Part shown: positions 1 to 64,000 of the stretch, one piece after another
How positions within the stretch are numbered: the first letter of the stretch is position 1
Layout: the number at the start of each line of letters is the position of its first letter
IMG/VR virus record: IMGVR_UViG_3300028602_000002
Span: 1-64,000 of that record
Length of the DNA: 64,000 nucleotides
Origin: a virus
Lineage: Duplodnaviria; Caudoviricetes
Reading direction: 5' to 3' (one strand)
The notes under the pieces: model-generated
Databases searched by the model: none
Told to the model about the DNA's origin: nothing
The model's input: the letters and a program-made list of their open reading frames with translations, nothing else
Made by a program: the position numbers and the translations under genes

Positions 1-92
1 TCTCTCATTTCTGTACATTCGATTGGATATCCATTACAATCTAATAAAAAAATCCTCCCACTATTTAAGTAATAAACATTTTTCAATTTCAT
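1..92 (-). CDS. 5' part of a gene running off the window (MKLKNVYYLNSGRIFLLDCNGYPIECTEMR...)
   Basis: ATG at 92-90, RBS GGAGGA at 107-102 and its own promoter at 154-126; open to the window edge. Confidence 0.7.
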   Translation of the reverse strand, partial: MKLKNVYYLNSGRIFLLDCNGYPIECTEMR

Positions 93-125
93 TGTGGAGA
101 ATCCTCCTTTTTATTTCTTATATAT

Positions 126-154
126 ATTATAACATGAAACACAAGGATTGTCAA
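126..154 (-). promoter_or_regulatory. sigmaA-type promoter, divergent from the one at 259
   Basis: TTGACA-17-TATAAT with extended TG on the minus strand. Confidence 0.85.
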
Positions 155-258
155 GAAGTATTTCAAAGAAAATTTTTCCTGTTAAAAAAAGGGAATGACG
201 GAAAAACAGCGACAGTGAAGCTGAAAAACGTATAATAGTAAACATAATAAACATGGAC

Positions 259-287
259 TTGACAAATCTCAAAACTTATGATATAAT
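259..287 (+). promoter_or_regulatory. sigmaA-type promoter
   Basis: TTGACA-17-TATAAT, extended TG, followed by ATATATAG. Confidence 0.9.
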
Positions 288-532
288 ATATATAGACCAT
301 AAAGAAAGGGGTAAATTGATATGGAAGTATCGACATTATTAGATAAAATATACAAAAGTTCTGTGGATAATATTTAAGAGCGAAAATATTAAAAGATTAT
401 ATTAACTCTTTAATTAAAATAAAAAACAAATATGAATTAACTAAAGAAAAGATTGAGATACTTAGATATGAATGGGAAAAAGAAAGTATTTATTCTGAAA
501 AAGAACATAGTATAGACTCTAATTTAGAATGG

Positions 533-844
533 ATGTTTAAAAAAGTTGAATTACAAAAGAGAGAAGAAAGAAGATTAATGAGATGGGTAACTGATTTATT
601 ATCTAATAAATATGTTAACTGTGTTTATTGTGGTCATCGTTATGGACCAACAGATACAACTCCAACTTCAATGAGTGAAATTTTAACTGAACACATTAAA
701 CATTGTGAACATCATCCTTTAAATAGTGCTATAGAAGTAATAAAACAGCTGCTACCAACAGCTCAATTTTCTTGTGGTACATGTGAAAATATTAATGATG
801 CCATTAAAAGGTTAGTAAAGGTTCAAGTTGTCCTTCCGCAATAG
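533..844 (+). CDS. hypothetical Cys/His (zinc-binding) protein, probably 5'-frameshifted
   Basis: CxxC and HxxxCxxH motifs; the frame is open back to about 370 and an RBS+ATG lies at 321 in another frame. Confidence 0.55.
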   Translation: MFKKVELQKREERRLMRWVTDLLSNKYVNCVYCGHRYGPTDTTPTSMSEILTEHIKHCEHHPLNSAIEVIKQLLPTAQFSCGTCENINDAIKRLVKVQVVLPQ

Positions 845-999
845 GAATAGTTTTAGATAGATACTTTAAAGAAAAAGAAGGAAATGATGAAATTAAAAAA
901 GACATTGGAAGTAATTTATGCCCCGATTGTGGAGAAGAGTTAATTATGACTTCAAGTTGTGTTTCATGTGTATTTTGTGGTTTTAGTAAATGCGATTAA
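808..999 (+). pseudogene. nrdJ: C-terminal relic of class II ribonucleotide reductase (TSCPD/zinc-ribbon tail)
   Basis: frame reads VSKGSSCPSAIGIVLDRY...LCPDCGEELIMTSSCVSCVFCGFSKCD*, preceded by an in-frame stop at 805-807; lies just upstream of the dUTPase. Confidence 0.65.
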
Positions 1000-1011
1000 A
1001 AGGAGAAAATT

Positions 1012-1431
1012 ATGGAAAAAATAATAAATAAACTTAAAAATTACCAAAATAATGAATCTGTGGATAAACTGCATATCTTATTTGATTTACAAAAAACGTT
1101 TGATGATTATATTAAAGAAAAAAGAAATCTAGATTATTCTGATATAGAAAAATGGATAAGAAAAATGTGTATAGCTATAATTACAGAAGCATGTGAATTA
1201 AACGATACGTGCAATTGGAAGTGGTGGAAAAATAAAAAAGACATTGATTGGAATAATGTAGTAGAGGAGGTGATTGACCTTTGGCACTTTTTGTTAAGTT
1301 TGAGTATTAAAATTGGGTTAACTCCAGAAGATTTAATAAATGAATATATCCAAAAAAACATTGAAAATTATAATAGGCAATTGGGAAATTCTGAAAGAGA
1401 TGGATATCAATATAATCGTAGTAAATTATAA
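1012..1431 (+). CDS. dimeric all-alpha dUTPase (dUTPase_2 family)
   Basis: EACEL, WKWWK, EEVIDLWHFLLS and KNIENYNRQ motifs; RBS GGAG. Confidence 0.9.
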   Translation: MEKIINKLKNYQNNESVDKLHILFDLQKTFDDYIKEKRNLDYSDIEKWIRKMCIAIITEACELNDTCNWKWWKNKKDIDWNNVVEEVIDLWHFLLSLSIKIGLTPEDLINEYIQKNIENYNRQLGNSERDGYQYNRSKL

Positions 1432-1676
1432 TTTGGAGGTTCATAATATGCTTAAATGTTTTACTCCCTATATTTACTACAGAGAAATATTAAATAACCC
1501 CAAAAAGATTAAGTGTGATTTTAAAGATAAAGAACTTAAAAACATAAGTGATGAAGAAAAACGAAATTGTAAACATTTTAAATCTTATACAGATATCAAA
1601 AAAATGTATTAACAAAATAAAAATATAATAGTAAAATATATTATGGTGTTAGAAAATAAAATTTGGAGGTATTGAT

Positions 1677-2081
1677 TTGAGAAAAATGTATATTTGTGAA
1701 AAATGTGGTAAAAATTTTTGTGGTGAAGATGAATGCACAAATTATGAAAAGGCGTGTGCTAAAGAATATACTTTTACGTGTTTCAAATGTGGGAAAATAA
1801 TTAAGTGGAATAGTGATGATATTGATAGCTCCATTATAAAAAATCAATGTCATATCATAGATTTAGGTCGTGGAGGTTATGGTAGCAAATTAGATGGTTG
1901 TGATATTTCTTTTGGATTGTGTGATGTGTGTTTAAATACGTTTGTAGAATCATTTAAGTTAAGAGAAAATATATATAATTCTGGCAGTAATGTAAATTAT
2001 AACTTTTATTTAGAAGAAGATCAATTAAACGAAGAGGAAAATAAAGATTGGGAAGATGATATGATCGATCATGATAATTAA
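1677..2081 (+). CDS. hypothetical Cys-rich zinc-finger protein
   Basis: several CxxC motifs, RBS GGAGG, TTG start. Confidence 0.7.
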   Translation: MRKMYICEKCGKNFCGEDECTNYEKACAKEYTFTCFKCGKIIKWNSDDIDSSIIKNQCHIIDLGRGGYGSKLDGCDISFGLCDVCLNTFVESFKLRENIYNSGSNVNYNFYLEEDQLNEEENKDWEDDMIDHDN

Positions 2082-2289
2082 ATGTATAAAATATAAATGT
2101 GGGCATTATTTTTCAAGCGATATAGTTACTAAATGTCAGTTGACAGATGAATATATTGAAAATGAAAAATGCGTAGGGATTAATAAAATTAAACCTAAAA
2201 TAGAAAATATTGCTAGTAAGATTTCTAAATTAATTGATGAATATAGTAAATTAATAAAACTAGAAGGATATATTAAGAATAACCAATGA
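2071..2289 (+). CDS. hypothetical protein
   Basis: overlaps neighbouring ORFs in an operon-like string. Confidence 0.6.
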   Translation: MIIKCIKYKCGHYFSSDIVTKCQLTDEYIENEKCVGINKIKPKIENIASKISKLIDEYSKLIKLEGYIKNNQ

Positions 2290-2924
2290 GCAAATTAATT
2301 AAATCAATTTCATATAACCAATCAGAAATAATTAAAAATATACTTATACTTCATGTGCCACAAGGTTACATTGATTGTGACCCTACATATTCTAAGGGTA
2401 ATTTTTATAAAAACACAGGCATCCAAGAACCAAAATATAGGTTTGATATAAAACCACAATTTACTTACATTATTCAAGCAAATGCGGAGGATCTACCATT
2501 ACAAAATGATAGCATTAATTGTTTAATATTTGATCCTCCATTTCTTAGTACTACTGGAAAAAGTTTAAAAGGAGATGATGACAACAATAAAATAAATAAA
2601 CGCTTTGGTGTATATCCAACAGAAAAAGAGTTGCACCGATTTTACATTAATGCCATGAAAGAGTTTTATAGGGTATTAAATAATAAGGGGATTTTGATAT
2701 TTAAGTGCCAAGATAAAGTAAGTTCTGGTAAACAATATATGACCCATGTGTTTATATATAATGAAGCGGTGAAAATAGGGTATTACCCTAAAGACTTATT
2801 CATATTGCTTGCCAAAAACAGAATTGTAGCAGATTGGCAATTAAAAAATCAAAAACATGCAAGAAAGTTTCATAGTTATTTTTGGGTGTTTCAAAAGATT
2901 AATAAAATAATAGAATACATATAA
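2286..2924 (+). CDS. orphan DNA amino-methyltransferase (m6A/m4C type)
   Basis: DPTYSKG SAM-binding region and FDPPF catalytic motif. Confidence 0.85.
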   Translation: MSKLIKSISYNQSEIIKNILILHVPQGYIDCDPTYSKGNFYKNTGIQEPKYRFDIKPQFTYIIQANAEDLPLQNDSINCLIFDPPFLSTTGKSLKGDDDNNKINKRFGVYPTEKELHRFYINAMKEFYRVLNNKGILIFKCQDKVSSGKQYMTHVFIYNEAVKIGYYPKDLFILLAKNRIVADWQLKNQKHARKFHSYFWVFQKINKIIEYI

Positions 2925-2928
2925 GGAG

Positions 2929-3126
2929 ATGGACAATATGTTATCTTTAGAATTTCAAAAAGAAGTTCGCAATCAATTTTATACAATGGCATTCCTCGTA
3001 TCAGCATATAAAGGATTTAATGAAAAGGCTATGGAATATGAGAGAATTGGTGATATTAAGGAGTATCAAAAGTGGAGCAATATTGCAAATGCAATTTATG
3101 AATTAATAAAAGAAAGGAAAATGTAA
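2929..3126 (+). CDS. hypothetical protein
   Basis: RBS and ORF in gene string. Confidence 0.5.
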   Translation: MDNMLSLEFQKEVRNQFYTMAFLVSAYKGFNEKAMEYERIGDIKEYQKWSNIANAIYELIKERKM

Positions 3127-3129
3127 AAT

Positions 3130-3372
3130 ATGATATTTGATACATTACAGTTTGTTGGTGGTTTAATCTTATCTTTTGGATATATACCTCAAATAGTTCA
3201 AATTATAAAAACCAATGTTTTGGAAAGTAAAGGAAATAGTAATGATATATTAAAAGAGTGGTCACAAAAATACAACATACATAATTTAAACGTCAAATAT
3301 GGCAATGCAAATTACCAAAGAAAAGAAAAAGACGATAGTACCACAAAAGAAGTTTTAATTACGAATTATTAA
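3130..3372 (+). pseudogene. deletion chimera: PQ-loop/SemiSWEET N-terminus fused to a Dam-type methylase C-terminus
   Basis: GGLILSFGYIPQIVQIIKT joined to NVLESKG...YGNANYQRK...KEVLITNY. Confidence 0.65.
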
Positions 3373-3429
3373 AACAAACTATGCGTTTAGATCAAATTTA
3401 GATTCTATTAAAATAAAAGGAGAGAAAAT

Positions 3430-3717
3430 ATGTTTAAAGAAGCAATAGAATTAACTCAAGAAAAATTAAACAAACTAAATAATGAATTGAATCAATTAAA
3501 ATTACATATAAAAGAAAAAGAAAAAGATATAGAACGCACAAAAGAAATTATAAAAGAACTGAAAATAATGCAGGGAAATTATGATCGTGAAAACTATAAT
3601 CTTTCCACTCAAAAAGGTATATGTCCTTTTCCTGACCAATGTAATGAAAAAGATTTTTGCACATCTGGTTGTCATGCAGATGTTTGTAGTAATGGGTTTA
3701 CATATAGAATGAGTTAA
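3430..3717 (+). CDS. hypothetical coiled-coil protein with Cys-rich tail
   Basis: RBS and heptad-rich N-terminal half. Confidence 0.6.
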   Translation: MFKEAIELTQEKLNKLNNELNQLKLHIKEKEKDIERTKEIIKELKIMQGNYDRENYNLSTQKGICPFPDQCNEKDFCTSGCHADVCSNGFTYRMS

Positions 3718-3969
3718 GAAAGGATTAAAATAATGTTCAATAAATTTTGTTTAGATATTTGTCCTTATGGTCAAGAAGAACTTTACCCAGAAAAAGAGTT
3801 TTGTAAGATATTAGACTACATAGAAGAACCTGAAGAATGCCCAGTAGTTTTATATTCAGATTATCTGAGTAGTAAACTAAATTGTCCGTTTTGCGGTAAT
3901 AGAAAGTAAATATAAAGAAAAATTAAAATCAAACTGTTCTTTTGTATTAATTTAAAAAAGGAGAATAAA

Positions 3970-4206
3970 ATGCTTAAAATAGGAGATAAAGTTAAATTTA
4001 ATATTGCAACATTTGAAAGAATAAATTAGATAGGTTTAAAACCAGATGAAAATATAAACGGAAAAGATTATGAAGCATACATTAAAGCTAATATAGATAC
4101 AGAATTTAAAATTTTAAAAATAGATGATGAATACTCACCATACGTAATTGATGATGAATTTTTAAAGAGTACATCTTTTGAAGAATATGAACTAATTAAA
4201 ATTTGA
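3970..4206 (+). pseudogene. small gene (MLKIGDKVKF...) interrupted by an in-frame TAG
   Basis: RBS+ATG at 3970, TAG at 4027-4029, frame continues to TGA at 4206. Confidence 0.5.
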
Positions 4207-4222
4207 TAAAAAGGAGTATTAT

Positions 4223-4384
4223 ATGAATAACAAATGGCATCTCTATATATCATTTATTAAATCTTTTATCAGAATTGCAGGATGTTTAATTGCACTTTAC
4301 AATAATAGTTGGACGTATATAGCATTAGGAATAGCAGTTGCAGAGATATTTGGATTAGCAGAAGAATTAAAAGATGATAGATGA
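4223..4384 (+). CDS. 53-aa membrane protein, paralogue of 31252-31413
   Basis: shared SFIKSFIR.xGC...AExFGxxEExKD.R pattern and identical length. Confidence 0.8.
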   Translation: MNNKWHLYISFIKSFIRIAGCLIALYNNSWTYIALGIAVAEIFGLAEELKDDR

Positions 4385-4412
4385 AAACAAAAAAATAATA
4401 TAGGAGTTATAA

Positions 4413-4745
4413 ATGCTTAAAATCTATACATCTCAATATCGTTATAGTGGCAAAAATCGTTTAGATATTACTGTTAAAAGTGGAAATAAAATATTTGCAC
4501 CTACTTGGAATATAGTAAGTAAATTCAAAAAAGGTTTAATGACAAAAGAAGAATATACTAAAGAGTATTATAATTTAATGAGAAAATCTTATAAAGAAAA
4601 CAGAAATAGATGGGATGAATTACTAAACCAAGATGAAGTAGTGTTAGTTTGCTTTTGTAGAGCAGAAAATTTTTGTCATAGATATATACTTGCAGAGATA
4701 TTGGTCAAATTGGGAGCAGAATATAAAGGAGAAATTAATCCTTGA
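4413..4745 (+). CDS. DUF488-like protein
   Basis: FAPTW, Y.KEY and VVLVCFC...CHRYILA motifs. Confidence 0.75.
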   Translation: MLKIYTSQYRYSGKNRLDITVKSGNKIFAPTWNIVSKFKKGLMTKEEYTKEYYNLMRKSYKENRNRWDELLNQDEVVLVCFCRAENFCHRYILAEILVKLGAEYKGEINP

Positions 4746-4770
4746 CAAATTGCTAATATAATAGTATAAT
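4742..4770 (+). promoter_or_regulatory. sigmaA-type promoter
   Basis: TTGACA-17-TATAAT. Confidence 0.8.
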
Positions 4771-4786
4771 AAAAAGGGTGATAAAA

Positions 4787-4995
4787 ATAGCTCAATTATT
4801 TTTTCGCTATTCAACTATGGGGGCAGGTAAAAGTCTTGAAATATTCCGCATAGCAGACAATTTTTAAATAAAAGGCAGGTGATGCAACTTATAGTCATTG
4901 TAGATACATATGGTATTCCAGTAATTTGCTACGGCTTGAAAAATGATTTTAAGAATGAACTTTTTGAAGGAAGTAAATATTTACTTTTATCCTAA
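4787..4995 (+). pseudogene. tdk: thymidine kinase relic
   Basis: AQLFFRYSTMGAGKS (P-loop) then a stop; second fragment [24 protein letters not shown] aligns with the intact tdk at 32 kb. Confidence 0.85.
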
Positions 4996-4999
4996 TCGC

Positions 5000-5135
5000 C
5001 AAGAACACTCCCACTTCTAAGTGTAGCGAAAGTGGGAGATGAATTGGTGACTGTTGACAAAACAGTGCATTAATAATAGAGAGGCGGTGAAATACTTGAA
5101 AACTATATTAAAAGCATATAAGTATCGTATATTTG
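5000..5135 (+). mobile_element. IS200/IS605-family end hairpin plus TnpB N-terminal remnant
   Basis: hairpin CTCCCACTT(5008-5016)/AAGTGGGAG(5030-5038); RBS+TTG at 5096 gives MKTILKAYKYRI, typical of a TnpB start. Confidence 0.6.
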
Positions 5136-5183
5136 CTTCCAATGTAATAATTATAATCAATGGAGATTAAAGGAGGAAATTAA

Positions 5184-5567
5184 ATGTACGATTACACAAT
5201 TAGGAATATTAATCTAAATCTTCCTCTAGCTCATACATTAGGAATAGATGTTGCTATAGTTTATTCAGTTTTACAAGCATTTAATAATAGTGCTGAATCA
5301 GCTGATGATTTTTTTTCTGCTACATTTGAAGACCTATCTATATTTACAGCACTAGGTAAGAATAGAATAAATAAAGTGATCCAATTACTAGAAGAATTAT
5401 CTTTAATACAAACTGATATTAGAGGTATGCCAAGAAGATTACATATCAAGTTGAACAGTGACAATGAAGCTCTTAGTAAACTACACAATGTAATGGAAGA
5501 AGGCGAACAAAAGATAGGTGAAGCAATAGAAAAAAGAAAATTAAAAATTCAAGAATATTATATGTAA
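5184..5567 (+). CDS. winged-helix protein, replication-initiator/replisome-organiser-like
   Basis: LAHTLG...FFSAT..DL...LIQT..RGMP pattern; paralogue of the next gene. Confidence 0.65.
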   Translation: MYDYTIRNINLNLPLAHTLGIDVAIVYSVLQAFNNSAESADDFFSATFEDLSIFTALGKNRINKVIQLLEELSLIQTDIRGMPRRLHIKLNSDNEALSKLHNVMEEGEQKIGEAIEKRKLKIQEYYM

Positions 5568-5582
5568 GGCGGTGAAGCAGCT

Positions 5583-6065
5583 TTGGCAATAAATGAAAAT
5601 CTTCATCCCTGGCTTGAGAACGCTGCAACCGCTGGTTTTGTTATGTTGCCAAAAAGCTTAGCTCATGAGTTAGGAGTTGAAGCCGCTGTACTACTTAGTG
5701 AAATATTACAAAGAGAAAATTACTTTAACTCAAGAGGTATGTTAACCAAAGATGGTTTCTTTTTTAATACTAATAAAGATATGAGTTCAGGAACTGGATT
5801 ATCAGAGAGAAGTTTGAAAAGATTATATGATATATTGCAAAAGAAAGGATTAATTGAAATACAATTGAGAGGGATGCCTAAGAGAACACATATTAGAATT
5901 TGTTATGAAAATAAAGATTTCTTTGAAGAAGTAGTAGAAAAAGGAGAGCATAAACTTTTTGAAAAAGAAAGTCAAGTTAGAGTAACCCAAACAACAGGCG
6001 GTGTTATTGGTAAACAGATTAGAGAGAAACAGCAAAAGAAAATGGGTAGTTCAAACGACTTCTAA
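5583..6065 (+). CDS. winged-helix protein, replication-initiator-like (tandem paralogue)
   Basis: LAHELG...GFFFNT..DM...TGLS...LIEI..RGMPKR. Confidence 0.7.
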   Translation: MAINENLHPWLENAATAGFVMLPKSLAHELGVEAAVLLSEILQRENYFNSRGMLTKDGFFFNTNKDMSSGTGLSERSLKRLYDILQKKGLIEIQLRGMPKRTHIRICYENKDFFEEVVEKGEHKLFEKESQVRVTQTTGGVIGKQIREKQQKKMGSSNDF

Positions 6066-6116
6066 GGAGGGTGAAACATGTGTGATATAGAAGTTTTATT
6101 AGAGTAAAAGAAATTA

Positions 6117-6299
6117 ATGAATAGTATAAAACAAATAGAGGCAGGTTATACTAAAAGTATTCGAAAGAATATAGAGTTTCACACACTTTTATCAGAGATT
6201 GAATATGAAATTGAACAGCTAATTGATAAAGATAATATTGATAAAGAAGAGTTAATAGAATTAAAAAATAAAATTAATCAAAAATTATTAAAAGGATAG
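6117..6299 (+). CDS. hypothetical protein
   Basis: ORF in gene string. Confidence 0.45.
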   Translation: MNSIKQIEAGYTKSIRKNIEFHTLLSEIEYEIEQLIDKDNIDKEELIELKNKINQKLLKG

Positions 6300-6309
6300 G
6301 AGAGTTGAT

Positions 6310-6495
6310 ATGTACTCTTGTTCTGAGAAGATACGTTTTGATAGTGAAGCAGCGGCTAAAGCTTGTATATTAGATACCTTCCTAATAAAATGTAAAGTAT
6401 ATAAGTGTAATGAATGTGGTGGCTGGCATATAGGAAGAGTTAATGCTTTTAGTGAATGGAAAGAAAGAGAAAGAAAAGAAAAAGAATTTAAATAA
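6310..6495 (+). CDS. small zinc-binding protein
   Basis: YKCNECGGWH motif, RBS GGAG. Confidence 0.65.
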   Translation: MYSCSEKIRFDSEAAAKACILDTFLIKCKVYKCNECGGWHIGRVNAFSEWKERERKEKEFK

Positions 6496-6572
6496 CCAGT
6501 ATAACACATAAACGCATAAAAGAAGAATTCTTTATTGTTATACAATTATGTGTTTAGAACACATGTCAGTGT

Positions 6573-6610
6573 GCGTTTGTACAACACACATGTACGCGTT
6601 GGTACAACAC
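6573..6610. repeat. two direct 15-bp repeats GCGTT(T/G)GTACAACAC; an inverted near-copy lies at 19712
   Basis: copies at 6573-6587 and 6596-6610. Confidence 0.75.
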
Positions 6611-6768
6611 TGATAATAATAAAAATAATAATAAAAAGAATAAAAAATAAGGAGTGTTTGTGATGCTTATTTTACGCATCAGTATAGCTGCAATTCTTAT
6701 CCTTTCTATTATATATATCTTTTCCCGCTAAGATTAATCTCTATACAAATTCTTCTAAAAGGTTTCTC

Positions 6769-6797
6769 TTGACAAAACTACATTTTCATGATATAAT
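6769..6797 (+). promoter_or_regulatory. sigmaA-type promoter
   Basis: TTGACA-17-TATAAT followed by ATATATAG. Confidence 0.9.
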
Positions 6798-6828
6798 ATA
6801 TATAGAAAGTGAGAAAAGGAGGATTCAC

Positions 6829-7023
6829 ATGAAAGAAGCTGCGGTATTAGAATTTCCCTCTTGTGACTTTTGCAAGACTGGTTCTAATATTGAAAAAGAG
6901 GCATCTTATGATGGAGTTACAGTATTTGGGAAATGGGCTTTTATGTGTGATTATCACTTTGAAAGATATGGTGTAGGATTAGGTCTCGGAGTTGGTCAGA
7001 AGCTAACTTTGAAAGGAGAATAA
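6829..7023 (+). CDS. hypothetical phage protein
   Basis: RBS AGGAGG; CDFC...YDG...WAFMC..H...GVGLG.G.GQ pattern. Confidence 0.75.
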   Translation: MKEAAVLEFPSCDFCKTGSNIEKEASYDGVTVFGKWAFMCDYHFERYGVGLGLGVGQKLTLKGE

Positions 7024-7258
7024 TCCATGAGAGATGTATTGTTCGCACTGGGTTGTTTACTGTTTGCTTTTGCTTATTGCTATATTAGACTAACTTTTTT
7101 ATAGGAGGATATTATGAAAAAGAATCCAGGTAGAAAAGAAAGGCGTAGATTAAGTAGGTTAGGAAAAAGAGCAGAAGGTAGGAAAAAGATGAGAATGAAT
7201 GAATGGCAAGATAAAAAAGATAAACAATTAACAAATCAATTATAATTAAAAATAATAC

Positions 7259-7287
7259 TTGACAAATTTCAATTTCTATGGTATAAT
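7259..7287 (+). promoter_or_regulatory. sigmaA-type promoter of the tRNA cluster
   Basis: TTGACA-17-TATAAT followed by ATATATAG. Confidence 0.9.
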
Positions 7288-7312
7288 ATATATAGTTGAA
7301 AAAGAAGAATAT

Positions 7313-7336
7313 GGCGGGTTCGTATAATGGCTAGTA
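7313..7336 (+). pseudogene. 5' fragment of a tRNA gene (acceptor 5' strand and D-arm only)
   Basis: GGCGGGT TC GTATAATGGCTAGTA, then the GIY-YIG leader. Confidence 0.5.
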
Positions 7337-7364
7337 ATTTATTTTTTATGAAAGGATATTTACT

Positions 7365-8012
7365 ATGGGATTCATTTATAGAATTACTAATAAAATAAAC
7401 AATAAAAGTTATATTGGTAAAACTGAAACAAATATTGAAACAAGATTTAAAGAGCATATTAAAGAGAGTAAGAGAGAAAGAAGTAAAAATAGACCTTTGT
7501 ATGCAGCGATAAAAAAATATGGAATTGAAAATTTTAAAATCGAGTTAATTGAAGAGATAGTAGATAATCTTGAAGAAAGAGAAATGCATTATATACAAAA
7601 GTATGATACTTATGGCTCAACTGGATATAATGCAACTATAGGTGGTGATAGTAAAAGATATTTAAATTATGATGCTATTGTAAATTGCTATCATCAAGAA
7701 CAGAACATTACTAAGGTAGCCAACCTTATGAGGTGTGATAGAAAAACAGTTGGCAATATTTTAAGACAAAATAATGTTATTACTACATCTTCAGGAGGCA
7801 TGACTCGCAAAAAATTAGGAAAACCTGTTAAACAATACTCTTTAAAAGGAGAATATATAGCAACATATCCTTCAACTGGAGAAGCTGCTTTTATTTTATT
7901 TCAAAATAGAGATAAGCGAAAACATATTGCTGCTTGTGCTAGTAATATTCGTAAAACAGCATATGGTTATAAATGGAAGTATTGCATAACAAATGATGAT
8001 TTGGCCCCTTAG
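7365..8012 (+). CDS. GIY-YIG homing endonuclease with HTH and NUMOD1-type domains
   Basis: GFIYRITN...YIGKT, GYN.T.GG and TAYGYKWKY motifs. Confidence 0.9.
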   Translation: MGFIYRITNKINNKSYIGKTETNIETRFKEHIKESKRERSKNRPLYAAIKKYGIENFKIELIEEIVDNLEEREMHYIQKYDTYGSTGYNATIGGDSKRYLNYDAIVNCYHQEQNITKVANLMRCDRKTVGNILRQNNVITTSSGGMTRKKLGKPVKQYSLKGEYIATYPSTGEAAFILFQNRDKRKHIAACASNIRKTAYGYKWKYCITNDDLAP

Positions 8013-8079
8013 TCTAATTGGTAAGGACACTAGCCTTTCAAGCTGGTATTGTTGGGTTCAAATCCCACAGGGGTCACCA
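8003..8079 (+). tRNA. tRNA-Glu(TTC)
   Basis: cloverleaf, anticodon loop CTTTCAA, encoded CCA. Confidence 0.95.
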
Positions 8080-8091
8080 AGAAAACAAAAT

Positions 8092-8177
8092 GGGCGGGTG
8101 TTGGAATGGTATACATAACAGACTTAAAATCTGTTGCCTGTAAGGGATTGAGGGTTCGAATCCCTCTCCGCCCACCA
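8092..8177 (+). tRNA. tRNA-Leu(TAA)
   Basis: loop CTTAAAA, long variable arm, CCA. Confidence 0.95.
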
Positions 8178-8208
8178 AATATTTTTAGTAAATGAAAGGA
8201 GTATAGTT

Positions 8209-8622
8209 ATGTTACCTGTAAATCCAGCATTTAGATCACATGTAGCTGTTATAGATCAAATAATGCGAGACTATTTTAATGGCTTTGCTGAAGTTAAACA
8301 GATTGAGGTTATAGACTTAGAAGATGGCATTGAGAAAGTAATTTTCAATGATCCAGCAACTATTGTTATCTTCAAAGATGGCACTAAAATTGTTGTTAAG
8401 ACAACTGATGGTGATGAATTTCAGCCTGAAATAGGTTTTGCTATGGCTATGATGAAAGCTGTTTTTGGTAGTCGTGGTTCTTACAAGAAGTGGATTAAGC
8501 AATGGTTACCACAGGGAGAAGAAGATGATTATGATTTTGCAGTAAAACCATTTATTTCCCCTTCAATGGAAGACATTGGTAAAGAAACTCAATTAAGTTT
8601 ACCAAGAGAAAAGCGGGCATAG
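8209..8622 (+). CDS. conserved phage hypothetical protein
   Basis: IEKVIFNDPATIVIFKDGTK motif; stop lies inside tRNA-Gly. Confidence 0.8.
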   Translation: MLPVNPAFRSHVAVIDQIMRDYFNGFAEVKQIEVIDLEDGIEKVIFNDPATIVIFKDGTKIVVKTTDGDEFQPEIGFAMAMMKAVFGSRGSYKKWIKQWLPQGEEDDYDFAVKPFISPSMEDIGKETQLSLPREKRA

Positions 8623-8686
8623 TTTAAAGGTAAAATCTCTGGCTTCCAACCAGATTATAAGGGTTCGATTCCCTTTGTCCGCCCCA
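8613..8686 (+). tRNA. tRNA-Gly(TCC)
   Basis: loop CTTCCAA, T-arm, CCA. Confidence 0.95.
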
Positions 8687-8688
8687 AT

Positions 8689-8766
8689 AGCGGGATGGAG
8701 CAGTCAGGTCAGCTCGTCAGATTCATATTCTGAAGGTCGTGGGTTCGAATCCCACTCCCGCGACCA
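8689..8766 (+). tRNA. tRNA-Met(CAT), initiator-like acceptor end
   Basis: loop TTCATAT, unpaired 1:72, CCA. Confidence 0.9.
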
Positions 8767-8814
8767 AGAAAATTAGGAGGATTTTCCTCAATCAATTATA
8801 TGGAGGCGATTTTT

Positions 8815-8955
8815 ATGGAAAAGTTAAAAGAATTAGTTGATCAAGCTGTTGAAGAAGCAGAAAAATTAGAAGAGGTTGCTTTTGCTAGACATATACAACA
8901 TACTTTAAAAAGAGCACAGGATTTTATCCAAAGAGTTTTAGAAAGACAAGAATAA
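8815..8955 (+). CDS. 46-aa hypothetical protein
   Basis: RBS GGAGG; ends flush with tRNA-Thr. Confidence 0.6.
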   Translation: MEKLKELVDQAVEEAEKLEEVAFARHIQHTLKRAQDFIQRVLERQE

Positions 8956-9032
8956 GCTGGGCTAGCTCAATTTGGTAGAGCAGGGCTCTTGTAAAGCTCA
9001 GGTTAGGGGTTCGATGCCTCTGCCCAGCGCCA
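8956..9032 (+). tRNA. tRNA-Thr(TGT)
   Basis: loop CTTGTAA, CCA. Confidence 0.95.
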
Positions 9033-9108
9033 TGGGGTATCGCCAAGTTGGTAAGGCGCTTGACTGTTAATCAAGTTATCGTAGGTTCGAGTCCTACTAC
9101 CCCAGCCA
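9033..9108 (+). tRNA. tRNA-Asn(GTT)
   Basis: loop CTGTTAA, CCA. Confidence 0.95.
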
Positions 9109-9319
9109 TTGGTTATAATGCAGGTATCAGCTGCTATCCTCCAGTTTTGGTCTGTTCTGGAATATGAGCTAGTGATTCATACAGAAAAACAGACATCAAG
9201 ACATGAGGGCTTAAAACGGATTCCCCGCCGTGGTCTGGGCCAGCGTTGCTGTCACATCAGCCCGAGAAAAACTTACGCCGCAAGTTTAGGGGTTTAAAGC
9301 GGCAAACAACTGAGTCAAT
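9108..9319 (+). ncRNA. unidentified ~210-nt structured RNA with a possible pseudoknot
   Basis: nested stems GTCTGTT/AACAGAC, TATGAG/TTCATA and AAACTT/AAGTTT; loop GCCGC is complementary to downstream GCGGC. Confidence 0.55.
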
Positions 9320-9704
9320 GGGAGTTATTAATATAAAATGCGTCATTTGTGATAGTGAATTTGTTTTAAATGGTAAGCAAGGTGGTCAAAATAGAATTAT
9401 TTGTTATGGTTGTTTGCCCACTGGTTTGAATAGACAAGAAAGAAATAATCGAAGACGAGAACTTTTCTATTACAAAGCACAACAAATGAAGCTGTCACTG
9501 GGATGTAGTAAGTGTGGATATAATAAGTGTGCTGCGGCTTTAGAGTGGCATCACCCATATGATAACAAGGAACATAATTTATCAACTTTGTTAAATGTTA
9601 GTTTGTCGCTGTATATGCAAGAGGTTCAAAAATGTGAACTACTATGTGCTAACTGCCATAGGGAGCATCACTTTAAAACAACGGGGTGTGGCGCAATTTG
9701 GTAG
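9318..9704 (+). CDS. HNH homing endonuclease
   Basis: CSKCGY...LEWHH...C.LLCANCHREHH; start uncertain; stop lies inside tRNA-Pro. Confidence 0.85.
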   Translation: MGVINIKCVICDSEFVLNGKQGGQNRIICYGCLPTGLNRQERNNRRRELFYYKAQQMKLSLGCSKCGYNKCAAALEWHHPYDNKEHNLSTLLNVSLSLYMQEVQKCELLCANCHREHHFKTTGCGAIW

Positions 9705-9758
9705 CGCACTACATTTGGGATGTAGGGGCTGCAGGTTCAAATCCTGTCACTCCGACCA
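9682..9758 (+). tRNA. tRNA-Pro(TGG)
   Basis: loop TTTGGGA, CCA. Confidence 0.95.
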
Positions 9759-9773
9759 CTTAGTTTAATCGCT

Positions 9774-10369
9774 CTTTAATAACTTCATAATTAATTGTAA
9801 ATTCAACTCAGTGAAGAAGGGTTTGTCAGCCCTGCTGAGATGCATCGGAAAGTGTGTGATTCTTGATTGGGATACTGATCAGGATAGCATTTTTGTGGCT
9901 GTGAAGTCATGGGAGAAGGAACAAAGTTCCAACACTAAGATGTAGTTCTGTGTAGCCTATTCGACTTAAATCACAAGACTCATGGCAGCGACAATAGACG
10001 CCCAGATGGGAAGAATCCAGATAGACTACAAGCATGGTAGCTAGAGTCAATGTCTGGAAACACCAATTAAGCTGTTGGCGATGAACCTGAGAAATCAGGG
10101 TATAACATGAGAACTTGGTACGAGTAGCCCAGCCGCCCACAATCAATTACATGATAGTTGGGGTAATGCCCAAGAAGAATATTAATTCTGAAGGCGGGTG
10201 AAAGTTGGAGGTAATCAATCCTCTGTAGTCTTGGGTCTTATGACCGGGGTAAGAAAGTTAGGGGTAGCTCCCCGAAGCTCAGGCTTATTTCACTACTGGA
10301 TGAATAAAGAGGGTAGGAGCATGGGAAGGCGAAGGTCTGAATTTACAATTAATTATGGAGTTATTAAGG
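9774..10369 (+). ncRNA. ROOL-like large structured RNA (~595 nt)
   Basis: 32-bp terminal helix (9774-9805 with 10338-10369), many internal hairpins, no credible ORF; size and tRNA-cluster context fit ROOL. Confidence 0.75.
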
Positions 10370-10402
10370 ATTAACTTTTCAGGTAATGTAGGAGTTGATT
10401 TA

Positions 10403-10561
10403 ATGGGAAAACCTAAAAAACATAAAAGGAAAGGTCCAAAATCAACAAGAGCAGGTTGCCTTTTGTGTAAACCACATAAAAGACAAGGAGTAATTACACC
10501 AACTGTTCAGGAGTTTAAAGCAATAGAAAGAGAAAAGGAAATGCGGGGGTATATACCGTAA
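10403..10561 (+). CDS. small basic protein (CLLCKPHK)
   Basis: RBS GGAG; stop lies inside tRNA-Tyr. Confidence 0.65.
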   Translation: MGKPKKHKRKGPKSTRAGCLLCKPHKRQGVITPTVQEFKAIEREKEMRGYIP

Positions 10562-10631
10562 GTGGGAGCGGGTCTGACTGTAAATCAGATGTCGAAAGGC
10601 TCGGGTGGTTCGACTCCATCTGCCCCCACCA
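10545..10631 (+). tRNA. tRNA-Tyr(GTA)
   Basis: loop CTGTAAA, long variable arm, CCA. Confidence 0.9.
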
Positions 10632-10741
10632 GATATTAATAGTGGGGACGCTATGAACATTTTTTTAATTATATGATAAATGGAAATGATAGTCATAAGC
10701 GTCCCTACTTTTTTCTAAAAAAAGATCAAAAGGAGAACATA

Positions 10742-11371
10742 ATGCCAACAGAAATTCGTTATCAAAGCTGGGATGGCGGTAGTGGTGTAAATGATAAACA
10801 GACTTTAATTGGATATTGTAAAGAAGATCCTAAAGAAGTGTTAAAGAAGGTTTATAAAGAGTATTTTATTAATCGCTATAAAGATTTATACCGCCCTGTT
10901 GACTATAATTTTCCTAATAATGTAGCTGGTTTAGTTATAAAAGAGATAACATTTAATGAGGTTCCTGGTTGTCAAATTACGGGAACATTGGAAGATCTAG
11001 ATTTAAGTATTGCTAAAGGTAAAAATTTAAATCGAGATAGAAAATCTTTTAGAGATGCACTTGAGAATGCTATTAAATGGCATACTTCCTATATAGATGG
11101 AACACTATCTGATCGCTATGTGGCTCAAGTTCAGGAAGTTAAAGAAGTAACTCTTAATGAAGATTTACAAAAGTATTTTGGTATTTATGACAATGGATAT
11201 GATGATGTTTATTATGTAGAATTGTTAGCCAAAACAAAACAGGAAGCAGTTGATATGTTTAAGCAATACTTAGAAATTGAATGTCAAGAAGATTTACTTA
11301 TTAATAAGGGAAACCTTACTGTAATTCATTCATCAGCTTTTGATTTTACTTTAAAACAAAAGGGAGAATGA
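10742..11371 (+). CDS. hypothetical protein
   Basis: RBS AAGGAG upstream of ATG 10742. Confidence 0.7.
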   Translation: MPTEIRYQSWDGGSGVNDKQTLIGYCKEDPKEVLKKVYKEYFINRYKDLYRPVDYNFPNNVAGLVIKEITFNEVPGCQITGTLEDLDLSIAKGKNLNRDRKSFRDALENAIKWHTSYIDGTLSDRYVAQVQEVKEVTLNEDLQKYFGIYDNGYDDVYYVELLAKTKQEAVDMFKQYLEIECQEDLLINKGNLTVIHSSAFDFTLKQKGE

Positions 11372-11547
11372 GTAGAATGTTTGAGAATGATATTACAAAA
11401 TGTGCAAATGAAGAATGTAAAATTAAAAATAGCTGTTTTAGATATACTTGTAAACCAGATTCTCACTGGCAATCTTATGCTATTTTCAACACTGAATTAA
11501 ATGATATATGTGATTTTTTTATAGATAACAAAAATGTGGTGGCTTAG
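11368..11547 (+). CDS. 59-aa Cys-rich protein (DITKC..C...C.RY)
   Basis: ATGA overlap with the upstream gene; stop lies inside tRNA-Ile. Confidence 0.65.
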   Translation: MSRMFENDITKCANEECKIKNSCFRYTCKPDSHWQSYAIFNTELNDICDFFIDNKNVVA

Positions 11548-11613
11548 CATAGCTGGTAATGCAGTCCGCTGATAACGGAAAGAGGTCAGGTTCGATCCCT
11601 GAAGCCACCACCA
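11538..11613 (+). tRNA. tRNA-Ile(GAT)
   Basis: loop CTGATAA, CCA. Confidence 0.95.
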
Positions 11614-11638
11614 TTATTTTTTTTGGAGGAGAAGTAAA

Positions 11639-12079
11639 ATGCCAGTAGTAATTAGTCAATTTAAAGGTCAGTATAGTTTTTTGAGTAACTTCCATTATGC
11701 TGATGTTGAGTATGAAGAAATGAAATTTAAGAGTAGTGAGGCAGCTTTCCAAGCGGCTAAAACAGAAGACAAAGAATTAAGAAAGAAGTTTCAAACTTTA
11801 TCCCCAAGTCAAGCTAAGAAATTAGGAAGAAGAATTCCTTTGAGAGAAGATTGGGAAGATGTTAAAGTTGCAATAATGGAAGAGATTGTAATGAATAAAT
11901 TCACACAAAATATTGGTCTTAAAGAACAATTATTAGAAACTAAAGATGCTATTTTAATAGAGGGAAACTGGTGGCATGATGATTTTTGGGGAGTGGATAT
12001 TGAAAGTGGATTTGGATTGAATCGTTTGGGATTGATTCTAATGAAAGTTCGTGACAACCTACAGAATAGGAGTGAATAA
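11639..12079 (+). CDS. NADAR (YbiA-like) ADP-ribose hydrolase
   Basis: FLSNF, SEAAFQAAK, AKKLGR, KFTQN, D.FWG and N.LG.ILM motifs. Confidence 0.9.
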   Translation: MPVVISQFKGQYSFLSNFHYADVEYEEMKFKSSEAAFQAAKTEDKELRKKFQTLSPSQAKKLGRRIPLREDWEDVKVAIMEEIVMNKFTQNIGLKEQLLETKDAILIEGNWWHDDFWGVDIESGFGLNRLGLILMKVRDNLQNRSE

Positions 12080-12084
12080 TACTA

Positions 12085-12297
12085 ATGCAAGATAGTATGT
12101 TTTTATATGGTTTTATTAATTATCCTGAATTTAGTGGAGCTGTATGGAATACACCAAATGGTAAGATAGTAGTTTGTCATGGTAAATTAAATCTTAATAA
12201 CAATCTATCAATAAAAGATGCAGAAGGAAATGATGTAGCTGATATAGACTTAAGGAATACTTTAATGAATATATTGAAATTGAGTATAATTTTCTAA
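12085..12297 (+). CDS. hypothetical protein
   Basis: RBS and ORF. Confidence 0.55.
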   Translation: MQDSMFLYGFINYPEFSGAVWNTPNGKIVVCHGKLNLNNNLSIKDAEGNDVADIDLRNTLMNILKLSIIF

Positions 12298-12320
12298 TCC
12301 TTAACTAAGGGGGTTAGAAG

Positions 12321-12560
12321 ATGAGTAGAAGCTATAAGAAAACTCCGATAATAAAGAGTACTTCACCTATTTACAGAAGATTTATGAAAAAACAAGCTAA
12401 TAGAAAAGTTAGAAGAACAGATAATATTCCTAATTTTATGCAGTTTAAAAAAGTTTTTCCTTCTTGGGGTATTCATGATTATGTTAGTTTATGTCCAAGG
12501 GAAGATAAACCTCATTGGATGACTGATGACTATTGGGAGAAATGTTATCTGAGGAAGTAA
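12321..12560 (+). CDS. small basic protein (MSRSYKKTP...)
   Basis: KKQANRKVRR and W.I.DY motifs. Confidence 0.75.
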   Translation: MSRSYKKTPIIKSTSPIYRRFMKKQANRKVRRTDNIPNFMQFKKVFPSWGIHDYVSLCPREDKPHWMTDDYWEKCYLRK

Positions 12561-12563
12561 TAC

Positions 12564-12638
12564 GGGGTATTAGTTTAGTGGTAAAATACCAGGTTGTCGC
12601 CCTGGAGTCAGGGGTTCAATTCCCCCTATATCCCGCCA
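12564..12638 (+). tRNA. tRNA-Asp(GTC)
   Basis: CCAGG/CCTGG stem with loop TTGTCGC, CCA. Confidence 0.9.
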
Positions 12639-12668
12639 CTAATTTAAAAGAGTGAAAGGAGCATATTT

Positions 12669-12989
12669 ATGATTTTTGATGATGAAGTTAAAGGTACGGA
12701 ATTTGAGGAGTATTATGAACTAGCTATTCTCATTGGGCAGTTGATTAATGCGGGAATTAAAGAAGGTCAAGTTGAAGAATTAGTTGAACCATTCTTTTAC
12801 TTAGTAGAAGAAATGTATCGTGTATCTATGAATTCTGATATTGCTAGATTATCAGCCCAAATGTATAAAGAGAAATATGAAGCTTACTTGGACGCTGGAT
12901 TTGATCATGATCAATCTTTTAAATTATTAATAGCAGACAGGCAAGATTTTTCAAGGAATATTTCTAACTTAAGTAAGGTAAAAAAATAA
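12669..12989 (+). CDS. hypothetical protein
   Basis: RBS AAGGAG. Confidence 0.7.
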   Translation: MIFDDEVKGTEFEEYYELAILIGQLINAGIKEGQVEELVEPFFYLVEEMYRVSMNSDIARLSAQMYKEKYEAYLDAGFDHDQSFKLLIADRQDFSRNISNLSKVKK

Positions 12990-12990
12990 T

Positions 12991-13067
12991 GGAGTTGGTA
13001 GCTTAATTGGTAGAGCGCCAGATTGTGGCTCTGGTCTGTGCGGGTTCGAGTCCCGTCCTTCTCCCCA
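12991..13067 (+). tRNA. tRNA-His(GTG)
   Basis: G-1/C73, loop TTGTGGC, CCA; two U:U mismatches in the acceptor stem. Confidence 0.9.
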
Positions 13068-13077
13068 ATATTTTTCC

Positions 13078-13106
13078 TTGACAAATCTAAATTTTTATGA
13101 TATAAT
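13078..13106 (+). promoter_or_regulatory. sigmaA-type promoter
   Basis: TTGACA-17-TATAAT followed by ATATATAG. Confidence 0.9.
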
Positions 13107-13140
13107 ATATATAGAAAGTAGAAAAAAGGAGAATAAGCCA

Positions 13141-13217
13141 GAGGGTGAAGCTCAAAAGGCAGTAGCAGCGGACTTTTAATCCGTCGGTTGTGGGTTCGAT
13201 CCCCACCGCCCTCACCA
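13141..13217 (+). tRNA. tRNA-Lys(TTT)
   Basis: loop CTTTTAA, CCA. Confidence 0.95.
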
Positions 13218-13261
13218 CAAACTATCCTGGGTTTGGAGGATAGAGAAGGGGAGGGTAGACT

Positions 13262-13828
13262 GTGAATAAACTCCAATACCTAATCGTTTCTATTTTAGTT
13301 ATTACTTGTATATTATCGCTTTATACATTATTTGATATGCGACAAGAGATGGCTGAAATAGAAAAGGAACTAAAGATAACTGAAGCCCATAATGAAATCT
13401 ATCAAGATGGATTATATTCTACTCTTGAAAGAGTTCGTTATAAGGGTCAGTTGTTAGACGAGTATGAAGAAAACTATTTGTTTTATAAGCAACGAACAGC
13501 AGAATTAGAGGAATTATTTGAACAGATATTTATGGTTGAGGCTACAGCCTATGCACCAATTGATCCTCAAGCTGTTGAAGGTATGTGTTATTCAGGTGAT
13601 CCTTGGGTTACAGCCTCAGGTTTTCGCTCCAATCCAGATATTTCTATTGCAATGGACCCTAAGTTTCCATTTGGAAGTAGGGTTTTAGTAGAAGGATTTG
13701 GAGAGCGAATAATCCATGATAGAGGAGGTGCTATTACTGGTAATAAAATCGACATTATGATGTGGACTTTAGAGGAGGTGATGTCTTTCGGTAGACGATC
13801 TCTTAGAGTAATAGTACTTGAAGACTGA
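13262..13828 (+). CDS. membrane-anchored 3D-domain (MltA-like) cell-wall protein
   Basis: N-terminal TM, coiled coil, then ATAY, TASG, IAMDP, DRGGAI.GNKIDI. Confidence 0.9.
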   Translation: MNKLQYLIVSILVITCILSLYTLFDMRQEMAEIEKELKITEAHNEIYQDGLYSTLERVRYKGQLLDEYEENYLFYKQRTAELEELFEQIFMVEATAYAPIDPQAVEGMCYSGDPWVTASGFRSNPDISIAMDPKFPFGSRVLVEGFGERIIHDRGGAITGNKIDIMMWTLEEVMSFGRRSLRVIVLED

Positions 13829-13844
13829 TACTTTTTCTCCTATA

Positions 13845-14086
13845 GGATATAGTGGACAGGAAAAGTGCCGTTGGCGCCCGGGAATCTTGTTCCAAGGGAA
13901 GCGGATAAGCGGAGTGTCATTCGCTGGCAATTGGTGTAGGAGAGGGTCAGTTGCCCAAACTTGAATTAGTGAGAAATAGATTACTCTTATGATATGAAGG
14001 AGTAACTATTGGGATAGAATAAGTTGTAACATGGACAGCTTATTTTAAATAGTAAGTGGTGGGGCTTACTTTCACATAATATATAT
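13845..14086 (+). ncRNA. unidentified ~240-nt multibranch RNA
   Basis: closing helix GAAAAGTGCC/GGCTTACTTTC, internal stems GGCAATTG/CAGTTGCC, TTACTC/GAGTAA and AATAAGTTGT/ACAGCTTATT; terminator follows. Confidence 0.55.
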
Positions 14087-14098
14087 TATGATTAGGCG

Positions 14099-14133
14099 AA
14101 AGGGGAAGTGACCTATTGGTTACTTCCTCTTTC
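14099..14133 (+). terminator. intrinsic terminator
   Basis: AGGGGAAGTGACC/GGTTACTTCCTCT hairpin plus short T tract. Confidence 0.65.
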
Positions 14134-14337
14134 ACTTACATAGAAGAATTCCTTATTGTTTATTTGGTTATAAATCAAGCATATTTTCATATGTGAAAAA
14201 ATAAACCAGACATTTGAATTCTTTTTTTCCCCTGATAACAATGTTATAAACACTGTTTCCCGCTTCTATTCTATCTTTGAAGCTAACGTGGAAACATAAT
14301 TTTGAAAAAAAATATACTCTAAGCTATAATGAGTTTT

Positions 14338-14366
14338 TTAACAAAACTTTATTTTCATGGTATAAT
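14338..14366 (+). promoter_or_regulatory. sigmaA-type promoter
   Basis: TTAACA-17-TATAAT followed by ATATATAG. Confidence 0.8.
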
Positions 14367-14400
14367 ATATATAGAATAAAAATAATGGAGGGATAAAAGG

Positions 14401-15099
14401 ATGCTTTCTGATCGAGAACCAATCTGGAATGACACGACACTTAATCTTAAAGGTGGAGATACTACTTTTGAAATGTGTGGATGGTGTCAACATAGAACTG
14501 GTGGAGTATATAGATATGATTGTATGCTAAAAGGTGGCTGTCAACTATCTAAATCAGATTATACTACCAAGTATTTTGATAATGCTTGTGATATTAAGTT
14601 GCTTGGAAAACTTGATATAAAAAGTATTATTGAAAGAAAAGAAAGAGAAATAAAAAACAATGAGGAGCAGATTAAAAGAATTAAACAGCATATTCATACA
14701 TTAGAAACATTAGATTTTGCTGATGATATGCCATGTCTACCAGATAATAGATCACATGATCATTTCAATCTCGATGATGAAGTTATGGTTTTTATTAGAG
14801 GTGAAGCTGATTTTACTCCTATAAAAACAGGTTGGTTAGGTGGTAAGGTAGTACCAGGTTATCGCCACCATGATGGATGTGTTAGTGCCTATATTTACGA
14901 AAAATACCATACAGGTGATTACTTAGATGGACATGGATATGGTAGTGGATATGTAATCCCCTTGATTATGTTAAAAGAAGAGTATGAATGGTTCATTGAA
15001 AACCCTATGAGATTTACAGATTGGATTAGATTAGCTTGCGAAGATAAAAAATTTAATGGTGTTATTATAGATTGGATGAATATTGATATTCCTAAATAA
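14401..15099 (+). CDS. hypothetical protein
   Basis: RBS; Cys-rich N-terminus, coiled coil, GYRHHDGCVS motif. Confidence 0.75.
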   Translation: MLSDREPIWNDTTLNLKGGDTTFEMCGWCQHRTGGVYRYDCMLKGGCQLSKSDYTTKYFDNACDIKLLGKLDIKSIIERKEREIKNNEEQIKRIKQHIHTLETLDFADDMPCLPDNRSHDHFNLDDEVMVFIRGEADFTPIKTGWLGGKVVPGYRHHDGCVSAYIYEKYHTGDYLDGHGYGSGYVIPLIMLKEEYEWFIENPMRFTDWIRLACEDKKFNGVIIDWMNIDIPK

Positions 15100-15116
15100 A
15101 AAAGGAGAATCTAAAA

Positions 15117-15395
15117 ATGAAAAGAGTTTTTAAGTATCCTTTAGTGATGATGGATCGAAATACTATTGTCTTACCAAAGGGTAGTAAAATTTTGTCAGTT
15201 GAATCTCAAAAAGATGATATTGTAGTTTATGCCATTGTTGATGATTCTGTTTCCACTGAGGTAGAGGAACATGTATTTCTTATTCGTGGAACAGGTCATC
15301 CTGCCGATGATGTAGATGGTTACGATTTCCTTAACACTGTAAAACTTTATGGAGATACTTTAATATTCCATATTTTCTATGCGAGAGGAGATTAA
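15117..15395 (+). CDS. conserved phage hypothetical protein
   Basis: VFKYPL...LP.G.KILSV...GTGH...FH.F pattern. Confidence 0.8.
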   Translation: MKRVFKYPLVMMDRNTIVLPKGSKILSVESQKDDIVVYAIVDDSVSTEVEEHVFLIRGTGHPADDVDGYDFLNTVKLYGDTLIFHIFYARGD

Positions 15396-15396
15396 T

Positions 15397-15591
15397 ATGT
15401 TAGGTAGTGAAAAGATACAAAAAATAGAGAAATTGTTTGAGAATTTAGGAATTAAAGTCATGGATGATCAAGAGAATTATAGAGATTTAGAAGATATAAT
15501 GACAGAACTAACTGACATCTGGGCAGAAATGGATATGGAGAAAATGGATAAGTTTATGAGCGAGTTTGAGGAGCTATTATTTGGGAGATAG
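15397..15591 (+). CDS. small acidic protein resembling a tape-measure internal motif
   Basis: LGIKVMDDQENYRDLEDIMTELTDIW. Confidence 0.65.
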   Translation: MLGSEKIQKIEKLFENLGIKVMDDQENYRDLEDIMTELTDIWAEMDMEKMDKFMSEFEELLFGR

Positions 15592-15744
15592 TGCCAAGGG
15601 TGGTGGTTAAATGGGTGTTGAGATTGAAGCTATATTATACTCTTTATTAGCTCTAACATCTATAGTAACAGTTTTTTGGATTGTTATTAAAGAATGGATT
15701 GAAAGTAAGTAAATAAATAGAGGAATGAAAGGAGTTTTTTAAGA

Positions 15745-15832
15745 ATGTCAGAAACAGGTAGAGAAGGAATTAGTTTTAGCGCCTAATGAGTTTTCTTATG
15801 TTCTTGACAGAACAAAAGGTAATGTTGATTGT
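15745..15832 (+). pseudogene. possible N-terminal relic of a major-vault-like protein
   Basis: RBS+ATG, then frameshifted ELVLAPNEFSYVLDRTKGNVDC; family assignment from memory of the motif only. Confidence 0.35.
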
Positions 15833-15861
15833 TTTAATAATAGATTAAAAGGAGGCTAAAC

Positions 15862-17321
15862 ATGAAAGAGGATAATAAAGTATTACCTGTAATCTTATTA
15901 ACTATTGTAGCTATCTTTGCGATAGGATTACTTTATTTCTTCCGCACATGGTTTCATGGGTTGGCTATGATTCCAGTTATTCTACCTTGGCTGCCACAAG
16001 TGTTTGTGTTAGGTTTAATTATTGGTTTTATAGCTTACAGGAAGGAAGTAACAGGGGCTTTAATTACAGCAGGAGTTATATTCCTTATATTATTAATTCC
16101 TGCGGGTATTTTCAGCGCCGCTTTCAGGGGGAAGCAATATATAATCAAACAGAGTATAATATTATTGAGCAACTTCCAGAAAACACAGAAAGTATTAGGC
16201 TAATGCCTCTTGATATAGCACGTAGATATGCCAGAGATTCTCTTCAACTAAGTCAATATAAGTTAGGTACACCAAACATTTCATTAATTGAAGATGAATT
16301 ATCTTGGCACTATCCTTTAATCCCTGATGGTTTTATTATTGGTTTCAGATTACCAGTGATGGGATTATCTTATGTAGACGCTACTACACAAGAAAGAAAT
16401 TCTCAAATGGTTCAACAAGATTTTACTATTGGTCAAGGTTTAAGAATGACACGCAACTTATATTGGAATCTTTTCAGGGAAAGATATTTTGTTAACACTG
16501 AAGATCCATATTATGTTGTTCATAATGAGGAGATTTATACAATAGTTCCTGCTATTGAATATAAATTAGGTTTTAAGTTTCCGTTCTTCTACTCTACTCC
16601 ACATTTCGCTGGTAGTTTTGTAGTTGAAGCTCCTAATAAAGTGTCTTTCTTATCCCATGAAGAGTTACTTGAAGCTGAATTTCTTAAGGGAAATATCGTT
16701 TATCCTGAAGTCTTAACAAGAGTGAAAGTTAATGCTCATAGATATAACTTGGGAATTGTAAACAACTGGTTTATTCATGAGAATAAGATAGACTTACAGG
16801 ATGTTTCAACTTCTAATCGTCAACCATTCTTAATGGAAACTGTTGATGGGTTAAAATGGTTCTTGTCAGCTGAGCCACATGGTGCCAGTCATGGTGTTTT
16901 CAAGATATTTATAGTAGACGCCAGAACTGGAGTTATAGAAATGAAAGAGCTTTCTCATGAGCAGTCATTAACTGGTCCAGTTAGAGCAATAGATTATGTT
17001 CGCCGTTCTAATCCTATTGTTGATTGGGAACGATTTACACTAGTAGAGCCGCTACCATTTATCAAAGATGGTGTTCTCTATTGGAAAATTACTGTAGTAC
17101 CTACTGATGGAGCTGGGATAGCTTACCAAGCTTTCTTAGATAGTCGTAATAATCAAGTAATAGAGTTTCTAACTGATGATGATATAAGAAACTTTATTAC
17201 AAGAGGAGAGATTCCTGATACAGATATTCATGAAGGAGAGAAGGAAGCCCCGCTTATTGAAGAAGTTATTGAATTATTAAAGCAAGCGGAACAGCTCTTA
17301 GAAAGAATGTCTATAGAATAA
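15862..17321 (+). CDS. multi-TM membrane protein with large soluble domain, split by a -1 frameshift near 16127-16131
   Basis: ORFs 15862-16203 and 15948-17321 join (FRG/EAIY) if one G is added to the G5 run. Confidence 0.75.
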
Positions 17322-17342
17322 ATTTAAGATGAATAAGTATTA

Positions 17343-17372
17343 AAGAAGTGACTCTGTCACTTCTTTTTTTTT
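17343..17372 (+). terminator. intrinsic terminator
   Basis: AAGAAGTGAC/GTCACTTCTT plus T9. Confidence 0.85.
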
Positions 17373-17386
17373 ACATAAAAAAGTTC

Positions 17387-17415
17387 TTGACAAACTCTTA
17401 AATTCATGATATAAT
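17387..17415 (+). promoter_or_regulatory. sigmaA-type promoter
   Basis: TTGACA-17-TATAAT. Confidence 0.9.
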
Positions 17416-17448
17416 AATATTAGAAGATGAGAAAAAGGTGGTGTTGAA

Positions 17449-17940
17449 ATGTTAAATATCCAGCAATTAAAAGACTTAGTTGGTCAAGTAGCAGAACAGA
17501 TGGAGCATCCTACTCCTATTGTTGTTATTAATAATAGATTTAAGACTAGAACTTTAGCAAGAGCAAGTTGGAATAAAACTGAGGAGAAGATTGAGTTCAA
17601 TAAATGTGTACTAGATTTTGATATTGATGAACTAATTGATTTAATTAGACATGAGATGTTTCATATTAAGTTGCGGGCTGGTGATGATGATTTTCAATTC
17701 CAGATAGCTTGTAGGTTAAGTGGAGTTAAGTTGAATGGCGATGAAAATTATAAGAGTGCTCCAACCGCTGACCCATTTAAGTATCAATTAGTTTGCACCG
17801 CTTGTGGTACTTTACACAAAAAATATAGAAGGCTGGCTGGTTACGCTAAGAGGGTTAAAGAAAGACCTCAAGATTATTTTTGTAAGGAATGTGGTAATCA
17901 GGGTCGGCTCAGTTTAATTGAATTAAAAGGAGGTAATTAG
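17449..17940 (+). CDS. SprT-like zinc metalloprotease
   Basis: HEMFH motif and C-terminal CxxC...CxxC. Confidence 0.85.
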   Translation: MLNIQQLKDLVGQVAEQMEHPTPIVVINNRFKTRTLARASWNKTEEKIEFNKCVLDFDIDELIDLIRHEMFHIKLRAGDDDFQFQIACRLSGVKLNGDENYKSAPTADPFKYQLVCTACGTLHKKYRRLAGYAKRVKERPQDYFCKECGNQGRLSLIELKGGN

Positions 17941-17941
17941 A

Positions 17942-18604
17942 TTGGATATTAGAGATGCGAAGGTAAATTGGAATGATGACTGGGCTAATGACCCTCAGTT
18001 GGTTGTTTTAGTTGACAGAATCCCTAAGAGGGAAGAGTTAGTTTATGAAGTTGTTCACGTTAGTCCTCATACCTGCCTATATTTCAGCATCCATGAAGGT
18101 TATGTTTCCTACTTATACGAAGATGATAGGAATCGTAGAGGATATGGTGGTGATACTTTCTGGTTGAATGTTAAGGGTGTTGGTCGTATTGGTGTTAAAG
18201 GTCCTTGGTCTTCAAGAGCAAGTGTTGTTTATAAGCTAACTGGTATTCCTGTTGTTGATGTTGCTATGACTAATTCAAAAGAGAGTTATGAGCGGGGCTT
18301 CACGCTTCAGGCTGGCTGTATTACTTGGGGAGCCGCTATCCAAGCCGCTAAAATTGCTGATGTAGTATTAGAAGAGGATGTGAAGTATGATGAAATTACT
18401 TTTATTCCGAGAAAAGAATGTCCGCAATACATCCATCAGCTACCCCGTGCTCTACAGTTGTTAGCTTATTGTTATAAGGGTAATTATGAACATATGGAGA
18501 AGTCTTTAAGGGAGCGGACTGAGGAATACTTTAGTAAGTATTATGGGAATAAGTGGCAGGAGAAGTTGGATATTCAAATTCCACAGAAGGGAGAACTTCA
18601 CTAA
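17942..18604 (+). CDS. hypothetical phage protein
   Basis: GYGG.TF...KGPWSS motif, RBS GGAGG. Confidence 0.75.
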   Translation: MDIRDAKVNWNDDWANDPQLVVLVDRIPKREELVYEVVHVSPHTCLYFSIHEGYVSYLYEDDRNRRGYGGDTFWLNVKGVGRIGVKGPWSSRASVVYKLTGIPVVDVAMTNSKESYERGFTLQAGCITWGAAIQAAKIADVVLEEDVKYDEITFIPRKECPQYIHQLPRALQLLAYCYKGNYEHMEKSLRERTEEYFSKYYGNKWQEKLDIQIPQKGELH

Positions 18605-19197
18605 TGCTTGCTCCACAGGTTATATTAGATATTCATAACTCATCTAATAAGAGGTCTGATGGTAGTTCAAGATTTGTTTATCCTATATCTGATACTGTTG
18701 TTATGAAACTACCTATTAGTTTTGAATACTCTGGTGGTATAGAGCAATCAAATGAAGAATTACTTTTCTATCAGAACCGCTTACAGCCGCAGTTCTCTCA
18801 TTTAGTGGCTAATCTTATTGATTATGTTTTAATACCTTTACATCCGTTCATCAAATCACCTTGGTGTGAGTATAATACAGTTCCTATATTATTCCTTGAG
18901 AGAGTAGAGCCGCTACATGAGTTTATAACCGCTGATATTGGTTTATTCAACTTAATAGATATTCTAAAAACTTGGTATGGTAAGCAACTTGGTAATAAAT
19001 ACTATCAGGAGTTACTTCACTTCTCTCGGGAAACAGGTCTTAGTGATGTTATGAGTAATATTACTAACTGGGGTGTTAATGCCGCAGGAGATATTATATG
19101 TATAGATTGTGGTATTCTTCATAAACCTGGTAGCTTTGATAGCCGCTACATTCCTTCTCATTATTACTCTTCATCGTGTTCTCCTTTCTTCCCATAG
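18604..19197 (+). CDS. atypical protein-kinase-like protein
   Basis: GSSR.V, V.K.P, E-helix, D....NWG and DCG (DFG-like) motifs. Confidence 0.65.
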   Translation: MLAPQVILDIHNSSNKRSDGSSRFVYPISDTVVMKLPISFEYSGGIEQSNEELLFYQNRLQPQFSHLVANLIDYVLIPLHPFIKSPWCEYNTVPILFLERVEPLHEFITADIGLFNLIDILKTWYGKQLGNKYYQELLHFSRETGLSDVMSNITNWGVNAAGDIICIDCGILHKPGSFDSRYIPSHYYSSSCSPFFP

Positions 19198-19281
19198 AGT
19201 GTCCCTATGTCGGGTCAACAGCTCTAGTCCGATGTTACTTACGGTCCTCCTCTTGCTGAGGGATACTGGCTGAGGGTGAGT
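19198..19281 (+). ncRNA. candidate HDV-like self-cleaving ribozyme
   Basis: P1 AGTGTCC/GGATACT, P3 CTC/GAG, loop CTCTTGCT, GG, then CTGA, bulged P2 ACTTAC/GTGAGT. Confidence 0.35.
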
Positions 19282-19369
19282 TATTAGAGGGAAGATTCTA
19301 TGTAAGGGGATGAAATGTGGCGTAAAATTTTCCAGATAAGTAAAAATTTTCCATGTCGTATAGTTTTAA

Positions 19370-19399
19370 AGGGGAGAAATTTGACGAATCTCCCCTTTC
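19370..19399 (+). terminator. intrinsic terminator
   Basis: AGGGGAGA/TCTCCCCT hairpin plus T tract. Confidence 0.7.
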
Positions 19400-19690
19400 G
19401 TTTATTAGTTTTTATTAGTATATTAGTATATTTATATTAATATATTAATATATTTATATATATATTTATATAAAATAATGTAATATTTTATATATTTTTT
19501 ATTATATTCTGTTAAATTTTGTATATATTTTATATAATTTTACTTATATTATATATAATTATATATATTTATATAATATTATGTACAATATAGGGCTAAA
19601 ACTCTTCCATAACCTTCCACTTTTGTAAAATTCCTGCACTTCCCTGCTTCATATTATATATTTTTATTATTATTTTTATTATTATCATAG
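19400..19690. other. extremely AT-rich non-coding tract (possible replication origin/unwinding element)
   Basis: about 190 bp (19400-19590) almost pure A/T with TATAT iterations, AT-rich to 19690; no ORF. Confidence 0.45.
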
Positions 19691-20062
19691 ACGCGAAAGC
19701 CCATTATGGAATGTTGTACCAACGCACACAAGTTGTGTTAATCCATGTTAACAATGTTACGCTTTGCGTATTACTGCCGCTTAAACTCTCTCTCTTGCTT
19801 AGCTTACACAGCTCATTTCACAGCTCGCACTAGCGGCTCTATAACAACATAGCTTGCAACCGCACTATTAAGGGCGGCGATGGCTTGTGAATTTTTCCAG
19901 AGCTGGAATTTACTGGGAATGACGGAGCTATATGGGTAAAAATTCGCAGATTTTACCCATGTCCCAACGATATGGGTAAAAATTACGCATATTATAAACT
20001 GGTAAAATTGGAATTGTATGGGAATGACGGCAGAATTTCCAGTTACTTACAGAAAAAACTTC

Positions 20063-20091
20063 TTGACAGCTCCGCGGTTTCATGGTATAAT
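20063..20091 (+). promoter_or_regulatory. sigmaA-type promoter
   Basis: TTGACA-17-TATAAT. Confidence 0.9.
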
Positions 20092-20122
20092 AGATATATA
20101 AAGGATGAGAGGGGCGGTCATA

Positions 20123-20656
20123 GTGTATCCTTGGAATACTTCTCTTGCTACATACTTGAATTTAAGTCGAGAGAGAGATGTTAGTAATACTGATAGGCAA
20201 GAATATAACTGCGGCGGATTCGCTTTAGAAACTTTCTCTTGGTATATTCCTTATGATGGTGATGAGTATTTTGAGTTGGTTGACTATTATGATGAGGATT
20301 TATCATTAGTTACAGAACATTGTGTTAATCATATGTTGAATGAGGTGCCAGGGTTAAGACTAATTAACGCAGTCAGTGATGCACGAAAAGATGAAAAAGT
20401 TGTGTTATTTAGAGTTGGACCTTTTGATTTTCACTATGTGAAATATGAAAATGGTGAGTATCTTCATAAGGTTGGTTCCACTCCTATCCTTCCTATGTCA
20501 GAAGAAGAGGTTTATAGTAGAGCTTGGTGTTATGGCAAATACAATGGTGAGATAGTAATCTTTGCACTGAAACCTGTAGATGGTAGATCTTTCCTGAAAA
20601 AAGTTCTTGACAACCTCGAGAATCTATGGTATAATATATATAGAAAGGTGAGGTGA
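20123..20656 (+). CDS. hypothetical protein with putative papain-like Cys/His motif
   Basis: YNCGGFAL, DFHYVK and HKVG; GTG start after RBS. Confidence 0.65.
   Translation: MYPWNTSLATYLNLSRERDVSNTDRQEYNCGGFALETFSWYIPYDGDEYFELVDYYDEDLSLVTEHCVNHMLNEVPGLRLINAVSDARKDEKVVLFRVGPFDFHYVKYENGEYLHKVGSTPILPMSEEEVYSRAWCYGKYNGEIVIFALKPVDGRSFLKKVLDNLENLWYNIYRKVR
20607..20635 (+). promoter_or_regulatory. sigmaA-type promoter upstream of the mini-tmRNA cassette
   Basis: TTGACA-17-TATAAT followed by ATATATAG. Confidence 0.9.
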
Positions 20657-20663
20657 GCATGTT

Positions 20664-20828
20664 ATGAAAGCGGAAATTTTGAAGGTGATAGCGGCTGAAA
20701 TGAATGAGGCTGAGCGTAAAGCAGATGCGGCGGTTGATAAAGGTGAGATGGATGTTCATCGTTTTCATGCTGGAGCGTTTCATGCTCTTCAGAATTTATA
20801 TACCAGAGTGGTAAGAATACCGTTATAA
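20664..20828 (+). CDS. 54-aa hypothetical protein
   Basis: RBS GAGGTG; ends 2 nt before the mini-tmRNA. Confidence 0.65.
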   Translation: MKAEILKVIAAEMNEAERKADAAVDKGEMDVHRFHAGAFHALQNLYTRVVRIPL

Positions 20829-20830
20829 AT

Positions 20831-20911
20831 GGGGCTGACGGGTGTCGTCAGGTGGAAAATCTCCTACGGAGCCTCACCTGAACCTGGGTTCAACTCCCAG
20901 CAGCTCCACCA
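20831..20911 (+). ncRNA. minimal tmRNA-like RNA (tRNA-like domain only)
   Basis: GGGGCTG/CAGCTCC-A-CCA acceptor with G3:U70, stemless D-loop, CAGGTG/CACCTG helix, T-arm CTGGG-TTCAACT-CCCAG; no anticodon arm or tag ORF. Confidence 0.75.
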
Positions 20912-20918
20912 GATATTA

Positions 20919-21031
20919 GGGGAGAGGGAAAAAGGGATTATATTACCGCCAGCAAACCAGCATCCCTGAGCCGTACGGCGACAGCCAATGGGTAATTCCA
21001 GAGGAGCACTGTTAGGCTGGCTAATCTCCCC
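20919..21031 (+). ncRNA. unidentified 113-nt structured RNA
   Basis: GGGGAGA/TCTCCCC closing stem, GGGAT/ATCCC, GCCG/CGGC, CAGCC/GGCTG; possible loop pairing ATTACC/GGTAAT. Confidence 0.6.
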
Positions 21032-21048
21032 ATTTAAGGAGGATTAAT

Positions 21049-21324
21049 ATGGATTATAAAGATTGTCGTGATTGTTATTATTTACTTTCTATTGATTGTG
21101 TTCCTCATTGTGTTTTAGCAGATAAAGTTATCAGTGAAGTGGAGCGTTGTCCTGAAACTAAAGAGGAGCCTAATGAGATTAAGTTTGAGATTTATTTCAG
21201 TGACTTGAACTATGAAGCTCAGAAGCAAATGCTTGAAACGTTTGGTCAGGATTTTGTTAAAGAGGGGAATTATGATGCTTTTCCTCTGGTTGAATACATT
21301 CAATATAAAAATCCTGATTTGTAA
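21049..21324 (+). CDS. hypothetical protein
   Basis: RBS AGGAGG; Cys-rich N-terminus. Confidence 0.7.
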   Translation: MDYKDCRDCYYLLSIDCVPHCVLADKVISEVERCPETKEEPNEIKFEIYFSDLNYEAQKQMLETFGQDFVKEGNYDAFPLVEYIQYKNPDL

Positions 21325-21345
21325 TTAAATCCCAGAAAATACTTC

Positions 21346-21374
21346 TTGACAACCCCTGAAATTCGTGATATAAT
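21346..21374 (+). promoter_or_regulatory. sigmaA-type promoter
   Basis: TTGACA-17-TATAAT. Confidence 0.9.
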
Positions 21375-21408
21375 AAATATAGAAAAAAGAAAAGGAGGCT
21401 TTACCCCA

Positions 21409-21696
21409 ATGGCTAAGAAAGAAAAGAAAGTTGAACTGAGGGACGTGCTGAGGAAGGAAATCGCTGTGCTTCTGATGGAAGCCAAGGGTCTCACTGAGAT
21501 CGGTAGGACTAAGGAAGGTCTGGTTGTAACTGAAGGCGAACAAGACCTGGTGATCAGGGTTATCCAGAAGAAAGACAAAGTGGAAAAGAAAGACATCGTG
21601 GAAGTCATCACTCTGGATGAAGCCGAAGCCGAAGGTGAAGATGAAGGCGAAACTGAAGATGAAGCCGAGGGCGATTCCGAGGATGAAGCTCAGTAG
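21409..21696 (+). CDS. unknown small protein with acidic tail (paralogue 1 of 3)
   Basis: GRTKEGL..VIRVIQKK motif; own promoter and terminator. Confidence 0.85.
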   Translation: MAKKEKKVELRDVLRKEIAVLLMEAKGLTEIGRTKEGLVVTEGEQDLVIRVIQKKDKVEKKDIVEVITLDEAEAEGEDEGETEDEAEGDSEDEAQ

Positions 21697-21702
21697 AGTG
21701 AG

Positions 21703-21741
21703 AAAGAGGGCGGATGAAGACGTGCCGCCTTCTTTTTCTTT
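21703..21741 (+). terminator. intrinsic terminator
   Basis: AGAGGGCGG/CCGCCTTCT hairpin plus T tract. Confidence 0.75.
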
Positions 21742-21890
21742 CCTGTTGTTTCCATAATTTTACAGCTCTTCCACAGCTCGCCATATATTCCAAAATATGG
21801 AAGCGGGCTGTTCGTCATTCCCTATTCTTTTTTCTTTTGGAATTGTGTGGAAATGACGGACGCCTGGAAAATAGTGGTAAAAAATACTTC

Positions 21891-21919
21891 TTGACAAAAC
21901 CACGGATTTTTGATATAAT
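21891..21919 (+). promoter_or_regulatory. sigmaA-type promoter
   Basis: TTGACA-17-TATAAT. Confidence 0.9.
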
Positions 21920-21948
21920 ATATATAATGAAAGAAAGGGGAGGATAAC

Positions 21949-22218
21949 ATGGCTGGTGGCTTCTGGGATAGTGAAAAGGTATTGAGGGACGTTCCCAAAG
22001 TTGGAACCAAGTCGACATTCTACCGTTTTAAGGAAGTGAAGAAAGGTAACAAGAAGTATATTGACGTGCGGGAACACTTCATTAAGGCGGATGGAACTGA
22101 GCAATATACTTCCAAAGGAACTGCCATTCCTGTTGATGGTTTTGAAGACTTCCTGATTGCAGTCAGAGATATTGGTGAATTCCTGAAAAGTGGCGAGATG
22201 CCTAAGGATTTGGGGTAG
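21949..22218 (+). CDS. PC4/YdbC-like single-stranded nucleic-acid-binding protein
   Basis: KYIDVREHF....G....TSKGTAIP motif. Confidence 0.8.
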   Translation: MAGGFWDSEKVLRDVPKVGTKSTFYRFKEVKKGNKKYIDVREHFIKADGTEQYTSKGTAIPVDGFEDFLIAVRDIGEFLKSGEMPKDLG

Positions 22219-22372
22219 CCATCCGCTACTGTGAAGGGGAGAAGGTTAAGACAACTACTTTGGAAGATCTATCCAAACAAGTGGAGTCATATTTGGCGAT
22301 GAAGCTTCCCAGTTGTCTTTCTCCTCAGGATATAATTGAGATTGCAAACTTGATTGATTATCGTGAAAGAAT

Positions 22373-22499
22373 TGGCGGACGCCAGGGGTAAGGCGTGCCT
22401 GAGTGGGAGTGGTTACCGGCCGTAGACCACAGGTAGGGCGAGCAGAGTGTTAAAACCCTAAAGGATAGCTGTTCAAGTAGGTTCGAAACCTACCCGCCA
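22373..22499 (+). ncRNA. tRNA-like RNA with an expanded central domain
   Basis: TGGCGG/CCGCCA stem, D-like hairpin ACGCC/GGCGT, T-arm GTAGG-TTCGAAA-CCTAC, two extra stems, no anticodon loop. Confidence 0.65.
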
Positions 22500-22504
22500 G
22501 AAGA

Positions 22505-22533
22505 AAGGAGAGCGTAAATGCTCTCCTTTTTTT
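22505..22533 (+). terminator. intrinsic terminator
   Basis: AAGGAGAGC/GCTCTCCTT plus T tract. Confidence 0.85.
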
Positions 22534-22754
22534 ATATATTTTTACAGCTCGCACAGCTTACCAAATAAGGTAATATATGGAATCCTGTTTTGAATTTGTT
22601 TGTGAAACTGGTAAATATGGAATCTTTTGGAAATGACGGAGTTTTCCATTTTATGGTAGAAAAGGAAAACTCTAACTGTTCCGCCATTGACATTCATTTC
22701 CAAATCTGGGATAAAAAACTTTTTTGAAATCTCCTAATTATTTCCAAAAAAGAC

Positions 22755-22783
22755 TTGCAATCCCAACTGATTTGTGGTATAAT
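22755..22783 (+). promoter_or_regulatory. sigmaA-type promoter
   Basis: TTGCAA-17-TATAAT with extended TG. Confidence 0.8.
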
Positions 22784-22816
22784 TATTATAGTAAGAAAAA
22801 GGAGGCGTTACCCCTA

Positions 22817-23098
22817 ATGGTAGAAAAAGGTAAGGAAAAAAAAGTAACTGCAAGGGAAACCCTGAGAACTGTTATCGCTGGATTGCTGATGGATGAATTT
22901 GGTTTGGAAAAGATTGGCAGGACTAAAGAGGGTTTGCTGGTAAGAACTGGTGATGAGGATCTGATTGTCAGGGTTATCCTGAAAAAGAATAAGGTGGAAG
23001 CAAAAGACATTGTGGAAACCATTGCCAGGAAAGATGCGGCAGTAGTGGAAGAAGAAGTAGAAGTGGAAGAAGATGGAGAAGAGGAAGATGCTGGTTGA
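22817..23098 (+). CDS. unknown small protein with acidic tail (paralogue 2 of 3)
   Basis: GRTKEGL..IVRVILKK motif; RBS AAGGAGG. Confidence 0.85.
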   Translation: MVEKGKEKKVTARETLRTVIAGLLMDEFGLEKIGRTKEGLLVRTGDEDLIVRVILKKNKVEAKDIVETIARKDAAVVEEEVEVEEDGEEEDAG

Positions 23099-23127
23099 GA
23101 GGGGAGAAATCCCCTCTCCTTTTTTTT
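23097..23127 (+). terminator. intrinsic terminator
   Basis: GAGAGGGGA/TCCCCTCTC plus T8. Confidence 0.85.
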
Positions 23128-23420
23128 ACCATGTCTTCCAAATTTTTCTAAGTTTTACAGCTCGCACCATCTTTTCCAAAATTTTCCTGTGTTTCCACAG
23201 CTCACCAGCTCTTACAGCTCGCACCTTATTTGGTAAAATTTGGGAGTGGTTTAAATTGGAAATGACGGCTGACACAGCTCGCAGGGGCGTTAAAAAAAGG
23301 GAAAACATGTAAGAAATTGGGAATGACGGAAATCCATAAATAGAATTATTTGGTAATGACGGAGGATTTCTGGAAGAATTTGGAAATTCCGTCATTGTAA
23401 ATCATTTCCATTTCTATTGT

Positions 23421-23449
23421 AAAAAAAAAGAGGATTACTCCTCTTTTTT
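23421..23449. terminator. terminator at the convergence of + and - transcription
   Basis: A9-GAGGA...TCCTC-T6 hairpin. Confidence 0.7.
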
Positions 23450-23587
23450 GTAACATGTGGTATAAAGTGCTTCTGCTTCTGGAGTGCGACATTTATCACA
23501 ATATTCTCCATTATCACAAGGACGATTACCAGTCCATGGATCTGGTTGACAGAAGTTTTCATTTAACATTTTTTCCCATTGTGTCAT
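23435..23587 (-). CDS. 50-aa Cys-containing hypothetical protein
   Basis: RBS GGAGG and promoter TTGACT-17-TATAAT at 23642-23614. Confidence 0.65.
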   Translation of the reverse strand: MTQWEKMLNENFCQPDPWTGNRPCDNGEYCDKCRTPEAEALYTTCYKKEE

Positions 23588-23951
23588 ATAATTTCCCTCC
23601 TCTCACTATAACCATTATATCACTTTTAGACTGGAAAGTCAATATCAAAATTGGAAAATGTTGAACTGTATTTTATTCCCTGAAATGGAAATAGTTGGGA
23701 ATGACGGAAGTCAAAAAAAAAGGAAAGTCTTGGAAGACTTTCCATTTATATGAAACTGGAGGTGTGTTTTACATGAAATCCCACATCTTGGCATTAATTT
23801 CCGCAATCACATCTTTTAGGTGTTCTTTACAGAAACCTGCATTTCTGGGAGGAAGTTCCATGCCACATCTTTTACAGTAATCTTTTGGTCTTAGTAAATT
23901 ATAAATTCTCAGGATAAATCTGGGAAACATGGAATCATCCTTTCTAAAATA

Positions 23952-24026
23952 TGGTGTGTCTGGGAGGAGTTGAACCTCCATAACACGGTTTAAAAGACCG
24001 GTATTTTACCATTAAATTACAGACCC
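23952..24026 (-). tRNA. second tRNA-Lys(TTT), slightly degenerate
   Basis: minus-strand cloverleaf, loop CTTTTAA, CCA; G2:A71 mismatch. Confidence 0.85.
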
Positions 24027-24034
24027 GTATGTAT

Positions 24035-24170
24035 CAGCATGGAGTCCAGTACTTTGGGAATAATTCCCAAGCTGGCGTGGCTTGGTGTCACAGTCGGGGA
24101 GTAGAAAGGACACCTACCAGTTTTTTACTTCCTTCACATTCCCCTAATTCCGTGAAGGAAAACCATGCTG
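24035..24170 (-). ncRNA. unidentified four-way-junction RNA
   Basis: CAGCATGG/CCATGCTG closing stem plus TTCCTTCAC/GTGAAGGAA, GGTGTC/GACACC and TTGGGAA/TTCCCAA; strand inferred from neighbouring genes. Confidence 0.6.
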
Positions 24171-24216
24171 TATCAGGAAAGGATAGGGAGGGCAGGGACA
24201 CCCTCCCTGTCAGGAA

Positions 24217-24456
24217 TCACTTGTAAGCGACGTAGCGGAAACTTCCATCTTCTTGTAGGGCGTATTCTCCAACTGCATCTTCGGGCTCATTTTTCTTTTT
24301 GATAACACGGATGATAAAGGTATCTTCATCTACTTCATAGCGTAGCCCTTCTTTGTGGCGAACGATTTTATCTCCATCTACTCCACGATTAATCAGGTCA
24401 GCAGCGATTTGCTCGTAAACCTCATCCCGCACTTCCACCTTTTTCTCTTTTGCCAT
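24217..24456 (-). CDS. unknown small protein (paralogue 3 of 3)
   Basis: MAKEKKVEVRD...RHKEGL...IIRVIKKK. Confidence 0.85.
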   Translation of the reverse strand: MAKEKKVEVRDEVYEQIAADLINRGVDGDKIVRHKEGLRYEVDEDTFIIRVIKKKNEPEDAVGEYALQEDGSFRYVAYK

Positions 24457-24503
24457 AAAATTGTCACACTCCTTTTTTATTTTTTCTCTCTCTTTCTAAA
24501 ACC

Positions 24504-24626
24504 ATTATATCATGGTTTCACTGGTTTGTCAAGAACTTTTTTTTGGAATCTTTTCCCATCCCTCCCGTTCCCATTGTTTCCCTCACCTTCTAAATACATT
24601 ATATCACGAAACCGCTGGAATTGCAA
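24504..24626 (-). promoter_or_regulatory. two tandem sigmaA-type promoters
   Basis: TTGACA-17-TATAAT (24532-24504) and TTGCAA-17-TATAAT (24626-24598). Confidence 0.85.
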
Positions 24627-24665
24627 TACCAAAAATGGAAATTTTTATGAGAAAAAAGAAAAAAA

Positions 24666-25043
24666 ATAATTCAGAAAATTTTGATTTTTACAGCTCACAC
24701 CAAATTTACCATATATTGGGTTGGAATTTACTGGAAATCCCAAGGAACTTTTTGGAAATGGCGGAAACACAGCTCGCAAAATTGACAGCTCACACCAAAT
24801 TTGGAAATAACTGGAAATGGAATTTACTGGAAATCCCAGGAAGAAAATGGAAAATCAGAATAGTCTGAAAATTCTGGATTGGAATTAATTGGAAATGACG
24901 GAAGTTTTAAAATTCTGACAATTCTGACAAATTCCGTCATCGTATAACAATGACATTTCTGGAAAAAACTGGAAATCCTGTAACTGGAAATGTTTGGAAA
25001 TGACGGAATTCTATGAAAAAGAAATCTGAATATTCTGACTATT
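24666..25043. promoter_or_regulatory. cluster of CodY-box-like sites
   Basis: 15-mers with 2-3 mismatches to AATTTTCWGAAAATT at 24666, 24859, 24909 and 25029. Confidence 0.5.
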
Positions 25044-25049
25044 TAAAAT

Positions 25050-25081
25050 AAAAAAAGGGAAATATTTCTATTTCCCTTTTT
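25050..25081 (-). terminator. intrinsic terminator
   Basis: AGGGAAATA/TATTTCCCT hairpin flanked by A and T tracts. Confidence 0.7.
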
Positions 25082-25174
25082 CAAACCAATTGTAAATTAA
25101 TTCCATTATGGAAACAAGAATTACGAAACCAGCACCATAACACCATAATAAAATTATTCCTTCAATAATCATTA

Positions 25175-25468
25175 TTAATTATCCTCCTTTCTGGTATAAT
25201 AGAATCTGTAGTAAATGATAAGAATTATTAGAATTAAAATTATTGTAAATGACATTGAAACTATAATGATAAGAATTATCCCGTAACCATTAACTGCCAT
25301 GTAAATTCCATATATTGACTTAAATCCATTTCCTACCAGAATCATGAAGAATGTGGTTAAATTCAATCCTTTTACATTTTTGGTAATTATTACCTGTGTA
25401 ATTTGTGGTAGCGCCGCGAATGTTAAAAGGATACCTCCTAATAATTGGAAAACTTCTGGTGTTGTCAT
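25175..25468 (-). CDS. PQ-loop/SemiSWEET-family small transporter
   Basis: GGILL..AALPQI...K.V.GL, three TM segments. Confidence 0.8.
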   Translation of the reverse strand: MTTPEVFQLLGGILLTFAALPQITQVIITKNVKGLNLTTFFMILVGNGFKSIYGIYMAVNGYGIILIIIVSMSFTIILILIILIIYYRFYYTRKEDN

Positions 25469-25521
25469 TTGATAAACCCTCTTAATTGATAATTATTATT
25501 AAAGGAGAAGAAGGGGCAGTA

Positions 25522-26184
25522 TTACCTGCCCCTGTTTACTTTGCGCCATGGATGGGCGACTAATTCGTTGCGGATAATTCTTTTCTTTTGACGTAGTACC
25601 TCCTGTAATATTCTTGCTTCAATTTCTGCATCCTCTAGTGCCGTGTGTGTTTCCATAAACTGGTAATTACCTGTAATGTATCTGTAAGCAATTTCTGCAC
25701 TGGTGCGGATATTTCCTTTTTCTGTCAACCAATTTTGTTCTATTGCAATTCTCTTAAATCTTTTTTGCTGGAAAAGACTGTCACAGGAAGCGTTCCATAA
25801 ATCAAAGTATTCATAAGGTTTTTCCAGAAAATTCCTGCCAGAATTTGTCTGCTCTAATGTTTGCTTCATTGCCGACATATCAAACTGTAAGTTATAGGCA
25901 GTAATGGTAGTAACTTCCATTTTTTCCAGTATTTCGTTAAATTCCTTTTTTGCTTGTGCGAATGTTACCACAGGAAGCCCGCTGTAAAATACTGGAATTT
26001 TTTCGCCATAGTAGGCAATTTTTTCAATCCCAGGAATTTCCAGTATTTCCTTTATTCTCCATCGCCACATTGCCAGTGGTCTGCCAGTTTTTTCCACTAT
26101 AACCATTCCCAGGTCATATACCCATTTTTTGGAAACCCCGATTGTTTCAGTATCAAATACGCAGTAAACTTTTTTCTTTATCAT
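25522..26184 (-). CDS. DEDDh 3'-5' exonuclease (DnaQ-like)
   Basis: FDTET, AYN..FD and HTALEDA motifs. Confidence 0.9.
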   Translation of the reverse strand: MIKKKVYCVFDTETIGVSKKWVYDLGMVIVEKTGRPLAMWRWRIKEILEIPGIEKIAYYGEKIPVFYSGLPVVTFAQAKKEFNEILEKMEVTTITAYNLQFDMSAMKQTLEQTNSGRNFLEKPYEYFDLWNASCDSLFQQKRFKRIAIEQNWLTEKGNIRTSAEIAYRYITGNYQFMETHTALEDAEIEARILQEVLRQKKRIIRNELVAHPWRKVNRGR

Positions 26185-26233
26185 TTAATAACATCTCCTT
26201 ATTAATAATGATTATTGGAAAGGATAGCAGGAA

Positions 26234-26764
26234 TTAAATCCTGCCATCCTTTTCCAGTTTTTCCAGTAATTGGAAAATCTCGTTATGCTGTTTAATTCCT
26301 ATTCCCTGATAATGTTTATTATATCCCCTTCTGAAGCAAACTGCAATTCCTTCTTGTTTGCTCCATGCTGTTAAGTGAGAAACATTATCGTCTACCAATA
26401 CCCTGCCAGGTCCTGCCAATAACCATTTGTCAAAAGTATATATTCTTTTGTATCGTGGAATGTAAGGGAAAAAAGTATCTAACCAATAATTTTTCTCGTC
26501 TATGCTGGAAGGTCTGGGCATCGGCTGACTAAGAATTCTTACATCATAACCATTATTAACTAACCTTTTGAGTACTGAATTCGCCCGCTGAATAATTGTT
26601 AAATCTTGGAAAAAACCTTCTGTATTCAATTTGGCAGTTATTTCCATTTGCTCTTGCTCATTTTTTGGCTCATATTCTTTAATACGCCCGCTGTAAATTC
26701 CTGTAAGTTTTTTGTGCATTTCAGCGATAGTATTATCCATATCATAAAATACTAACTTTTTCAT
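26234..26764 (-). CDS. 5'(3')-deoxyribonucleotidase (NT5C, HAD family)
   Basis: YDMDNT, K..WL and LVDD motifs. Confidence 0.85.
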   Translation of the reverse strand: MKKLVFYDMDNTIAEMHKKLTGIYSGRIKEYEPKNEQEQMEITAKLNTEGFFQDLTIIQRANSVLKRLVNNGYDVRILSQPMPRPSSIDEKNYWLDTFFPYIPRYKRIYTFDKWLLAGPGRVLVDDNVSHLTAWSKQEGIAVCFRRGYNKHYQGIGIKQHNEIFQLLEKLEKDGRI

Positions 26765-26936
26765 AATAATTATTCTCCTTTCAAGGGACTGCCAGTATTG
26801 ACAGCCCCTCATTTGATAATGTTTCTTACATGAAAAGCTTTGCTACATGGAAAGCAAGCACGACCCAACCAATAAAGACAACAAATCCAGCGATAGCGAT
26901 CATTACTTGACACCTCCTGTCAGTTGATAATCTTTA

Positions 26937-27536
26937 TTACTTCTGTTTTTTGTAGCGAATGTGTACGCACTCCTCATTTTTTCCTGCCCTAGTGCGAATC
27001 TCAAAATATAGTCCTTGCCAGATATAATCAAAAGCATCTTCTTTATCAATTAATAATAATTCTCCGTTATCTACATCCAGTAAATGTGTTGCTTGTGCGA
27101 AGGGGTCTGCCTGATAAGTGCTAGTACCTTCAAATAAGAAGTATTGGATAATTTCTCTCCAATCTTCTTTATTGTCGGCTAATAAATGTAATGGTATAGT
27201 TCTTTTTGTTACTTGATAATATTTCTCCATTGCGTCAAGTACTGGGTGTATATCCAGCATTTCCCTTTTTGCTAATATTTCCCAATTCCGTACTGGTACC
27301 ATATTAACAATAGAAGCCCTGTTGCTTTTAGTAGACTTTATTTGTAAACGATAATTATTATTTACTGTTACGTCTACTTTGCTTTTAGTAGTTGCTCCGA
27401 AGTGATAAAGATTATTAATTGCGATTGTTTCAACGTGTCCTTTTAAATTCTTTACTTGAAAAGAATTTCCTGCTTTTTCCAGCATTTCTATTATACGCAA
27501 TTCTGCATCCTTTCCTTTATTTCCCAAAATAAACAC
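26937..27536 (-). CDS. PD-(D/E)XK-like nuclease, restriction-endonuclease-like
   Basis: G...E N-terminal helix and KVD...LQIKS motif. Confidence 0.55.
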   Translation of the reverse strand: MFILGNKGKDAELRIIEMLEKAGNSFQVKNLKGHVETIAINNLYHFGATTKSKVDVTVNNNYRLQIKSTKSNRASIVNMVPVRNWEILAKREMLDIHPVLDAMEKYYQVTKRTIPLHLLADNKEDWREIIQYFLFEGTSTYQADPFAQATHLLDVDNGELLLIDKEDAFDYIWQGLYFEIRTRAGKNEECVHIRYKKQK

Positions 27537-27560
27537 CTCCAGTTATTTGTTGATAATGGT

Positions 27561-27652
27561 TCTTACTTGCCAGCTTTTCCCTTATGCCCTGCCGGTCCTC
27601 GTGGTGGTACGATCGGGACTCGTTCGCGCCGGGAAAAACTCTCTTATTAAGT
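27561..27652 (-). ncRNA. GC-rich structured leader RNA
   Basis: AGCTTTTCCC/GGGAAAAACT closing stem and GTCC.TCGT/ACGA.GGAC inner stem, directly after a promoter. Confidence 0.45.
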
Positions 27653-27661
27653 TCTATAATA

Positions 27662-27690
27662 ATACTATCACAGTATAACAGAAGTGTCAA
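27662..27690 (-). promoter_or_regulatory. sigmaA-type promoter
   Basis: TTGACA-17-TAGTAT with extended TG. Confidence 0.75.
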
Positions 27691-27729
27691 TGTCAAAAAA
27701 TGGAAATGAGGCGGGTTTTTAAAAGTTCT

Positions 27730-27764
27730 AATCTTCTGAATTTTCTGACAATATAGGGGGGGGG
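27730..27764. other. tandem CodY-like site and G9 tract at the strand switch (candidate genome terminus/packaging site)
   Basis: AATCTTCTGAATTTTCTGACAATA then GGGGGGGGG, between divergent promoters. Confidence 0.4.
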
Positions 27765-27869
27765 TAGTTTAGTGTAAAAAATTTCCAGAATTGTCATTTT
27801 TTGGGTATCCCACCAACTCCAAACTCCCATGAGTAGTTTTGTCCTCCGAGCCATGTGTCTGCACATCCC

Positions 27870-27898
27870 TTGACAAAACAGGATTTATGTGGTATAAT
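27870..27898 (+). promoter_or_regulatory. sigmaA-type promoter (last consensus one seen in the window)
   Basis: TTGACA-17-TATAAT followed by ATATATAG. Confidence 0.9.
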
Positions 27899-28509
27899 AT
27901 ATATAGGAATGACGGGAATAGAAAACATAGCTAATAGGAAGGGGTGATAAAGTGGCTTTTATAAAAGAAATAATATTTGTATTAGGCTACCTAACAGGAA
28001 TACTACTATTAGACTACTACGCCTACGAGATTAACACAGTCAGTTTCTTTTTTGGGATGGTTACAATGTATATATTACTAAGACTGGTGAGTATAACATA
28101 TGAAGAGAGGGGAAGGAGAGAATGAGCAGCAAGATTGCGGACTATCGCATAATGGTAGAGGGCTTTGAAGCGGCTATTAAGAATTATGAAAAAGCGATAA
28201 TTGACGCAACTAGAGGGCTAGAATACTATAAGCGGCTAATAGAGAAGCATCAAGAAGAGGAAACAGAAGGGGAGTAGTTACACTATTCCCCTATCTAGTA
28301 TGAGACAGGATAAGAAAGGAGGGGAAGGATGTTGAGTAATAAAAGCGAACTTCTTGGTATAATAAGACTAATATTAGGAATGGAATTAATAGAGTATGAG
28401 GATAAAATTTTCTTAGCCTATGATAATAAGAGAAGAAGTGAAGAGAAGATAAAGATGTTGCGGGAAGCTCTCTTCTTAGTTGAAACAAGCGAGTAAAGGA
28501 GGATTTATA

Positions 28510-28761
28510 ATGGCAGAGTCTCAAGCTATGATTAAGTCAAGATGGCTAAAGGCTTATATACAACAAAAAGGGTTGTTAAGAAATCTTCATCTATACCACA
28601 GCTTTACTTATCAGAGAGATGTTTATGGTGGGTATGTGGTTGGAATGGCACAACATATCACTTATGATTATTTAATTGGTAAAGGAAAAACTTTAGATGA
28701 GGCAGTTAGGAATATACAACCTGTAATGAAAACATATGATGAGCGATTTGAAGCTCTTTGA
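28510..28761 (+). CDS. hypothetical protein
   Basis: RBS AAGGAGG. Confidence 0.65.
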   Translation: MAESQAMIKSRWLKAYIQQKGLLRNLHLYHSFTYQRDVYGGYVVGMAQHITYDYLIGKGKTLDEAVRNIQPVMKTYDERFEAL

Positions 28762-28793
28762 AAAGAAGGACTAAAGGAATAGGAGAGGATACA

Positions 28794-29081
28794 ATGAGTA
28801 AGATTTTAGAAACGCATTACAATCTAACTAATCATTCTTCTCAAGTAAGAATTATAGAGGAGAATTTTATAAGATATGTTAATCATTTAATAAAAGCTAG
28901 TGTAAGTGGCGACTCTAGTAAGATAATTCACAGCTCACCTAGTGGTCCTACGTTAGCAAAACCCGAAAGAATAACAGCTATTGTTCATTATACTAAGGAT
29001 AAATCACTTACTTTTATTAAGAAGAATGACTACACTAATGATGATATAGTGGTTTCTTTAGTAAAGATAGAACAGCTGTAA
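28794..29081 (+). CDS. hypothetical protein
   Basis: RBS GGAG. Confidence 0.6.
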   Translation: MSKILETHYNLTNHSSQVRIIEENFIRYVNHLIKASVSGDSSKIIHSSPSGPTLAKPERITAIVHYTKDKSLTFIKKNDYTNDDIVVSLVKIEQL

Positions 29082-29101
29082 TATATCAATAAGGAGGAGG
29101 G

Positions 29102-30301
29102 TTGATGATAGGTCAAAATACAGCTGAGATTATGAAATTATCACAGCAACTAGATTTTTCTATTGCAGACACAAAAGAGAGAATATCTCTGTTGTATGAT
29201 TTGCTAATGGAATATAATAAAGCGACAAAAGAGTGGTTACCAAATCTCTTTTTAACTGAGTACTTTGAGAAGTACTATAACCCGCACATAAAGCAAGCTC
29301 AACCCCAATCCCATAAGTTACCAGTTTGTTATAACTTAAATTATATGGCGGGATATATACTTTTTAATAAGGATCAGACTAATGTGAATGTGATAAGAGA
29401 AAAAACTCAAAAGTATAGAGATACTAAACATGTATCTCTTGAACAGACAATGGAGGAACAAGGAGAAGAATCAATTAAACCAGCGGAAACATCTTATTTG
29501 CGGGCTAGACCAACTGTCACAGAACAAGATGTAAAGGATATTCCTGAACTTCAAGGATATAGTGATTATATAGAAGCGGTTAAATTGCTTATTGATAAGG
29601 AAGAAAATGAAAGAGAGAAATATAAATTAAGGCAAATATTAAAAGAAGTGCGACAAGATCAGTTGGCCGCTAAACTTGCATTGCAAAAACCTATTAATTT
29701 TACTCGCCTTACTCCTACATATTCCCTTATAAATTACTATGAGGATACTGGATATGGAATGGACAATTATGAGTATAAGCAGGTTTCTTTTAATAAGATA
29801 GAATTATCAGAGCCATCTCATGTATCTAATCTATTGAAATTCTATTCTGATTTGCGGCATCATAGTTATGATGATACTCAATCTGATATTAGATATATTT
29901 TAGATACCCTTGATGATTTAATAGAAGAAGCTCCGCTTAATGAACATTTTCGCTATATCTTAATCAGAAGAATAGATGGAGAAACTTATGAGAACATTGC
30001 TTTTGAATTGCATAAAGAAATGGGTCTCAGATTATCTGCTGGATATGTCTCCTCAATCTTTTTGAATAGAATACCAGATATAATATCTAAGTATTACTTA
30101 GATAGTTTCGAAGAATGGTATTTCACCTTTAAAACAAAAGGAGACTATAAAACCTGTACTAAGTGTAAGAAGAATTTTTTAAGAAGTGATAAGTATTTTA
30201 GAAAAGATAAGAAGAGTCGAGATGGATTAAGCACTGTTTGTAAAGAGTGTAGGAAGCAACAGGATGTTGAAGCGGCTAAGAAGAGAGCTAATAGAAAATA
30301 G
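29102..30301 (+). CDS. putative DNA-binding regulator (HTH plus C-terminal zinc ribbon)
   Basis: ILIRRIDGETYENIA HTH-like segment and CTKC...CKEC. Confidence 0.6.
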   Translation: MMIGQNTAEIMKLSQQLDFSIADTKERISLLYDLLMEYNKATKEWLPNLFLTEYFEKYYNPHIKQAQPQSHKLPVCYNLNYMAGYILFNKDQTNVNVIREKTQKYRDTKHVSLEQTMEEQGEESIKPAETSYLRARPTVTEQDVKDIPELQGYSDYIEAVKLLIDKEENEREKYKLRQILKEVRQDQLAAKLALQKPINFTRLTPTYSLINYYEDTGYGMDNYEYKQVSFNKIELSEPSHVSNLLKFYSDLRHHSYDDTQSDIRYILDTLDDLIEEAPLNEHFRYILIRRIDGETYENIAFELHKEMGLRLSAGYVSSIFLNRIPDIISKYYLDSFEEWYFTFKTKGDYKTCTKCKKNFLRSDKYFRKDKKSRDGLSTVCKECRKQQDVEAAKKRANRK

Positions 30302-30307
30302 GAGAGG

Positions 30308-30529
30308 TTGGTTATGACAGGGATAAGTTTAGAATTTAGGAATGATGGTTATAAATTAAAACTAATTCCTCGCTTTAATAAATATGAGGAATATAAACCA
30401 ATTCATCTATCTATTGGAAGTGAGACTAATAATAAGTCTATTAGGATGTCAGTTCAAGAGGCTGCAGAGTTATCTAACTACCTATTGATGAAAATAGAAG
30501 AAGTTAAAGGTAGTAGTAAATATCAATAG
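30308..30529 (+). CDS. hypothetical protein
   Basis: RBS and ORF. Confidence 0.55.
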   Translation: MVMTGISLEFRNDGYKLKLIPRFNKYEEYKPIHLSIGSETNNKSIRMSVQEAAELSNYLLMKIEEVKGSSKYQ

Positions 30530-30560
30530 TAGAGTGACAACATAGAAAGGGGGAATAGGA

Positions 30561-30797
30561 GTGAATAAGAAGGGATATACTATAATTACACTATCAGATG
30601 CAGGAAAAGTAATAGAAGTTGAATTATTAGAGTTGCAAAAGGGAGATATGTTAATTTTACAAATGCACCCTGACGTTCCTGTTGGACTTGCTATGGAGTG
30701 GCATAAAGGTGTTGTTGAATCATTGAATAGAGGAGATACAGTTCTCACTAAAAGTGATAAAATGAGGTTAGGAGTCAACAGACAAAAAGGAGGTTAA
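30561..30797 (+). CDS. hypothetical protein
   Basis: RBS and GTG start. Confidence 0.55.
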   Translation: MNKKGYTIITLSDAGKVIEVELLELQKGDMLILQMHPDVPVGLAMEWHKGVVESLNRGDTVLTKSDKMRLGVNRQKGG

Positions 30798-31056
30798 TTA
30801 TGAATAACGAAAATATAGAAATGATGAATAGTAGGATTAAGAAGTTTGATAAAGTAAGGATTTTCTTTTGGCTTAGTGTCTGCGATTTATTCAAATTCTC
30901 CCTAAATTCCAGGAATGGATTACAGTAAATAAAGTTCAACCTATATTGCAAAAGATTGTTTTTGATATGGTAGAAGGAATAGAAGAGATAGAAAATATTT
31001 CTATAGAAGAACTTACTATAGAGGATATGTAAAATAGAAAAAAAGGAGGAATTACA

Positions 31057-31239
31057 TTGACTGATCTGGAAAAAGTTTTAAAGAAAATTAATAGAATGAA
31101 GAAGGGGATTAGTCGCAAAAGGAGAAGAGAAGTGTGGAAAGATATTTGGAAAGTTTTGCGGAATGATTTAGAAGGAGAAACAAGATTGGAAAAAAGGAGA
31201 AGTTGGCGTGCTGCCTGGGATAAAATAGCTATAAGATAG
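31057..31239 (+). CDS. small basic protein
   Basis: RBS AGGAGG, TTG start. Confidence 0.55.
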   Translation: MTDLEKVLKKINRMKKGISRKRRREVWKDIWKVLRNDLEGETRLEKRRSWRAAWDKIAIR

Positions 31240-31251
31240 GAGGTAATTTAT

Positions 31252-31413
31252 TTGAATAGTAAAGCTCATTTAACACTTTCATTTATTAAATCTTTTATTC
31301 GTTTAGTTGGTTGTGGCTTTGCATTACTACATCAGGAATGGACGATTGCTGTCTGGGCTATATTGATTGCGGAGACTTTTGGTGTATTAGAAGAAGTAAA
31401 AGATAAGAGGTAG
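31252..31413 (+). CDS. 53-aa membrane protein, paralogue of 4223-4384
   Basis: MNSKAHLTLSFIKSFIRLVGC...AETFGVLEEVKDKR. Confidence 0.8.
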   Translation: MNSKAHLTLSFIKSFIRLVGCGFALLHQEWTIAVWAILIAETFGVLEEVKDKR

Positions 31414-31779
31414 GTGTAGCAAACTATATGGAAGAAAGAGAATGTAAGTGTGGTTATAAAGAAAGTGCTGAAGGTAAAAGATTTATTCCCTTATCTTTTG
31501 GGGTTGGAGAAGAGGAAAGAAAGGAAATACATGCTTATGTTTGTCCTGTTTGTAATTTAGTACAACTTCCTTGAGGAGGGATAGTATGTGCTGGTAGAAA
31601 GATACAGAAACTAAAAATAAAATTGATGTTGTGAGTATCTTTTGTATAGCTTGCAGTAGAACTGTTTATCAGGAAGTTAAAATTGAGTATGATAAAAATT
31701 TTTGCAATATTGAAGACTGTCCATACTGTGGAAGCAATATAAAAGAGAAGGTAATTTAATAAGAAAAGGAGGCTACACT

Positions 31780-32016
31780 GTGTTATATACTAAGCCAACA
31801 GAATGTAAGGATTGTATGAAAGAAAGTGTTTGCATATACTCTAAAGAATATAAAGAATTACAGCAAAAAGCCCGGTCTATACTGGGAGATGATAAAAGAA
31901 ATTTATTTGAGGTTAATATATCTTGTAGAGAATTCTTTAAATCAACCAATTATAGAGGAGATGCGGCTCTTTTATCAAATTTCTTTAATATAGAAGGGGT
32001 GCAAAAACATCGCTAA
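31780..32016 (+). CDS. hypothetical Cys-containing protein
   Basis: RBS AGGAGG, CxxC. Confidence 0.6.
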   Translation: MLYTKPTECKDCMKESVCIYSKEYKELQQKARSILGDDKRNLFEVNISCREFFKSTNYRGDAALLSNFFNIEGVQKHR

Positions 32017-32596
32017 ACTATACTATCGCTACGGAAGTATGGCTAGTGGTAAATCACTAGACATATATAAAATTTATGACAACTATAAGAGACAAGGAAA
32101 GCAAGTTGTATGTTTAGTTCCTTCTTTAGTTGGAGAAATTAAATCTAGGATAAGTGAGTTGCGGGTTCCTTCTATTCTTGTCCATGATACCTCTGATATA
32201 GAAATCATAGTTGCCAGATATTTACCTAATTGTGTATTAGTAGAAGAGGCACAGTTTTTAAGAAAAGAACATATTCTTCAACTAACTAAAGTAGTTGATA
32301 TTTTTAATATTCCTGTTATAGCGTATGGGTTAAAAAATACTTATCAAAATACTTTATTTGAAGGAGCTTATTGGTTACTAGTGTATGCTGATAAAATAGA
32401 AGAAATAAAAACAGTGTGTTATTTCTGTGATAGTAAAGCAACAATGGTTTTAAGACTTAAAGATGGAGAACCTACTTATGAGGGACCAGAAATTTCCCTT
32501 AAGGGAGAAGAGGGAGTTGACTATTTTCCTACGTGTAGGAGATGTTATAGGAAACCTAATTTGAATAAAATACTTGGGAGGTTAATTAATGGGTGA
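32009..32596 (+). CDS. tdk: thymidine kinase, probable ATC start
   Basis: (I)AKLYYRYGSMASGKS, EEAQF, YGL, zinc Cys pairs; conserved N-terminus extends 10 codons upstream of the ATG. Confidence 0.9.
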   Translation: MAKLYYRYGSMASGKSLDIYKIYDNYKRQGKQVVCLVPSLVGEIKSRISELRVPSILVHDTSDIEIIVARYLPNCVLVEEAQFLRKEHILQLTKVVDIFNIPVIAYGLKNTYQNTLFEGAYWLLVYADKIEEIKTVCYFCDSKATMVLRLKDGEPTYEGPEISLKGEEGVDYFPTCRRCYRKPNLNKILGRLING

Positions 32597-32831
32597 GGCA
32601 ACCGTTAAATTTAAGAAAGAAGAAGTACTTGATTTCATTGATTTATTAATTAATTTCTGGAGAAGTCATCGTGATAAATATGCTGAGAAAGAGAATATAG
32701 ATTTAAAGGAAGTTTACAAGGAGGGTAGTTTTGATAATCTACCTCTTGAGGTTTTAAAAGGTATTTGTTATATTGATGCTTATCAAAGTATGAGGGCATC
32801 TCTTTTTGGGGATATTTTAGAAGAGAAATAA
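32589..32831 (+). CDS. hypothetical protein
   Basis: RBS GGAGG, overlaps tdk. Confidence 0.65.
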   Translation: MGEATVKFKKEEVLDFIDLLINFWRSHRDKYAEKENIDLKEVYKEGSFDNLPLEVLKGICYIDAYQSMRASLFGDILEEK

Positions 32832-32851
32832 TTTAAAAGGAGATATATACA

Positions 32852-33019
32852 ATGAAAGATAAGTGGCCAAAACCAACTCAAGAAACTCCTGACTTAGGAA
32901 CAATAAGAGATTGGGTTTATGACAGTGTCTGTGAAGCTACAGATGGATGTATAGTTGAACCTGATGGGGTGTGTCCACATGGACACCCCAGTTGGTTAAT
33001 GAAGTTAGGTATTATTTAA
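32852..33019 (+). CDS. 55-aa protein (CEATDGC.VEPDG.CPHG)
   Basis: RBS AAGGAG; Cys/His motif. Confidence 0.7.
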   Translation: MKDKWPKPTQETPDLGTIRDWVYDSVCEATDGCIVEPDGVCPHGHPSWLMKLGII

Positions 33020-33039
33020 GAAGTTATAGGAGTGAGTTA

Positions 33040-33786
33040 ATGACTAATGAAAAACAGTTTGATATAGGGATTGTTACTACAGTTTGGGGAGATTATGGAA
33101 AGTATCTCCCAGAGTGGGCGAGTAGTATTTGTCAGCAAACTGTTAAACCTAAGATAGTAACGCTTGTAGTTGCGGGAGAAACTCCTAATAATGCTCCTAA
33201 GATTTGGAGAGAGAAGTGTGTTCCTCTATTTAATGAAAAAGAAATTGCTTATCAAATAAAAATATTACCTGAACATAAAGGTATGGGATATGCTCGCAAT
33301 GCCGCCGTAAGAGAAACTGAAACTAAATGGATTATGCATTTAGATGTAGATGATTTATTATTGCCATTTGCAATTTATGAATTATCAATTTTATCAAAAG
33401 ATGCTGATGTAATAGTGCCTGGGGTGAGAAAAGAGACAATGTCAGGTGAATTAATTTATGAGAAGATTTTTACTAATAAAAAACTTCCTTCTTTGGAAAG
33501 GATAAGTAAAGGCAAAGGATCAGGCTCTTCTATGAATACTTATCGTCGTTCTTTTTGGGAGAAGCAACCATATATTGAAGAGAATGAGTTTGTTGTAACT
33601 AGTCTACTGATTGGGTTTTTACATTTAGGCGCTAGAGTTAAAGCCACTGATAAAGCATGTTGTATTTGGAGATTCAGAGAAGACTCTCATTGGCACTTTG
33701 ATTTGTCTTCTAAAAAAAGAATTGCTGCTAAAGAGCAAAATATTAAACTAATAGCTTCTCTTGATAATTTTAAAGAACTTCGATAA
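33040..33786 (+). CDS. GT2-family glycosyltransferase
   Basis: G.GYARNAAV and LDVDD (DXD) motifs. Confidence 0.85.
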   Translation: MTNEKQFDIGIVTTVWGDYGKYLPEWASSICQQTVKPKIVTLVVAGETPNNAPKIWREKCVPLFNEKEIAYQIKILPEHKGMGYARNAAVRETETKWIMHLDVDDLLLPFAIYELSILSKDADVIVPGVRKETMSGELIYEKIFTNKKLPSLERISKGKGSGSSMNTYRRSFWEKQPYIEENEFVVTSLLIGFLHLGARVKATDKACCIWRFREDSHWHFDLSSKKRIAAKEQNIKLIASLDNFKELR

Positions 33787-33800
33787 AGGAGGAGAATTTA

Positions 33801-35861
33801 ATTAGAATATTACATGAAAATTGTATAGGGTGTGGATCTTGTTTTAATCGTTGTAAATTAAATGCCATACAAATGAAATTTAACTTTGAAGGATTTTATT
33901 CTGCCTATGTTGATGATAGTTTATGTGTAAATTGTGCAGAGTGTTATAACTATTGTCCTTTAGTTAACAATAATTTAAAGTATAGTGATGAATATGAGTT
34001 TTATGTAGGTCAAAACTTAAATGATGAAATAAGAATGAATAGTTCTTCAGGTGGTATTTTTCATTCTATAGCAAAAACTATATTACAAAAGAATGGTGTG
34101 GTATTTGGGGTTGGTTATAATGAAAGTATGGAAGTTGTTCATTTAGAGGTTGATGACATTAGTGGGTTGAGTAAAATTATGGGTTCTAAGTATGTTCAAA
34201 GTCAAACAGGAACAACTTATGAAAGAGTTGAAAATCTTTTACAGGAAAATAAATTAGTTATGTACAGCGGGACTCCTTGTCAAATAGCTGGATTAAAAAA
34301 GTTTTTAGATAAAAACTATGATAATCTTTATACTGTATCAGTTGTTTGTTTTGGAGTTTCTCCACCACAGTTTTTTCAAGAATACATAAACTATTTAGAA
34401 GAATTTTATAATAATAAAATTATAGATTATAATTTTAGATATAGGGTAAAGAATTGGTTAGACTTTGGTACTAAAATATTTTTCCAGAATGGTATGACTA
34501 AGACATGGTCAAGAAAAGATTCTTTTTATTTCTATTGGTTTTCACAGAGATTGTATTTATCAAAAAATTGTAGTGATTGTCAATTTAGAATGAATAATGT
34601 GCAGTCAGATATTTGGTTAGGAGATTTCTGGAAATTTAAAAAAGGTTATGAAAAACTAGTGGACTTTAAAGGAACATCTATAATTTGTGTTAATAAAAGA
34701 AGTAAAAACTTATTTACTAACGAGATAAAAAAGTCTAAGATTGATTACTCACAAGGAAAGAAAAGAACTCCTAATATGTATTCTTCTAGGAAATCTCATT
34801 TAGATAGAAAAAACTTTTTTACTAAATGGAAGAGTGAAGGGTTTTATTCTGTATATCTATCATACCTAAGGAAACATTTAAATAAAAATAAAATAGGTAT
34901 CTTTACATTATTTGGTTATTCAAATTATGGAAATCGTTTACAAAATTTTGCTTTACAGCAATTTTTATTACAGTTTGGTTTTGATGTGGAAACAATTGTT
35001 GTACATAATGTTAAGGAAGTAAATCCTTACCTCAAACAATTTAATGATAAATATATTAAAACCAGGTTTATAGAAAGTAAAGATATTAATAAAGTAAAAG
35101 AAGAATATGATTTTTTTATAGTTGGTAGTGATCAAGTATTTAATCATAATTTTAAATCTTTTAAAAATATGAATTTATTTGAAAACTTAAAATCTATTCC
35201 ATCAAATAAATTATTGACATTTTCTGCTAGTTTTGGAGTTGATGATATTCCTTCTACTTTAAAAGGTAAATTCAATGAACATTTAAAACACTATTCTAAT
35301 ATTTCTGTTCGAGAGAATAAAGGCCAGGAAATAGTAAGCAATATATTAAATAAAGAACCTGATATACTAGCTGATCCTGTTTTATTAATTAACAATGATT
35401 GGAATAAATTAGCTTCTTATAAATTTAAGGATAAAAATTCTTATGCTTTTTCATTTTTTCTTAAAAAGAATCCTTACTTAAAGCAAATAAATAATATTTG
35501 TAATCAGTATAATTTAGATTTATTCAATGAAAATACATTATCAGTAGTAGATTTTTTAAGTGCTATTAAATATTCTTCATTAGTTATAACAAATAGTTAT
35601 CATGTAGTTATTTTATCTATTATATTTCAAGTACCATTTTTATTGGTAGAAAATAGAGAGCAAATGACTTCTAGGTTTGATACATTATTATATAACTTTG
35701 GACTACAGGATAGAAAGATAATGGTAGATGAATATCCAGTTATTAATTTATTAGAAATTGATTACAGTAGTAATAATAAAATATTATCTACTGAAAAAGA
35801 TAAAGCAATTAAATTTTTAATAAAAGCCATAGGAATGGAGGACAAATATGATAAACCCTAA
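33801..35861 (+). CDS. fusion: 4Fe-4S/FrhB-like domain plus polysaccharide pyruvyl-transferase-family domain, probable ATT start
   Basis: CIGCGSC, CVNCAEC, SSSGG, SKYVQS and GTPCQ; then NYGN.LQ, GSDQV, SVRE, DPV and TNSYH. Confidence 0.85.
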   Translation: MRILHENCIGCGSCFNRCKLNAIQMKFNFEGFYSAYVDDSLCVNCAECYNYCPLVNNNLKYSDEYEFYVGQNLNDEIRMNSSSGGIFHSIAKTILQKNGVVFGVGYNESMEVVHLEVDDISGLSKIMGSKYVQSQTGTTYERVENLLQENKLVMYSGTPCQIAGLKKFLDKNYDNLYTVSVVCFGVSPPQFFQEYINYLEEFYNNKIIDYNFRYRVKNWLDFGTKIFFQNGMTKTWSRKDSFYFYWFSQRLYLSKNCSDCQFRMNNVQSDIWLGDFWKFKKGYEKLVDFKGTSIICVNKRSKNLFTNEIKKSKIDYSQGKKRTPNMYSSRKSHLDRKNFFTKWKSEGFYSVYLSYLRKHLNKNKIGIFTLFGYSNYGNRLQNFALQQFLLQFGFDVETIVVHNVKEVNPYLKQFNDKYIKTRFIESKDINKVKEEYDFFIVGSDQVFNHNFKSFKNMNLFENLKSIPSNKLLTFSASFGVDDIPSTLKGKFNEHLKHYSNISVRENKGQEIVSNILNKEPDILADPVLLINNDWNKLASYKFKDKNSYAFSFFLKKNPYLKQINNICNQYNLDLFNENTLSVVDFLSAIKYSSLVITNSYHVVILSIIFQVPFLLVENREQMTSRFDTLLYNFGLQDRKIMVDEYPVINLLEIDYSSNNKILSTEKDKAIKFLIKAIGMEDKYDKP

Positions 35862-36777
35862 GCTGTTATATTTTGGATTTCAGCACATTGATACTGTTGA
35901 CTTATTTGGAGATTACTATCATACAGTAAAGATGGAAGATACTCCACATTATAAATTTTTATTAGGAGATACACAACCATATAGGGAATACATTAAAAGA
36001 AGTTTTAATTATTATAATATAAATACTAGTGTTGATGATAAGGTTAAGGTATTTATTAACTTATTAGAGGATATTAAAAATAATGGTTGTAAAAATCCTA
36101 TTAAAGTAGTTAAAAGATTTGATGGTAAATTTTTAAGTGTTGGTGGACAGCATCGAGCTGCTATTAGTTTATACTTAAATAGAGAAGTTCCTGCTAAAGT
36201 GTTAAAATTGGATAAGTACATAACTAAAGTTGCTAATGTTCCAGGTTCAGAGTTTGGGATGAGAAGTAGCGGAACTCCTTATCATAGCCTCTTTTATAAT
36301 GGAAAAGAATTGATAAAGGGTAGGAGAAGAGATACTTTAAAAAGAATGTTAATGATAGATAAGAAAGATATAGAAAATAAAATTATTTTAGACGTTGGGT
36401 GTAATATTGGTGCTGCGACGGTTTTAGCTTCACAATATGGTGCCGCCAAAGTGTGGGGAATAGATGTTGATAAGGAGCTTTTAACTGCTGCCATAAGGTT
36501 GAATACCTTATTTGGCTTCTCTTGTTATTATAAAAATATTAATGTTGGGAGGTTCCCACTCCCTAAATGTGATACTGCTTTTGTATTTGCTGTTGATCAA
36601 CATATTAATGATGATGAAGGACTATCTAGATCTTTACAAGAAAGTGTGTCAGAAATTGTTTATTTTGAAACTCATAAAAAAAGTTCAATGCCAGTTTTAA
36701 TTAAGGAGATTTTTAAACAAATTGATTTAGTGGGGAAATTGGGTAGTCGAAAGTTATATAGAGCTGAAATGAAATGA
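35848..36777 (+). CDS. ParB/Srx-like domain fused to a class I SAM methyltransferase
   Basis: L..DIK.NG...PI...GGQHRAA, then LDVGCNIG. Confidence 0.75.
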   Translation: MINPKLLYFGFQHIDTVDLFGDYYHTVKMEDTPHYKFLLGDTQPYREYIKRSFNYYNINTSVDDKVKVFINLLEDIKNNGCKNPIKVVKRFDGKFLSVGGQHRAAISLYLNREVPAKVLKLDKYITKVANVPGSEFGMRSSGTPYHSLFYNGKELIKGRRRDTLKRMLMIDKKDIENKIILDVGCNIGAATVLASQYGAAKVWGIDVDKELLTAAIRLNTLFGFSCYYKNINVGRFPLPKCDTAFVFAVDQHINDDEGLSRSLQESVSEIVYFETHKKSSMPVLIKEIFKQIDLVGKLGSRKLYRAEMK

Positions 36778-37421
36778 TAAAAATTCCTAAAATTATTCAT
36801 TTTATTTGGGTAGGTACAAAACCTTTTCCTTTTGATAAGAATATTAAAATTTGGAAATCTTATCATTTAGATTGGAAATTTAATTTGTGGACTGATAGTA
36901 ATATTCCTCTATTATATAATCAGGATATCTATAACAAAGTTCCTATTGAAGCTATTAAAGCTGATATTTTAAGGATTGAATTATTATATAACTATGGAGG
37001 GATTTATATTGATGTTGATAGTTGGTGCTTAAAATCTATAAATCCTTTAATTGATAATTTAACTTTATTTAGCAGTACCACTAGAGGGAAAAGCAGAAGA
37101 GTTAATAATGGGTTTTTAGGAAGCGTAATTAATCACCCAGCTTACTATGAGGCAGTTTATAGTTTACCTGTTTATTGGGAGAATTTACAAAAACAAATGA
37201 AACAATTTCCTATATATTGTTTTGGTGGGACTCAGTATCTACATAATATTTTAACTAAGTATAATGACTTTGTACAAATTGATAAGAATAAAAAAGAAGA
37301 GAGAGGTCGATTTATTTGTTCTTCTGTTGCATCAACAAATGAAACATATATAGTACAAAATTATGCTGGTACATGGAAAAAGAAAATGTTACCAGGGAAG
37401 AAATGGAAGGTGATTAAGTGA
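36774..37421 (+). CDS. GT32/OCH1-like DXD glycosyltransferase
   Basis: IPKIIHFIWVG and ADILR.ELLY.YGGIY.D.D motifs. Confidence 0.9.
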   Translation: MIKIPKIIHFIWVGTKPFPFDKNIKIWKSYHLDWKFNLWTDSNIPLLYNQDIYNKVPIEAIKADILRIELLYNYGGIYIDVDSWCLKSINPLIDNLTLFSSTTRGKSRRVNNGFLGSVINHPAYYEAVYSLPVYWENLQKQMKQFPIYCFGGTQYLHNILTKYNDFVQIDKNKKEERGRFICSSVASTNETYIVQNYAGTWKKKMLPGKKWKVIK

Positions 37422-38089
37422 TAGTTATTATTTTAGCTGGCGGGAAAGCTAAGAGATGGAAGAATTATATGGGGATTGAAAATAAATATTTAGTTGAAAT
37501 AGATGGAGAACCAGTTTACTTAAGAACAATTAGACTACTTAAAGAACTAGGGATTGAAAAATTTTACTTATCCTCAAATAATGAAAAACTTAAAATTCAT
37601 CCTGAATACCATCAAGCCACTTATAAATCAGGTACAGATTTAGATAGATTTTATGATACTCAAGAAATATGGAATAATTCAAAAGAAGATGTATTATTTC
37701 TTTATGGAGATGTGTACTATACTAAACAAGCATTAAAAATAATTTGTGAAACTCCTGCTAAGCCAAAATTTGTTACCTTTGGAAGATATCGTAATAAAAA
37801 ATATCCTGGTGAAAAAGCTAATGAGATTTTTGCTTTAAAAATAAAAGATAAAAAATTATTTAAGCAATCTTTAGCAAAAGCGGAAAAGATGTTTAAAGAA
37901 GGTAAGATTAAAGCGGCGCAAGGTTGGCAAGTTCATAGATTAATGTTGAATATACAACCAACAAGGGGAGGTAAACCAAATTTAAGGAACTTTGTTTCTA
38001 TTGAAGATATAACTACTGATTTTGATAAAGGCAAAGATTATGAAATATGGATGGAGCAAACTCAAGGCTTAAGAGATAAATATGAGTAA
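37418..38089 (+). CDS. NTP transferase (LicC/MobA-like nucleotidyltransferase)
   Basis: ILAGG.A.RW, K.L..I.GE, LYGDV and DFD motifs. Confidence 0.8.
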   Translation: MIVIILAGGKAKRWKNYMGIENKYLVEIDGEPVYLRTIRLLKELGIEKFYLSSNNEKLKIHPEYHQATYKSGTDLDRFYDTQEIWNNSKEDVLFLYGDVYYTKQALKIICETPAKPKFVTFGRYRNKKYPGEKANEIFALKIKDKKLFKQSLAKAEKMFKEGKIKAAQGWQVHRLMLNIQPTRGGKPNLRNFVSIEDITTDFDKGKDYEIWMEQTQGLRDKYE

Positions 38090-38244
38090 TTTAGCAGCTT
38101 ATTTGAAGATGTCTATAAGGATAATAAGCAGAAAATATACCATATTTACATATGGGAAAAATTAAGCGGAAGAAGTAGCCACTTATTTTACAACTAAAGA
38201 ATTAATTTAACCCAGCTTAGTTGTCATCCAAGACATTTTAAGCT

Positions 38245-38285
38245 AGCCCAGAAGCACAATTTTGTGCGACTGGGCTTTTCTTTTG
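38245..38285 (+). terminator. intrinsic terminator preceded by a second hairpin (38215-38244)
   Basis: GCCCCAG...CTGGGC hairpin plus T tract. Confidence 0.55.
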
Positions 38286-38410
38286 TGCTGACTTCTTATA
38301 TAAGGTGAAAATTTCTGCGGTGACTACTGAGGCACATCTCTCGTTGCTATATATATATAAGAATAATAATATGTCCATTTATGCTTAATTGGGAAGAAAG
38401 GAGCCCTACA

Positions 38411-38788
38411 ATGACACAAGGAATATATGAGATTTATTGCCTTAGTAATCATCGGCGTTACATAGGAAGTTCACGCAATATTGAGAAAAGATGGGAGAAT
38501 CATATTAGTTCATTGAATAATAATTCTCACCATAATCATTATTTACAAAAAGCTTGGATGAATTATGGAGAAGGTAATTTTGTTTTTTGTATTTTAGAAG
38601 AAGTTAACGAAGAAAGTAATTTATTTAAAACAGAAGAGAAATATATTAAGAAATTTAAGTTTAATAGATTATTTAATATTATGAGAAAGCCTGGAGCAGT
38701 CCCTAAAAAAACTAGTAAGTGGGCTAAAATAAAAGAGAAGCGAGATAAGGAAAGAGAGAAAGAAGAGTTTGCTTGGGGAGTTAATTAA
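38411..38788 (+). CDS. GIY-YIG endonuclease
   Basis: GIYEI...YIGSS...R...H...N..LQ.AW..YG. Confidence 0.9.
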   Translation: MTQGIYEIYCLSNHRRYIGSSRNIEKRWENHISSLNNNSHHNHYLQKAWMNYGEGNFVFCILEEVNEESNLFKTEEKYIKKFKFNRLFNIMRKPGAVPKKTSKWAKIKEKRDKEREKEEFAWGVN

Positions 38789-38803
38789 AAGGAGGAGAGA
38801 ATA

Positions 38804-39964
38804 ATGAAGATAGATTTTATTGCTTCAGAACAGCACTTTTGCTCTCATTTAAAACCTATATGGGATAATTTACCAATAGATATAAAAGGAAATTTTTATA
38901 TTAGGTCTAATTTAAAATTAGATATTCCATATCTTTATAAGAAACCATTCAGTACTACATCAGTTTTGGTTAGAAAACTACAAGAAAGAGATAGTAATAA
39001 TTTTATTTTAGGTGCTGGCTATGGAGAAGTATCAAAGCTTAAGCAACATCCTTTCCCAATGATTCTAACGGAGCATGGAGCAGGGCAAAAGTATTTATCT
39101 GATCATCCTTCATATTCTAGTGGTAAGGGATTTAAACATAATGTTTACCTTTTCTTGTCACCAAATGATTTTAATGCTACTGGTCATAAGGAAAATTATC
39201 CTAATACTCCAGTAGAAATTATTGGCTGCCCTAAGTTAGATCAGTGGATTTTTACTCCAAAACCTAAAAATGATATTCCTGTTGTTTGTATATCTTTTCA
39301 TTGGGATTGTCATATTGTTCCTGAAACCAGAAGTACGTGGGACTATTATAAGGATAGCTTAAATGAATTAATAAGTGCTAAGGAATTTAAATTAATTGGT
39401 CATGCTCATCCTAGAATTTTTAAAAAAGTTAAAAAAGTGTATGATGAGTTGGGTATTGAAATTTATGAAAATTTTGATGACGTAATCAATTTAGCTGATG
39501 TCTATGTTTGCGATAATAGTTCTACTATTTTTGAGTTTGCTGCTCTTGATCGTCCAGTAGTTATATTAAATGCTCCTTTTTATCGTAGAAGTGTAGAACA
39601 TGGATTAAGATTTTGGGAGTATAGTGATATTGGTTTTAATTGTAATGAGCCATCTGAGCTTTATGAAACAATATTAAAAACAATTAACCAAGATGAATTA
39701 AAAGCGAATAGAAGAAAAGAGATAGTAGAAAAAATTTATCCTTATAAGGGATACGCTAGTCAAATAGCTGTAGGGAAATTATTATCTTTTATTAAAAATT
39801 TTCCTTATACTTCTCTTGAATTAGAAAAGGATTTGAAAAGAAGGTTGTATAATTATCGTCATTCAATTAATCATTTATATACCAGAAAGGGTCAAGATTA
39901 TATGCAATATATTAAAAAATCAAATCAAAAAATCCATGATTTAAAAAGAAGAGAAAGACTATAA
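38804..39964 (+). CDS. CDP-glycerol glycerophosphotransferase (TagB/TagF)-like GT-B protein
   Basis: EHG, GCPKLD, HPR and D.SS.IFEFA.L.RPV motifs. Confidence 0.75.
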   Translation: MKIDFIASEQHFCSHLKPIWDNLPIDIKGNFYIRSNLKLDIPYLYKKPFSTTSVLVRKLQERDSNNFILGAGYGEVSKLKQHPFPMILTEHGAGQKYLSDHPSYSSGKGFKHNVYLFLSPNDFNATGHKENYPNTPVEIIGCPKLDQWIFTPKPKNDIPVVCISFHWDCHIVPETRSTWDYYKDSLNELISAKEFKLIGHAHPRIFKKVKKVYDELGIEIYENFDDVINLADVYVCDNSSTIFEFAALDRPVVILNAPFYRRSVEHGLRFWEYSDIGFNCNEPSELYETILKTINQDELKANRRKEIVEKIYPYKGYASQIAVGKLLSFIKNFPYTSLELEKDLKRRLYNYRHSINHLYTRKGQDYMQYIKKSNQKIHDLKRRERL

Positions 39965-39976
39965 TAGAATAAAGAG

Positions 39977-40273
39977 GTGGTGAGACTAATGGGAGGTATC
40001 AAAAGAGGTTCAGAAAGAGTTTTAACTGAAAAGGTTTTCTTAGATGCCCTAAAGGAAATTAGTGAAGCTGGGAATATAGAAGAAAAAATAGAAGAAATTA
40101 AAACAATATTACAACAAATAGAAATCAATACTATTCCTTTAGAGGAATTAGATTTTAGAGGGCTAGAAGAAGATAAGCCAGAAGCCAATGAAGTTATGGT
40201 TGGAACTACCTATTGGTCAGTTGACACTGGAGAAGTTGAAGTTTCTAATGGAACTGACTGGGTGGTGATATAA
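39977..40273 (+). CDS. small virion-associated protein
   Basis: GL..DKP....GT.YW.VDTG....NG..W fibre-type motif. Confidence 0.65.
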   Translation: MVRLMGGIKRGSERVLTEKVFLDALKEISEAGNIEEKIEEIKTILQQIEINTIPLEELDFRGLEEDKPEANEVMVGTTYWSVDTGEVEVSNGTDWVVI

Positions 40274-41674
40274 TTGGATCCAGTAACACTAGTATTAGCG
40301 AGAAAATATACGGACTCAAAAGTATTTGTTTGGCTGAGTGGAGAAGGTTCTCCTAGTGATGAAATTGGAAAAGAAGGAGATTATTATTTAGATACAGTTA
40401 ATGGCGACATTTATGAAAAAGGGGAAACTCAATGGTCTAATGTTGGCAATATAAAAGGGCCTATTGGTAACCAAGGTATTCAAGGACTTCAAGGTGAAAA
40501 AGGAGACGCTCCAGAACATCAATGGAGTGCAACTAGTCTTAGATTTATGTTACCTGATGGCTCTTGGGGAACTTTTACTGATTTAAAAGGTCAACAAGGA
40601 AATCAGGGACCTGAGGGACCAAGAGGAATTCAGGGAGAACCAGGTATTCAAGGAGATGAGGGGGAAACTGGTCCTCCTGGACCACAAGGACCACCTGGAC
40701 CACCAGGTTCTAAAGGTGATAAGGGTGATCCTGGTGAGGATGGAATGAGTTTTATTCCAGATGAATATGGAGTTTTAGATGAAGCTAAGATTGCTGAGAT
40801 AGAGAGTGATTATGGAGCTACTATAACAGGATGGTATATTTTCATCGTAACTACTGACGAAAGAGTTGATAAGACAACTCCTATAGATCAAGAACTTGAT
40901 GGTTACATTATTGGATATGACTCTGATACTGGGGAATGGCATGCATTCAGTCCTTTTATAGGAACACCTGGAGAGAAAGGTGAAAAAGGAGACACTGGGG
41001 ATCCATTCGTTATACATGCTTCAGGACCTCTGTCTGAACTTGAGAACTATGATGCTGAAGCTAAAGCATTTGTTTACTATGCAGAAGATACTGGTGATGT
41101 ATATATAAAAATGTCTGGAGCTAACGCTGATTGGAGTCCTCCTTATCCTTTTAGAGGACCTAAGGGAGATCAAGGAATTCAAGGTTCTATTGGAGCAACT
41201 GGACCACAAGGACCTACAGGGCAACAAGGTATCCAAGGTATCCAAGGTGAACCTGGTCCACAAGGTGATCAGGGACCTAAAGGGGATAAGGGAGATACTG
41301 GTGATGATGCTAAACTTATCTACAGTCAAATAGAATTAGTTGATGTTGTAGCTAGTCAACAAAATCCTCATATTGAAGAAATAGTAACATCTTTTAACGC
41401 ACCATTTAATTTGCCACCAGTTGAAATTTTAAAATACTATGAAGGCACATACGAAGGTAATGAACCATTAGATCCTGTAGATGAAGATGATTATGAGGAA
41501 CCTACTGAATTTGTGGAATTTGTTAAAGAGCATGTGAACGCTATTAAATTAAGAAATAAGTATAGAAAAGGTATGAAAGATGAGGGTAAAAGAGGCAACG
41601 GAAATCTTTTTTCAGCCCCCGTTAGACTTGGACAACTTAAAAAAATTACTGAACTGGGGGTGGGTAAGAAGTGA
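40274..41674 (+). CDS. collagen-like fibre protein
   Basis: several Gly-X-Y blocks and a G..GDYYLDT.NGD.Y.K motif. Confidence 0.85.
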   Translation: MDPVTLVLARKYTDSKVFVWLSGEGSPSDEIGKEGDYYLDTVNGDIYEKGETQWSNVGNIKGPIGNQGIQGLQGEKGDAPEHQWSATSLRFMLPDGSWGTFTDLKGQQGNQGPEGPRGIQGEPGIQGDEGETGPPGPQGPPGPPGSKGDKGDPGEDGMSFIPDEYGVLDEAKIAEIESDYGATITGWYIFIVTTDERVDKTTPIDQELDGYIIGYDSDTGEWHAFSPFIGTPGEKGEKGDTGDPFVIHASGPLSELENYDAEAKAFVYYAEDTGDVYIKMSGANADWSPPYPFRGPKGDQGIQGSIGATGPQGPTGQQGIQGIQGEPGPQGDQGPKGDKGDTGDDAKLIYSQIELVDVVASQQNPHIEEIVTSFNAPFNLPPVEILKYYEGTYEGNEPLDPVDEDDYEEPTEFVEFVKEHVNAIKLRNKYRKGMKDEGKRGNGNLFSAPVRLGQLKKITELGVGKK

Positions 41675-42777
41675 TTATTACAAACTATCTTACATGGGAT
41701 ATAGAATATAAAGAATGGGTCTTAATTGCTGTGGACGGAGTAGAAGAAGAGGATTTTACAGAACATGGTATGACACAAGATGAATTAGATGATGCTTTAT
41801 TACCCGCCAATATAATGACTAAAACAGCAGAGCACTCTCGTAGTTTCTATGAAGGTGAAGAGTATGAGTTATTAATAGATTTACTTGAAATGCTAACTAT
41901 TAATGAAATTACTTTTGTACCTTTAGGAGCTGGAGATTTATTCTTTTTCATTAAAAGCGAAGATGGCATTTTATATTTCTATATTCATGAATATGATGTT
42001 TGGGAGCCACTATTAGATGAATTTGAAAATCCAATAACAGAAGAAGAACTGACAGATGAATTATATAGAGATTATGGAATGACAGTATTAGATGGCTTAG
42101 ACAGAGACGTTTTATTAGAACTAGGAAATTCTTTAAAGTTTCTATTTTGGACAGATATAGAAGATCCTGAAATTAGATTGACGTTTCATGATGTTCCAGA
42201 ATACAATCCTTTAGATTTATTAGATGCTGATGTAGTTGATCTTATGATGTGGACAGATGATATAGAAGAAGGAAATGAATGGGAATTACAAAAGAAAGCG
42301 ATACCTAAAGGGCAACTTAATAGAACTAAAAATTTACCAATTCAAGCGGCTGATAGAATTACTAATATGACTGTTAATGCTACTACTTCTGGAAATGGGA
42401 TAGTGAATTTAATTATTAGTACAGACCAAGGACAAAGTTGGAAGGCTTTTGATGGCTCTCAATGGTTGCAAGTTATTGATGAACCTGAAGAAGTAAAAGC
42501 TAATGGGATGCCACCTGGACTGGTTAATAGTATCTCTAAAGCTCAATGGGGAGCTTTAACTAATAATCAACCTCCTGGCTTAATTCGTCTTGGAGTTTAC
42601 TTAGAACAAGATGAATATGAAGATGAAGCTCAATTAGAAGCTGTGGATGTTGAATTTACTTTTGGTAATAGGTATGAGGATGCGAAGCAGGTTAATAAGT
42701 ATCATTGGGAGAATACAAAACTTATAGTAAGGATTTATGAGAATGGTACTTTTAGGATTAATTATCCTGATGATTAG
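41671..42777 (+). CDS. acidic putative structural protein
   Basis: coupled to the fibre gene; S.D.G.SW..FDG..W motif. Confidence 0.6.
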   Translation: MIITNYLTWDIEYKEWVLIAVDGVEEEDFTEHGMTQDELDDALLPANIMTKTAEHSRSFYEGEEYELLIDLLEMLTINEITFVPLGAGDLFFFIKSEDGILYFYIHEYDVWEPLLDEFENPITEEELTDELYRDYGMTVLDGLDRDVLLELGNSLKFLFWTDIEDPEIRLTFHDVPEYNPLDLLDADVVDLMMWTDDIEEGNEWELQKKAIPKGQLNRTKNLPIQAADRITNMTVNATTSGNGIVNLIISTDQGQSWKAFDGSQWLQVIDEPEEVKANGMPPGLVNSISKAQWGALTNNQPPGLIRLGVYLEQDEYEDEAQLEAVDVEFTFGNRYEDAKQVNKYHWENTKLIVRIYENGTFRINYPDD

Positions 42778-42805
42778 GTTAATGGAGTAATTTGGAGGTA
42801 ATATT

Positions 42806-43801
42806 ATGCAGAATAAGAAAGGAAATAAGCCGAAGAAATTGGCACAAGAGTTACAAGAGTTTATTAGTCGACTAGAAAAAGAAATAAATGTTAATAAGGT
42901 TTTCAAAAGAGAGTGTAAAGTTTGTCACCAAATGTTAGAAGAAACTAAGTTTTTTAAGGGAAGAAATCCTTTCTTTATGGATGGTAGAATTAATGTTTGT
43001 CGTAATTGTATTAGTCAGTTAGTGGATCCTCATAACCCTTTAGAAGTTCAATACGTTTTATCACTTATGTTTTTACCTTATGTGGAAGAAGTATGGGAGT
43101 CAGTTTTAGCTAAAGAAGAAAATCTTTTGGGTACTTATGTTTCTAAAATGAATTTACTACAGTATAAAAACTTAGAACCTGCAGTAGTTCATAGGCTGAA
43201 ATCTCAGTTGGATAAGTTCCAACAAGACCCTTATCAATCAAGGATAGATTTAATGACTGAAGATGAATTGGCTTACTTAAGGGCTGAATGGGGAGGCAAC
43301 TGGACAGATAAAGAGTGTCTTAAAATGCAAGACTATTACAATGAAATGAAAAGAGATTTTAATATTTCTAATAAAGCTCATGATGATTATTTAAAAAAGA
43401 TAATTAAAACTTCTTTAACAGCAGATAAAAAACTTGAAGAGGGAGAAATGGGAGAGTATGCTAAGGTAAGTAAAATTTATAATGATTTAATGAAAGCCGC
43501 AGAATTCTCTGAAGCCTCTAAAAAAGATAAGCGAAATGATGATGGTATTAACGCTGTTGGTTTGATATATGCTTTAGCAGAGAAGAAAAAATTTATTCCT
43601 AAATATCATTATGAGGACAATCCAGATATTATAGATAAAACAGAGAAAAATCTAAAATCTTGGATGCATAAATTAATTGCTAATGAAGCTGATTTAAATA
43701 TCTTATTAGAGAACGCCGCTAAGAGAGTTGTTGAGCAAGAGAAGAAAGAAGAACAGATGAGTGAATATGCTGATATTGAACAACTTGAAGATGGACTATA
43801 A
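42806..43801 (+). CDS. putative terminase small subunit (zinc-finger N-terminus)
   Basis: CxxC..CxxC; directly upstream of terL. Confidence 0.5.
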   Translation: MQNKKGNKPKKLAQELQEFISRLEKEINVNKVFKRECKVCHQMLEETKFFKGRNPFFMDGRINVCRNCISQLVDPHNPLEVQYVLSLMFLPYVEEVWESVLAKEENLLGTYVSKMNLLQYKNLEPAVVHRLKSQLDKFQQDPYQSRIDLMTEDELAYLRAEWGGNWTDKECLKMQDYYNEMKRDFNISNKAHDDYLKKIIKTSLTADKKLEEGEMGEYAKVSKIYNDLMKAAEFSEASKKDKRNDDGINAVGLIYALAEKKKFIPKYHYEDNPDIIDKTEKNLKSWMHKLIANEADLNILLENAAKRVVEQEKKEEQMSEYADIEQLEDGL

Positions 43802-43813
43802 GGGGGTTTTGAG

Positions 43814-45508
43814 ATGGGTACATATTTTGAAACTATTAAGAAACCCCAAGTAATTACTGAAGATATGTTAGAAAAACATATGGACACTCTGGTTGAATAT
43901 CTTTCGTTTTTTAGAGCTTACCCAGATATCTTTATAGACATGATTTCAGAAGAAGATTGTCCATTCTCTTTATTTTTCTATCAGCGTCTTTTTTTAAGAA
44001 TAGTATTTAGATATAAATATGTTTATGTTACGTTTACAAGAGCATTTTCCAAATCTTTTTTATCAATATTAGCTTTATACTTGAAATGTATGTTCTATCC
44101 AGGTATTAAATTATTCATTTGTGCGGGTGGAAAAGAACAAGCGGCAGATATTGCTAAAGAAAAGGTAGATGAAATTTGGGAATGGTGGCCTTGTTTAGAG
44201 AATGAAATAGCAAAAATACACAGAGAAAAAGATTATATTAAACTACTATTTAAAAATGGTAGTCGTTTAGATATTTTACCTGTAAAGGATTCTGCTAGAG
44301 GTAAAAGAAGACATGGAGGCCTTATAGATGAGGTTATCCTTGTTGACGGAGAAGTCTTAAATAAAGTAATTATTCCCACTATGAACGTTGATAGGTTGGC
44401 AAAATGTGGTGGAATTGACCCAGAGGAAAATCATAAATCTCAAATTTATGTAACAACTGCTGGGCATAAGAACTCTTTTGCTTATGATAAAATGATTCAA
44501 ACTATCATTTGGATGATAGTAAAAGGAAATGCTTTTGTTTTTGGTGGAGATTGGAGAGTTCCTGTAATGCATGGATTATTAAGTCCAGATTTCATAGAAG
44601 AACTAAAAGAGGATGGAACATATAACGATATGTCATTCTCTAGTGAATATGAAAGTATCTGGGAAGGAGTAGTTAGAGATGCTTTCTTTAATCCTGAAAT
44701 GTTTGATAGATACAGAACTTTACAATTAGCTGAAACAGAAGCAAAATTAAGTGAAGGAACAGAATCATTTTATATTATGGGAGTAGACGTTGCGAGATTA
44801 AAAGCTCAAACCGCTATTCAGATTCTTAAAGTAACCAAAAGACCAGGCGGATATTATAAGTCTTTGGTTAATACATTTGTACATGAAAATCGACATTTTC
44901 TTCCTCAAGCTATTGATATTAAAAAGAAAGCGTTAGACTTTAATGTTAAAGCTATAGCGATAGATATTAGTGGTTTGGGAGCTGGTTTATTAGATTTTCT
45001 ATTAATTGAAAATCAGGATGATTTAATGGAGATAGTTTACCCTCCAATGTCTGTTGTTAACTATAATGATTATGATAGTTATAAGCGACCACATTCTCTT
45101 CCATTAATTTATGGAATCAAACCTAATGATGAATTAAATAGTCAAATGTATGTGAACTGTTTAAGTCAATTTAATAGTGGAAAGATAAAGTTATTAATTG
45201 ATGAAAAAACAGCTAAAACAAAATTATTGAATACTAAAGCGGGAAGAGATATGAGTGGAGAACAGAAAGCTAGATATTTAGTTCCTTACACTTACACTTC
45301 TATATTAAAACAAGAAATGATGAATTTAAAACAAAAAGTAGAAGAAAGCAGAAGTAGTAAATTATTAAAATTAGAAGAGGTTCAAAAGAAAGGTAAGGAT
45401 AAATTTAGTGCTTTTATTTACGCTTTATGGTACACTAAGTTAATGGAAGATAATATGATTAGACAAAGACGAAAAATGAAAGCTACAGACTTTGTATTCT
45501 TTAATTAA
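43814..45508 (+). CDS. terL: terminase large subunit
   Basis: TRAFSKS Walker-A-like, LIDE Walker B, GVDVAR RNase H-like nuclease, KDKFSA. Confidence 0.9.
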   Translation: MGTYFETIKKPQVITEDMLEKHMDTLVEYLSFFRAYPDIFIDMISEEDCPFSLFFYQRLFLRIVFRYKYVYVTFTRAFSKSFLSILALYLKCMFYPGIKLFICAGGKEQAADIAKEKVDEIWEWWPCLENEIAKIHREKDYIKLLFKNGSRLDILPVKDSARGKRRHGGLIDEVILVDGEVLNKVIIPTMNVDRLAKCGGIDPEENHKSQIYVTTAGHKNSFAYDKMIQTIIWMIVKGNAFVFGGDWRVPVMHGLLSPDFIEELKEDGTYNDMSFSSEYESIWEGVVRDAFFNPEMFDRYRTLQLAETEAKLSEGTESFYIMGVDVARLKAQTAIQILKVTKRPGGYYKSLVNTFVHENRHFLPQAIDIKKKALDFNVKAIAIDISGLGAGLLDFLLIENQDDLMEIVYPPMSVVNYNDYDSYKRPHSLPLIYGIKPNDELNSQMYVNCLSQFNSGKIKLLIDEKTAKTKLLNTKAGRDMSGEQKARYLVPYTYTSILKQEMMNLKQKVEESRSSKLLKLEEVQKKGKDKFSAFIYALWYTKLMEDNMIRQRRKMKATDFVFFN

Positions 45509-45541
45509 AAGGAGAAAATAGCAAGAAAGGAGGGGGAGAAG

Positions 45542-47023
45542 ATTAGAAGATTACATCCTGATCGACAGTTACAGTTGAATAAAATGAGACAGAATGAGAC
45601 ACTTAACTTTGGAAAGTTTAGAGATGACTTACTTCCATTAGCTAAGGACTTAACAGCAGAATTTAGATATACTGCTGATGACGTGTTGAGAATTATTCAA
45701 TCTGATGACTATGCAAGAATTAGGGAAGTATCAAATTATTTCTATACAGTTAGTGGAATCTATAAAAGAATTGTTTGGTTATTTTCTTCTATGTTTAATT
45801 TTGATAATTTAATTATTCCACATATGTATGGGAAAAGTGTTCCTGAGAATAAACTTATTAAAGATTTTCAACAAGCTATGTCATTTATTGATTCCTTAAA
45901 TTTGAAACAATTATTAAAAGATGTTACATTTTTTGTGTTTAAGGAAGGCGCTTATTATGGCTACTTAAGAGATGATCATAAGGAGCCGACAATTCAGCAG
46001 CTTCCAATAAATTATTGTCGTAGCAAATATAAGACCGGTGGTAGAAATGTAGTTGAATTTAATCTTACATATTTTGATAGAGAATATTTAACTACTGAAG
46101 ATAGGCAACAAGCATTAAAAATGTTTCCTAAAGAACTTAGAGCTTTCTATAAGAAGTATAAGTTAGGAACCTTGAACGTTGGTAAGATGGAGAGAGAATG
46201 GGTTCTCTTAGATGTTGATAGAGCAATTTGTTTAAAGTTTCCTGATGCTAAACCATTCTTCATAGGTGCCATTATAGATTTAATTGAATTAAGAGAGTAT
46301 AAAAGAATAGAGATGGAAAGAGATAAATTAGCTTTATTCTTACTTTTAATTCAAAAAATCCCAATGACCAAAGAAGGAGAAATGGTTTTTGATGTTACAG
46401 AGGCTAAAGAGCTTCATAAGAATGCCCTTAAAATGTTAGAAAAGAATGAGAATGTTGATGTTCTTACTACTTTTGCTGACATGGAACTATTAAATCTACA
46501 AGAATCAAGACAAGTTATGCGGGATAATTTACAGAAAGCTGAAAGAGGAGTATTTAATGAAACTGGTGTAAGTAGAATGTTATTTGCAACAGAAGGTAAT
46601 ATTTCTTTAGAGAAAGCTATAAGAAGTAATGAAGCTATTGTTAGATACTTGACAGAATTATATTCTGTTTGGTTGACACATATCACTAATTTAATTGTTA
46701 AACCTGGTTCTAAATATTCTTTTGAAGTTTGGTTGCCTCCAATAACTATCTTTAATGAGAAAGAGATGGCAGATAAATATATCAAACAAGCTACTTTGGG
46801 TTATTCAAAACTTCTCCCTGGAATAGTAGGTGGATTAAAACAAAGTTCTTTATTAAATCTGTTAACTTTTGAGAATCAGATGTTATCATTAAATGATGTC
46901 ATGATTCCTTTAAAGTCTACTCACACTCAAAGTGATGATAGTGATGAAGATGGAGGGAGACCACCTAAAGATCCAGAAGAAAAAACAGAGGAAACTATTG
47001 ACAAAGAAGAAGGACAAGAGTAA
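45542..47023 (+). CDS. portal protein (start uncertain; ATT at 45542 has the best RBS)
   Basis: follows terL; SGIY.R, QLP..YC and C-terminal GGRP motifs. Confidence 0.8.
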   Translation: MRRLHPDRQLQLNKMRQNETLNFGKFRDDLLPLAKDLTAEFRYTADDVLRIIQSDDYARIREVSNYFYTVSGIYKRIVWLFSSMFNFDNLIIPHMYGKSVPENKLIKDFQQAMSFIDSLNLKQLLKDVTFFVFKEGAYYGYLRDDHKEPTIQQLPINYCRSKYKTGGRNVVEFNLTYFDREYLTTEDRQQALKMFPKELRAFYKKYKLGTLNVGKMEREWVLLDVDRAICLKFPDAKPFFIGAIIDLIELREYKRIEMERDKLALFLLLIQKIPMTKEGEMVFDVTEAKELHKNALKMLEKNENVDVLTTFADMELLNLQESRQVMRDNLQKAERGVFNETGVSRMLFATEGNISLEKAIRSNEAIVRYLTELYSVWLTHITNLIVKPGSKYSFEVWLPPITIFNEKEMADKYIKQATLGYSKLLPGIVGGLKQSSLLNLLTFENQMLSLNDVMIPLKSTHTQSDDSDEDGGRPPKDPEEKTEETIDKEEGQE

Positions 47024-47035
47024 GGAGGTGAATCA

Positions 47036-48481
47036 ATGGGTAAGTTAGTAGTGCCATCTCCTGATATAAGGCAGATAACAAGATTTAATATTTCTATTGA
47101 TCAGGTAGAAGAAATTAATCCCTTGTTTTCTAAATGTTTTATTAAAGTTTTATATACAGGACTGAACCGCAATAAAGTTTTAATAGAAAAAGAAGTAGCA
47201 GAAGAGATGGCTAAGACATTATATAATATACCTATTGTAGGAGAGTATGTAGAAAAAATTGAAGATTTCAAAGATCATGGTGGAAAGATTGAGATTGAAG
47301 ATGATGAGATTGAATTTATCCATACTACAAAGCCATATGGTGTGATACCTTTTAACACGGATATTAAGTGGATGCAGATTACAGAAAAAGATGGAACAGT
47401 TAATGATTATTTAACTTGTTGGGGCTATCTATGGACTGGTCGTTATCCCGAAGTTAAAAGAGTTATTGAAGAAGGTAACCCTCAATCAATGGAATTAGAT
47501 GAAGAGACTTTGGAAGGTCAGTGGATTAAAGAAGGTCCTACAGTATATTTCAAGATTACGAAAGCAGTTTTTTCTGCTCTGGCAATCCTTGGAGAAAAGG
47601 TTCCTCCTGCTTTTGAATCTGCTTCTATTAGTGCTTATATGTTGAATGAAACTGAGTTTAATAAAAAGTTTTCTAGAATGATGAAAGAATTAAAAGAGTC
47701 GATTCCTGAACATGATGGGAAAAAAGTAGTTAATTTTTCTCAAAAGGATGATTCTTTAGAATCTAATGAAGGAGGTAAGATAATGGGTGATGAATTAAAA
47801 AATAGTAAAGTTATCCTTGCTTTTGAACTTAGCCATGATGATATAAGGAGTAAACTTTATGAAAAAATTCAACCTAAAGATGATGAAGGATATATGGAGT
47901 GGAGATATTCAATTCATGATGTGTATGACAATAGAGCTATTGTTTATGACCACCAAGAGAATAAACATTATAGACAGTACTACACAAAAGGTGAAAATGA
48001 TATCGCTTTAGGTGAGAAGGTTGAAGTGGTGATTAAAGATTTGACTATCCAAGAAGAACAGCAGTTGAACCAAGTTAAGGAAGATTTAAATACTGCTCAA
48101 GCTAATTATACTAAACTAGAAGAGGAAACTAATGAATTAAAAGAAAATAAAGAACTTTATGAATCTACTAAGGAAGAATTAGAAGGCTTAAGGAACTTTA
48201 AGCAGAGTATTGAGAAAGAAGAGAAGGAAAAAGTTATCACAAAGTTTGCTTCTATTTTGGCAGATGAAGATTTGGCAGAATGTAAAGAAAAAATTAATGA
48301 ATTTAGTAAAGATGATATAGAAGCTAAGTTATCAGTTATTGCTGTTCGTAAAAATGTCTCTTTCTCAAAAGCAACCGATGATGGAGGAGAAGAACCTGAT
48401 TTAGTTCCTGAACCAAATAATAACGATGATACTCCAGGTTGGATAAAAATCGTTAAAGAACACAAAAAAGATGATGCTTAA
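47036..48481 (+). CDS. prohead protease/scaffold protein
   Basis: G.NRN, PIVGE, QSMEL and PAFE.A protease-like motifs; coiled-coil C-terminus. Confidence 0.8.
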   Translation: MGKLVVPSPDIRQITRFNISIDQVEEINPLFSKCFIKVLYTGLNRNKVLIEKEVAEEMAKTLYNIPIVGEYVEKIEDFKDHGGKIEIEDDEIEFIHTTKPYGVIPFNTDIKWMQITEKDGTVNDYLTCWGYLWTGRYPEVKRVIEEGNPQSMELDEETLEGQWIKEGPTVYFKITKAVFSALAILGEKVPPAFESASISAYMLNETEFNKKFSRMMKELKESIPEHDGKKVVNFSQKDDSLESNEGGKIMGDELKNSKVILAFELSHDDIRSKLYEKIQPKDDEGYMEWRYSIHDVYDNRAIVYDHQENKHYRQYYTKGENDIALGEKVEVVIKDLTIQEEQQLNQVKEDLNTAQANYTKLEEETNELKENKELYESTKEELEGLRNFKQSIEKEEKEKVITKFASILADEDLAECKEKINEFSKDDIEAKLSVIAVRKNVSFSKATDDGGEEPDLVPEPNNNDDTPGWIKIVKEHKKDDA

Positions 48482-48528
48482 ATCAGTGATTGAGCACCAG
48501 GCGAAAAAAATATAAGGAGGAATTTTGA

Positions 48529-49086
48529 ATGGGTTTATTAAAACAACTTAATGGAAATAAGTATTCTGTTGTTGAAGCTAATTTCTTAGCTGCTAGAAGA
48601 ACAGGGCATGTAAAGGCGCAATTACCATTAAATCCAGATGTATTCAGTCAAAATGTTAAGGCAGAAAATGGTATGTTATTAAAGTATGATACTGTGAATG
48701 GTTATGTAACTAAACCAGCTGACAAAAATACTATGGTAATGCTTCATTTCTCTGTTGAGAAAGAATATGATAGTCTTAGACCTGGATTAAATACTTTTGC
48801 TTTAGCACCGGGAGAATTTTATCCAAGATTATTTGGTCTATCTTTAGGTGACACATGGACAACTGATGCTGTGGAATTTAGTGGAGCTACTTCAGATGCT
48901 GAAATTTTAGCTGCTTATGAAGCTGTTTCTAAAGGGGACATTTTCTGTGTTAACGACGATGGCTTCTTACAGGAACAAGCAGCTGGAAATGCTATTGCCT
49001 GCGTAGTAGTAGATAACGAAGCAACACTACCAAATGGTGGAAAAGCTTTAAAATTTGAAGTTGTTCAAGTTGGTCCTATTGCTTAG
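48529..49086 (+). CDS. head decoration/capsid-associated protein
   Basis: between scaffold and capsid; ENGM motif. Confidence 0.65.
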   Translation: MGLLKQLNGNKYSVVEANFLAARRTGHVKAQLPLNPDVFSQNVKAENGMLLKYDTVNGYVTKPADKNTMVMLHFSVEKEYDSLRPGLNTFALAPGEFYPRLFGLSLGDTWTTDAVEFSGATSDAEILAAYEAVSKGDIFCVNDDGFLQEQAAGNAIACVVVDNEATLPNGGKALKFEVVQVGPIA

Positions 49087-49142
49087 TAAATAAGTAATAT
49101 ATTAGAATAAAAAGGAAATAAAAATAATAAGGAGGATTTTAA

Positions 49143-50210
49143 ATGGGTAGAGAATTAAAAGACCTTAAAGTGTTAGCAAAGCAAGTTGCTAGAAAACAAC
49201 CACCTGCTAATTATACACAACAAGATGTAGAAAAAGCTTTTCGCGCTGAGTTAAGAGAACTAGCTAAGGATTATAATGCCTATAGACGTAATAAATTAAC
49301 TATCTTTGAATTGATCCAAGATGTCGTAGATGAGGTTTTACCAAATAGAGTGATTGATGCTATCGGTAGATTTGGAGAAGTTAGACAATTTGCTCAAGGT
49401 CAAAAGCCTATCTTTAGAGCACAGTTAGGGAAGCATAGATATAAGAAGTTTATTACACAGGTTGGTTTAAGTGGTGTGTATGAAGTAGGTAGACTAGATA
49501 GTGAATATATCGAAGTACCAGTTCGTGCATACGGTGGAGCAGCTTTAATTGAATTAGAAAGATACTTAGATGGAATTGAAAACATTGATGAATTAATGGA
49601 TATTATTGTTCAAGGTTTAGAAGATTCCGTTTATAAAGAAGTTATGGATGCTCTATTAGCAAATGTGGCGAATATGCCTACTCCAAACGTAGTTAGTACA
49701 CCTACTTTTGACGCTGAAGAGATGGTTAAGTTAATCAATATCTGCCGTGCTTACGGTGGTAATGCCAATATCTTCTGCCCACCTGAATTTGCTGCTACAG
49801 TCACTCCATCAGCTGGTTTCCATCCTGATATTCTACAAAGATATGCAGGAAGTACTGTAGAACAAGATGAAATGAGAACTCAAGGACATATTGGAGTTTT
49901 CAGAGGTGGTAGAGTAATTGTATTACCTCAGAGTTTTGAAGATGTTAATAACATGGAAAAGGTAATCAACCCTGGTTTAGCTTATGTTATTCCAAGTGGT
50001 GGTAATGCAGATGAAAAAATTGCTAAAGTTGCTATGGAAGGAAATGCTATTGTTGATGATTATAAAAATGCTGATCGTAGTATGGAAATCCAAGTTTACA
50101 AAAAGTTTGGTGTGGCAATTTTAACAAGTAATTACTACTGCATGTATCAGAACTTAGAAGCTTATACTGAAGATGATGGTTGGTCTGATGAACCTATCGT
50201 AGGTTCGTAA
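49143..50210 (+). CDS. major capsid protein
   Basis: position, 355 aa, strong RBS, terminator downstream. Confidence 0.85.
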   Translation: MGRELKDLKVLAKQVARKQPPANYTQQDVEKAFRAELRELAKDYNAYRRNKLTIFELIQDVVDEVLPNRVIDAIGRFGEVRQFAQGQKPIFRAQLGKHRYKKFITQVGLSGVYEVGRLDSEYIEVPVRAYGGAALIELERYLDGIENIDELMDIIVQGLEDSVYKEVMDALLANVANMPTPNVVSTPTFDAEEMVKLINICRAYGGNANIFCPPEFAATVTPSAGFHPDILQRYAGSTVEQDEMRTQGHIGVFRGGRVIVLPQSFEDVNNMEKVINPGLAYVIPSGGNADEKIAKVAMEGNAIVDDYKNADRSMEIQVYKKFGVAILTSNYYCMYQNLEAYTEDDGWSDEPIVGS

Positions 50211-50236
50211 GATAGGACTAATGAAAAGAATTTATT

Positions 50237-50266
50237 AAGGGAGGGTATTTAAAATACTCTCCCTTA
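50237..50266 (+). terminator. terminator after the capsid gene
   Basis: AAGGGAGGGTA/TACTCTCCCTT hairpin. Confidence 0.7.
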
Positions 50267-50304
50267 CAATAAAAGAATCTTAAAGAAAATAAGGAGGTTT
50301 TTCC

Positions 50305-50787
50305 ATGAAAAAGGAGAATAAAGTTTCTGTAGAAAGCGTTGCTAGAGGTGTAGTAGCATATCGAGTTGAAGGAACTAATATTAAGAGACGTTGGCATAAG
50401 CCTGGTATTGTTAAAAAGATTAGTATTGATGAATTAGAAAATCTTTTAGCTGGTCCAGGTGGTGAATTATTGCTAACGAGATTTTTATTGGTTCGTGATA
50501 TTCCAGCTCGTGAGTATTTAGGACTACCCGTTCATGAGGAAGCAATGATGAATGATGAAAAAATGCGTAAAGTATTGAATGGAACAGCCGCTGAACTGAA
50601 AGAAGTTGTTCCTAAGATGTATATTGAGAATGTAAAACGACTGGCTGAATTAGCAATTGAAATGGAAATTGATAATATGTCTAAAATCAATTATCTAAAA
50701 GAAAAATCTGGTATTGATGTTTATAAAGGCATCCAAGAGAAGAAGGAAAAAGAGCAGGGGAAAGATGGTCCTGTTAAAACAGGGTAA
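50305..50787 (+). CDS. head-associated hypothetical protein
   Basis: position after the capsid gene. Confidence 0.65.
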   Translation: MKKENKVSVESVARGVVAYRVEGTNIKRRWHKPGIVKKISIDELENLLAGPGGELLLTRFLLVRDIPAREYLGLPVHEEAMMNDEKMRKVLNGTAAELKEVVPKMYIENVKRLAELAIEMEIDNMSKINYLKEKSGIDVYKGIQEKKEKEQGKDGPVKTG

Positions 50788-50802
50788 GGGAGGGACAACA
50801 AT

Positions 50803-51249
50803 ATGAGTACTCCCTATCAAATAGTTTATGATGCTTTCTTTTCTAAGATTAGGGATAGTTTTTTCTTAGAAATTATAGAAGAAGAAAAAGATATAGAATT
50901 ATTGTCTCTCTTAAATCAGGCAATTCCAGAATTTAAATACCCTAAAGTGGATTTAGAAGATAGGAATGAAACATCTCAACAATTTAATGAGACATTAACT
51001 AATGCTGAAGTCCAAATTATTTCTGAAGCTATGAAATTAAAATGGATTGAGCAGAAAATCAACGATGAAGAGTTGATTAAAATGCAATTCAGTGATCATG
51101 ACTATTCTCTAATGTCTCAAGCAGCTCATCTATTTCGTCTTATAACCAATCAAAGGGAAATAGAATTAAAGTTAAAGAAGATGCAAGACAGGTATTCTTT
51201 AGTCAAGGATAGAAAGCCTGATTTTAGCGGACTAGCAGGAGGAGGTTAA
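50803..51249 (+). CDS. putative head-tail adaptor
   Basis: TPY..VYDAFF.KI.D, F...LT..E..I...M...W and SQA.HL pattern; position. Confidence 0.6.
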   Translation: MSTPYQIVYDAFFSKIRDSFFLEIIEEEKDIELLSLLNQAIPEFKYPKVDLEDRNETSQQFNETLTNAEVQIISEAMKLKWIEQKINDEELIKMQFSDHDYSLMSQAAHLFRLITNQREIELKLKKMQDRYSLVKDRKPDFSGLAGGG

Positions 51250-51255
51250 AGGATA

Positions 51256-51768
51256 ATGAAATACCAGATTTTGGTAGAGCAGCAATTTTTAGACAACTGG
51301 TTAAAAAAGTTTGATGAATGGAAAAATCATAGCACCAGTTCTAAGTCTGATGTAGAATTTTTATCTACATTAATAGAAAACTTACTTTTAACAATGGATA
51401 AAAATAAGGTTATAGTAGGGAAGTATAACAATATAGATTTTGAAGTTTATAATGGATATATTAATTATCTTAAAAACCAAATCTATAAACTTCTTCCTTT
51501 ATTAGAAGAGAGAGGGGAATGGAGAAAGCACTTAGATACAATCATTAATGAAATTACGGGGGCTAATGAAATCTTTCTTCACACAATTAACTTTGTTAGT
51601 TTGTTAAGTAAGTTGGAAACTTTGAAAAAATGTCCTGACTTTCCATCGTCAATGACAGAGAAAGAGATAAAAAAACAGCCAGAGTTTGTATTGTTTAGAA
51701 AAACAATTTTTGAAAGCATGAATATTGCTGAGAATTTAACTCTGGCAGGTGATGTGAATGGTGAATAA
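51256..51768 (+). CDS. neck-region hypothetical protein
   Basis: position in the structural operon. Confidence 0.6.
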   Translation: MKYQILVEQQFLDNWLKKFDEWKNHSTSSKSDVEFLSTLIENLLLTMDKNKVIVGKYNNIDFEVYNGYINYLKNQIYKLLPLLEERGEWRKHLDTIINEITGANEIFLHTINFVSLLSKLETLKKCPDFPSSMTEKEIKKQPEFVLFRKTIFESMNIAENLTLAGDVNGE

Positions 51769-52732
51769 CTATTTTGATACTGCTTATAAAAGTCGAGTTG
51801 AATTCCGTGGTGTTTCTAAAAAAGATAAAATTGTTAATGAAGGCATTCGCAACTTTGAAAGATATTTAGCCACAGCTGCTACTAAAGAAACTATTATTTT
51901 TGGATATGATGAAATAGAGGTTTCTATACAGACAAGTAGCCAAGATGAAGTTGGACAGAGATATGAAAAACTCATGTTGGCACCTTTGGAGAGTGGGCTT
52001 GATGTAGGAGATGTTTTTTTATGGAATGATTCTCCTTGGTTGTTTTTAACTAAAGTGCAATTAAGTATTCCTACTCACATAAAGGGAAAGATACGAGAAT
52101 GTAATCATATTCTTAAATGGTATAGTGGTGGAGAATTATTAGAAGTTCCCGCCCATGTTATTACCAATAGAGGTTTAGGAGTCAGTGAAGGAACTTCCCA
52201 AGGTATTATATCAATAGAACCATCTTTAGTTTCTTTGGCTATTGTCCCTCTTACAGAAGAAACTAAAACTATAAAACGAGAACAAAGATTTATTACCAGT
52301 GGGCAGGCTTGGAGAGTTACTAGTATTGATGATACTTCTGTCGAGAAATTAAGATTGATCACCATGAAAGAAGATATTGTTGATATGGCTAAAGATAAAC
52401 CTGATGATCAAGTTGCTAATGTTTATATTGCTGACGAAGAAACAGGGAAAGTTACAGTAGATGGCGTTGAATATTTAGTAGAAGGTGAATCAACAATTAG
52501 TTGGAATCAATTCGCCAATTATAGTGCAAAAATAGATGGTGAATTAGCTGAAGATATAGAATTTCAGATTAGTGATATTAAATTGGCTGGATTTGTGAGC
52601 GAGCCAGATGATAATCCTGTTCAAATTTTCGCTAATAATAAAGGATTAATTGGAACTTTTAAATTAATAGTTCCTTTTACTGCTGAAATAATTGTAAGCA
52701 AAACTATTAAAGTAGTTAGCTTATGGGGATAA
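51758..52732 (+). CDS. putative head-closure/neck protein
   Basis: GD.F.W...WL, CN..LKW and RFI...AW.V motifs. Confidence 0.6.
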   Translation: MVNNYFDTAYKSRVEFRGVSKKDKIVNEGIRNFERYLATAATKETIIFGYDEIEVSIQTSSQDEVGQRYEKLMLAPLESGLDVGDVFLWNDSPWLFLTKVQLSIPTHIKGKIRECNHILKWYSGGELLEVPAHVITNRGLGVSEGTSQGIISIEPSLVSLAIVPLTEETKTIKREQRFITSGQAWRVTSIDDTSVEKLRLITMKEDIVDMAKDKPDDQVANVYIADEETGKVTVDGVEYLVEGESTISWNQFANYSAKIDGELAEDIEFQISDIKLAGFVSEPDDNPVQIFANNKGLIGTFKLIVPFTAEIIVSKTIKVVSLWG

Positions 52733-52744
52733 AGGAGTGATATT

Positions 52745-53302
52745 ATGGGAGAAGTAGGAAGATTCTCTGAATTAGGAATTTTACTAAGGAAGATTACTAG
52801 TTATTTAACTGATGTGAAAAATCCTGATGAGAAGTTTTCAAATGCCGCTAAAGATCTGTGTAAGTTATTATACTACACAGAAACTAATCCATTACAGCAA
52901 CCGATGGGACAGCCACTCAATCCAGAAAGACCTAGACCAGAATTTAATGATTTAAAAGATGTTAGAGATCATATTATAAATCAAAGAATTCTTTTAGTTC
53001 CACGGATTCCAGCTCCTGAAGAGCGTGGTGGATTTGTAGTTGTTATGATAGGTAATTTCTCTTTAAGTGAAAATAAGCAATTTAAGGTAAATAGACTTAT
53101 CTTTGATGTGTTAGCTCATCATGATAATTGGTTGTTAGATGATAATTTAAGACCTTTTGTTTTAATGCAACAGATTGATACGATTTTTAATAATCGTAAA
53201 CTATCTATTGGAAGGGTGGAGTTTAAAACTGCTGATGCTATTGTTTTAGCTCCGCATATTTTAGGTTATCAGTTGGTGTATAGCGATGTTACCTTTAACT
53301 AA
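52745..53302 (+). CDS. putative tail terminator
   Basis: position; R...L...ID..FN pattern. Confidence 0.55.
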   Translation: MGEVGRFSELGILLRKITSYLTDVKNPDEKFSNAAKDLCKLLYYTETNPLQQPMGQPLNPERPRPEFNDLKDVRDHIINQRILLVPRIPAPEERGGFVVVMIGNFSLSENKQFKVNRLIFDVLAHHDNWLLDDNLRPFVLMQQIDTIFNNRKLSIGRVEFKTADAIVLAPHILGYQLVYSDVTFN

Positions 53303-54047
53303 TGAGGATAAAAAAGCTCGTAGTTTATGTGGTCTTCCTATTCCTGTTGCTGGTATAGATATTCATCCTTTAAAACTAGTAGATGTGTTAACTATAGGAG
53401 AAAATTTATATCACTACTATTTAACAACCATTGTTATGCTTAAAAAAATGATGGAAATACAATCTAATTTGACAGCCGAAGAACTTGTAGAGATTGATGA
53501 ATTTGCTTTATTATTATATTTAGCACAGCATCACCCTTCTTTTATTCAAGAAATTAAAAGAGCTATTGAATATTTCTTGAAACCAAATAGACAAATTATT
53601 TTTGATGTAGAGAAAGCTAAAATATTTGTTTATGAGATAGAAGAAGGAGAAAGAATATTAGTTGGGTATTTCGACAAGAATAGTTATGATGAATTTATTG
53701 GTGTAATAAAACACCAAAATTATGTTGGAGTAGATGAAACTGAAGACGAAAGACCAGCTGATGAAGCTACTAGGATATTATTAGAGCAAAGGAAAAAAGC
53801 AAGAGAAGCTGTTGCTAAAGCTAAGGGAGAACAAGGTGAAAAACTTTCTTTAGCTGATTATATTTCTATAATAAATGCCAAGTCGTTAAATGTTAAAGCT
53901 GATTTTTTGAATGTTACTGTCTATAGTTTTTATAATTACTTAGAAAGATTAATGATTATTGAAAACTATGATGTAACATTACGACAAATATTAGCAGGAG
54001 TTGATCCTAAAAAAGTAAAATTGAAACATTGGGCGACTAAGTTATAA
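53286..54047 (+). CDS. tail-region protein (possible assembly chaperone)
   Basis: position; LAG.D...K.KHW C-terminus. Confidence 0.55.
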   Translation: MLPLTNEDKKARSLCGLPIPVAGIDIHPLKLVDVLTIGENLYHYYLTTIVMLKKMMEIQSNLTAEELVEIDEFALLLYLAQHHPSFIQEIKRAIEYFLKPNRQIIFDVEKAKIFVYEIEEGERILVGYFDKNSYDEFIGVIKHQNYVGVDETEDERPADEATRILLEQRKKAREAVAKAKGEQGEKLSLADYISIINAKSLNVKADFLNVTVYSFYNYLERLMIIENYDVTLRQILAGVDPKKVKLKHWATKL

Positions 54048-54083
54048 AAGGAGAAAACTTTAAATAAGGAGGAGACTTAACCT

Positions 54084-54845
54084 ATGGGTGATAAATTTGG
54101 TGTGAAGGAAGTTATGAACGTAACTTTTTACGACTTAGTATCATGGCAGCCATCTTTATACATTGACACACTAAAGCTATCTAACTTAGAAAATACTGCT
54201 GAACAAAGTATGGCTCGTGGGGGAGTAGGTAACCCTATTCTTTTAACATGGGACTATAATAGAGAAGCTAATTTTGAAGTTCAAGATGCTTTAATGACAA
54301 TGAAATCTCTATCAATGCTAGCCGGTACTCAGTTAAAGACTGATGAAGATACTATTCTTCATATGAGAGAGATTTTAGAAGTTAGTGCGACAGATGATAT
54401 AACTCTTTCTCAGACTCCTTTAGATGGCGATGAAACTGATAAATTGTTTATCTATAAGGATGACGATGATAGTGGCACTCCATTAGTAATTAATGATATT
54501 ACTGGAAAAGTAGTAAGCTTAGACTATGGGGAGCAAGTAGAAGAGGGAGATAAAGTAGTAGTTTACTATCCATATGAAACAGATGCTTTAACTGAAAGAC
54601 CTCAAATTGTGACAATTACATCTGAGGATTTCCCTGGCTATTATAGAGTTGTTGGTGATACTGTGGTTAGAAATGCTAGAACTGGCTTGGATGAAAAATT
54701 CCAGCTTATTGTGGAAAGAGCTAAGATTATGCCTGGATTTACTGTTTCAATGCAGGCTGAAGGTGATCCTGCTGTGTTTGATATGAACCTAATGGTTTTC
54801 AAACCAGTAGATAAAACAGAAATGATCAAAATGGTAAAATACTAA
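54084..54845 (+). CDS. major tail tube protein
   Basis: FGVKEV.NV, DTLK.S, RGG.GN and AEGDP..F motifs; terminator follows. Confidence 0.8.
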   Translation: MGDKFGVKEVMNVTFYDLVSWQPSLYIDTLKLSNLENTAEQSMARGGVGNPILLTWDYNREANFEVQDALMTMKSLSMLAGTQLKTDEDTILHMREILEVSATDDITLSQTPLDGDETDKLFIYKDDDDSGTPLVINDITGKVVSLDYGEQVEEGDKVVVYYPYETDALTERPQIVTITSEDFPGYYRVVGDTVVRNARTGLDEKFQLIVERAKIMPGFTVSMQAEGDPAVFDMNLMVFKPVDKTEMIKMVKY

Positions 54846-54870
54846 AACACAGCTTATTTGAAAGTGTATT

Positions 54871-54901
54871 AAGGGGAGAGTTCGCTCTCCCCTTTTTATT
54901 T
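54871..54901 (+). terminator. intrinsic terminator
   Basis: AGGGGAGAG-TTCG-CTCTCCCCT plus T tract. Confidence 0.9.
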
Positions 54902-54929
54902 TATCAAGAATAAAGGGAGGAGATTTATT

Positions 54930-55676
54930 ATGGAATTTGGAATTCGTGGAGCATCTAATGTATTATTATCAAAATATGGAAATAAAGAACCTATTTTATT
55001 TCTACCAGAGATAACCTTTACTGATATTAATTTAGAAGGGGAGTTTGTTCCATCTAAAGGTGGACAACAAGGGATGAATCTTATTGCTTGGAATGAAAAT
55101 GCAGAAGCTACTTTTAGAATTAGAACTCCTATTTTTTCTATGGAATTTTTAGAAATTACAGCTGGTAGTGAATTAGTAACTAAAGAGACATTCATCCATG
55201 AAATACAAGTTTTACAACTTGACGAAGACAATAAAGCTAAACTAAAATCCTCACCTTCTAATAAAAGACCTATATTTGTTTTTGAGTTGAATGTTAGTGG
55301 GCGTCAAATCACTAATAAAATAACTGAGAAAAATTATGTAATTGACGGAGACGAGATCACAGTCACCACTTCTCTTACTGGAGATTGGATTTTAGTTTAC
55401 TATTATCATAAAACATCAATACAAATTGTAGAAATTGGTAAATTTGTTAATATGGGTTATTTATCTCTCTTAGGAGAGACTGAAATATATAATCAAGATA
55501 GTGGAAATACAGAATTCCTGAAGTTTGATTTTCCTAAAATTGAGATTCGTCAGCAATTTAATTTACAAATGTTAAATGCAACTAATCCAGATCAGTTTTT
55601 CTTTATGGATTGTGTAGCTTTAATAGAGAACCCAGAGGATAAAGTTCTATTGAGACTAATGAAAGCGAATAGCTAA
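54930..55676 (+). CDS. tail tube paralogue
   Basis: FGIRGASNV...KGG.....LI.W, similar to the preceding gene. Confidence 0.7.
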   Translation: MEFGIRGASNVLLSKYGNKEPILFLPEITFTDINLEGEFVPSKGGQQGMNLIAWNENAEATFRIRTPIFSMEFLEITAGSELVTKETFIHEIQVLQLDEDNKAKLKSSPSNKRPIFVFELNVSGRQITNKITEKNYVIDGDEITVTTSLTGDWILVYYYHKTSIQIVEIGKFVNMGYLSLLGETEIYNQDSGNTEFLKFDFPKIEIRQQFNLQMLNATNPDQFFFMDCVALIENPEDKVLLRLMKANS

Positions 55677-55771
55677 AGAGAGCAAGGATAATGTAGCGGG
55701 AAAGCTCTCTTTTAAAATTGGGCTTTCTCGTTTTTTTTATTGTAATATAGATGGAATGTAGGTGAGATAAG

Positions 55772-57121
55772 ATGGCTGAATTAACAGGTAGACCAACTTA
55801 TGATTTAAGTTTGGGTGGAGAATACGTTCATACTAATATTTATCACTTTCATCGTAGTTTAGGTAGCTTTGCTGACCCAAGAACTAACTTTGATTTTATA
55901 TTGCAGGAAACTATTGATAAACAAGAGCAGAGAGAAAGAAGGATTAATGAACAATTCACCAGAGCTGGTATTGATAGGGGTATTGATGGATTTGTAGAAG
56001 AGATGAGAACCTTCCAAAATATAGTGAATAATGTTTGGAAGATAGGAGAAGTAACAAGAGCTGCATATTTACCAAAACAATTTGAACAATGGAGTCCAGC
56101 GGCTTTACAGCATCAAGCTCAAATACTAAAAGACTATTTAGATAGTTTAACTCAGTTCCATAATAATGCAATGGAAATTGGTGGCTATAAGATAGAGGAT
56201 GTAGAAAGATTTATGCCAGGATTTACTAAACTAAGAGGAGAGTTACAGAAAGCTATCAAAGGATATGAAGATATTCAAACAACTGGTGGAGATATTGGAA
56301 GACAGATAGCAGGTATGGTTAACTATTTTAAGGGACTTGGATATGAAGGGGTAATAGGTTCGGCAACAGCTGGAATTCTAGCTGGTTTCCAAGAACTCAG
56401 AAGTCAACAGGTTGAAGTAGGGTTAACAGGGATGGTACAAAGGGCAGATGGTAGACAAGTAAAGGTTGATGTTTTACCTAAGTTAGAAGACTGGGGAGTA
56501 AGTTTTGGAATAAGTGTAAAAGCTACTCGACAGAAAACTTTAGAAGCTAGGTGGGGAGCTACATTACATTCTGGTAATGTTCGTTCTATTGCTCAATTAA
56601 TAGAAGATACTAGGATGGGAGATCCCCATTTAGGTGATCAGTTTAAATATTTCTTAATTAACCTATCAAGAATGAGAGATTATGCTCAAGCATATGGTAA
56701 GGAGGTCAGAGGGCCAAGTAAAATTACCGACTATCCAGAGTATTATAAATTAACTCAAGAAATAGCTAAAACATATGCAACATTTTTTGTGGGAGCTGAA
56801 TTACCAGGAAGGACGGCTGATGTAGAAATTCCTGAGTTATTTAATGTAGATATTTTTGTATTAGGAGATAGAATTTATAAAAAGTCAGAACTGTTAAGGC
56901 AAATTCAAACAGGTGAAATGGATGTTAAATTTAAATTGAAAGAATATTTATCTCAACCTCAGTCATTCTGGGAAAATTATGATATTAAAAAACGTGAGGC
57001 TATGACACAGGTTGGTGGAGATTATTCGCAAGTAGTGGGGCAAGATTTTGTTACAGATGCTGTAAGAAAACTATTGCCACAGAAAGCCGCTATTACTTTA
57101 CATGCGGTGGTAGGAAAATAA
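55772..57121 (+). CDS. hypothetical tail-region protein
   Basis: 449-aa ORF with RBS; KVD...GISVK motif. Confidence 0.7.
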   Translation: MAELTGRPTYDLSLGGEYVHTNIYHFHRSLGSFADPRTNFDFILQETIDKQEQRERRINEQFTRAGIDRGIDGFVEEMRTFQNIVNNVWKIGEVTRAAYLPKQFEQWSPAALQHQAQILKDYLDSLTQFHNNAMEIGGYKIEDVERFMPGFTKLRGELQKAIKGYEDIQTTGGDIGRQIAGMVNYFKGLGYEGVIGSATAGILAGFQELRSQQVEVGLTGMVQRADGRQVKVDVLPKLEDWGVSFGISVKATRQKTLEARWGATLHSGNVRSIAQLIEDTRMGDPHLGDQFKYFLINLSRMRDYAQAYGKEVRGPSKITDYPEYYKLTQEIAKTYATFFVGAELPGRTADVEIPELFNVDIFVLGDRIYKKSELLRQIQTGEMDVKFKLKEYLSQPQSFWENYDIKKREAMTQVGGDYSQVVGQDFVTDAVRKLLPQKAAITLHAVVGK

Positions 57122-57144
57122 AAGAATTCTAAGGAGGAGTAAAA

Positions 57145-57675
57145 ATGATTTCTGTAAAACAATTAGCTGAAAATTTTGAATATCCTGATGCTAAGGATAT
57201 TGACTTTAATGGGGAGCAACTTTTTGTCAAACAATATTTACCAACAGAGCAAAAATATGGTTTAATTGAAGGGGCTATTTTCCTATTAGGATTAAATGAA
57301 GGACCTTTAAATCCTTTATTATCTGAAGTTGTGTTTGAAATTGAACTTGTAAAAGCATATTCAAGTGTAAGTTTTGAAGATTTTAATGAAGGTGTTTTTA
57401 AAGAATATGATATTTTAGATAAAAGTGGTATTATAGAAGCAGTAATTAAAAATATTCCTGTTCAAGAATATGAAGAAATTTGTCGTTTATATGATGAAAC
57501 ATTAAAGGAAACTATGGAATATAATAAGAGTTTACTTGCTTTACTTACTGGGATTATTGGGAATCTTTCTAATAGTTTAAAAGAAGTTGGAGAAGATTTA
57601 GATAATTTTGATATGAGTAACTATGAAGCGGTAGCTGGGATTTTGAAGAAATTAGGAGATCAAAAACATATATAA
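57145..57675 (+). CDS. putative tail assembly chaperone
   Basis: VKQYLP..K..LI motif; directly before the tape measure. Confidence 0.6.
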   Translation: MISVKQLAENFEYPDAKDIDFNGEQLFVKQYLPTEQKYGLIEGAIFLLGLNEGPLNPLLSEVVFEIELVKAYSSVSFEDFNEGVFKEYDILDKSGIIEAVIKNIPVQEYEEICRLYDETLKETMEYNKSLLALLTGIIGNLSNSLKEVGEDLDNFDMSNYEAVAGILKKLGDQKHI

Positions 57676-57707
57676 GAGTATAAGGTGAAAAGAGAATAAG
57701 GTGGTGA

Positions 57708-60700
57708 TTGCGGTTGGCAGACGTAACATTAAAATTTAGTATAGATGTTAGTAGAGCTAAGGCGTCTTTAGATGGTTTTAGAAGAGCTATGTCAGGTTTA
57801 AAATTAGGGGATGAACTAACTAAATCATTAGAACAACAGATGACACTTATTGAAAAAAAGATGAAACAATTACAAGACTTTAAAATAACTCCTCAAACTG
57901 ATGAAGCTACTATGAAACAGTTTAAGAAATTAATGGATGAAATTACTAAAGCTACTTCTGAAGTAGAAGGATCTTTTGGTAAAATTAATGCTGAGATTCG
58001 TCAAAGTACTGGATTAAGTTCTCAGCATTTTGATAAATTAAAACACATTCAACAAATTAATGAAGGTATTAGAACTACTTACCAACAAACTAGAGAAGCT
58101 TTAGTTGCTAGATTAACTCACAGAGAGAAAGAATTACAACTTGCTCAGTTAGAAGGTAGGATAGCTAGTGAGCAACGTGAATCAACTAAAGAGAAATTAC
58201 AATTAACTTTAGAGAATAAAAAAAATGATGAAGATAGATTGGCTATTGTTCAGCAAATTAGAGATTTAGATAAAGAGTTTAAAGGTCAAGAAGCTAGAAT
58301 GGCTATTGATGAAGAGAGAGCTAAAGTTCTTGAAGACCAGTTAAGTAAGCACCAAGAAATTAAACAAGCTCTTGATGAAAAGAAAGTTGCATATGATGAT
58401 TTAGAAAACCAAACAAGACAGGCTGAACAAGGTAGGCAGAGAGCTTTAGAAGCTCAAAAGGAAGGATTAGATGCTGTAACTAAAGGAATAAGTACGTTAA
58501 CTGATAGAATGAGAAGGTTAGCGGAATTTACTGTAGCCGCTTTTGCTTTACGTACTTTAAGAAGGTTCTTTCAAGAGGGATTAGGTTTTGTTAGAGATTT
58601 AGATAAATCTTTAACAGAGATTGCAACTGTTACTCATACAACCAGAGAAGAAATGTGGAAGATGGCAGTAGAGTTTAACCGCTTGGGTAGAGAGTTAGGT
58701 AGAACAACTAGTGAAATCGCTCAAGCGTCTGTTATCTTCTATAGGCAGGGTCTACAACAGCATGAAGTTTTAGAAATGGTTAGAGCTTCTACTATTTCAG
58801 CAGGTATTGCTAACACTGATACTGCTGATGCTTCTGATAGATTGACGTCTGCTTTAAGAGGTTTCTTAAGACCTGCCAGTGAAGCTATGAGTGTAGCAGA
58901 TAAACTTGCTGCTCTTGCTGCTCAGTCAGCTTCATCTTTTGATGAATTGTCTTACGCTATGACTAAGACTGCTGCTTCTGCACAAGTGGCAGGTATTGAT
59001 ATGGACCATTTATTTGCCTACATAGCAAAGGTAATTGAAGCTACTCGTGAAGCTCCAGAAAACATTGGAACTGCTTTTAAAACTATTATTGCTCGTATGC
59101 AACAAGTTAAAGAAGCTGGAGTTATTGTTGAAGATGGAGTGACTACTCCATTAAATAAAGTACAAGAGGCATTAGAAGCAGTTGGTGTTGAGTTATTAGA
59201 TCATGAAGGACAACTAAGGGATTTACAAGATGTTTTCCGTGACTTAGGTCGAGAATGGGATTACATGGATAGAAACACTAAAGCTTATTTGGCTACTATT
59301 ATAGCTGGTTCTCGTCAACAGTCTCGTTTCTTAGCTTTAATGAATGACTTCAATAGAACTAATGAGTTAATTACAGTTTCTCAGTTAAGTGCTGGAGAAG
59401 CTTCTAAACAGTTCCAAACACATTTAACTGGAATTGAAGCCTCTTTAGTTAGATTAAAAGCTGCTCAAGAAGAATTTTTAATAGGATTAATTAATCCTGA
59501 ACATTATAAAGGTGCCATAGATTCATTAAGAACTTTACTTGATACTTTTAGTGGTATCCCTCCAGTTTTAACGTTAGCTATTGCTGGTATCACATTGTGG
59601 ACAATGAAAACTATTATTGCTATGGGAGCAACTGTTGCTAAAGCTAATGCTGAGAAGATTAGAAATGTTGTAGAGACAGAAGGACTAGGTATTGCTTATC
59701 AAAGAGTATTGGCAAACTTAAAAGAAGCTGGCTCTACTACAGTATTAATAGGTAAACTATTAACTTTAATAGGTGTTAAAAAAGGTGTTATAGCAACGAC
59801 ACTTGCTATGCATGCTGCTACTTTTGGTCTTTCTGTAGTAATAATGGCAGCTGTTGCCGCTGTTGGATATTTAGTAATAAGATTAGCCAGTTTAGCTAGT
59901 GCTAGAAAATTAGAATTGGAAAGATTACGTGAATCTATTGGTCAAAAACAAGAAGAAATTACAGTTCTTGAGAGAGAAAAAGACCAGTTAAGAGATCTAG
60001 CAAAAGAACATGAAACATTAAGAAATAAAGTAACTCGTACAGCTGATGAAGAAGCTAGATTAGCTACTTTAAATCAAGAACTGTCTGATACTTATGGAAG
60101 ATTAGTTGTAGGCGTAGATTCTTTTGGTAATGTAATAATAGATACTACATCTTATATAGAAGAAGAAGCTCGAAAAATTAGAGAATTAAACTTTGAATTA
60201 TTAGAGAATAGAAGAATTTTAGCAGAAGAAGAATTTAAAATAGATTTTAGAGAAACAGGGGATGAGATAAGAAAGCTCAGAATACAGTTTGAGCAACTAA
60301 CAGGAGAAATTTTTGGAACTGAAGGAGAGAGAAGTATTCAATTTTCTACCCCAAGAGCTCCTGCGAGACCTAGAGATATTGAAGAAGACGCTCCTTGGGC
60401 GCAAAGAAAACTACATGAATGGCATATGAGTAGATATGAAGAAGGGCAAAAAAGAATTGAAGAAATTAGAAAACAATTAGAAGAATCAGAAGAGAGACAG
60501 AATAGAATTATAGAAGAACGTCTTCGTCTACAAGATCAAATTTTAGTTGCTTCTATTGCTTTAAACGAAGAATTAGATGTTGCAACAAAGTTGTTAGCTG
60601 AACAGGTAGTTTTAAGTGTTGAAAGACCTGATCCAACAGAGATGTTAACACTAACAGATCAAGAATTAGAAGAAGCATTTTCAGACTATGAACAAAGAGT

Positions 60701-62729
60701 TCAAGATAAATTACAAGCTGCTTTTACAGAGGAAACAAGTGAACAGTTTAATGAACTTCTTAGAGATTATGGTAGAGAAATTGGTTATCATATATCTGAT
60801 GGATTAGATGTTGGTGATATAGAGGAAAGAATATCACAATTTGAAGCTGATGTTGCTGACTTGCTTGATATAGATCCAGGTGTTGTAGATTTAACTCAAT
60901 TTATTATTGGACCTGATGTTGACATTCTGAAACCAATAGTAGATTTTCAAAGAAGGTTGGAAGAAACTGGAGAATTTACTGAGCAGTATGGAACAGAATT
61001 AGAGAATTTAAGACAAACATCAGTAAGAGTTTATTCAGCGATGACAGATTCCTTAAATAGATATATTCAAGAATGGGAATCTATGCCAGAGTATAGAGAG
61101 ATGGAAGACCCAGAAGATAGAATGGGCTTCATTAATGAAAGATTAGCAGAAAGAGTCGCACTTTATGATGAACTATCTAAAGTAGTTCGTACTGGTGGTT
61201 TAGCTGAAGGATTAGAAGAAGCTGAGAAGTATTTAGATGCAGGAAATATAGCTTTATATAATAAGGAAATAAGGTCTTTAATTAATGGAATTCAAGATCT
61301 AACTCCTGAATTAAGAGATGCATTTATAGAAATTTATGAAATCGGTGAAACAATTCCAGGCTCATTACAGGGTGCGGTAGATACTATAAGAAATACTGCT
61401 GATGCTGTTAAAGATTTATCTCCAGCTTTAGATACTTTAAGAGAAGGTCAAGCTCTTAGCTTAGATCAAATTTTAAATTTAGTGGAAGCACATCAGGATT
61501 TAATCTATCATTTAGAAGTAGAAAATGGGATAATTAGATTAAATCAAGAAGGCATAGAGGCTTTAAAAGCTGCTAAATTAGAAGCATTTAGAGAAGAGTT
61601 AAGAAATCATAAAACTTCTTTACAAGCTCAATTAATAAGAGTGGAAACAGAAATTGCATTAATGGAAGCTGTTAAAGAAGGCGATCTAACAATGCAGGAG
61701 GCTGATGCACAGTTAGAAACTTCAATTAACAATGTTGAAGCCACTGCAGAAGCAGCAACTAAAAATATGATTAATGATGCTAATGCTGTTGGAGAGGCTC
61801 AAGTTAATGCAGCTAAGCAATCTGATGAAGCATGGGCACAGTTTTATCGTAATCAAGTGGCTAGAATAGCTGGAGAAGAAGCTCAAAGAGTAGTTAGAGC
61901 TTTTAGTCCTTATGCTAGACCTACAGGAGAGAGAGCTGTTGCTGAAAGACATTATAGTGATTTTTATGCTGATCAGTTAGCTTTAGAAGGACAAAGAGAA
62001 AGAGATAGAGCTGAAGCTGAAAGAAGATTAAGTATTCTTAGAGACAGAGCAGGTATATTAGAACAACAAATTGATGTTCTTTCTAAGTTAATGGACGCTG
62101 ATTTAGTTGCTAATATCAAAACTGGTACTGAAAGCGCTTCTAAAGCGATGGAAGAATATATATCTGTATTGGAAGATTATTATAATATTCTAAGAAGAAT
62201 TGATCAATTGCAAGCGGAAATTGCTTTACTTCAAGCAGAAAGAAGATCCCTTGAAGGCTCTGATGATATTATTGAATCTTTAGGAAGAGAAATTGAATTA
62301 ATCCATCAATTACATCAAGAGCAAGAGAGATTATTAGCCGCCCAAGAGATTTCTATAGCCGCTTTAGGAGATAAGATTACTAAAGAATTTAGTGGTATAG
62401 TAACTATCACTGATGGATTATTACAAGTTAATATGACTGCTTATGATAGGCTTGGTGATAAAGCTAAAGAGCGTCTTGATGAGATGATTCAAGATTGGGA
62501 TTCATTAAATGAATCAATTAGAGAAACTACTTTAGCACTATCTGACTTAGAATATGAGTTAAAAAATCTTGGACAGGAAATTGTCAATTTATTAAAGACA
62601 AAATTAACTGAAGCTTTTGAGAAAATAGAAGAAGAAATTAATGGCAATATAGATGCAATAAGAAAATTAAGTGATGAGTTTGATAAGGCTTTTACTTTAT
62701 GCAAAGCCAAGCAGATAGATTTGATATGA
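57708..62729 (+). CDS. tail tape measure protein (5' part)
   Basis: LD..LTEI..V, G.A.KTI.AR and AG.RQ..RF.ALM core; TM patch; long coiled coil. Confidence 0.9.
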   Translation: MRLADVTLKFSIDVSRAKASLDGFRRAMSGLKLGDELTKSLEQQMTLIEKKMKQLQDFKITPQTDEATMKQFKKLMDEITKATSEVEGSFGKINAEIRQSTGLSSQHFDKLKHIQQINEGIRTTYQQTREALVARLTHREKELQLAQLEGRIASEQRESTKEKLQLTLENKKNDEDRLAIVQQIRDLDKEFKGQEARMAIDEERAKVLEDQLSKHQEIKQALDEKKVAYDDLENQTRQAEQGRQRALEAQKEGLDAVTKGISTLTDRMRRLAEFTVAAFALRTLRRFFQEGLGFVRDLDKSLTEIATVTHTTREEMWKMAVEFNRLGRELGRTTSEIAQASVIFYRQGLQQHEVLEMVRASTISAGIANTDTADASDRLTSALRGFLRPASEAMSVADKLAALAAQSASSFDELSYAMTKTAASAQVAGIDMDHLFAYIAKVIEATREAPENIGTAFKTIIARMQQVKEAGVIVEDGVTTPLNKVQEALEAVGVELLDHEGQLRDLQDVFRDLGREWDYMDRNTKAYLATIIAGSRQQSRFLALMNDFNRTNELITVSQLSAGEASKQFQTHLTGIEASLVRLKAAQEEFLIGLINPEHYKGAIDSLRTLLDTFSGIPPVLTLAIAGITLWTMKTIIAMGATVAKANAEKIRNVVETEGLGIAYQRVLANLKEAGSTTVLIGKLLTLIGVKKGVIATTLAMHAATFGLSVVIMAAVAAVGYLVIRLASLASARKLELERLRESIGQKQEEITVLEREKDQLRDLAKEHETLRNKVTRTADEEARLATLNQELSDTYGRLVVGVDSFGNVIIDTTSYIEEEARKIRELNFELLENRRILAEEEFKIDFRETGDEIRKLRIQFEQLTGEIFGTEGERSIQFSTPRAPARPRDIEEDAPWAQRKLHEWHMSRYEEGQKRIEEIRKQLEESEERQNRIIEERLRLQDQILVASIALNEELDVATKLLAEQVVLSVERPDPTEMLTLTDQELEEAFSDYEQRVQDKLQAAFTEETSEQFNELLRDYGREIGYHISDGLDVGDIEERISQFEADVADLLDIDPGVVDLTQFIIGPDVDILKPIVDFQRRLEETGEFTEQYGTELENLRQTSVRVYSAMTDSLNRYIQEWESMPEYREMEDPEDRMGFINERLAERVALYDELSKVVRTGGLAEGLEEAEKYLDAGNIALYNKEIRSLINGIQDLTPELRDAFIEIYEIGETIPGSLQGAVDTIRNTADAVKDLSPALDTLREGQALSLDQILNLVEAHQDLIYHLEVENGIIRLNQEGIEALKAAKLEAFREELRNHKTSLQAQLIRVETEIALMEAVKEGDLTMQEADAQLETSINNVEATAEAATKNMINDANAVGEAQVNAAKQSDEAWAQFYRNQVARIAGEEAQRVVRAFSPYARPTGERAVAERHYSDFYADQLALEGQRERDRAEAERRLSILRDRAGILEQQIDVLSKLMDADLVANIKTGTESASKAMEEYISVLEDYYNILRRIDQLQAEIALLQAERRSLEGSDDIIESLGREIELIHQLHQEQERLLAAQEISIAALGDKITKEFSGIVTITDGLLQVNMTAYDRLGDKAKERLDEMIQDWDSLNESIRETTLALSDLEYELKNLGQEIVNLLKTKLTEAFEKIEEEINGNIDAIRKLSDEFDKAFTLCKAKQIDLI

Positions 62730-64000
62730 CTAGTTTTCAAAGAGAAATAGGTCTTGTATTAGATAGATTGGCAATGTTAGAAGGTAGAAGATTTGTTATT
62801 ACTGAACCTACTCTTGGAGAAGGTACAATAAGACAGAATATATTAACTACTCAAAGAGATATTGTTGCTAATGTAGAAAGATTAAAACAAATACAAGAAG
62901 ATGTTAACAATATTCTAAGCAGAGAAAGACAAACCAGAGAAGATATTAAAAGAGATACTGAAGATCTTAATAATTTATTAGAGAAGAAAAGAGAGATTCA
63001 AACAGAGTTAATTCAACAAGAAAGATCATTGTTGAATCAAATAGAAGACAGACAAAGAGCACATGCTCAGATTATTCATAATTTACAACAGGAGATTGAG
63101 AATAGAAGGAAAGCTCATCAAGAGATTGAAAGAAGATTACAGGCTGAAATAGATCATTATAATAAACTGAATGATTCTATTAAAGGAACTGCTTTCAATA
63201 TAGAAAGGTTAGCTCAAGAAATAGCATTATTAGGTGTTGAACATGATATTGCTGTTGATATTGGTGAGGTGCCTGTTGGTGAGATTCCAACTGATTTATT
63301 AACGATATATAATCAAGTTGCTAATTTAGCTAAAGGTATTAATTCAGATCTTGATTCTCAAATTCAGTTAAAAAGAGAAATCTTTGATTTAATTGAAGAT
63401 ATTGAAAAAGAAATGAGGAATGTTACACTTCAATATCAGAGACAAAGAAAAGAATTAGTTGATCAAATTGAACAGCTAAAGAAAGCAGAGTCTGAGCGAC
63501 ATAAGTTTGTTAGTGATTTATTAGATAAAGAACTTAAGAAGTATGAAGAGATTATTAATGCTAAACTTAAACTGCTAGAAGAGGAAAAAGCAGAAAGAGA
63601 TTTTCAAGAGCAAATATTTGAAGAAGAACAAGAGAGAGCTAGAATATTAGCAGAGTTAGATGTTTTAGGTTTAGATGATAGTCATGAAGCTAGGGCTAGA
63701 TTTCTCCAATTACAAGAAGAACTAGCTGAAAAAGAGTATGAGTTAAATAAAATGCACGATGAGAGAACTCTTGAATTAAGGAAGAGTAATTTACAACAAC
63801 AGTTAGATAATATTCGTGCGTATATAGATGCTCTCAGAGAAAGAAATGATATAGTAGCAGAAGAGAATAATAGACATCTTGAATTATTAGAAGAACAACT
63901 TGAAGAATTAGATGCTGCTTACAATAAAGAAATTGCTATTCTTAATCTGTTTGTAAACCACGTAAGAGATGTATATCAGGATTTAAATTCAGCAATTCAA
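62699..64000 (+). CDS. tape measure continuation in the -1 frame, open to the window end
   Basis: coiled-coil frame without a stop from 62687; joins the upstream ORF if one T is added at 62690-62693. Confidence 0.8.
   Translation, partial: MQSQADRFDMTSFQREIGLVLDRLAMLEGRRFVITEPTLGEGTIRQNILTTQRDIVANVERLKQIQEDVNNILSRERQTREDIKRDTEDLNNLLEKKREIQTELIQQERSLLNQIEDRQRAHAQIIHNLQQEIENRRKAHQEIERRLQAEIDHYNKLNDSIKGTAFNIERLAQEIALLGVEHDIAVDIGEVPVGEIPTDLLTIYNQVANLAKGINSDLDSQIQLKREIFDLIEDIEKEMRNVTLQYQRQRKELVDQIEQLKKAESERHKFVSDLLDKELKKYEEIINAKLKLLEEEKAERDFQEQIFEEEQERARILAELDVLGLDDSHEARARFLQLQEELAEKEYELNKMHDERTLELRKSNLQQQLDNIRAYIDALRERNDIVAEENNRHLELLEEQLEELDAAYNKEIAILNLFVNHVRDVYQDLNSAIQ

Follow-up and report, generated by a model that had tools for sequence, protein, structure and literature searches.

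Protein genes that end inside the following tRNA gene in the tRNA operon of an uncultured phage

We analysed a stretch of 64,000 nucleotides (hereafter the window; positions 1 to 64,000 of IMG/VR record IMGVR_UViG_3300028602_000002) from the 115-kb genome of an uncultured phage (Duplodnaviria; Caudoviricetes). In its tRNA region, tRNA genes are interleaved with same-strand ORFs and a ROOL RNA (Table 1). One perfect promoter precedes this array, the next is found at 13078, and no convincing plus-strand terminator lies between the two, which suggests that one transcript, some 5.8 kb long, may cover the whole array. The promoter is shared with L003, the only syntenic relative found, and a remnant of a tRNA-Glu gene lies behind it, upstream of the GIY-YIG cassette. 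The phage also carries a tmRNA with the tag AEPKLKAA, which does not end in the usual LAA, and a mini-tmRNA without a tag.

Table 1. Features of the tRNA/ORF operon, in window coordinates.
Feature	Position	Strand	Remarks
Promoter of the operon, consensus sigma-A type	7259..7287	+	hexamers 12/12, with TG; alignable in L003
tRNA-Glu remnant	7313..7336	+	first ~24 nt of an older copy; aligns to the 5' end of L003 tRNA-Glu
GIY-YIG ORF	7365..8012	+	TAG = positions 8-10 of tRNA-Glu (8003-8079)
tRNA-Glu(UUC) and tRNA-Leu(UAA)	8003..8177	+	65% and 69% identity to L003 alleles
137-aa ORF	8209..8622	+	TAG = positions 8-10 of tRNA-Gly (8613-8686)
Small ORF, own TAA	8800..8955	+	0 nt to tRNA-Thr (8956-9032)
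tRNA-Asn	9033-9108	+	adjoins tRNA-Thr without spacer
HNH ORF	9318 (ATG) or 9246 (TTG) to 9704	+	TAG = positions 21-23 of tRNA-Pro (9682-9758)
HNH cassette, 372 nt	9310..9681	+	precisely between -1 and +1 of tRNA-Pro; from alignment with cassette-less L003
ROOL RNA	9783..10357	+	Rfam RF03087, 367 bits; 86% identity in L003
52-aa ORF	10403 (or 10355) to 10561	+	TAA = positions 13-15 of tRNA-Tyr (10545/10547-10631)
ORF	10673-11371	+	ATGA coupling to ORF 11368-11547
59-aa ORF	11368..11547	+	TAG = positions 8-10 of tRNA-Ile (11538-11613)
NADAR-domain gene	11639..12079	+	PF08719 at 1.4e-29; 95% aa identity in L003
ORF, own stop	12321-12560	+	3 nt ahead of tRNA-Asp (12564-12638)
ORF, own stop	12669-12989	+	2 nt ahead of tRNA-His (12992-13067)

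Seven real protein genes in this genome have their first in-frame stop codon in the 5' portion of the tRNA that comes next on the same strand. Five of them lie in the window and run 10-23 nt into the tRNA. We rebuilt the overlap coordinates from ARAGORN, Rfam, the ORF list and a frame-by-frame script, and this procedure reproduced each of the five cases that a first-pass annotation had reported. The same annotation had listed a sixth frame, a 43-aa ORF with a TTG start (22260..22391, + strand), which does end inside a tRNA-like RNA but whose coding status is doubtful. The other two genes belong to a second tRNA cluster outside the window, where an S-adenosylmethionine decarboxylase gene extends 31 nt into tRNA-Arg(tct) and the TAG of a 266-aa ORF overlaps base 1 of tRNA-Gly(gcc). 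Three more window ORFs use stops of their own 0, 3 and 2 nt ahead of tRNA-Thr, tRNA-Asp and tRNA-His.

We considered whether chance frames or wrongly called tRNA 5' ends could have produced the overlaps. The weak, TTG-started sixth frame is the kind of case that such an artefact would generate, and the +1 position of tRNA-Tyr is ambiguous by 2 nt: ARAGORN places it at 10547, while a start at 10545 makes the 7-bp acceptor stem perfect, so that the overlap measures 15 or 17 nt. Against an artefact, ARAGORN and Rfam agree with each other, acceptor pairing is perfect at the called 5' ends of tRNAs Glu, Gly, Pro and Ile, and all five ORFs have protein-family matches or many homologues. This last point led us to reject the artefact reading, which is almost certainly wrong.

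Two of the five products are putative homing endonucleases. The 215-aa GIY-YIG protein matches PF01541 at 5.7e-10 and homing-endonuclease PHROGs at 4e-28, is 35% identical to T4 SegB across the catalytic domain and has a NUMOD1 match below threshold; it thus appears to combine the catalytic domain and DNA-binding module of a SegB-like free-standing homing endonuclease. The HNH protein, 128 aa from the ATG, matches HNH PHROGs at 2e-18, with no Pfam HNH match at E 0.01 or better; its predicted HNH (His-Me finger) motif and its patchy presence among relatives are those of a free-standing homing endonuclease. The 137-aa product of ORF 8209 belongs to a widespread phage family of no known function (286 homologues, with variable C-termini), and the 59-aa product of ORF 11368 is Cys-rich and matches phrog_20586 at 1e-8.

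The 52-aa ORF ahead of tRNA-Tyr represents an uncatalogued and very highly conserved micro-protein family, which may merit separate study. The protein is very basic, with the core HKRKGPKSTRAGCLLCKPHKRQG, and has 181 homologues. No match to the family was found in Pfam (to E = 10), NCBIfam (to E = 1), the PDB or the literature. Across phyla this basic core shows very high conservation, and it is predicted to be extended or disordered.

Comparison with L003 shows what is stable in this region and what is not. L003 retains the ROOL RNA, the NADAR gene and the tRNAs in the order Glu-Leu-Gly-Met-Thr-Asn-Pro-Tyr-Ile. At Gly, Thr, Pro and Ile, homology resumes at the tRNA +1 position or no more than 6 nt ahead of it. 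The slots between its tRNAs hold other, unrelated ORFs, as in the slot of ORF 11368. Neither of the homing endonucleases of the window overlaps is present, the L003 homologue of ORF 8209 ends at its own stop codon, and all five overlaps are missing. The conservation in relatives that the silencing proposal discussed below would predict was thus not seen in the one syntenic relative.

The alignment also indicates how two of the overlaps came about. Relative to L003, the HNH cassette is a clean insertion flanked by the 6-nt repeat AAACAA; it lacks a stop codon and lies at the point where RNase P would cut tRNA-Pro. The GIY-YIG gene is absent from L003, and its patchy presence among relatives goes with co-conversion of flanking DNA: tRNA-Glu and tRNA-Leu are so unlike their L003 alleles (Table 1) that they appear to have arrived with the putative endonuclease. 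Overall, identity between the two phages is 65-73% for tRNAs that follow a GIY-YIG gene, whereas the Met, Thr, Asn and Pro tRNAs reach 93-97%. L003 has a GIY-YIG gene of its own, which stops at positions 8-10 of tRNA-Tyr.

More widely, a stop inside a tRNA is very rare among homologues of three of the ORFs. None of 80 loci showed it for the GIY-YIG ORF, none of 80 for ORF 8209, and for the 52-aa ORF only 2 of 55 viral and none of 68 bacterial loci did. Own stops are present in a third GIY-YIG gene, in T4 segB and in the closest GIY-YIG homologues.

We then examined the junctions between ORFs and tRNAs as a class. The spacer is 8 nt or less at all 14 junctions of this genome but at only 5 of 28 junctions from loci of other phages (p = 2e-7), and the junction overlaps in 7/14 cases here versus 2/28 there (Fisher p = 0.003). 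Coliphage T5, with 3 of 10 junctions overlapping, does not differ from this phage (p = 0.42). The first-pass annotation had cautioned that TAG is common early in tRNAs and that some overlap arises easily, and this caution was justified: positions 8-10 read TAG or TAA in 14 of 25 tRNAs, and 41% of frames entering a tRNA reach a stop within 15 nt. All seven overlaps end no more than 31 nt past +1, compared with 57% of tRNA-entering frames by chance, which hints at selection on overlap length. ORF-ORF neighbours in this genome overlap by 4-31 nt, which makes close packing a general feature of it. Such packing by itself does not account for the extreme reached by this lineage and T5, given that Enterococcus phage H1, related by its terminase, has 3-60 nt at its ORF-to-tRNA junctions.

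Together, these results suggest that the overlaps are probably a by-product of the way in which the tRNA operon is built, through extreme packing and mobile cassettes at tRNA borders; we found no mark of a dedicated regulatory device. The tRNA genes would act as conserved anchors, and the slots between them would hold fast-changing cassettes with small accessory genes or homing endonucleases of the free-standing type, exchanged or inserted right up to tRNA +1. Because an ORF-to-tRNA junction needs no signal, the spacer could shrink to nothing. Stops would be supplied by the tRNA itself, as TAG at U8-A9-G10, as TAA or TAG in the D-loop, or within GGTAG at about positions 19-23, so that a stop-less ORF would be lengthened harmlessly, by just 3-10 codons. 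In the case of the endonucleases, the mobile element would bring the geometry with it: the HNH cassette would have landed, stop-less, where RNase P cuts tRNA-Pro, and GIY-YIG genes would move together with the tRNA into which they read. That homologues of the overlapping ORFs have stops of their own elsewhere supports the by-product explanation.

RNase P cleaves at tRNA position +1, and the first-pass annotation had proposed that this cut leaves non-stop mRNAs for tmRNA, coupling tRNA maturation to silencing of the encoded proteins. The mechanical part of the proposal is sound, in that cleavage of a single transcript would remove the stops of all five ORFs. As a by-product of operon construction, the resulting messages, with neither a stop nor a protective 3' end, would probably give a low yield, which would suit selfish or accessory genes and be tolerated. 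For a selected silencing device we found no support: the annotation had named homologues that stop before the tRNA as the finding that would count against it, and such homologues are what we observed. Nor is the silencing idea itself new, having been in print since 2008 for T4 and T5. Brok-Volchanskaya et al. (2008) proposed that tRNA processing limits the T4 segB and T5 F-TflI, -II and -IV endonucleases (PMC2330249); our literature searches found no experimental tests of this proposal.

The leading alternative is selected self-limitation, already published for those endonucleases. RNase P would turn the mRNA into a non-stop, fast-decaying message, host or phage tmRNA would tag the product, and endonucleases or accessory proteins that are strongly transcribed but possibly toxic would be held at trace levels. 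Post-transcriptional damping would make sense for the GIY-YIG gene, which comes first behind the perfect promoter; the HNH cassette lacks its own stop, unrelated HNH genes of T5 have the same design, and the overlaps are short throughout. However, overlaps occur in 2 of 3 endonuclease genes and in 5 of 11 other genes. They are therefore not enriched in, or specific to, toxic endonucleases, and the 31-nt overlap belongs to the gene for a metabolic enzyme, S-adenosylmethionine decarboxylase. The absence of every overlap from L003 and the own stops of the GIY-YIG genes named above also count against selection, and ORFs whose own stop lies 0-3 nt before the cut would lose their 3' end nearly as much. 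We regard self-limitation as unlikely, and we saw no sign of a purpose-built silencing switch.

A broader proposal makes RNase P a stop-removing switch for the operon. Proteins would be completed only on unprocessed precursors and otherwise handled by the phage tmRNA and mini-tmRNA, leaving the phage rather than the host to decide whether they are destroyed or kept, with the 52-aa protein possibly part of the rescue circuit. The unusual tag of the tmRNA and the presence of a mini-tmRNA without a tag fit a link to ribosome rescue, which counts against the by-product explanation, yet many tRNA-rich phages carry tmRNAs. T5, which has a Gram-negative host, shows the same overlaps but no tmRNA match above the Rfam threshold; a phage tmRNA is thus not needed for them. 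We regard the switch as improbable.

A narrower proposal concerns the 52-aa protein only, as a sensor resembling ArfA or BrfA. RNase P would remove its stop codon, and the protein would act on the ribosome and accumulate only when trans-translation is saturated or blocked, for example by the mini-tmRNA. The conserved, basic and probably extended core would fit binding to a conserved machine, and two phage members of the family (from L192 and L219) likewise have their stop at tRNA position 8, the L219 contig containing a tmRNA. Yet 53 of 55 viral and all 68 bacterial members do not end in a tRNA, so that stop removal is not conserved across the family. A hairpin test upstream of the stop revealed no consistent structure, with positions relative to the stop that vary, and neither the ORF nor its relatives belong to PF03889 or resemble BrfA or any Pfam, NCBIfam or PDB entry. 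Such a sensor is highly improbable.

If the overlaps are a by-product of operon construction, phage tRNA arrays may be viewed as landing pads in which inserted or exchanged genes come to lie flush against the 5' end of a tRNA that supplies the stop. For annotation, phage gene calls that overlap a tRNA should not be discarded automatically. The HNH cassette at tRNA-Pro and the enzyme gene that extends 31 nt into a tRNA also offer concrete cases for the 2008 idea that processing limits expression.

Stop removal by RNA processing has several precedents. In arfA of E. coli and brfA of B. subtilis, processing or termination upstream of the stop codon yields a stop-less message, and the fate of the product depends on tmRNA. 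That design is conserved within the gene family and its sensing function has been shown, whereas the arrangement described here is not conserved among homologues and involves proteins without sequence similarity to either. In mitochondria, where ORFs abut or overlap tRNAs, excision of the tRNAs from a polycistronic transcript defines the mRNA ends. Polyadenylation then completes incomplete stops, unlike in bacteria, which are not known to have such repair. T4 segB is a GIY-YIG endonuclease gene in a tRNA cluster, is patchily distributed among related phages and has co-converted flanking tRNA genes (PMC2330249). It has its own TAA 5 nt before tRNA-Arg, in contrast to the stop inside the tRNA of the putative endonuclease gene described here.

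The closest counterpart is coliphage T5, which by its sequence already has this arrangement, so that the arrangement itself is not new. Its tRNA region (NC_005859) likewise interleaves same-strand ORFs with tRNAs and stable RNAs. Run on this region, our script placed stops inside the next tRNA for hegC (14 nt), hegD (23 nt), T5.069 (24 nt) and T5.057 (6 nt), and another T5 ORF abuts a tRNA with 0 nt between them. Two of the four stop-borrowing genes encode HNH homing endonucleases, which are unrelated to the HNH protein of this phage. Compared with T5, the phage described here reaches overlap at 7 of its 14 junctions, including that of an enzyme gene.

Five ORFs in the window have their first in-frame stop codon inside the next same-strand tRNA gene, and tRNA calls, an ORF list and a frame script together reproduced the coordinates of every one of these overlaps as reported in the first-pass annotation. 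The tRNA-Glu, Gly, Pro and Ile genes show perfect acceptor-stem pairing from their called 5' ends. The 5' register of tRNA-Tyr (10545-10631), which has the lowest Rfam score among all tRNAs (38.5 bits), is ambiguous: the ARAGORN start at 10547 produces two acceptor-stem mismatches, and a start at 10545 restores a perfect stem but leaves a 4-nt connector to the D arm. The ORF 10403 overlap is therefore either 15 or 17 nt. A "sixth frame" (22260-22391) is present as a 43-aa ORF with a TTG start, but its coding status is doubtful. All five overlapping ORFs are real genes. The GIY-YIG ORF matches PF01541 and homing-endonuclease PHROGs, the HNH ORF matches HNH PHROGs (2e-18), ORF 8209 has 286 homologues, and ORF 11368 matches phrog_20586.

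Features of the phage genome and of its relative L003 (window coordinates unless stated; L084 is a stretch of the same genome that reaches into the second tRNA cluster)
Feature	Position	Strand	Evidence or remark
Perfect promoter	7259-7287		Consensus scan
tRNA-Glu stub	7313-7336		First ~24 nt of L003-type tRNA-Glu (5' acceptor strand and D arm)
GIY-YIG ORF	7365-8012		Ends TAG, positions 8-10 of tRNA-Glu
ORF 8209	8209-8622		Ends TAG, positions 8-10 of tRNA-Gly
HNH ORF	9318 (ATG) or 9246 (TTG) to 9704		Ends TAG, positions 21-23 of tRNA-Pro
ROOL RNA	9783-10357		Rfam, 367 bits
ORF 10403	10403-10561		Ends TAA within tRNA-Tyr
ORF 11368	11368-11547		Ends TAG, positions 8-10 of tRNA-Ile
NADAR-domain gene	11639-12079		PF08719; within tRNA operon
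tRNA-like-domain-only tmRNA	20831-20911		81 nt
Phage tmRNA	genome 103744-104092 (L084 745-1093)	-	Rfam, 119.5 bits
S-adenosylmethionine decarboxylase gene	genome 106170-106553 (L084 3171-3554)	-	PF02675, 6.9e-35
GIY-YIG/NUMOD3 endonuclease gene of L003	L003 6339-6893		Differs from the window's gene in the slot before tRNA-Tyr

The product of ORF 10403 is a very basic, very highly conserved micro-protein of 52 aa with the core HKRKGPKSTRAGCLLCKPHKRQG. Its family comprises at least 181 homologues from phages and several bacterial phyla, and the C-terminal tails vary. An alignment of 28 sequences from phages, Alphaproteobacteria, Acidobacteriota, Gemmatimonadota, Solirubrobacterales and Clostridia has 12 invariant core positions. 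The family is uncatalogued, with no match in Pfam, NCBIfam, PDB or the literature, and no gene neighbour is conserved beyond genus-level synteny. The AlphaFold model (mean pLDDT 72) predicts an extended or disordered core followed by one helix, which gives no fold suited to a structure search. A likeness between the motif KPHKRQG and the C-terminal end of ribosomal protein L36 was dropped, as it had no Pfam support even at E = 10.

The phage genome (115,422 bp, 32% GC, the window being its first 64 kb) assembles as a circle with the same ~30 nt at both ends, and its large terminase shares 54% identity with the counterpart in Geobacillus virus E3. The 25 tRNA genes form two divergent clusters, one at 8003-13217 (+ strand) and one at 104740-111628 (- strand). 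In the consensus scan, the perfect promoter ahead of the GIY-YIG gene is followed by the next promoter only at 13078, with no convincing + strand terminator between the two. These features point to a single operon of ~5.8 kb, which would contain 11 tRNAs, the ROOL RNA and ~13 ORFs. The predicted tag of the phage tmRNA, AEPKLKAA, ends in KAA instead of the usual LAA, and may therefore not be a normal degradation tag. The HIRAN-domain ORF upstream of this tmRNA has a stop codon that shares the first tmRNA base.

We compared the operon with L003 (IMG/VR contig 3300000365_000009, 10 kb), the one syntenic relative found. Both have the order Glu-Leu-Gly-Met-Thr-Asn-Pro-Tyr-Ile, their ROOL RNAs are 86% identical, and the NADAR gene, the region's most conserved protein gene, has 95% amino-acid identity. 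None of the five overlaps, however, is kept in L003. There, the shared promoter is followed directly by tRNA-Glu, with no GIY-YIG gene; the ORF 8209 homologue has its own stop, and an additional ORF of 87 aa, directly adjoining tRNA-Gly, comes after it; the HNH gene upstream of tRNA-Pro is absent; and tRNA-Ile is preceded by an unrelated membrane-like ORF, whose own stop lies 7 nt ahead of the tRNA. The L003 endonuclease gene in the slot before tRNA-Tyr terminates within that tRNA, at its positions 8-10, and an unrelated 70-aa ORF of L003 reads into tRNA-Thr; the window ORF in the latter slot has its own stop. Homology between the two phages starts at tRNA position +1, or at most ~6 nt earlier, at Gly, Thr, Pro and Ile. 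The tRNAs are conserved anchors, and flush against them sit the ORFs as exchangeable cassettes.

Other searches for relatives added none: IMG/VR single-protein scans with ORF 10673, ORF 8209 and ORF 11368 found no further locus, a NADAR scan returned only the L003 contig, two metagenome scans (one for NADAR, the other for the DNA pattern of the tRNA-Thr/tRNA-Asn junction) gave no match, and the GenBank phage collection held no close DNA relative. Between tRNA-Asn and the HNH cassette lies a GC-richer spacer of 200 nt (9109-9309) that is 95% identical to L003. It was rejected as a structured RNA (fold z-score -0.45, no better than shuffled; no Rfam match), and its high identity probably reflects a recently shared block.

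The endonucleases probably bring the overlap geometry along. In the alignment with L003, the HNH cassette stands out as 372 extra nt (9310-9681), cleanly inserted exactly at the -1/+1 border of tRNA-Pro, with the 6-nt repeat AAACAA on either side. The ATG follows 8 nt into the cassette, which lacks a stop codon of its own. Ahead of the GIY-YIG gene, directly after the shared promoter, is a tRNA-Glu stub homologous to the intact tRNA-Glu of L003, a footprint of endonuclease/tRNA replacement. Identity between the two phages is just 65% and 69% for the complete tRNA-Glu and tRNA-Leu behind the GIY-YIG gene, and 73% for tRNA-Tyr, which in L003 lies behind the endonuclease; for tRNA-Met, Thr, Asn and Pro it is 93-97%. 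At L003 tRNA-Tyr, homology to the window restarts only in the 3' third, the T arm, which is the region where SegB of phage T4 cuts tRNA genes. Homing accompanied by co-conversion of neighbouring tRNA genes, as shown for SegB, is expected to leave this footprint. The closest GIY-YIG homologues (42-47% identity) also lie in tRNA clusters of other large phages, but each of them ends at a stop of its own and leaves a spacer of 5-44 nt or more.

The pattern extends beyond the five ORFs. Three further window ORFs stop 0, 3 and 2 nt before tRNA-Thr, tRNA-Asp and tRNA-His, respectively. In the second cluster, the complete S-adenosylmethionine decarboxylase gene terminates at a TGA in tRNA-Arg(tct), which it overlaps by 31 nt, a 266-aa ORF ends with a TAG that covers base 1 of tRNA-Gly(gcc), and another GIY-YIG gene ends 1 nt short of tRNA-Arg(acg). 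A dCMP deaminase gene shares this cluster with the decarboxylase gene. Counting junctions between an ORF of at least 50 aa and a tRNA, all 14 in this phage have a spacer of no more than 8 nt, and 7 of them are overlaps. The comparison set, which is small and mixed (IMG/VR loci, Enterococcus phage H1 and Alicyclobacillus phage KKP_3916; 95 tRNAs, 28 junctions), has 2 overlaps and 5 junctions within the 8-nt limit (Fisher p = 0.003 and 2e-7, respectively). By this count, 7/14 against 2/28, the overlaps exceed what a typical phage gives.

Adjacent ORFs of this genome also overlap one another, by 4-31 nt, and tight packing is therefore a genome-wide habit. TAG or TAA occupies positions 8-10 in 14 of the 25 tRNAs, and of all frames that enter a tRNA, 41% reach a stop in the first 15 nt and 57% in the first 30 nt. 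An ORF that loses its own stop before a tRNA would thus usually add only a few codons, the tRNA serving as a cheap stop. The split between borrowed and own stops, 7 to 7, is about what the 57% figure predicts. We consider it probable that the overlaps are a by-product of packing and cassette geometry.

The first-pass annotation had instead proposed that tRNA processing silences these ORFs. RNase P cuts at tRNA position +1. Such cleavage would leave five operon mRNAs without a stop codon and all operon mRNAs without a protective 3' structure, so that low yield and ribosome rescue would be likely for the cut messages. Selection for self-limitation, chiefly of the endonucleases, is nevertheless a doubtful explanation. 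Homologues mostly stop before the tRNA, the outcome that the first-pass annotation had itself named as refuting its proposal: a homologue ends in a tRNA at none of 80 loci for ORF 8209, at none of 80 for the GIY-YIG ORF and, for the 52-aa ORF, at 2 of 55 loci in viruses and at 0 of 68 in bacteria. The tRNA-encoded C-terminal residues are kept only in the near-identical protein copies P0001 (99% identity) and P0122 (87% identity). Several points speak against a purpose-built switch: the overlaps lack conservation and are not enriched among endonucleases (2/3 versus 5/11 other genes), one overlapping gene encodes a metabolic enzyme, and ORFs with their own stop 0-3 nt ahead of the cut would meet almost the same fate. 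For the 52-aa micro-protein, an ArfA-like logic is very improbable; a hairpin or terminator near the stop precedes it in about half of the family members and follows it in the other half, a tally made with no control set.

ORF stops inside tRNAs have a precedent in phage T5. The curated T5 record (NC_005859) annotates four CDS that run into the next tRNA: T5.057 (tRNA-Met, by 6 nt), the HNH endonuclease genes hegD (tRNA-Gln, 23 nt) and hegC (tRNA-Ser, 14 nt), and T5.069 (tRNA-Asn, 24 nt); T5.065 adjoins tRNA-Lys (0 nt). An annotation-independent script recovered three of these overlaps (ORFs of at least 40 aa) and the T5.065 abutment. As in this phage, HNH genes are among them, but the proteins that they encode in T5 show no relationship to the HNH protein found here, and the overlap geometry therefore arose more than once. 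Only five records, too few for statistics, bear on an association between overlap and a phage tmRNA: a tmRNA occurs in two fragments, and the T5 record has no match above the Rfam threshold. For T4, Brok-Volchanskaya et al. 2008 (PMC2330249) showed that SegB, a GIY-YIG endonuclease encoded within the tRNA cluster, recognises tRNA genes by their T-psi-C motif and causes the tRNA region to be co-inherited. The same authors suggested that the segB mRNA is impaired when its primary transcript is processed at tRNA-Arg, at a point after the last segB codon but ahead of the stop codon, and the same idea was mentioned for T5 F-TflI/II/IV (PMC2330249).

Follow-up and report, generated by a model that had tools for sequence, protein, structure and literature searches.

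In this phage, the gene set that depends on the host RNA polymerase is probably at its densest and most plastic between 19.8 and 27.9 kb, and this reading best explains the region as a whole. The region lies in a window of 64,000 nucleotides (the whole stretch of DNA analysed) from an uncultured soda-lake phage of 115 kb and 32.5% GC, whose terminase marks it as a relative of Firmicutes-type siphoviruses. Each module would fire a short transcript ending at an intrinsic terminator, with a small protein, an RNA or both as cargo (Table 1). Related phages carry the same units reordered, and the region is therefore an early 'takeover' region of the kind found in SPO1, T5 and T4, but richer in RNA. 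The promoters, boxes and payload pool shared across nine contigs, the functions of the leftward operon and the sigma-like gene are new here.

Table 1. Coordinates of signals, cassettes and payloads
Feature	Position	Strand	Remarks
Perfect promoter sites	20063, 20607, 21346, 21891, 27870	+	
Perfect promoter site	24532	-	
Near-perfect promoter site	22755	+	TG extension
Near-perfect promoter sites	23642, 24626, 27690	-	TG extension
Weaker promoter site	22687	+	
Strand-biased spacer boxes	19816..25008	+	
Palindrome	19932-19960		ATGGGTAAAA..TTTTACCCAT
Promoter P1	20063..20091	+	12/12, TG extension; drives 183-aa ORF 20105-20656
Promoter P2	20607..20635	+	12/12; within 3' end of 183-aa ORF
54-aa ORF	20664-20828		driven by P2
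TLD-only mini-tmRNA	20831..20911	+	G3:U70, encoded CCA, no message domain
Structured RNA 20915	20915..21035	+	GC-rich; starts 4 nt past mini-tmRNA CCA
91-aa Cys-rich protein	21049..21324	+	
Cassette P3	21346..21741	+	promoter 21346-21374, paralogue A, terminator
Paralogue A	21409-21696	+	95 aa, acidic tail
Cassette P4	21891..22533	+	promoter 21891-21919, PC4-like protein, tRNA-like RNA, terminator
PC4-like ssDNA-binding protein	21949-22218	+	Pfam PC4 E 2e-5
tRNA-like RNA	22373-22499	+	canonical T-arm, closing stem, no anticodon arm
Cassette P5	22755..23118	+	promoter 22755-22783 (10/12, TG), paralogue B, terminator
Paralogue B	22817-23098	+	93 aa
Terminators	21700-21741, 22500-22533 (15-bp), 23097-23118	+	
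Non-coding spacer	23119..23427		dense copies of box A (GGRAATGACGG) and box B (ACAGCTCGCA)
Bidirectional terminator	23428..23448	both	z -5.3 and -3.8 on the two strands
Cassette P6	23435..23642	-	promoter 23642-23614 (11/12, TG)
50-aa Cys-rich ORF	23587-23435	-	driven by P6
Cassette P7/P8	23722..24626	-	tandem promoters 24626-24598, 24532-24504
Paralogue C	24456-24217	-	cassette P7/P8
Hairpin	24205-24178	-	cassette P7/P8, between paralogue C and RNA 24030
RNA 24030	24030-24170	-	fold z -3.5
tRNA-Lys(UUU)	23952-24026	-	ARAGORN; Rfam 59.9 bits
70-aa ORF	end at 23769	-	cassette P7/P8; then terminator 23743-23722
Terminators	23722-23743, 25051-25082, 25512-25533	-	
Non-coding spacer	24640..25050		TGGAAAT-type boxes, box A and B copies
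Operon P9	25051..27690	-	promoter 27690-27662, then GC-rich leader
Leader candidate	27540-27655	-	65% GC, fold z -2.0
REase-fold nuclease	27536-26937	-	operon P9 gene 1, 199 aa
NT5C deoxynucleotidase	26812-26234	-	operon P9 gene 2, 67.5 bits
DEDD exonuclease	26184-25522	-	operon P9 gene 3, phrog_192 match
Hairpin	25533-25512	-	operon P9, after exonuclease
PQ-loop membrane protein	25468-25175	-	operon P9
34-aa ORF		-	end of operon P9; then terminator 25082-25051
Promoter P10	27870..27898	+	last consensus promoter
399-aa gene	29102-30301	+	PHROG 'sigma factor' family, phrog_5767 E 1.9e-50

Promoter distribution and genome setting

Between 19.8 and 27.9 kb we found 10-11 extended -10 sigmaA promoters that match the consensus fully or nearly so, in agreement with the ten in 8 kb described in the earlier note. 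The perfect site (TTGACA-N14-TGn-TATAAT) occurs 22 times in the whole genome, where calculation predicts 0.007 and 100 Markov-1 simulations gave 0.01 on average, and the extended consensus is common to the phage genome and 31 promoters in relatives. Judging from its sequence, a module of 55-60 bp composed of an A-tract, CTTGACAA, TGnTATAAT and ATATATAG would be recognised by the host sigmaA holoenzyme. Promoter density reaches 1.36 per kb in the region versus 0.35 (1-19.8 kb) and 0.39 (87.5-115.4 kb), which makes it 3.5-4 times as high as in the two other arms with promoters, and a genome-wide site search returned no promoter of the extended type in the 59.6-kb interior (27.9-87.5 kb). The claim that no such promoter follows position 27898 holds for these 59.6 kb and fails beyond them, since the minus-strand arm (87.5-113.5 kb) has them.

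The same family also drives that arm and the region before 19.8 kb. Outside 19.8-27.9 kb it serves about 48 kb more, with tRNAs, ROOL, tmRNA, Ro60/Y RNA and replication genes, so the stretch is not 'the early region' that had been proposed. Because they also precede replication genes (RecJ, DnaB and ligase), the extended promoters may mark all non-structural genes and not the earliest class; those between 19.8 and 27.9 kb are presumably expressed early, given their promoter type.

Promoter P10 drives small ORFs and the 399-aa gene, homologues of which are annotated as sigma factors in Brevibacillus phage Sundance and Enterococcus VRE9 phages; its product has no Pfam match. On the basis of the PHROG label and the names chosen by other annotators, it is a putative sigma factor. 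P10 would express it, and transcription would pass to the promoter-less 27.9-87.5 kb block.

Payloads and their rearrangement among relatives

Nine soda-lake contigs were compared (L014-L021 and L142, L018 being the closest). Promoters, spacer boxes (TGGAAT-N5-TGGAAATGACGG; TTTACAGCTCGCA) and payload pool are common to them, but payload order and strand vary, a pattern that fits the cassette exchange which the earlier note had suggested looking for among relatives. The shuffled payloads include the 183-aa protein (homologues in L014 and L017; no Pfam family above cut-off), the 91-aa protein (L014, L016 and L018, with its own promoter in L018), the PC4-like protein (24.3 bits, below the Pfam cut-off of 25), paralogues A, B and C, the mini-tmRNA and tRNAs. 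Cassette P3 has an orthologue in L018 (L018:1025-1541, 74% identical), which also holds cassette P4 without the tRNA-like RNA. Paralogues A and B have a common 5'UTR (repeat family D20), and no PDB fold match was obtained for the triplicated family. From the rearranged synteny we infer recombination at the modules: promoter, terminator and spacer would double as portable homology, and exchange between them would move, invert, add or delete whole payloads. Such shuffling resembles that of promoters and terminators in T4-type regions (see below).

The leftward operon P9 is syntenic and 68% identical in L142. The model of its nuclease (pLDDT 87) matches HinP1I, HhaI and MspI at Z 9.3, 8.9 and 7.6, followed by matches at Z <=4.8, mostly to other nucleases of the same broad fold; no unrelated fold was found above Z 3.6, and the TM score to RE_HpaII clusters (Atlas) is 0.77. 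The endonuclease and exonuclease would degrade host DNA and the deoxynucleotidase would convert dNMPs to nucleosides, by analogy with the pre-early host-DNA degradation of T5 and its Dmp enzyme, which fits a takeover role. The host-takeover module proposed earlier is supported in part: this operon, with its T5 parallel, and the mini-tmRNA, with its DS6A precedent, both fit, and the payload proteins gave no match to known takeover or anti-defence families.

The structured RNA payloads described in the earlier note fared unequally. The mini-tmRNA and tRNA-Lys are solid, and RNA 20915 is supported by two relatives, but the tRNA-like RNA, RNA 24030 and the leader have no comparative support. Driven by P2 together with the 54-aa ORF, RNA 20915 and the 91-aa ORF, the mini-tmRNA scores 55 bits with Rfam RF00023 versus a gathering score of 47. 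It occurs in 7 clade members with an invariant G3:U70 pair and covariation in helix 2 and the T-arm. In 6 relatives it lies directly behind a promoter; tRNAs come after it in L014, L015, L018, L019 and L020 (with a further structured RNA in between in L015), and a tRNA-like RNA in L016. It coexists with a full-length phage tmRNA, and the phage genome has no SmpB gene. The TLD-only molecule may titrate SmpB or alanyl-tRNA synthetase, dampening host trans-translation.

The core of RNA 20915 (fold z -2.2, in a GC island) is kept in L018:891-1032 and L019:2285-2402(-) with a few compensatory pairs; in L019 the core lies in a GC-rich non-coding stretch of over 400 nt behind a promoter. It has no Rfam match and was not found elsewhere in IMG/VR. 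For the tRNA-like RNA, the sole possible relative is a 14.5-bit match in L016; RNA 24030 has no homologue in the relatives, and the leader sequence is not conserved in L142, the one syntenic relative. The RNA payloads directly adjoin tRNA-shaped elements (the mini-tmRNA, tRNA-Lys or their own T-arm), and RNase P and 3'-end tRNA-processing enzymes could therefore excise them as discrete species.

It is unlikely that the region is instead an anti-defence module whose main effectors are putative small RNA decoys baiting host nucleases or RNA-binding immune sensors. The idea draws on the inhibition of tmRNA by a TLD-only RNA (cited in PMC4131195), on the T-arm and closing stem of a tRNA-like RNA devoid of an anticodon arm, and on established tRNA-cutting defences and phage countermeasures (PMC11464382, PMC10264068, PMC11555353). 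With Ro60 and seven Y RNAs, the full tmRNA and ROOL, the phage invests heavily in non-coding RNA. However, half of the payloads are proteins, including the nuclease and nucleotide-metabolism operon, three of the six RNAs are those without comparative support, and the tRNA-like RNA is missing from the closest relative. Moreover, tRNA-Lys is complete with an encoded CCA and is therefore more likely a replacement than a decoy; it shares 87.5% identity with the plus-strand copy located after the mini-tmRNA in L018. This extra tRNA (and tRNA-Glu in relatives) would sustain translation if host tRNAs were cut, phage tRNAs having been set against tRNA-cutting defences (PMC11464382, PMC10264068).

We also consider it improbable that this is a commonplace hyperplastic region of small orphan genes and that, apart from the mini-tmRNA and tRNA-Lys, its GC-rich segments are decaying tRNA/tmRNA fragments or functionless structure in 5'/3' UTRs. 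Consistent with it, three candidates are lineage-specific, fold z values are modest for three (-1.3, for the tRNA-like RNA, to -2.2), none of these candidates belongs to an Rfam family, and payloads are gained and lost among relatives. Yet the segments reach 55-68% GC in a 32.5% GC genome with no convincing ORF, RNA 24030 folds at z -3.5, and the core of RNA 20915 is kept at about 70-80% identity across three otherwise differing contexts, once as a stand-alone promoter-driven unit.

Terminators and spacer boxes

Folding confirmed seven intrinsic terminators, and plus- and minus-strand transcription meet at the bidirectional one. The strong cassette ends, the convergence at about 23435 and the repeat-rich spacers of the earlier description were thus all borne out. 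The spacer boxes belong to repeat families D2-D8, and the region holds 12 of the 14 genomic copies of AATGACGG and all 7 of ACAGCTCG, nearly all on the plus strand. Box B comes after terminators. Bipartite box A (TGGAAT-N5-TGGRAATGACGG) is often found upstream of promoters, at a distance of 42-43 bp from the -35 hexamer. Box order and spacing are conserved in L014, L016, L018 and L020, and the offset is kept in relatives though the intervening sequence differs. A phage regulator of these promoters probably binds the bipartite box. Box A keeps its plus-strand orientation even beside minus-strand promoters; a DNA-level signal would explain this fixed polarity no less well than an operator close to the promoter.

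It is quite unlikely that the stretch is, or adjoins, the true terminal redundancy or first-entering DNA, with boxes acting as DNA-level signals (injection pause, nuclease protection, packaging or origin) and not as promoter operators. In its favour, the 'direct terminal repeat' of the record is only a 30-bp assembly overlap and so does not place the physical ends, boxes A and B hold one orientation whatever the direction of the neighbouring gene, T5 first-step-transfer DNA combines similar elements and the SPO1 module is terminal. Against it, GC skew tracks the coding strand without a separate switch here, the boxes are dispersed over five spacers and not in one block, and their fixed distance from the -35 hexamer in several spacers suggests a box-promoter link.

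Comparison with known phage systems

[quoted passage not shown] In both phages the operons follow strong sigmaA-type promoters and have strong ribosome-binding sites, and a phage sigma factor is expected to take over afterwards. The payloads of SPO1 are proteins, whereas here at least two, and up to six, are RNAs, and no sequence or fold relation was found between SPO1 gene products and our payloads.

In the promoter-early stem-loop (PeSL) cassettes of T4-type hyperplastic regions (PMC2839356, PMC4122927), composite terminator/promoter modules also recur between small variable genes, and relatives differ by insertion, deletion or replacement of whole units bounded by modules. Our region differs in host clade and phage type and in its longer modules, which include conserved boxes A/B and a palindrome; RNA genes are also among its shuffled payloads.

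T5 first-step-transfer DNA (bioRxiv 10.1101/866236; 10.64898/2026.04.02.716235) and our region both combine strong host-type promoters with a 5'-deoxynucleotidase (Dmp in T5), functions that degrade host DNA (predicted here), numerous small genes that are toxic or of unknown role, and conserved blocks of non-coding repeats and palindromes. In our region the nuclease has the fold of a type II restriction enzyme, whereas that of T5 is an A1 metallophosphatase, the NT5C enzyme is likened to Dmp by function, and T5 keeps its tRNAs elsewhere.

A TLD-only tmRNA has also been published for mycobacteriophage DS6A, and tmRNA can be inhibited by a similar molecule (PMC4131195, PMC11915505). Both are phage-encoded, about 80 nt long, and have a tmRNA-type acceptor and T-arm, G3:U70 and CCA, and neither has a tag reading frame. 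The host phylum differs, and the molecule would here be co-transcribed with tRNAs or other RNAs from a consensus promoter, beside a full-length phage tmRNA and in a genome devoid of SmpB.

In the T4 tRNA cluster, the stable RNAs C and D, which are not tRNAs, lie within the transcription unit of the tRNAs and are freed by the enzymes that process these. The RNAs of our region would be housed and released in the same way, whereas the units here are dispersed, each with its own promoter and terminator, and mixed with protein genes.

Promoters, terminators and spacer elements

A pattern scan of 19.8-27.9 kb returned promoters of the sigmaA/sigma70 extended -10 form (TTGACA, 17-bp spacer, TGn, TATAAT), six perfect and four to five near-perfect, in line with the ten counted in the earlier note from the sequence alone. 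The perfect form TTGACA-N14-TGn-TATAAT occurred 22 times genome-wide, as against 0.007 expected from base composition and a mean of 0.01 in 100 first-order Markov simulations. Densities were computed for promoters that have the TG extension and no fewer than 10 matches out of 12. They reached 1.36 per kb in the stretch (11 promoters), 0.35 per kb at 1-19.8 kb (7) and 0.39 per kb at 87.5-115.4 kb (11, all on the minus strand). As that note had also stated, no such promoter follows 27898: the 27.9-87.5 kb block holds none, and a k-mer search of its intergenic gaps for a shared promoter motif recovered ribosome-binding sites only. The promoter family extends beyond the stretch, along two arms, divergent from 154(-)/259(+), which cover together about 56 kb and include the replication genes RecJ, DnaB and ligase. 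Its members share further elements, i.e. an upstream A-tract, CTTGACAA, TGr-TATAAT and ATATATAG-AAAG, and this extended consensus recurs in 31 promoters of relatives.

Behind the last promoter, P27870, lies the gene of a 399-aa protein that matched phrog_5767 'sigma factor' (E 1.9e-50) and whose homologues are named sigma factor in the Sundance and VRE9 phages. Pfam gave no sigma domain for this protein and no region 2 match anywhere in the genome. If the gene truly encodes a sigma factor, it would account for the consensus promoters ending at 27.9 kb.

Seven intrinsic terminators were each supported by pattern scan and by folding (see table), which bears out the strong terminators and the converging transcription described previously. 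The stretch also supplies promoter and terminator parts of Firmicutes sigmaA type that are both very strong and short. The tandem promoters P24626 and P24532 enclose an 18-codon micro-ORF (MGTGGMGKDSKKKFLTNQ), which has a good ribosome-binding site and overlaps the -35 hexamer of P24532.

Transcription units, terminators, RNA segments and other features (window coordinates; promoters are named by their start; paralogues A, B and C form a triplicated small-protein family)
Feature	Position	Strand	Content or remark
Unit	P20063	+	183-aa protein
Unit	P20607	+	54-aa ORF, mini-tmRNA, RNA 20915, 91-aa Cys-rich protein
Unit	P21346	+	paralogue A, terminator
Unit	P21891	+	PC4-like protein, tRNA-like RNA, terminator
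Unit	P22755	+	paralogue B, terminator
Unit	P23642	-	50-aa Cys-rich protein, terminator
Unit	P24626/P24532 (tandem)	-	paralogue C, hairpin, RNA 24030, tRNA-Lys, 70-aa ORF, terminator
Unit	P27690	-	leader, 199-aa protein, NT5C, exonuclease, PQ-loop protein, 34-aa ORF, terminator
Unit	P27870	+	start of long rightward block
Terminator	21700-21741	+	
Terminator	22500-22533	+	
Terminator	23097-23118	+	
Terminator	23428-23448	bidirectional	meeting point of both directions
Terminator	23722-23743	-	
Terminator	25051-25082	-	
Terminator	25512-25533	-	
Mini-tmRNA	20831-20911		
RNA 20915	20915-21035		
RNA 22373	22373-22499		tRNA-like
tRNA-Lys(UUU)	23952-24026		
RNA 24030	24030-24170		
Leader	27540-27655	-	
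Micro-ORF	24577-24521	-	18 codons
Possible ORF	22231-22391		43-53 aa
399-aa gene	29102-30301		
GC-rich island	9180-9307		left arm
GC-rich island	13823-13969		left arm
GC-rich island	18273-18367		left arm
GC-rich island	19171-19302		left arm

The non-coding spacers are rich in repeats. Two sequences, AATGACGG (14 genomic copies, 12 of them in the stretch) and ACAGCTCG (seven copies, all in the stretch), were almost always found on the plus strand. Box A is bipartite (TGGAAT-N5-TGGRAATGACGG, 9 copies), box B (TTTACAGCTCGCA) follows the terminator T-tract, and some spacers have a palindrome, ATGGGTAAAA..TTTTACCCAT, between the two. Four relatives (L014, L016, L018 and L020) repeat the order terminator, box B, palindrome, box A, promoter. 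At P20063, P21891 and two L018 promoters the start of box A lies 42-43 bp upstream of the -35 hexamer, and at P9282 of L014 it lies 45 bp upstream; the sequence from box to promoter is unconserved among non-orthologous spacers. We read box A as a putative protein-binding site tied to promoters. Its polarity is fixed even beside minus-strand promoters, so that it may instead have a DNA-level role. Boxes A and B were also considered as late promoters and rejected as such, being nearly missing from the 27.9-87.5 kb block. How such promoters get switched off may become apparent from the conserved upstream box.

RNA payloads

All six RNA segments of the stretch stand out as GC islands against the 32.5% GC genome, and none matched an Rfam family besides tmRNA and tRNA. 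They form a compact candidate set, i.e. one RNA of known type, one tRNA and at most four unnamed RNAs.

The known type is a tmRNA reduced to its tRNA-like domain (TLD). The mini-tmRNA scored 55 bits against Rfam RF00023, above the gathering score, in an alignment that reaches both model ends (positions 1-374) and replaces 310 internal positions by an 18-nt insert. It has a tmRNA-type acceptor stem, G3:U70, a T-arm, helix 2 and a 3' CCA, without a tag ORF. The molecule is kept in six relatives; G3:U70 is invariant in all seven mini-tmRNAs, with covariation in helix 2 and in the T-arm. Mycobacteriophage DS6A has a published TLD-only tmRNA, and a similar molecule inhibits tmRNA (PMC4131195, PMC11915505); DS6A was the sole phage named for this form in the literature found. 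A pattern scan of IMG/VR gave at least 120 matches, and 69 of the 120 listed were non-tRNA and TLD-only-tmRNA-like, with tmRNA-type 5' and 3' ends and lengths of about 73-97 nt. Given this share among the listed matches, TLD-only mini-tmRNAs look common in viral contigs, and the type would be common in phages. In a second pass, eight of the 70 non-tRNA matches listed lay within 300 nt of a tRNA. The phage also encodes a tmRNA of full length, whose short tag is AEPKLKAA, beyond the window (103744-104092(-) of the whole record); the mini-tmRNA is not a recent copy of this tmRNA.

The tRNA-Lys(UUU) is a canonical cloverleaf with anticodon, called by ARAGORN as tRNA-Lys(ttt) and by Rfam with 59.9 bits.

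RNA 20915 begins 4 nt past the mini-tmRNA CCA. Two relatives conserve its core: L018, after tRNA-Lys, and L019, within more than 400 nt of non-coding sequence driven by a promoter; an exact pattern of this core was not found in IMG/VR. The family contains a few compensatory changes, its three sequences being too few for a covariation test. RNA 20915 is more likely to be a free RNA than a leader, since the downstream sequence varies in each context. The L019 locus (2250-2720(-)) consists of a consensus promoter and, behind it, a GC-rich non-coding segment longer than 400 nt that ends in the copy of the RNA 20915 core; having no ORF, it appears to be a pure RNA cassette.

RNA 22373 combines a perfect T-arm with a closing stem and lacks an anticodon arm, and its fold was no better than that of shuffled sequences (z -1.3). 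Neither ARAGORN nor Rfam called a tRNA cloverleaf with anticodon in this segment. An intron-bearing tRNA was rejected, as ARAGORN yielded only a forced, mispaired model at a relaxed threshold; a Y RNA of the phage was considered too, and inspection by eye did not show the UACUUCG-type handle of the Ro60 array. The RNA is missing in L018, and its sole possible relative is a tRNA-like RNA after the mini-tmRNA of L016: a single-sequence covariance model returned only this match (14.5 bits) and a spurious one to a mini-tmRNA. The possible ORF at 22231-22391, situated between the PC4-like gene and this RNA and also missing in L018, has its stop codon inside the tRNA-like RNA.

RNA 24030 stops 4 nt short of tRNA-Lys and folds well (z -3.5); it is an orphan, with no match to a single-sequence covariance model. 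The leader has 65% GC, and the syntenic contig L142 carries a different GC-rich segment behind its promoter, plus an extra small ORF. More unnamed structured RNAs flank the mini-tmRNA of relatives (L016 2618-2716, L015 139-221 and L019 470-654), two of the three with T-arm-like hairpins. In the left arm, four islands of 55-63% GC outside annotated tRNAs may be additional structured RNAs.

Protein payloads

The 199-aa protein of the P27690 operon gave a confident model (pLDDT 87), which matched HinP1I, HhaI and MspI with Z scores of 9.3, 8.9 and 7.6 over 156-173 residues. The next-ranked matches had Z scores of 4.8 or less, most of them being further nucleases with this broad fold; unrelated folds never exceeded 3.6. 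Foldseek gave a probability of 0.98 to MspI, and the Atlas a TM of 0.77 to RE_HpaII clusters. The predicted structure is thus that of a type II restriction endonuclease of the HinP1I/MspI/HhaI/HpaII group, and alignment A6 of this putative nuclease contains invariant D, E and K columns. The scarcity of CCGG and GCGC (O/E 0.32-0.35) was considered as a clue to its specificity and discarded as uninformative, all four GC-only palindromes being equally scarce. Genome-wide, CGCG, GGCC, GCGC and CCGG were about three-fold under-represented (O/E 0.30-0.35) and GATC, CTAG and GTAC about two-fold; RNA genes or candidate RNAs contain roughly half of the leftover CCGG sites.

Beside the nuclease and the NT5C deoxynucleotidase (67.5 bits), the same operon encodes a DEDD exonuclease and a PQ-loop membrane protein; we speculate that the latter exports nucleosides. 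Elsewhere in the stretch, the PC4-like assignment is borderline (24.3 bits for a cut-off of 25). The triplicated family of 79-95 aa has 18 unnamed homologues, and its model was good (pLDDT 76), with no fold match in the PDB.

Payload exchange and comparison with known early regions

The record, whose bases 1-64000 form the window, has 115,422 bp, and its large terminase shares 54% identity with the Geobacillus virus E3 enzyme and about 45% with the enzymes of large Enterococcus siphoviruses. What is listed as a 'direct terminal repeat' is an exact 30-bp overlap (1-30 and 115393-115422), i.e. a signature of assembly circularisation and not a biological repeat; the contig is thus circular by assembly. 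Phage RNA genes include 25 tRNAs, the full tmRNA and ROOL. No SmpB gene was found in the genome, and no origin-like GC-skew switch was seen in the region.

The comparison set comprised nine short related contigs drawn only from JGI metagenomes and MAG contigs, all from soda-lake sediment. Five are MAG-binned (L018-L021 and L142), and four of them bear the labels Gammaproteobacteria, Opitutia, Bacteroidales and Mollicutes, which almost certainly result from misbinning. Among 50,697 phage records, no near-identical match to the region was obtained; in IMG/VR, single-protein searches with the exonuclease and the 199-aa nuclease and a profile of the paralogue family found no relatives, and the terminase found two short contigs only, neither reaching the early region.

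Relatives share one payload pool, arranged differently. The order is promoter, mini-tmRNA, tRNA-Glu, tRNA-Lys, RNA 20915; promoter, paralogue A, terminator; promoter, PC4-like gene, terminator; promoter, 91-aa gene in L018. It is promoter, 91-aa gene, PC4-like gene, paralogue; promoter; promoter, mini-tmRNA, tRNA-Glu, tRNA-Lys; promoter, paralogue B; promoter, 183-aa gene in L014. A tRNA-Tyr is added in L020 and a tRNA-Asp in L019, the tRNA-Lys of the window is switched to the opposite strand relative to relatives, a separate promoter precedes the 91-aa gene in L018 but not in the window, and L142 retains the nuclease operon as a block (68% identity). The cassette exchange for which a comparative check had been proposed is visible in payload order and strand among these contigs. 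Homology blocks end near promoters and spacers; exact breakpoints are not fixable because the relatives are only 65-85% identical. Repeated composite terminator/promoter motifs (repeat families D1, D5, D7 and D9) flank the variable genes.

Early takeover regions are home to the most inventive and least understood genes of phages. To our knowledge, nearly all that is known of these regions concerns small proteins. Here, the high-expression cassette format carries structured RNAs too, and relatives swap RNA payloads like gene cassettes. With these candidates one can ask whether ribosome rescue or tRNA-targeting defences are a target of early phage RNAs.

As judged from its sequence, the stretch is best read as an early cassette region of the takeover type. 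From the takeover module proposed in the earlier note, the SPO1-type layout stands, i.e. a cluster of small genes with strong early-type promoters and ribosome-binding sites in short operons; the heavy reliance on small RNA decoys in the same proposal is hypothetical. No homology to SPO1 gp37-gp60 was seen: comparison of the payload proteins with Pfam and PHROGs revealed no SPO1-related family. The restriction-enzyme-fold nuclease, the exonuclease and the deoxynucleotidase may point indirectly to host-shutoff products. A wider model, which we regard as rather improbable, would have the promoter, terminator and box modules of the soda-lake clade shuffle RNA and protein genes; the RNA 20915 family, RNA 22373 (with its possible L016 relative) and RNA 24030 would be new classes of phage ncRNA, freed by tRNA-processing enzymes and directed at RNA-targeting immunity or at the quality control of host translation, and a new phage regulator would use the TGGAAT-N5-TGGAAATGACGG box as operator to time their expression.

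The P27690 operon, with its nuclease, NT5C, DEDD exonuclease and PQ-loop membrane protein, resembles the pre-early programme of T5, in which host DNA is degraded, Dmp turns dNMPs into nucleosides and the products exit the cell (bioRxiv 10.64898/2026.04.02.716235). The rearrangement pattern of the clade resembles that described for units of T4-type phages that are bounded by promoter-early stem-loop (PeSL) cassettes (PMC2839356, PMC4122927). Regions of this kind are already known from SPO1, T5 and the T4 PeSL cassettes; what is new in the present variant is the RNA payloads, their exchange among relatives and the conserved grammar of the spacers.

What the first reader, a model, noticed from the sequence alone, without database searches (positions are those of the whole stretch)
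20831..20911. 81-nt mini-tmRNA: alanine-acceptor tRNA-like domain with no message domain
Seen: the 5' end GGGGCTG and 3' end GGGTTCAACTCCCAGCAGCTCCACCA are tmRNA-type termini. It has a G3:U70 pair, A73 and CCA, a stemless D-loop (ACGGGTGTCG) and a helix-2-like stem CAGGTG/CACCTG. Only about 20 nt with a tiny hairpin sit where tmRNA has pseudoknots and the tag ORF. It lies behind a consensus promoter (20607). Known: G3:U70 specifies AlaRS charging, and SmpB binds the tmRNA TLD. Inference: a phage SmpB decoy, or a tag-less ribosome-rescue RNA that blocks ssrA tagging and degradation of phage proteins early in infection.
Basis: partly seen in the sequence, partly recalled or inferred. Interest (0 to 1): 0.9.

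Follow-up and report, generated by a model that had tools for sequence, protein, structure and literature searches.

The report
Phage tag-less mini-tmRNA gene
This 81-base phage gene encodes only the alanine-accepting, tRNA-like end of the bacterial ribosome-rescue RNA (tmRNA); it is a real, conserved RNA, but of a kind already known from mycobacteriophage DS6A, and it probably interferes with the host's rescue-and-tag system.

Summary
Window 20831-20911 (+) is an 81-nt RNA gene with a 7-bp acceptor stem (G3:U70, A73, encoded CCA), an unpaired D-loop analogue, a 7-bp helix 2 capped by an A-rich loop with a 4-bp hairpin, and a T arm. It has no tag frame and no pseudoknots.

Rfam tmRNA scores it 55 bits (cut-off 47). 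ARAGORN calls neither a tRNA nor a tmRNA. A covariance model built only from other phages' copies, DS6A included, scores it 71.6 bits. All three helices covary across 27 sequences. A soda-lake relative differs at 13 positions; 9 are paired and all keep pairing.

It is therefore a new member of a known kind, the TLD-only (CDS-less) tmRNA of mycobacteriophage DS6A, which two papers cite as inhibiting E. coli tmRNA. This scan has already found the kind repeatedly on other DNA.

Features particular to this case:
- a perfect sigma-A promoter upstream;
- a canonical full-length tmRNA (tag AEPKLKAA) in the same 115-kb phage;
- no phage SmpB;
- five ORFs whose stop codons lie inside downstream tRNA genes.

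The mechanism was not tested here. Competition with host tmRNA for SmpB and stalled ribosomes is the best-supported reading; tag-less rescue is the main rival.

The parts
20607..20635 (+). Consensus sigma-70/sigma-A promoter with extended -10 (TTGACA, 17 nt, TG-n-TATAAT)
   Evidence: 12 of 12 match with TG. The homologous promoter sits about 24 nt upstream of the mini in the relative L255.
20664..20828 (+). 54-aa ORF between promoter and mini; its stop codon ends 2 nt before the RNA
   Evidence: ORF list. No Pfam hit and only a weak PHROG hit, E 0.007. The ORF is absent from the relative L255, where the promoter leads straight into the mini.
20831..20911 (+). TLD-only (tag-less) tmRNA gene, 81 nt
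   Evidence: RF00023 55 bits; R2 71.6 bits; no ARAGORN call; family covariation.
20831..20837 (+). Acceptor stem, 5' strand (GGGGCUG); pairs with 20901-20907 (CAGCUCC), including G3:U70
   Evidence: Sequence. Pair 6:67 covaries in the family as UA, CG, AU, GC and UG.
20838..20848 (+). D-loop analogue without a stem (ACGGGUGUCGU), containing the GG dinucleotide
   Evidence: Unpaired in the centroid fold. Aligns with the family motif GGuuUcGAc.
20849..20880 (+). Helix 2 (20849-20855 paired with 20874-20880) capped by an A-rich loop with inner hairpin CUCC/GGAG (20861-20864 paired with 20868-20871)
   Evidence: All six modelled helix-2 pairs covary in the family. Against L255 there are two double compensatory changes.
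20884..20900 (+). T arm: 5-bp stem CUGGG/CCCAG with 7-nt loop UUCAACU
   Evidence: Sequence. The three stem pairs left free by the search pattern covary.
20908..20911 (+). Discriminator A73 and encoded CCA end
   Evidence: Sequence.
20919..21031 (+). Conserved structured RNA of unknown class in the same transcription unit, downstream of the mini; any link to the mini is unproven
   Evidence: Fold z-score -2.1. A homologue lies in L255 after two tRNAs, with a 38-nt identical core and compensatory changes in the closing stem. No Rfam family matches.

Best explanation
This is a working gene for a TLD-only (CDS-less) tmRNA of the mycobacteriophage DS6A type.

Shown here: homology to the DS6A family, a conserved three-helix structure, and a consensus promoter upstream.

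Inferred steps:
1. Host RNA polymerase transcribes it from the consensus sigma-A promoter at 20607, together with a 54-aa ORF.
2. RNase P cuts the 5' end, as for a tRNA, and trimming exposes the encoded CCA.
3. Host AlaRS charges it with alanine through G3:U70 and A73.
4. Host SmpB binds it, since the phage encodes no SmpB.
5. Because it has no resume codon, tag frame or stop codon, it cannot complete trans-translation. [quoted passage not shown] This phage should produce such messages itself. At least five of its ORFs take their stop codon from inside the next tRNA gene, so tRNA processing would remove the stop.

My confidence in the identity is about 0.95. The figure below is for the competitive-inhibitor mechanism.
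For: Identity and family:
- RF00023 scores 55 bits, above the cut-off of 47, matched end to end.
- Model R2, built from 26 other phage sequences including DS6A and without this element, scores it 71.6 bits. Window tRNAs score 31 bits or less.
- DS6A's published TLD-only element (JN698994 28478-28560) has the same architecture, including an A-rich loop and a small hairpin.

Selection on structure:
- 93.4% of pair cells form standard pairs, against 40-53% when partners are slid.
- The covariation score is 0.54, against 0.06-0.12 for the slid controls.
- RNAalifold independently predicts the same three helices.
- The soda-lake relative L255 differs at 13 of 81 positions. Nine are at paired positions and all preserve pairing.

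Expression signals:
- There is a 12/12 extended -10 promoter here.
- In L255 the same promoter type directly precedes mini, tRNA-Glu and tRNA-Lys, which argues for tRNA-type processing.

Mechanism, from the literature: a DS6A-like TLD-only RNA, chargeable or not, strongly inhibits E. coli tmRNA, perhaps by titrating SmpB. This is Mao et al. 2009 as cited in PMC4131195 and PMC11915505.

The phage depends on host factors: it has no SmpB, Pth, RF-1/ArfB domain or CCA-adding enzyme.

Supply of stop-less messages: five ORFs end inside the following tRNA gene.
Against: - Nothing here shows expression, alanylation or SmpB binding.
- The same phage carries a canonical full-length tmRNA, also behind a 12/12 sigma-A promoter. 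An SmpB-titrating RNA should inhibit that tmRNA as well.
- The D-loop and helix-2 junction departs from the family consensus: UCGUC instead of UCGAC, and GAAC instead of GGAC. SmpB affinity could therefore differ.
- The inhibition experiment was done with a different sequence in E. coli, and I could read it only through citing papers.
- The host is unknown.
Confidence: 0.5

Rival explanations
1. Tag-less ribosome rescue. The Ala-charged mini, with host SmpB and EF-Tu, enters stalled ribosomes and accepts the nascent chain. The peptidyl-RNA is then released and hydrolysed by host factors. Ribosomes are freed and the protein gains one alanine but no degradation tag. In this reading the RNA acts productively rather than as an inhibitor.
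For: All alanine identity elements and a canonical T loop are kept and conserved, although a pure SmpB sponge would not need them. The DS6A-like inhibitor worked whether or not it was chargeable, so conserved chargeability hints at a further role. CDS-less tmRNAs persist in mitochondria alongside imported SmpB and are thought to help with incomplete mRNAs (PMC11915505). The phage's ORF-into-tRNA layout should generate stop-less messages.
Against: No release mechanism is encoded: the phage has no Pth and no RF-1/ArfB domain. The phage already has a full-length tmRNA able to do complete rescue. No experiment I could read shows turnover by a TLD-only RNA.
Confidence: 0.25
2. A tRNA-like decoy or ligand for a partner other than SmpB, for example a host tRNA- or tmRNA-directed defence nuclease, RNase R, or a phage RNA-binding protein. 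On this reading tmRNA likeness reflects ancestry, not current function.
For: The phage is unusually rich in tRNA-like RNAs. Fragmented t(m)RNAs bound by phage AcrIIIA1 bind RNase R (PMC11662646). The junction motifs deviate from the consensus.
Against: Across phages from very different backgrounds, the features kept are the alanine identity set, the T loop and helix 2. No candidate partner gene is conserved next to the minis: neighbours are orphans, and 32 of 41 loci have no tRNA within 3 kb.
Confidence: 0.12
3. The mini and the downstream structured RNA (20919-21031) form a split tmRNA. The mini supplies the tRNA-like part, and the second RNA supplies a short message (GCA AAC CAG CAU CCC UGA, reading ANQHP then stop).
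For: Both RNAs lie in one promoter unit here and in L255. The short frame, starting with the usual Ala-Asn, is kept in L255 as ANQNP then stop, with one synonymous and one replacement change.
Against: Predicted duplexes between the two RNAs are no better than shuffles: 57 of 200 and 75 of 200 shuffles do as well. Part of the frame is buried in a conserved stem. In L255 two tRNAs separate the two RNAs. Only two sequences exist. The permuted-tmRNA model scores 15 bits against a cut-off of 47.
Confidence: 0.04
4. A non-functional remnant: either an attP fragment of a host tmRNA gene or a decaying internal-deletion copy of the phage's own tmRNA.
For: Many temperate phages carry 3' tmRNA fragments as attP sites; the BLAST hits to Cronobacter and Escherichia phage attP sites cover only the 3' 26-37 nt. 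A full-length tmRNA is present in the same genome.
Against: Both halves are present and pair. No tyrosine integrase is found in a complete genome with direct terminal repeats. The stems differ from those of the phage's full-length tmRNA at 6:67 and at three T-stem pairs. The differences from L255 are pair-preserving, and a dedicated promoter is conserved.
Confidence: 0.03

Closest known systems
TLD-only ('standard, no CDS') tmRNA of Mycobacterium phage DS6A (JN698994 28478-28560; tmRNA Website tmID 11587; Mao et al. 2009; Hudson, Lau and Williams 2014, PMC4131195; PMC11915505)
   Same: Both are phage-borne and about 80 nt long. Both have the acceptor stem with G3:U70, a stemless D-loop analogue, helix 2 closed by an A-rich loop with a small hairpin, and a T arm, and both lack a tag frame. 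Both are found by one covariance model: DS6A scores 63 bits with R1, and this element scores 71.6 bits with R2, whose seed includes DS6A.
   Different: DS6A is a temperate 60-kb actinophage with 69% GC in the element, a non-CCA 3' end (CUA), and no full-length tmRNA. This element sits in an AT-rich 115-kb phage with terminal repeats, encodes CCA, follows a consensus sigma-A promoter, and coexists with a full-length phage tmRNA.
Standard one-piece tmRNA (SsrA, Rfam RF00023), including phage-borne full-length copies (about 2.3% of phage genomes, PMC9004378)
   Same: The tRNA-like domain is the same: alanine identity elements, T loop, D-loop analogue and the start of helix 2. It exceeds the Rfam cut-off.
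   Different: It lacks pseudoknots, a resume codon, a tag ORF and a stop codon, about 270 nt in all, so it cannot carry out the messenger half of trans-translation.
CDS-less organellar tmRNAs (jakobid and oomycete mitochondria; Mallomonadaceae plastids of about 65 nt; PMC11915505)
   Same: Natural tmRNAs reduced to the tRNA-like domain, retained together with SmpB.
   Different: Those are resident organelle genes that replace the full-length form. This one is viral and is added on top of host and phage full-length tmRNAs.
tRNA-Ala
   Same: G3:U70, A73, CCA and the T arm.
   Different: It has no D stem and no anticodon arm. ARAGORN makes no call, and position 8 is A rather than U.

Membership tests
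tmRNA (SsrA, RF00023) | tRNA-like domain: 7-bp acceptor stem with G3:U70, discriminator A, CCA, and a T arm with a UUCRANY loop | tested here: met
   Read directly from the sequence and from the fold. Acceptor pair 6:67 and the T-stem pairs covary in the family.
tmRNA (SsrA, RF00023) | Score at or above the curated Rfam gathering threshold | tested here: met
   55 bits against 47 in the whole-window and whole-genome scans. Caveat: short slices gave no hit or only an 18-bit truncated hit.
tmRNA (SsrA, RF00023) | mRNA-like domain: resume codon, tag reading frame with a stop codon, and pseudoknots | tested here: not met
   Only 18 nt lie between the helix-2 strands. ARAGORN finds no tag here, but does find AEPKLKAA in the phage's other tmRNA.
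tmRNA (SsrA, RF00023) | Charged by AlaRS, bound by SmpB, and enters stalled ribosomes | not testable with these tools
   Needs biochemistry. The phage itself has no SmpB.
TLD-only (CDS-less) phage tmRNA, DS6A type | Complete tRNA-like domain closed by a helix-2 hairpin, 60-95 nt, with no tag frame | tested here: met
   The architecture is the same in 40-odd distinct phage sequences.
TLD-only (CDS-less) phage tmRNA, DS6A type | Detectable homology to the DS6A element and its relatives with a model that excludes the query | tested here: met
   R2 (26 sequences including DS6A and pSt2308, excluding this element and L255) gives 71.6 bits, E 1e-14, end to end.
TLD-only (CDS-less) phage tmRNA, DS6A type | Structure maintained by selection (compensatory changes) | tested here: met
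   10 of 18 pairs show double changes; 93.4% of cells are paired against 40-53% when slid. RNAalifold gives the same structure. All differences from L255 at paired positions preserve pairing.
TLD-only (CDS-less) phage tmRNA, DS6A type | Inhibits endogenous tmRNA function | not testable with these tools
   Reported for a DS6A-like RNA in E. coli (Mao et al. 2009). The primary paper is not held.
tRNA (RF00005) | Cloverleaf with D stem and an anticodon arm bearing a 7-nt loop | tested here: not met
   No ARAGORN call. Rfam assigns the locus to tmRNA, not tRNA, within clan CL00001. The central helix carries an 18-nt structured cap.
Two-piece (permuted) tmRNA (RF04321) | Acceptor piece and coding piece in permuted order, scoring over the cut-off | tested here: not met
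   15.3 bits against 47, covering the T arm and acceptor only. No duplex with the downstream RNA beyond shuffles.
attP fragment of a tmRNA gene | Only the 3' part of tmRNA, in a phage with an integrase | tested here: not met
   The 5' strand and D-loop are present. PF00589 is absent from the complete genome.

The most novel reading that the evidence does not exclude
The mini and the conserved structured RNA that follows it in the same promoter unit (20919-21031) are the two halves of a new kind of split tmRNA. One is a self-contained alanine-accepting head. The other is a separate message piece that encodes a very short non-degron tag (ANQHP, or ANQNP in the relative). In that case the phage would replace host tagging rather than merely block it. 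A weaker form of the idea: the mini silences host tmRNA while the phage's own full-length tmRNA (tag AEPKLKAA) takes over rescue of the stop-less messages created by the phage's ORF-into-tRNA gene layout.
Probability: 0.05. Interest if true: 0.85.

Novelty: new member of a known kind. Interest (0 to 1): 0.4.

Why it matters
TLD-only tmRNAs are the smallest natural molecules expected to engage AlaRS, SmpB and stalled ribosomes. In the literature they rest on a single phage example, DS6A, plus a few organelles.

This element adds a well-supported member from an AT-rich soda-lake phage that is not an actinophage. The searches done for it show the following:
- The form recurs in dozens of uncultured phage contigs.
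- It lies unannotated in isolated phages: Streptomyces phage pSt2308 and the Armstrong group of Microbacterium phages.

Its setting raises a concrete, testable question about why phages tune trans-translation. The same genome carries a full-length phage tmRNA with a short atypical tag, encodes no SmpB, and has several ORFs whose stop codons would be removed by tRNA processing.

The kind itself is not new, and no function was shown here.

Tried and rejected
**Readings rejected**
- Ordinary tRNA: ARAGORN makes no call and there is no anticodon arm.
- Recent internal deletion of the phage's own tmRNA: the stems differ at 6:67 and at three T-stem pairs, and the D-loops differ.
- attP fragment: the phage has no integrase and both halves of the domain are present.
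- Coding ORF 20829-20969 (46 aa) over the element: its ATG is not conserved in L255.
- Base-paired partnership between the mini and the downstream RNA: predicted duplex energy is no better than shuffles.

**Searches for close relatives that failed**
- Megablast of 20000-22000 against GenBank phages found nothing.
- The 26-mer and 17-mer scans of IMG/VR gave nothing or only chance coding hits.
- The neighbouring 183-aa protein gave only a promoter-like chance match.
- The core of the downstream RNA was not found in IMG/VR.
- Two JGI metagenome scans found nothing.
- The only close relative found is L255.

**Other dead ends and false leads**
- The genome contigs pattern scan was swamped by about 105 false positives. 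These are the 3' parts of ordinary actinobacterial tmRNAs that happen to contain an internal GGGGCNGA.
- Host identification failed. L255 is binned in a Gammaproteobacteria MAG whose own tmRNA (tag ANDDNYALAA) is unrelated. A 2.9-kb contig is weak evidence of a host.
- The primary Mao et al. 2009 paper is not held.
- The neighbouring proteins have no informative family.
- The phage encodes no Pth, RF-1/ArfB domain or CCA-adding enzyme.

Full report
**What is there.** Window 20831-20911 (+) reads GGGGCUG, ACGGGUGUCGU, CAGGUGG, an 18-nt cap, CUCACCUG, AAC, CUGGG-UUCAACU-CCCAG, CAGCUCC, ACCA.
- This gives a 7-bp acceptor stem with G3:U70, discriminator A73 and an encoded CCA.
- The D-loop analogue is unpaired and keeps the GG dinucleotide.
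- Helix 2 has 7 bp and is closed by an A-rich loop holding the 4-bp hairpin CUCC-UAC-GGAG.
- The T arm is canonical.
- The centroid fold reproduces this layout.
- ARAGORN, which finds 13 tRNAs in the window and a full tmRNA elsewhere in the genome, calls nothing here.
- Rfam's tmRNA model matches end to end at 55 bits against a cut-off of 47, in both the whole-window and whole-genome scans.
- That score depends on the search mode. Short slices gave no hit over the cut-off, or an 18-bit truncated hit.
- The element has 60.5% GC in a window of 32.8% GC.
- No tag frame fits in the 18 nt between the helix-2 strands.

**Setting.** The window is the first 64 kb of a complete 115,422-bp virus record with direct terminal repeats.
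- Earlier notes of this scan place the phage in a soda lake.
- The promoter is followed by a 54-aa orphan ORF (20664-20828) whose stop codon ends 2 nt before the RNA.
- Seven nucleotides after the CCA, a structured RNA of unknown class begins (20919-21031).
- The phage has no tyrosine integrase, SmpB, peptidyl-tRNA hydrolase, RF-1/ArfB domain or CCA-adding enzyme.
- It does carry a canonical full-length tmRNA at genome 103744-104092 (-). That gene scores 119.5 bits, has the tag AEPKLKAA, and also lies downstream of a 12/12 promoter.
- The full-length copy's tRNA-like domain differs from the mini. Its acceptor is GGGGCCG/CGGCUCC, its T stem is AGGGG/CCCCU, and its D-loop is GGUUUCGAC.
- The mini is therefore not a recent internal deletion of it.

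**Relatives.** Exact-pattern scans of IMG/VR for GGGGCNG, a 30-60 nt gap, GGTTCNANTCC and CNGCTCCACCA returned mostly tRNA-Ala genes. They also returned about 40 distinct sequences of 62-92 nt that are not tRNAs.
- Nearly all of these fold into the same three-helix shape, though in a few the minimum-energy fold differs.
- Many share the cap motif UAAAGCC, a few variable bases, then GG(C), which forms a small covarying hairpin.
- In a 27-sequence alignment, 93.4% of pair cells are standard pairs, against 40-53% when partners are slid.
- The covariation score is 0.54, against 0.06-0.12 for the slid controls.
- All six modelled helix-2 pairs, the three T-stem pairs left free by the pattern, and acceptor pair 6:67 show double changes.
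- RNAalifold predicts the identical structure on its own.
- Model R1, built from this alignment, finds three elements that were not in it:
  - the published TLD-only element of mycobacteriophage DS6A (JN698994 28478-28560, 63 bits);
  - an unannotated element in the tRNA array of Streptomyces phage pSt2308 (PV588686 33356-33436, 64 bits);
  - a weaker one beside the tRNAs of Microbacterium phage Armstrong (41.6 bits).
- Model R2 was built from 26 sequences including DS6A and pSt2308, and excluding this element and its close relative. It scores the window's element at 71.6 bits, E 1e-14, end to end. The window's tRNAs reach 31 bits at most.
- Membership in the DS6A-type family is therefore established by an independent test.

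**A close relative.** One genome-contig hit, L255, is a 2.9-kb contig from Cock Soda Lake sediment, binned in a Gammaproteobacteria MAG. It is syntenic with window 19.9-22.1 kb.
- Its gene order is: a 12/12 extended -10 promoter, a 24-nt leader, the mini, tRNA-Glu, tRNA-Lys, the homologue of the downstream structured RNA, then the next promoter.
- The two minis differ at 13 of 81 positions. Nine of these are at paired positions, and all nine preserve pairing.
- The changes include C19:G50 to U:A and A20:U49 to G:C, and a coupled change at the helix-2 junction (U18-A51 here, A18.G51 in L255).
- Together these show a promoter-driven RNA gene under selection for structure, embedded among tRNAs in the relative. 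That argues for tRNA-type maturation.
- I found no closer relatives in IMG/VR or the JGI metagenomes.

**Comparison with what is known.**
- Hudson, Lau and Williams (2014, PMC4131195) list 'Mycobacterium phage DS6A (TLD only)'. They state that a similar molecule, chargeable or not, strongly inhibits tmRNA, perhaps by titrating SmpB, citing Mao et al. 2009.
- The 2025 tmRNA database paper (PMC11915505) repeats this. It also describes CDS-less organellar tmRNAs that persist together with SmpB.
- Full-length tmRNAs occur in about 2.3% of phage genomes (PMC9004378).
- The kind is therefore already described, and this is a new member.
- This scan has reached the same conclusion for several other phages. 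One is a giant phage that carries a normal tmRNA plus a 140-nt miniature.

**What is particular here.**
1. In a sample of 20 other records that hold a mini, five of them complete genomes, none has a full-length tmRNA. This phage has both, apparently in the same promoter class.
2. Five ORFs in the tRNA array end inside the next tRNA gene: 7365-8012, 8209-8622, 9246-9704, 10355-10561 and 11368-11547. RNase P cleavage would strip their stop codons. The phage should therefore make substrates for trans-translation. This is an inference, in line with the Carsonella smpB/ssrA overlap discussed in PMC4131195.
3. Nine of 41 family loci have same-strand tRNA genes within 500 nt. The rest stand alone.

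**Mechanism.** Homology, conserved structure and promoters are shown. Everything downstream of those is inferred.
- Best-supported reading (0.5): after tRNA-like processing and probable alanylation, the RNA binds host SmpB and competes with full-length tmRNA. This reduces host degradation tagging.
- Main rival (0.25): productive tag-less rescue. Its support is the strict conservation of chargeability features, which a pure sponge would not need. Against it, the phage encodes no release factor and already has a full tmRNA.
- The two readings overlap, since both require SmpB and compete with host tmRNA.
- Open problem for either reading: an SmpB competitor should also hinder the phage's own tmRNA.
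- Lesser rivals: a decoy for another partner (0.12), a split tmRNA with the downstream RNA as message piece (0.04), and a relic or attP fragment (0.03).
- For the split-tmRNA idea, the short frame ANQHP-stop is kept as ANQNP-stop in L255. However, there is no inter-RNA pairing beyond shuffles.

**Verdict.** The RNA gene is real and well supported. It is correctly recognised as a tmRNA head without a message, but it is not new in kind. Interest is moderate. It rests on the coexistence with a full-length phage tmRNA, on the gene layout that generates stop-less messages, and on the fact that the family is far more widespread than the single published phage example.

Noticed in passing
own genome G000:C1:103744-104092 (-), outside the window; locus L001:1501-1849 (-): A canonical full-length phage tmRNA: RF00023 119.5 bits, with ARAGORN tag AEPKLKAA, which is short and not the usual ...ALAA. 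It follows a 12/12 sigma-A promoter and an ORF, near tRNA-Met and the Ro60/Y-RNA region.
   Followed up: partly
window 20919-21031 (+); L255 about 1845-1975 (-): A conserved structured RNA of unknown class downstream of the mini. A 38-nt core is identical in the soda-lake relative, the closing stems change compensatorily, and no Rfam family matches. A short frame, ANQHP-stop here and ANQNP-stop in the relative, is kept. There is no predicted pairing with the mini beyond shuffles.
   Followed up: partly
window 7365-8012, 8209-8622, 9246-9704, 10355-10561, 11368-11547 (+): Five ORFs in the tRNA array end inside the following tRNA gene (Glu, Gly, Pro, Tyr, Ile). Three more end 0-2 nt (no more than 2) before a tRNA. 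tRNA 5' processing would leave these messages without a stop codon, or with the stop at the very end.
   Followed up: partly
window 9783-10357 (+): A full-length ROOL RNA (RF03087, 367 bits) sits inside the phage tRNA array.
   Followed up: no
PV588686.1 33356-33436 (L167:2450-2530 +); NC_048090.1 39284-39376 (L166:2438-2530 +): Unannotated TLD-only tmRNA genes in isolated phages. Streptomyces phage pSt2308 has one inside its tRNA array (64 bits with R1; RF00023 61 bits). Microbacterium phage Armstrong and its relatives have a weaker, longer one just before tRNA-Asn (41.6 bits).
   Followed up: partly
loci L168-L287 (genome contigs): The pattern GGGGCNGA, a gap, then GGTTCNANTCC...GCTCCA mostly hits the last 85-92 nt of ordinary actinobacterial tmRNAs, which contain an internal GGGGCCGAGAAAAGCG. 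This is a trap for pattern-based censuses of mini-tmRNAs. Possible real minis in MAGs are L191 (Chloroflexota), L233 (Dehalococcoidia), L241 (Actinomycetota) and L264 (Doudnabacteria), at 42-48 bits with R2.
   Followed up: partly
window 22432-22499 (+): A weak hit of the mini-tmRNA model (20.6 bits) to a T-arm and acceptor-like element. It lies within the tRNA-like RNA that another note places at 22373-22499.
   Followed up: no
L255 (PWJA01000183.1, whole 2856 bp): This contig, binned in a Gammaproteobacteria MAG from Cock Soda Lake sediment, is a fragment of a phage related to this one. It has four 12/12 promoters and the same cassette layout. The MAG's own tmRNA (tag ANDDNYALAA) is unrelated, so the binning says little about the host.
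   Followed up: partly
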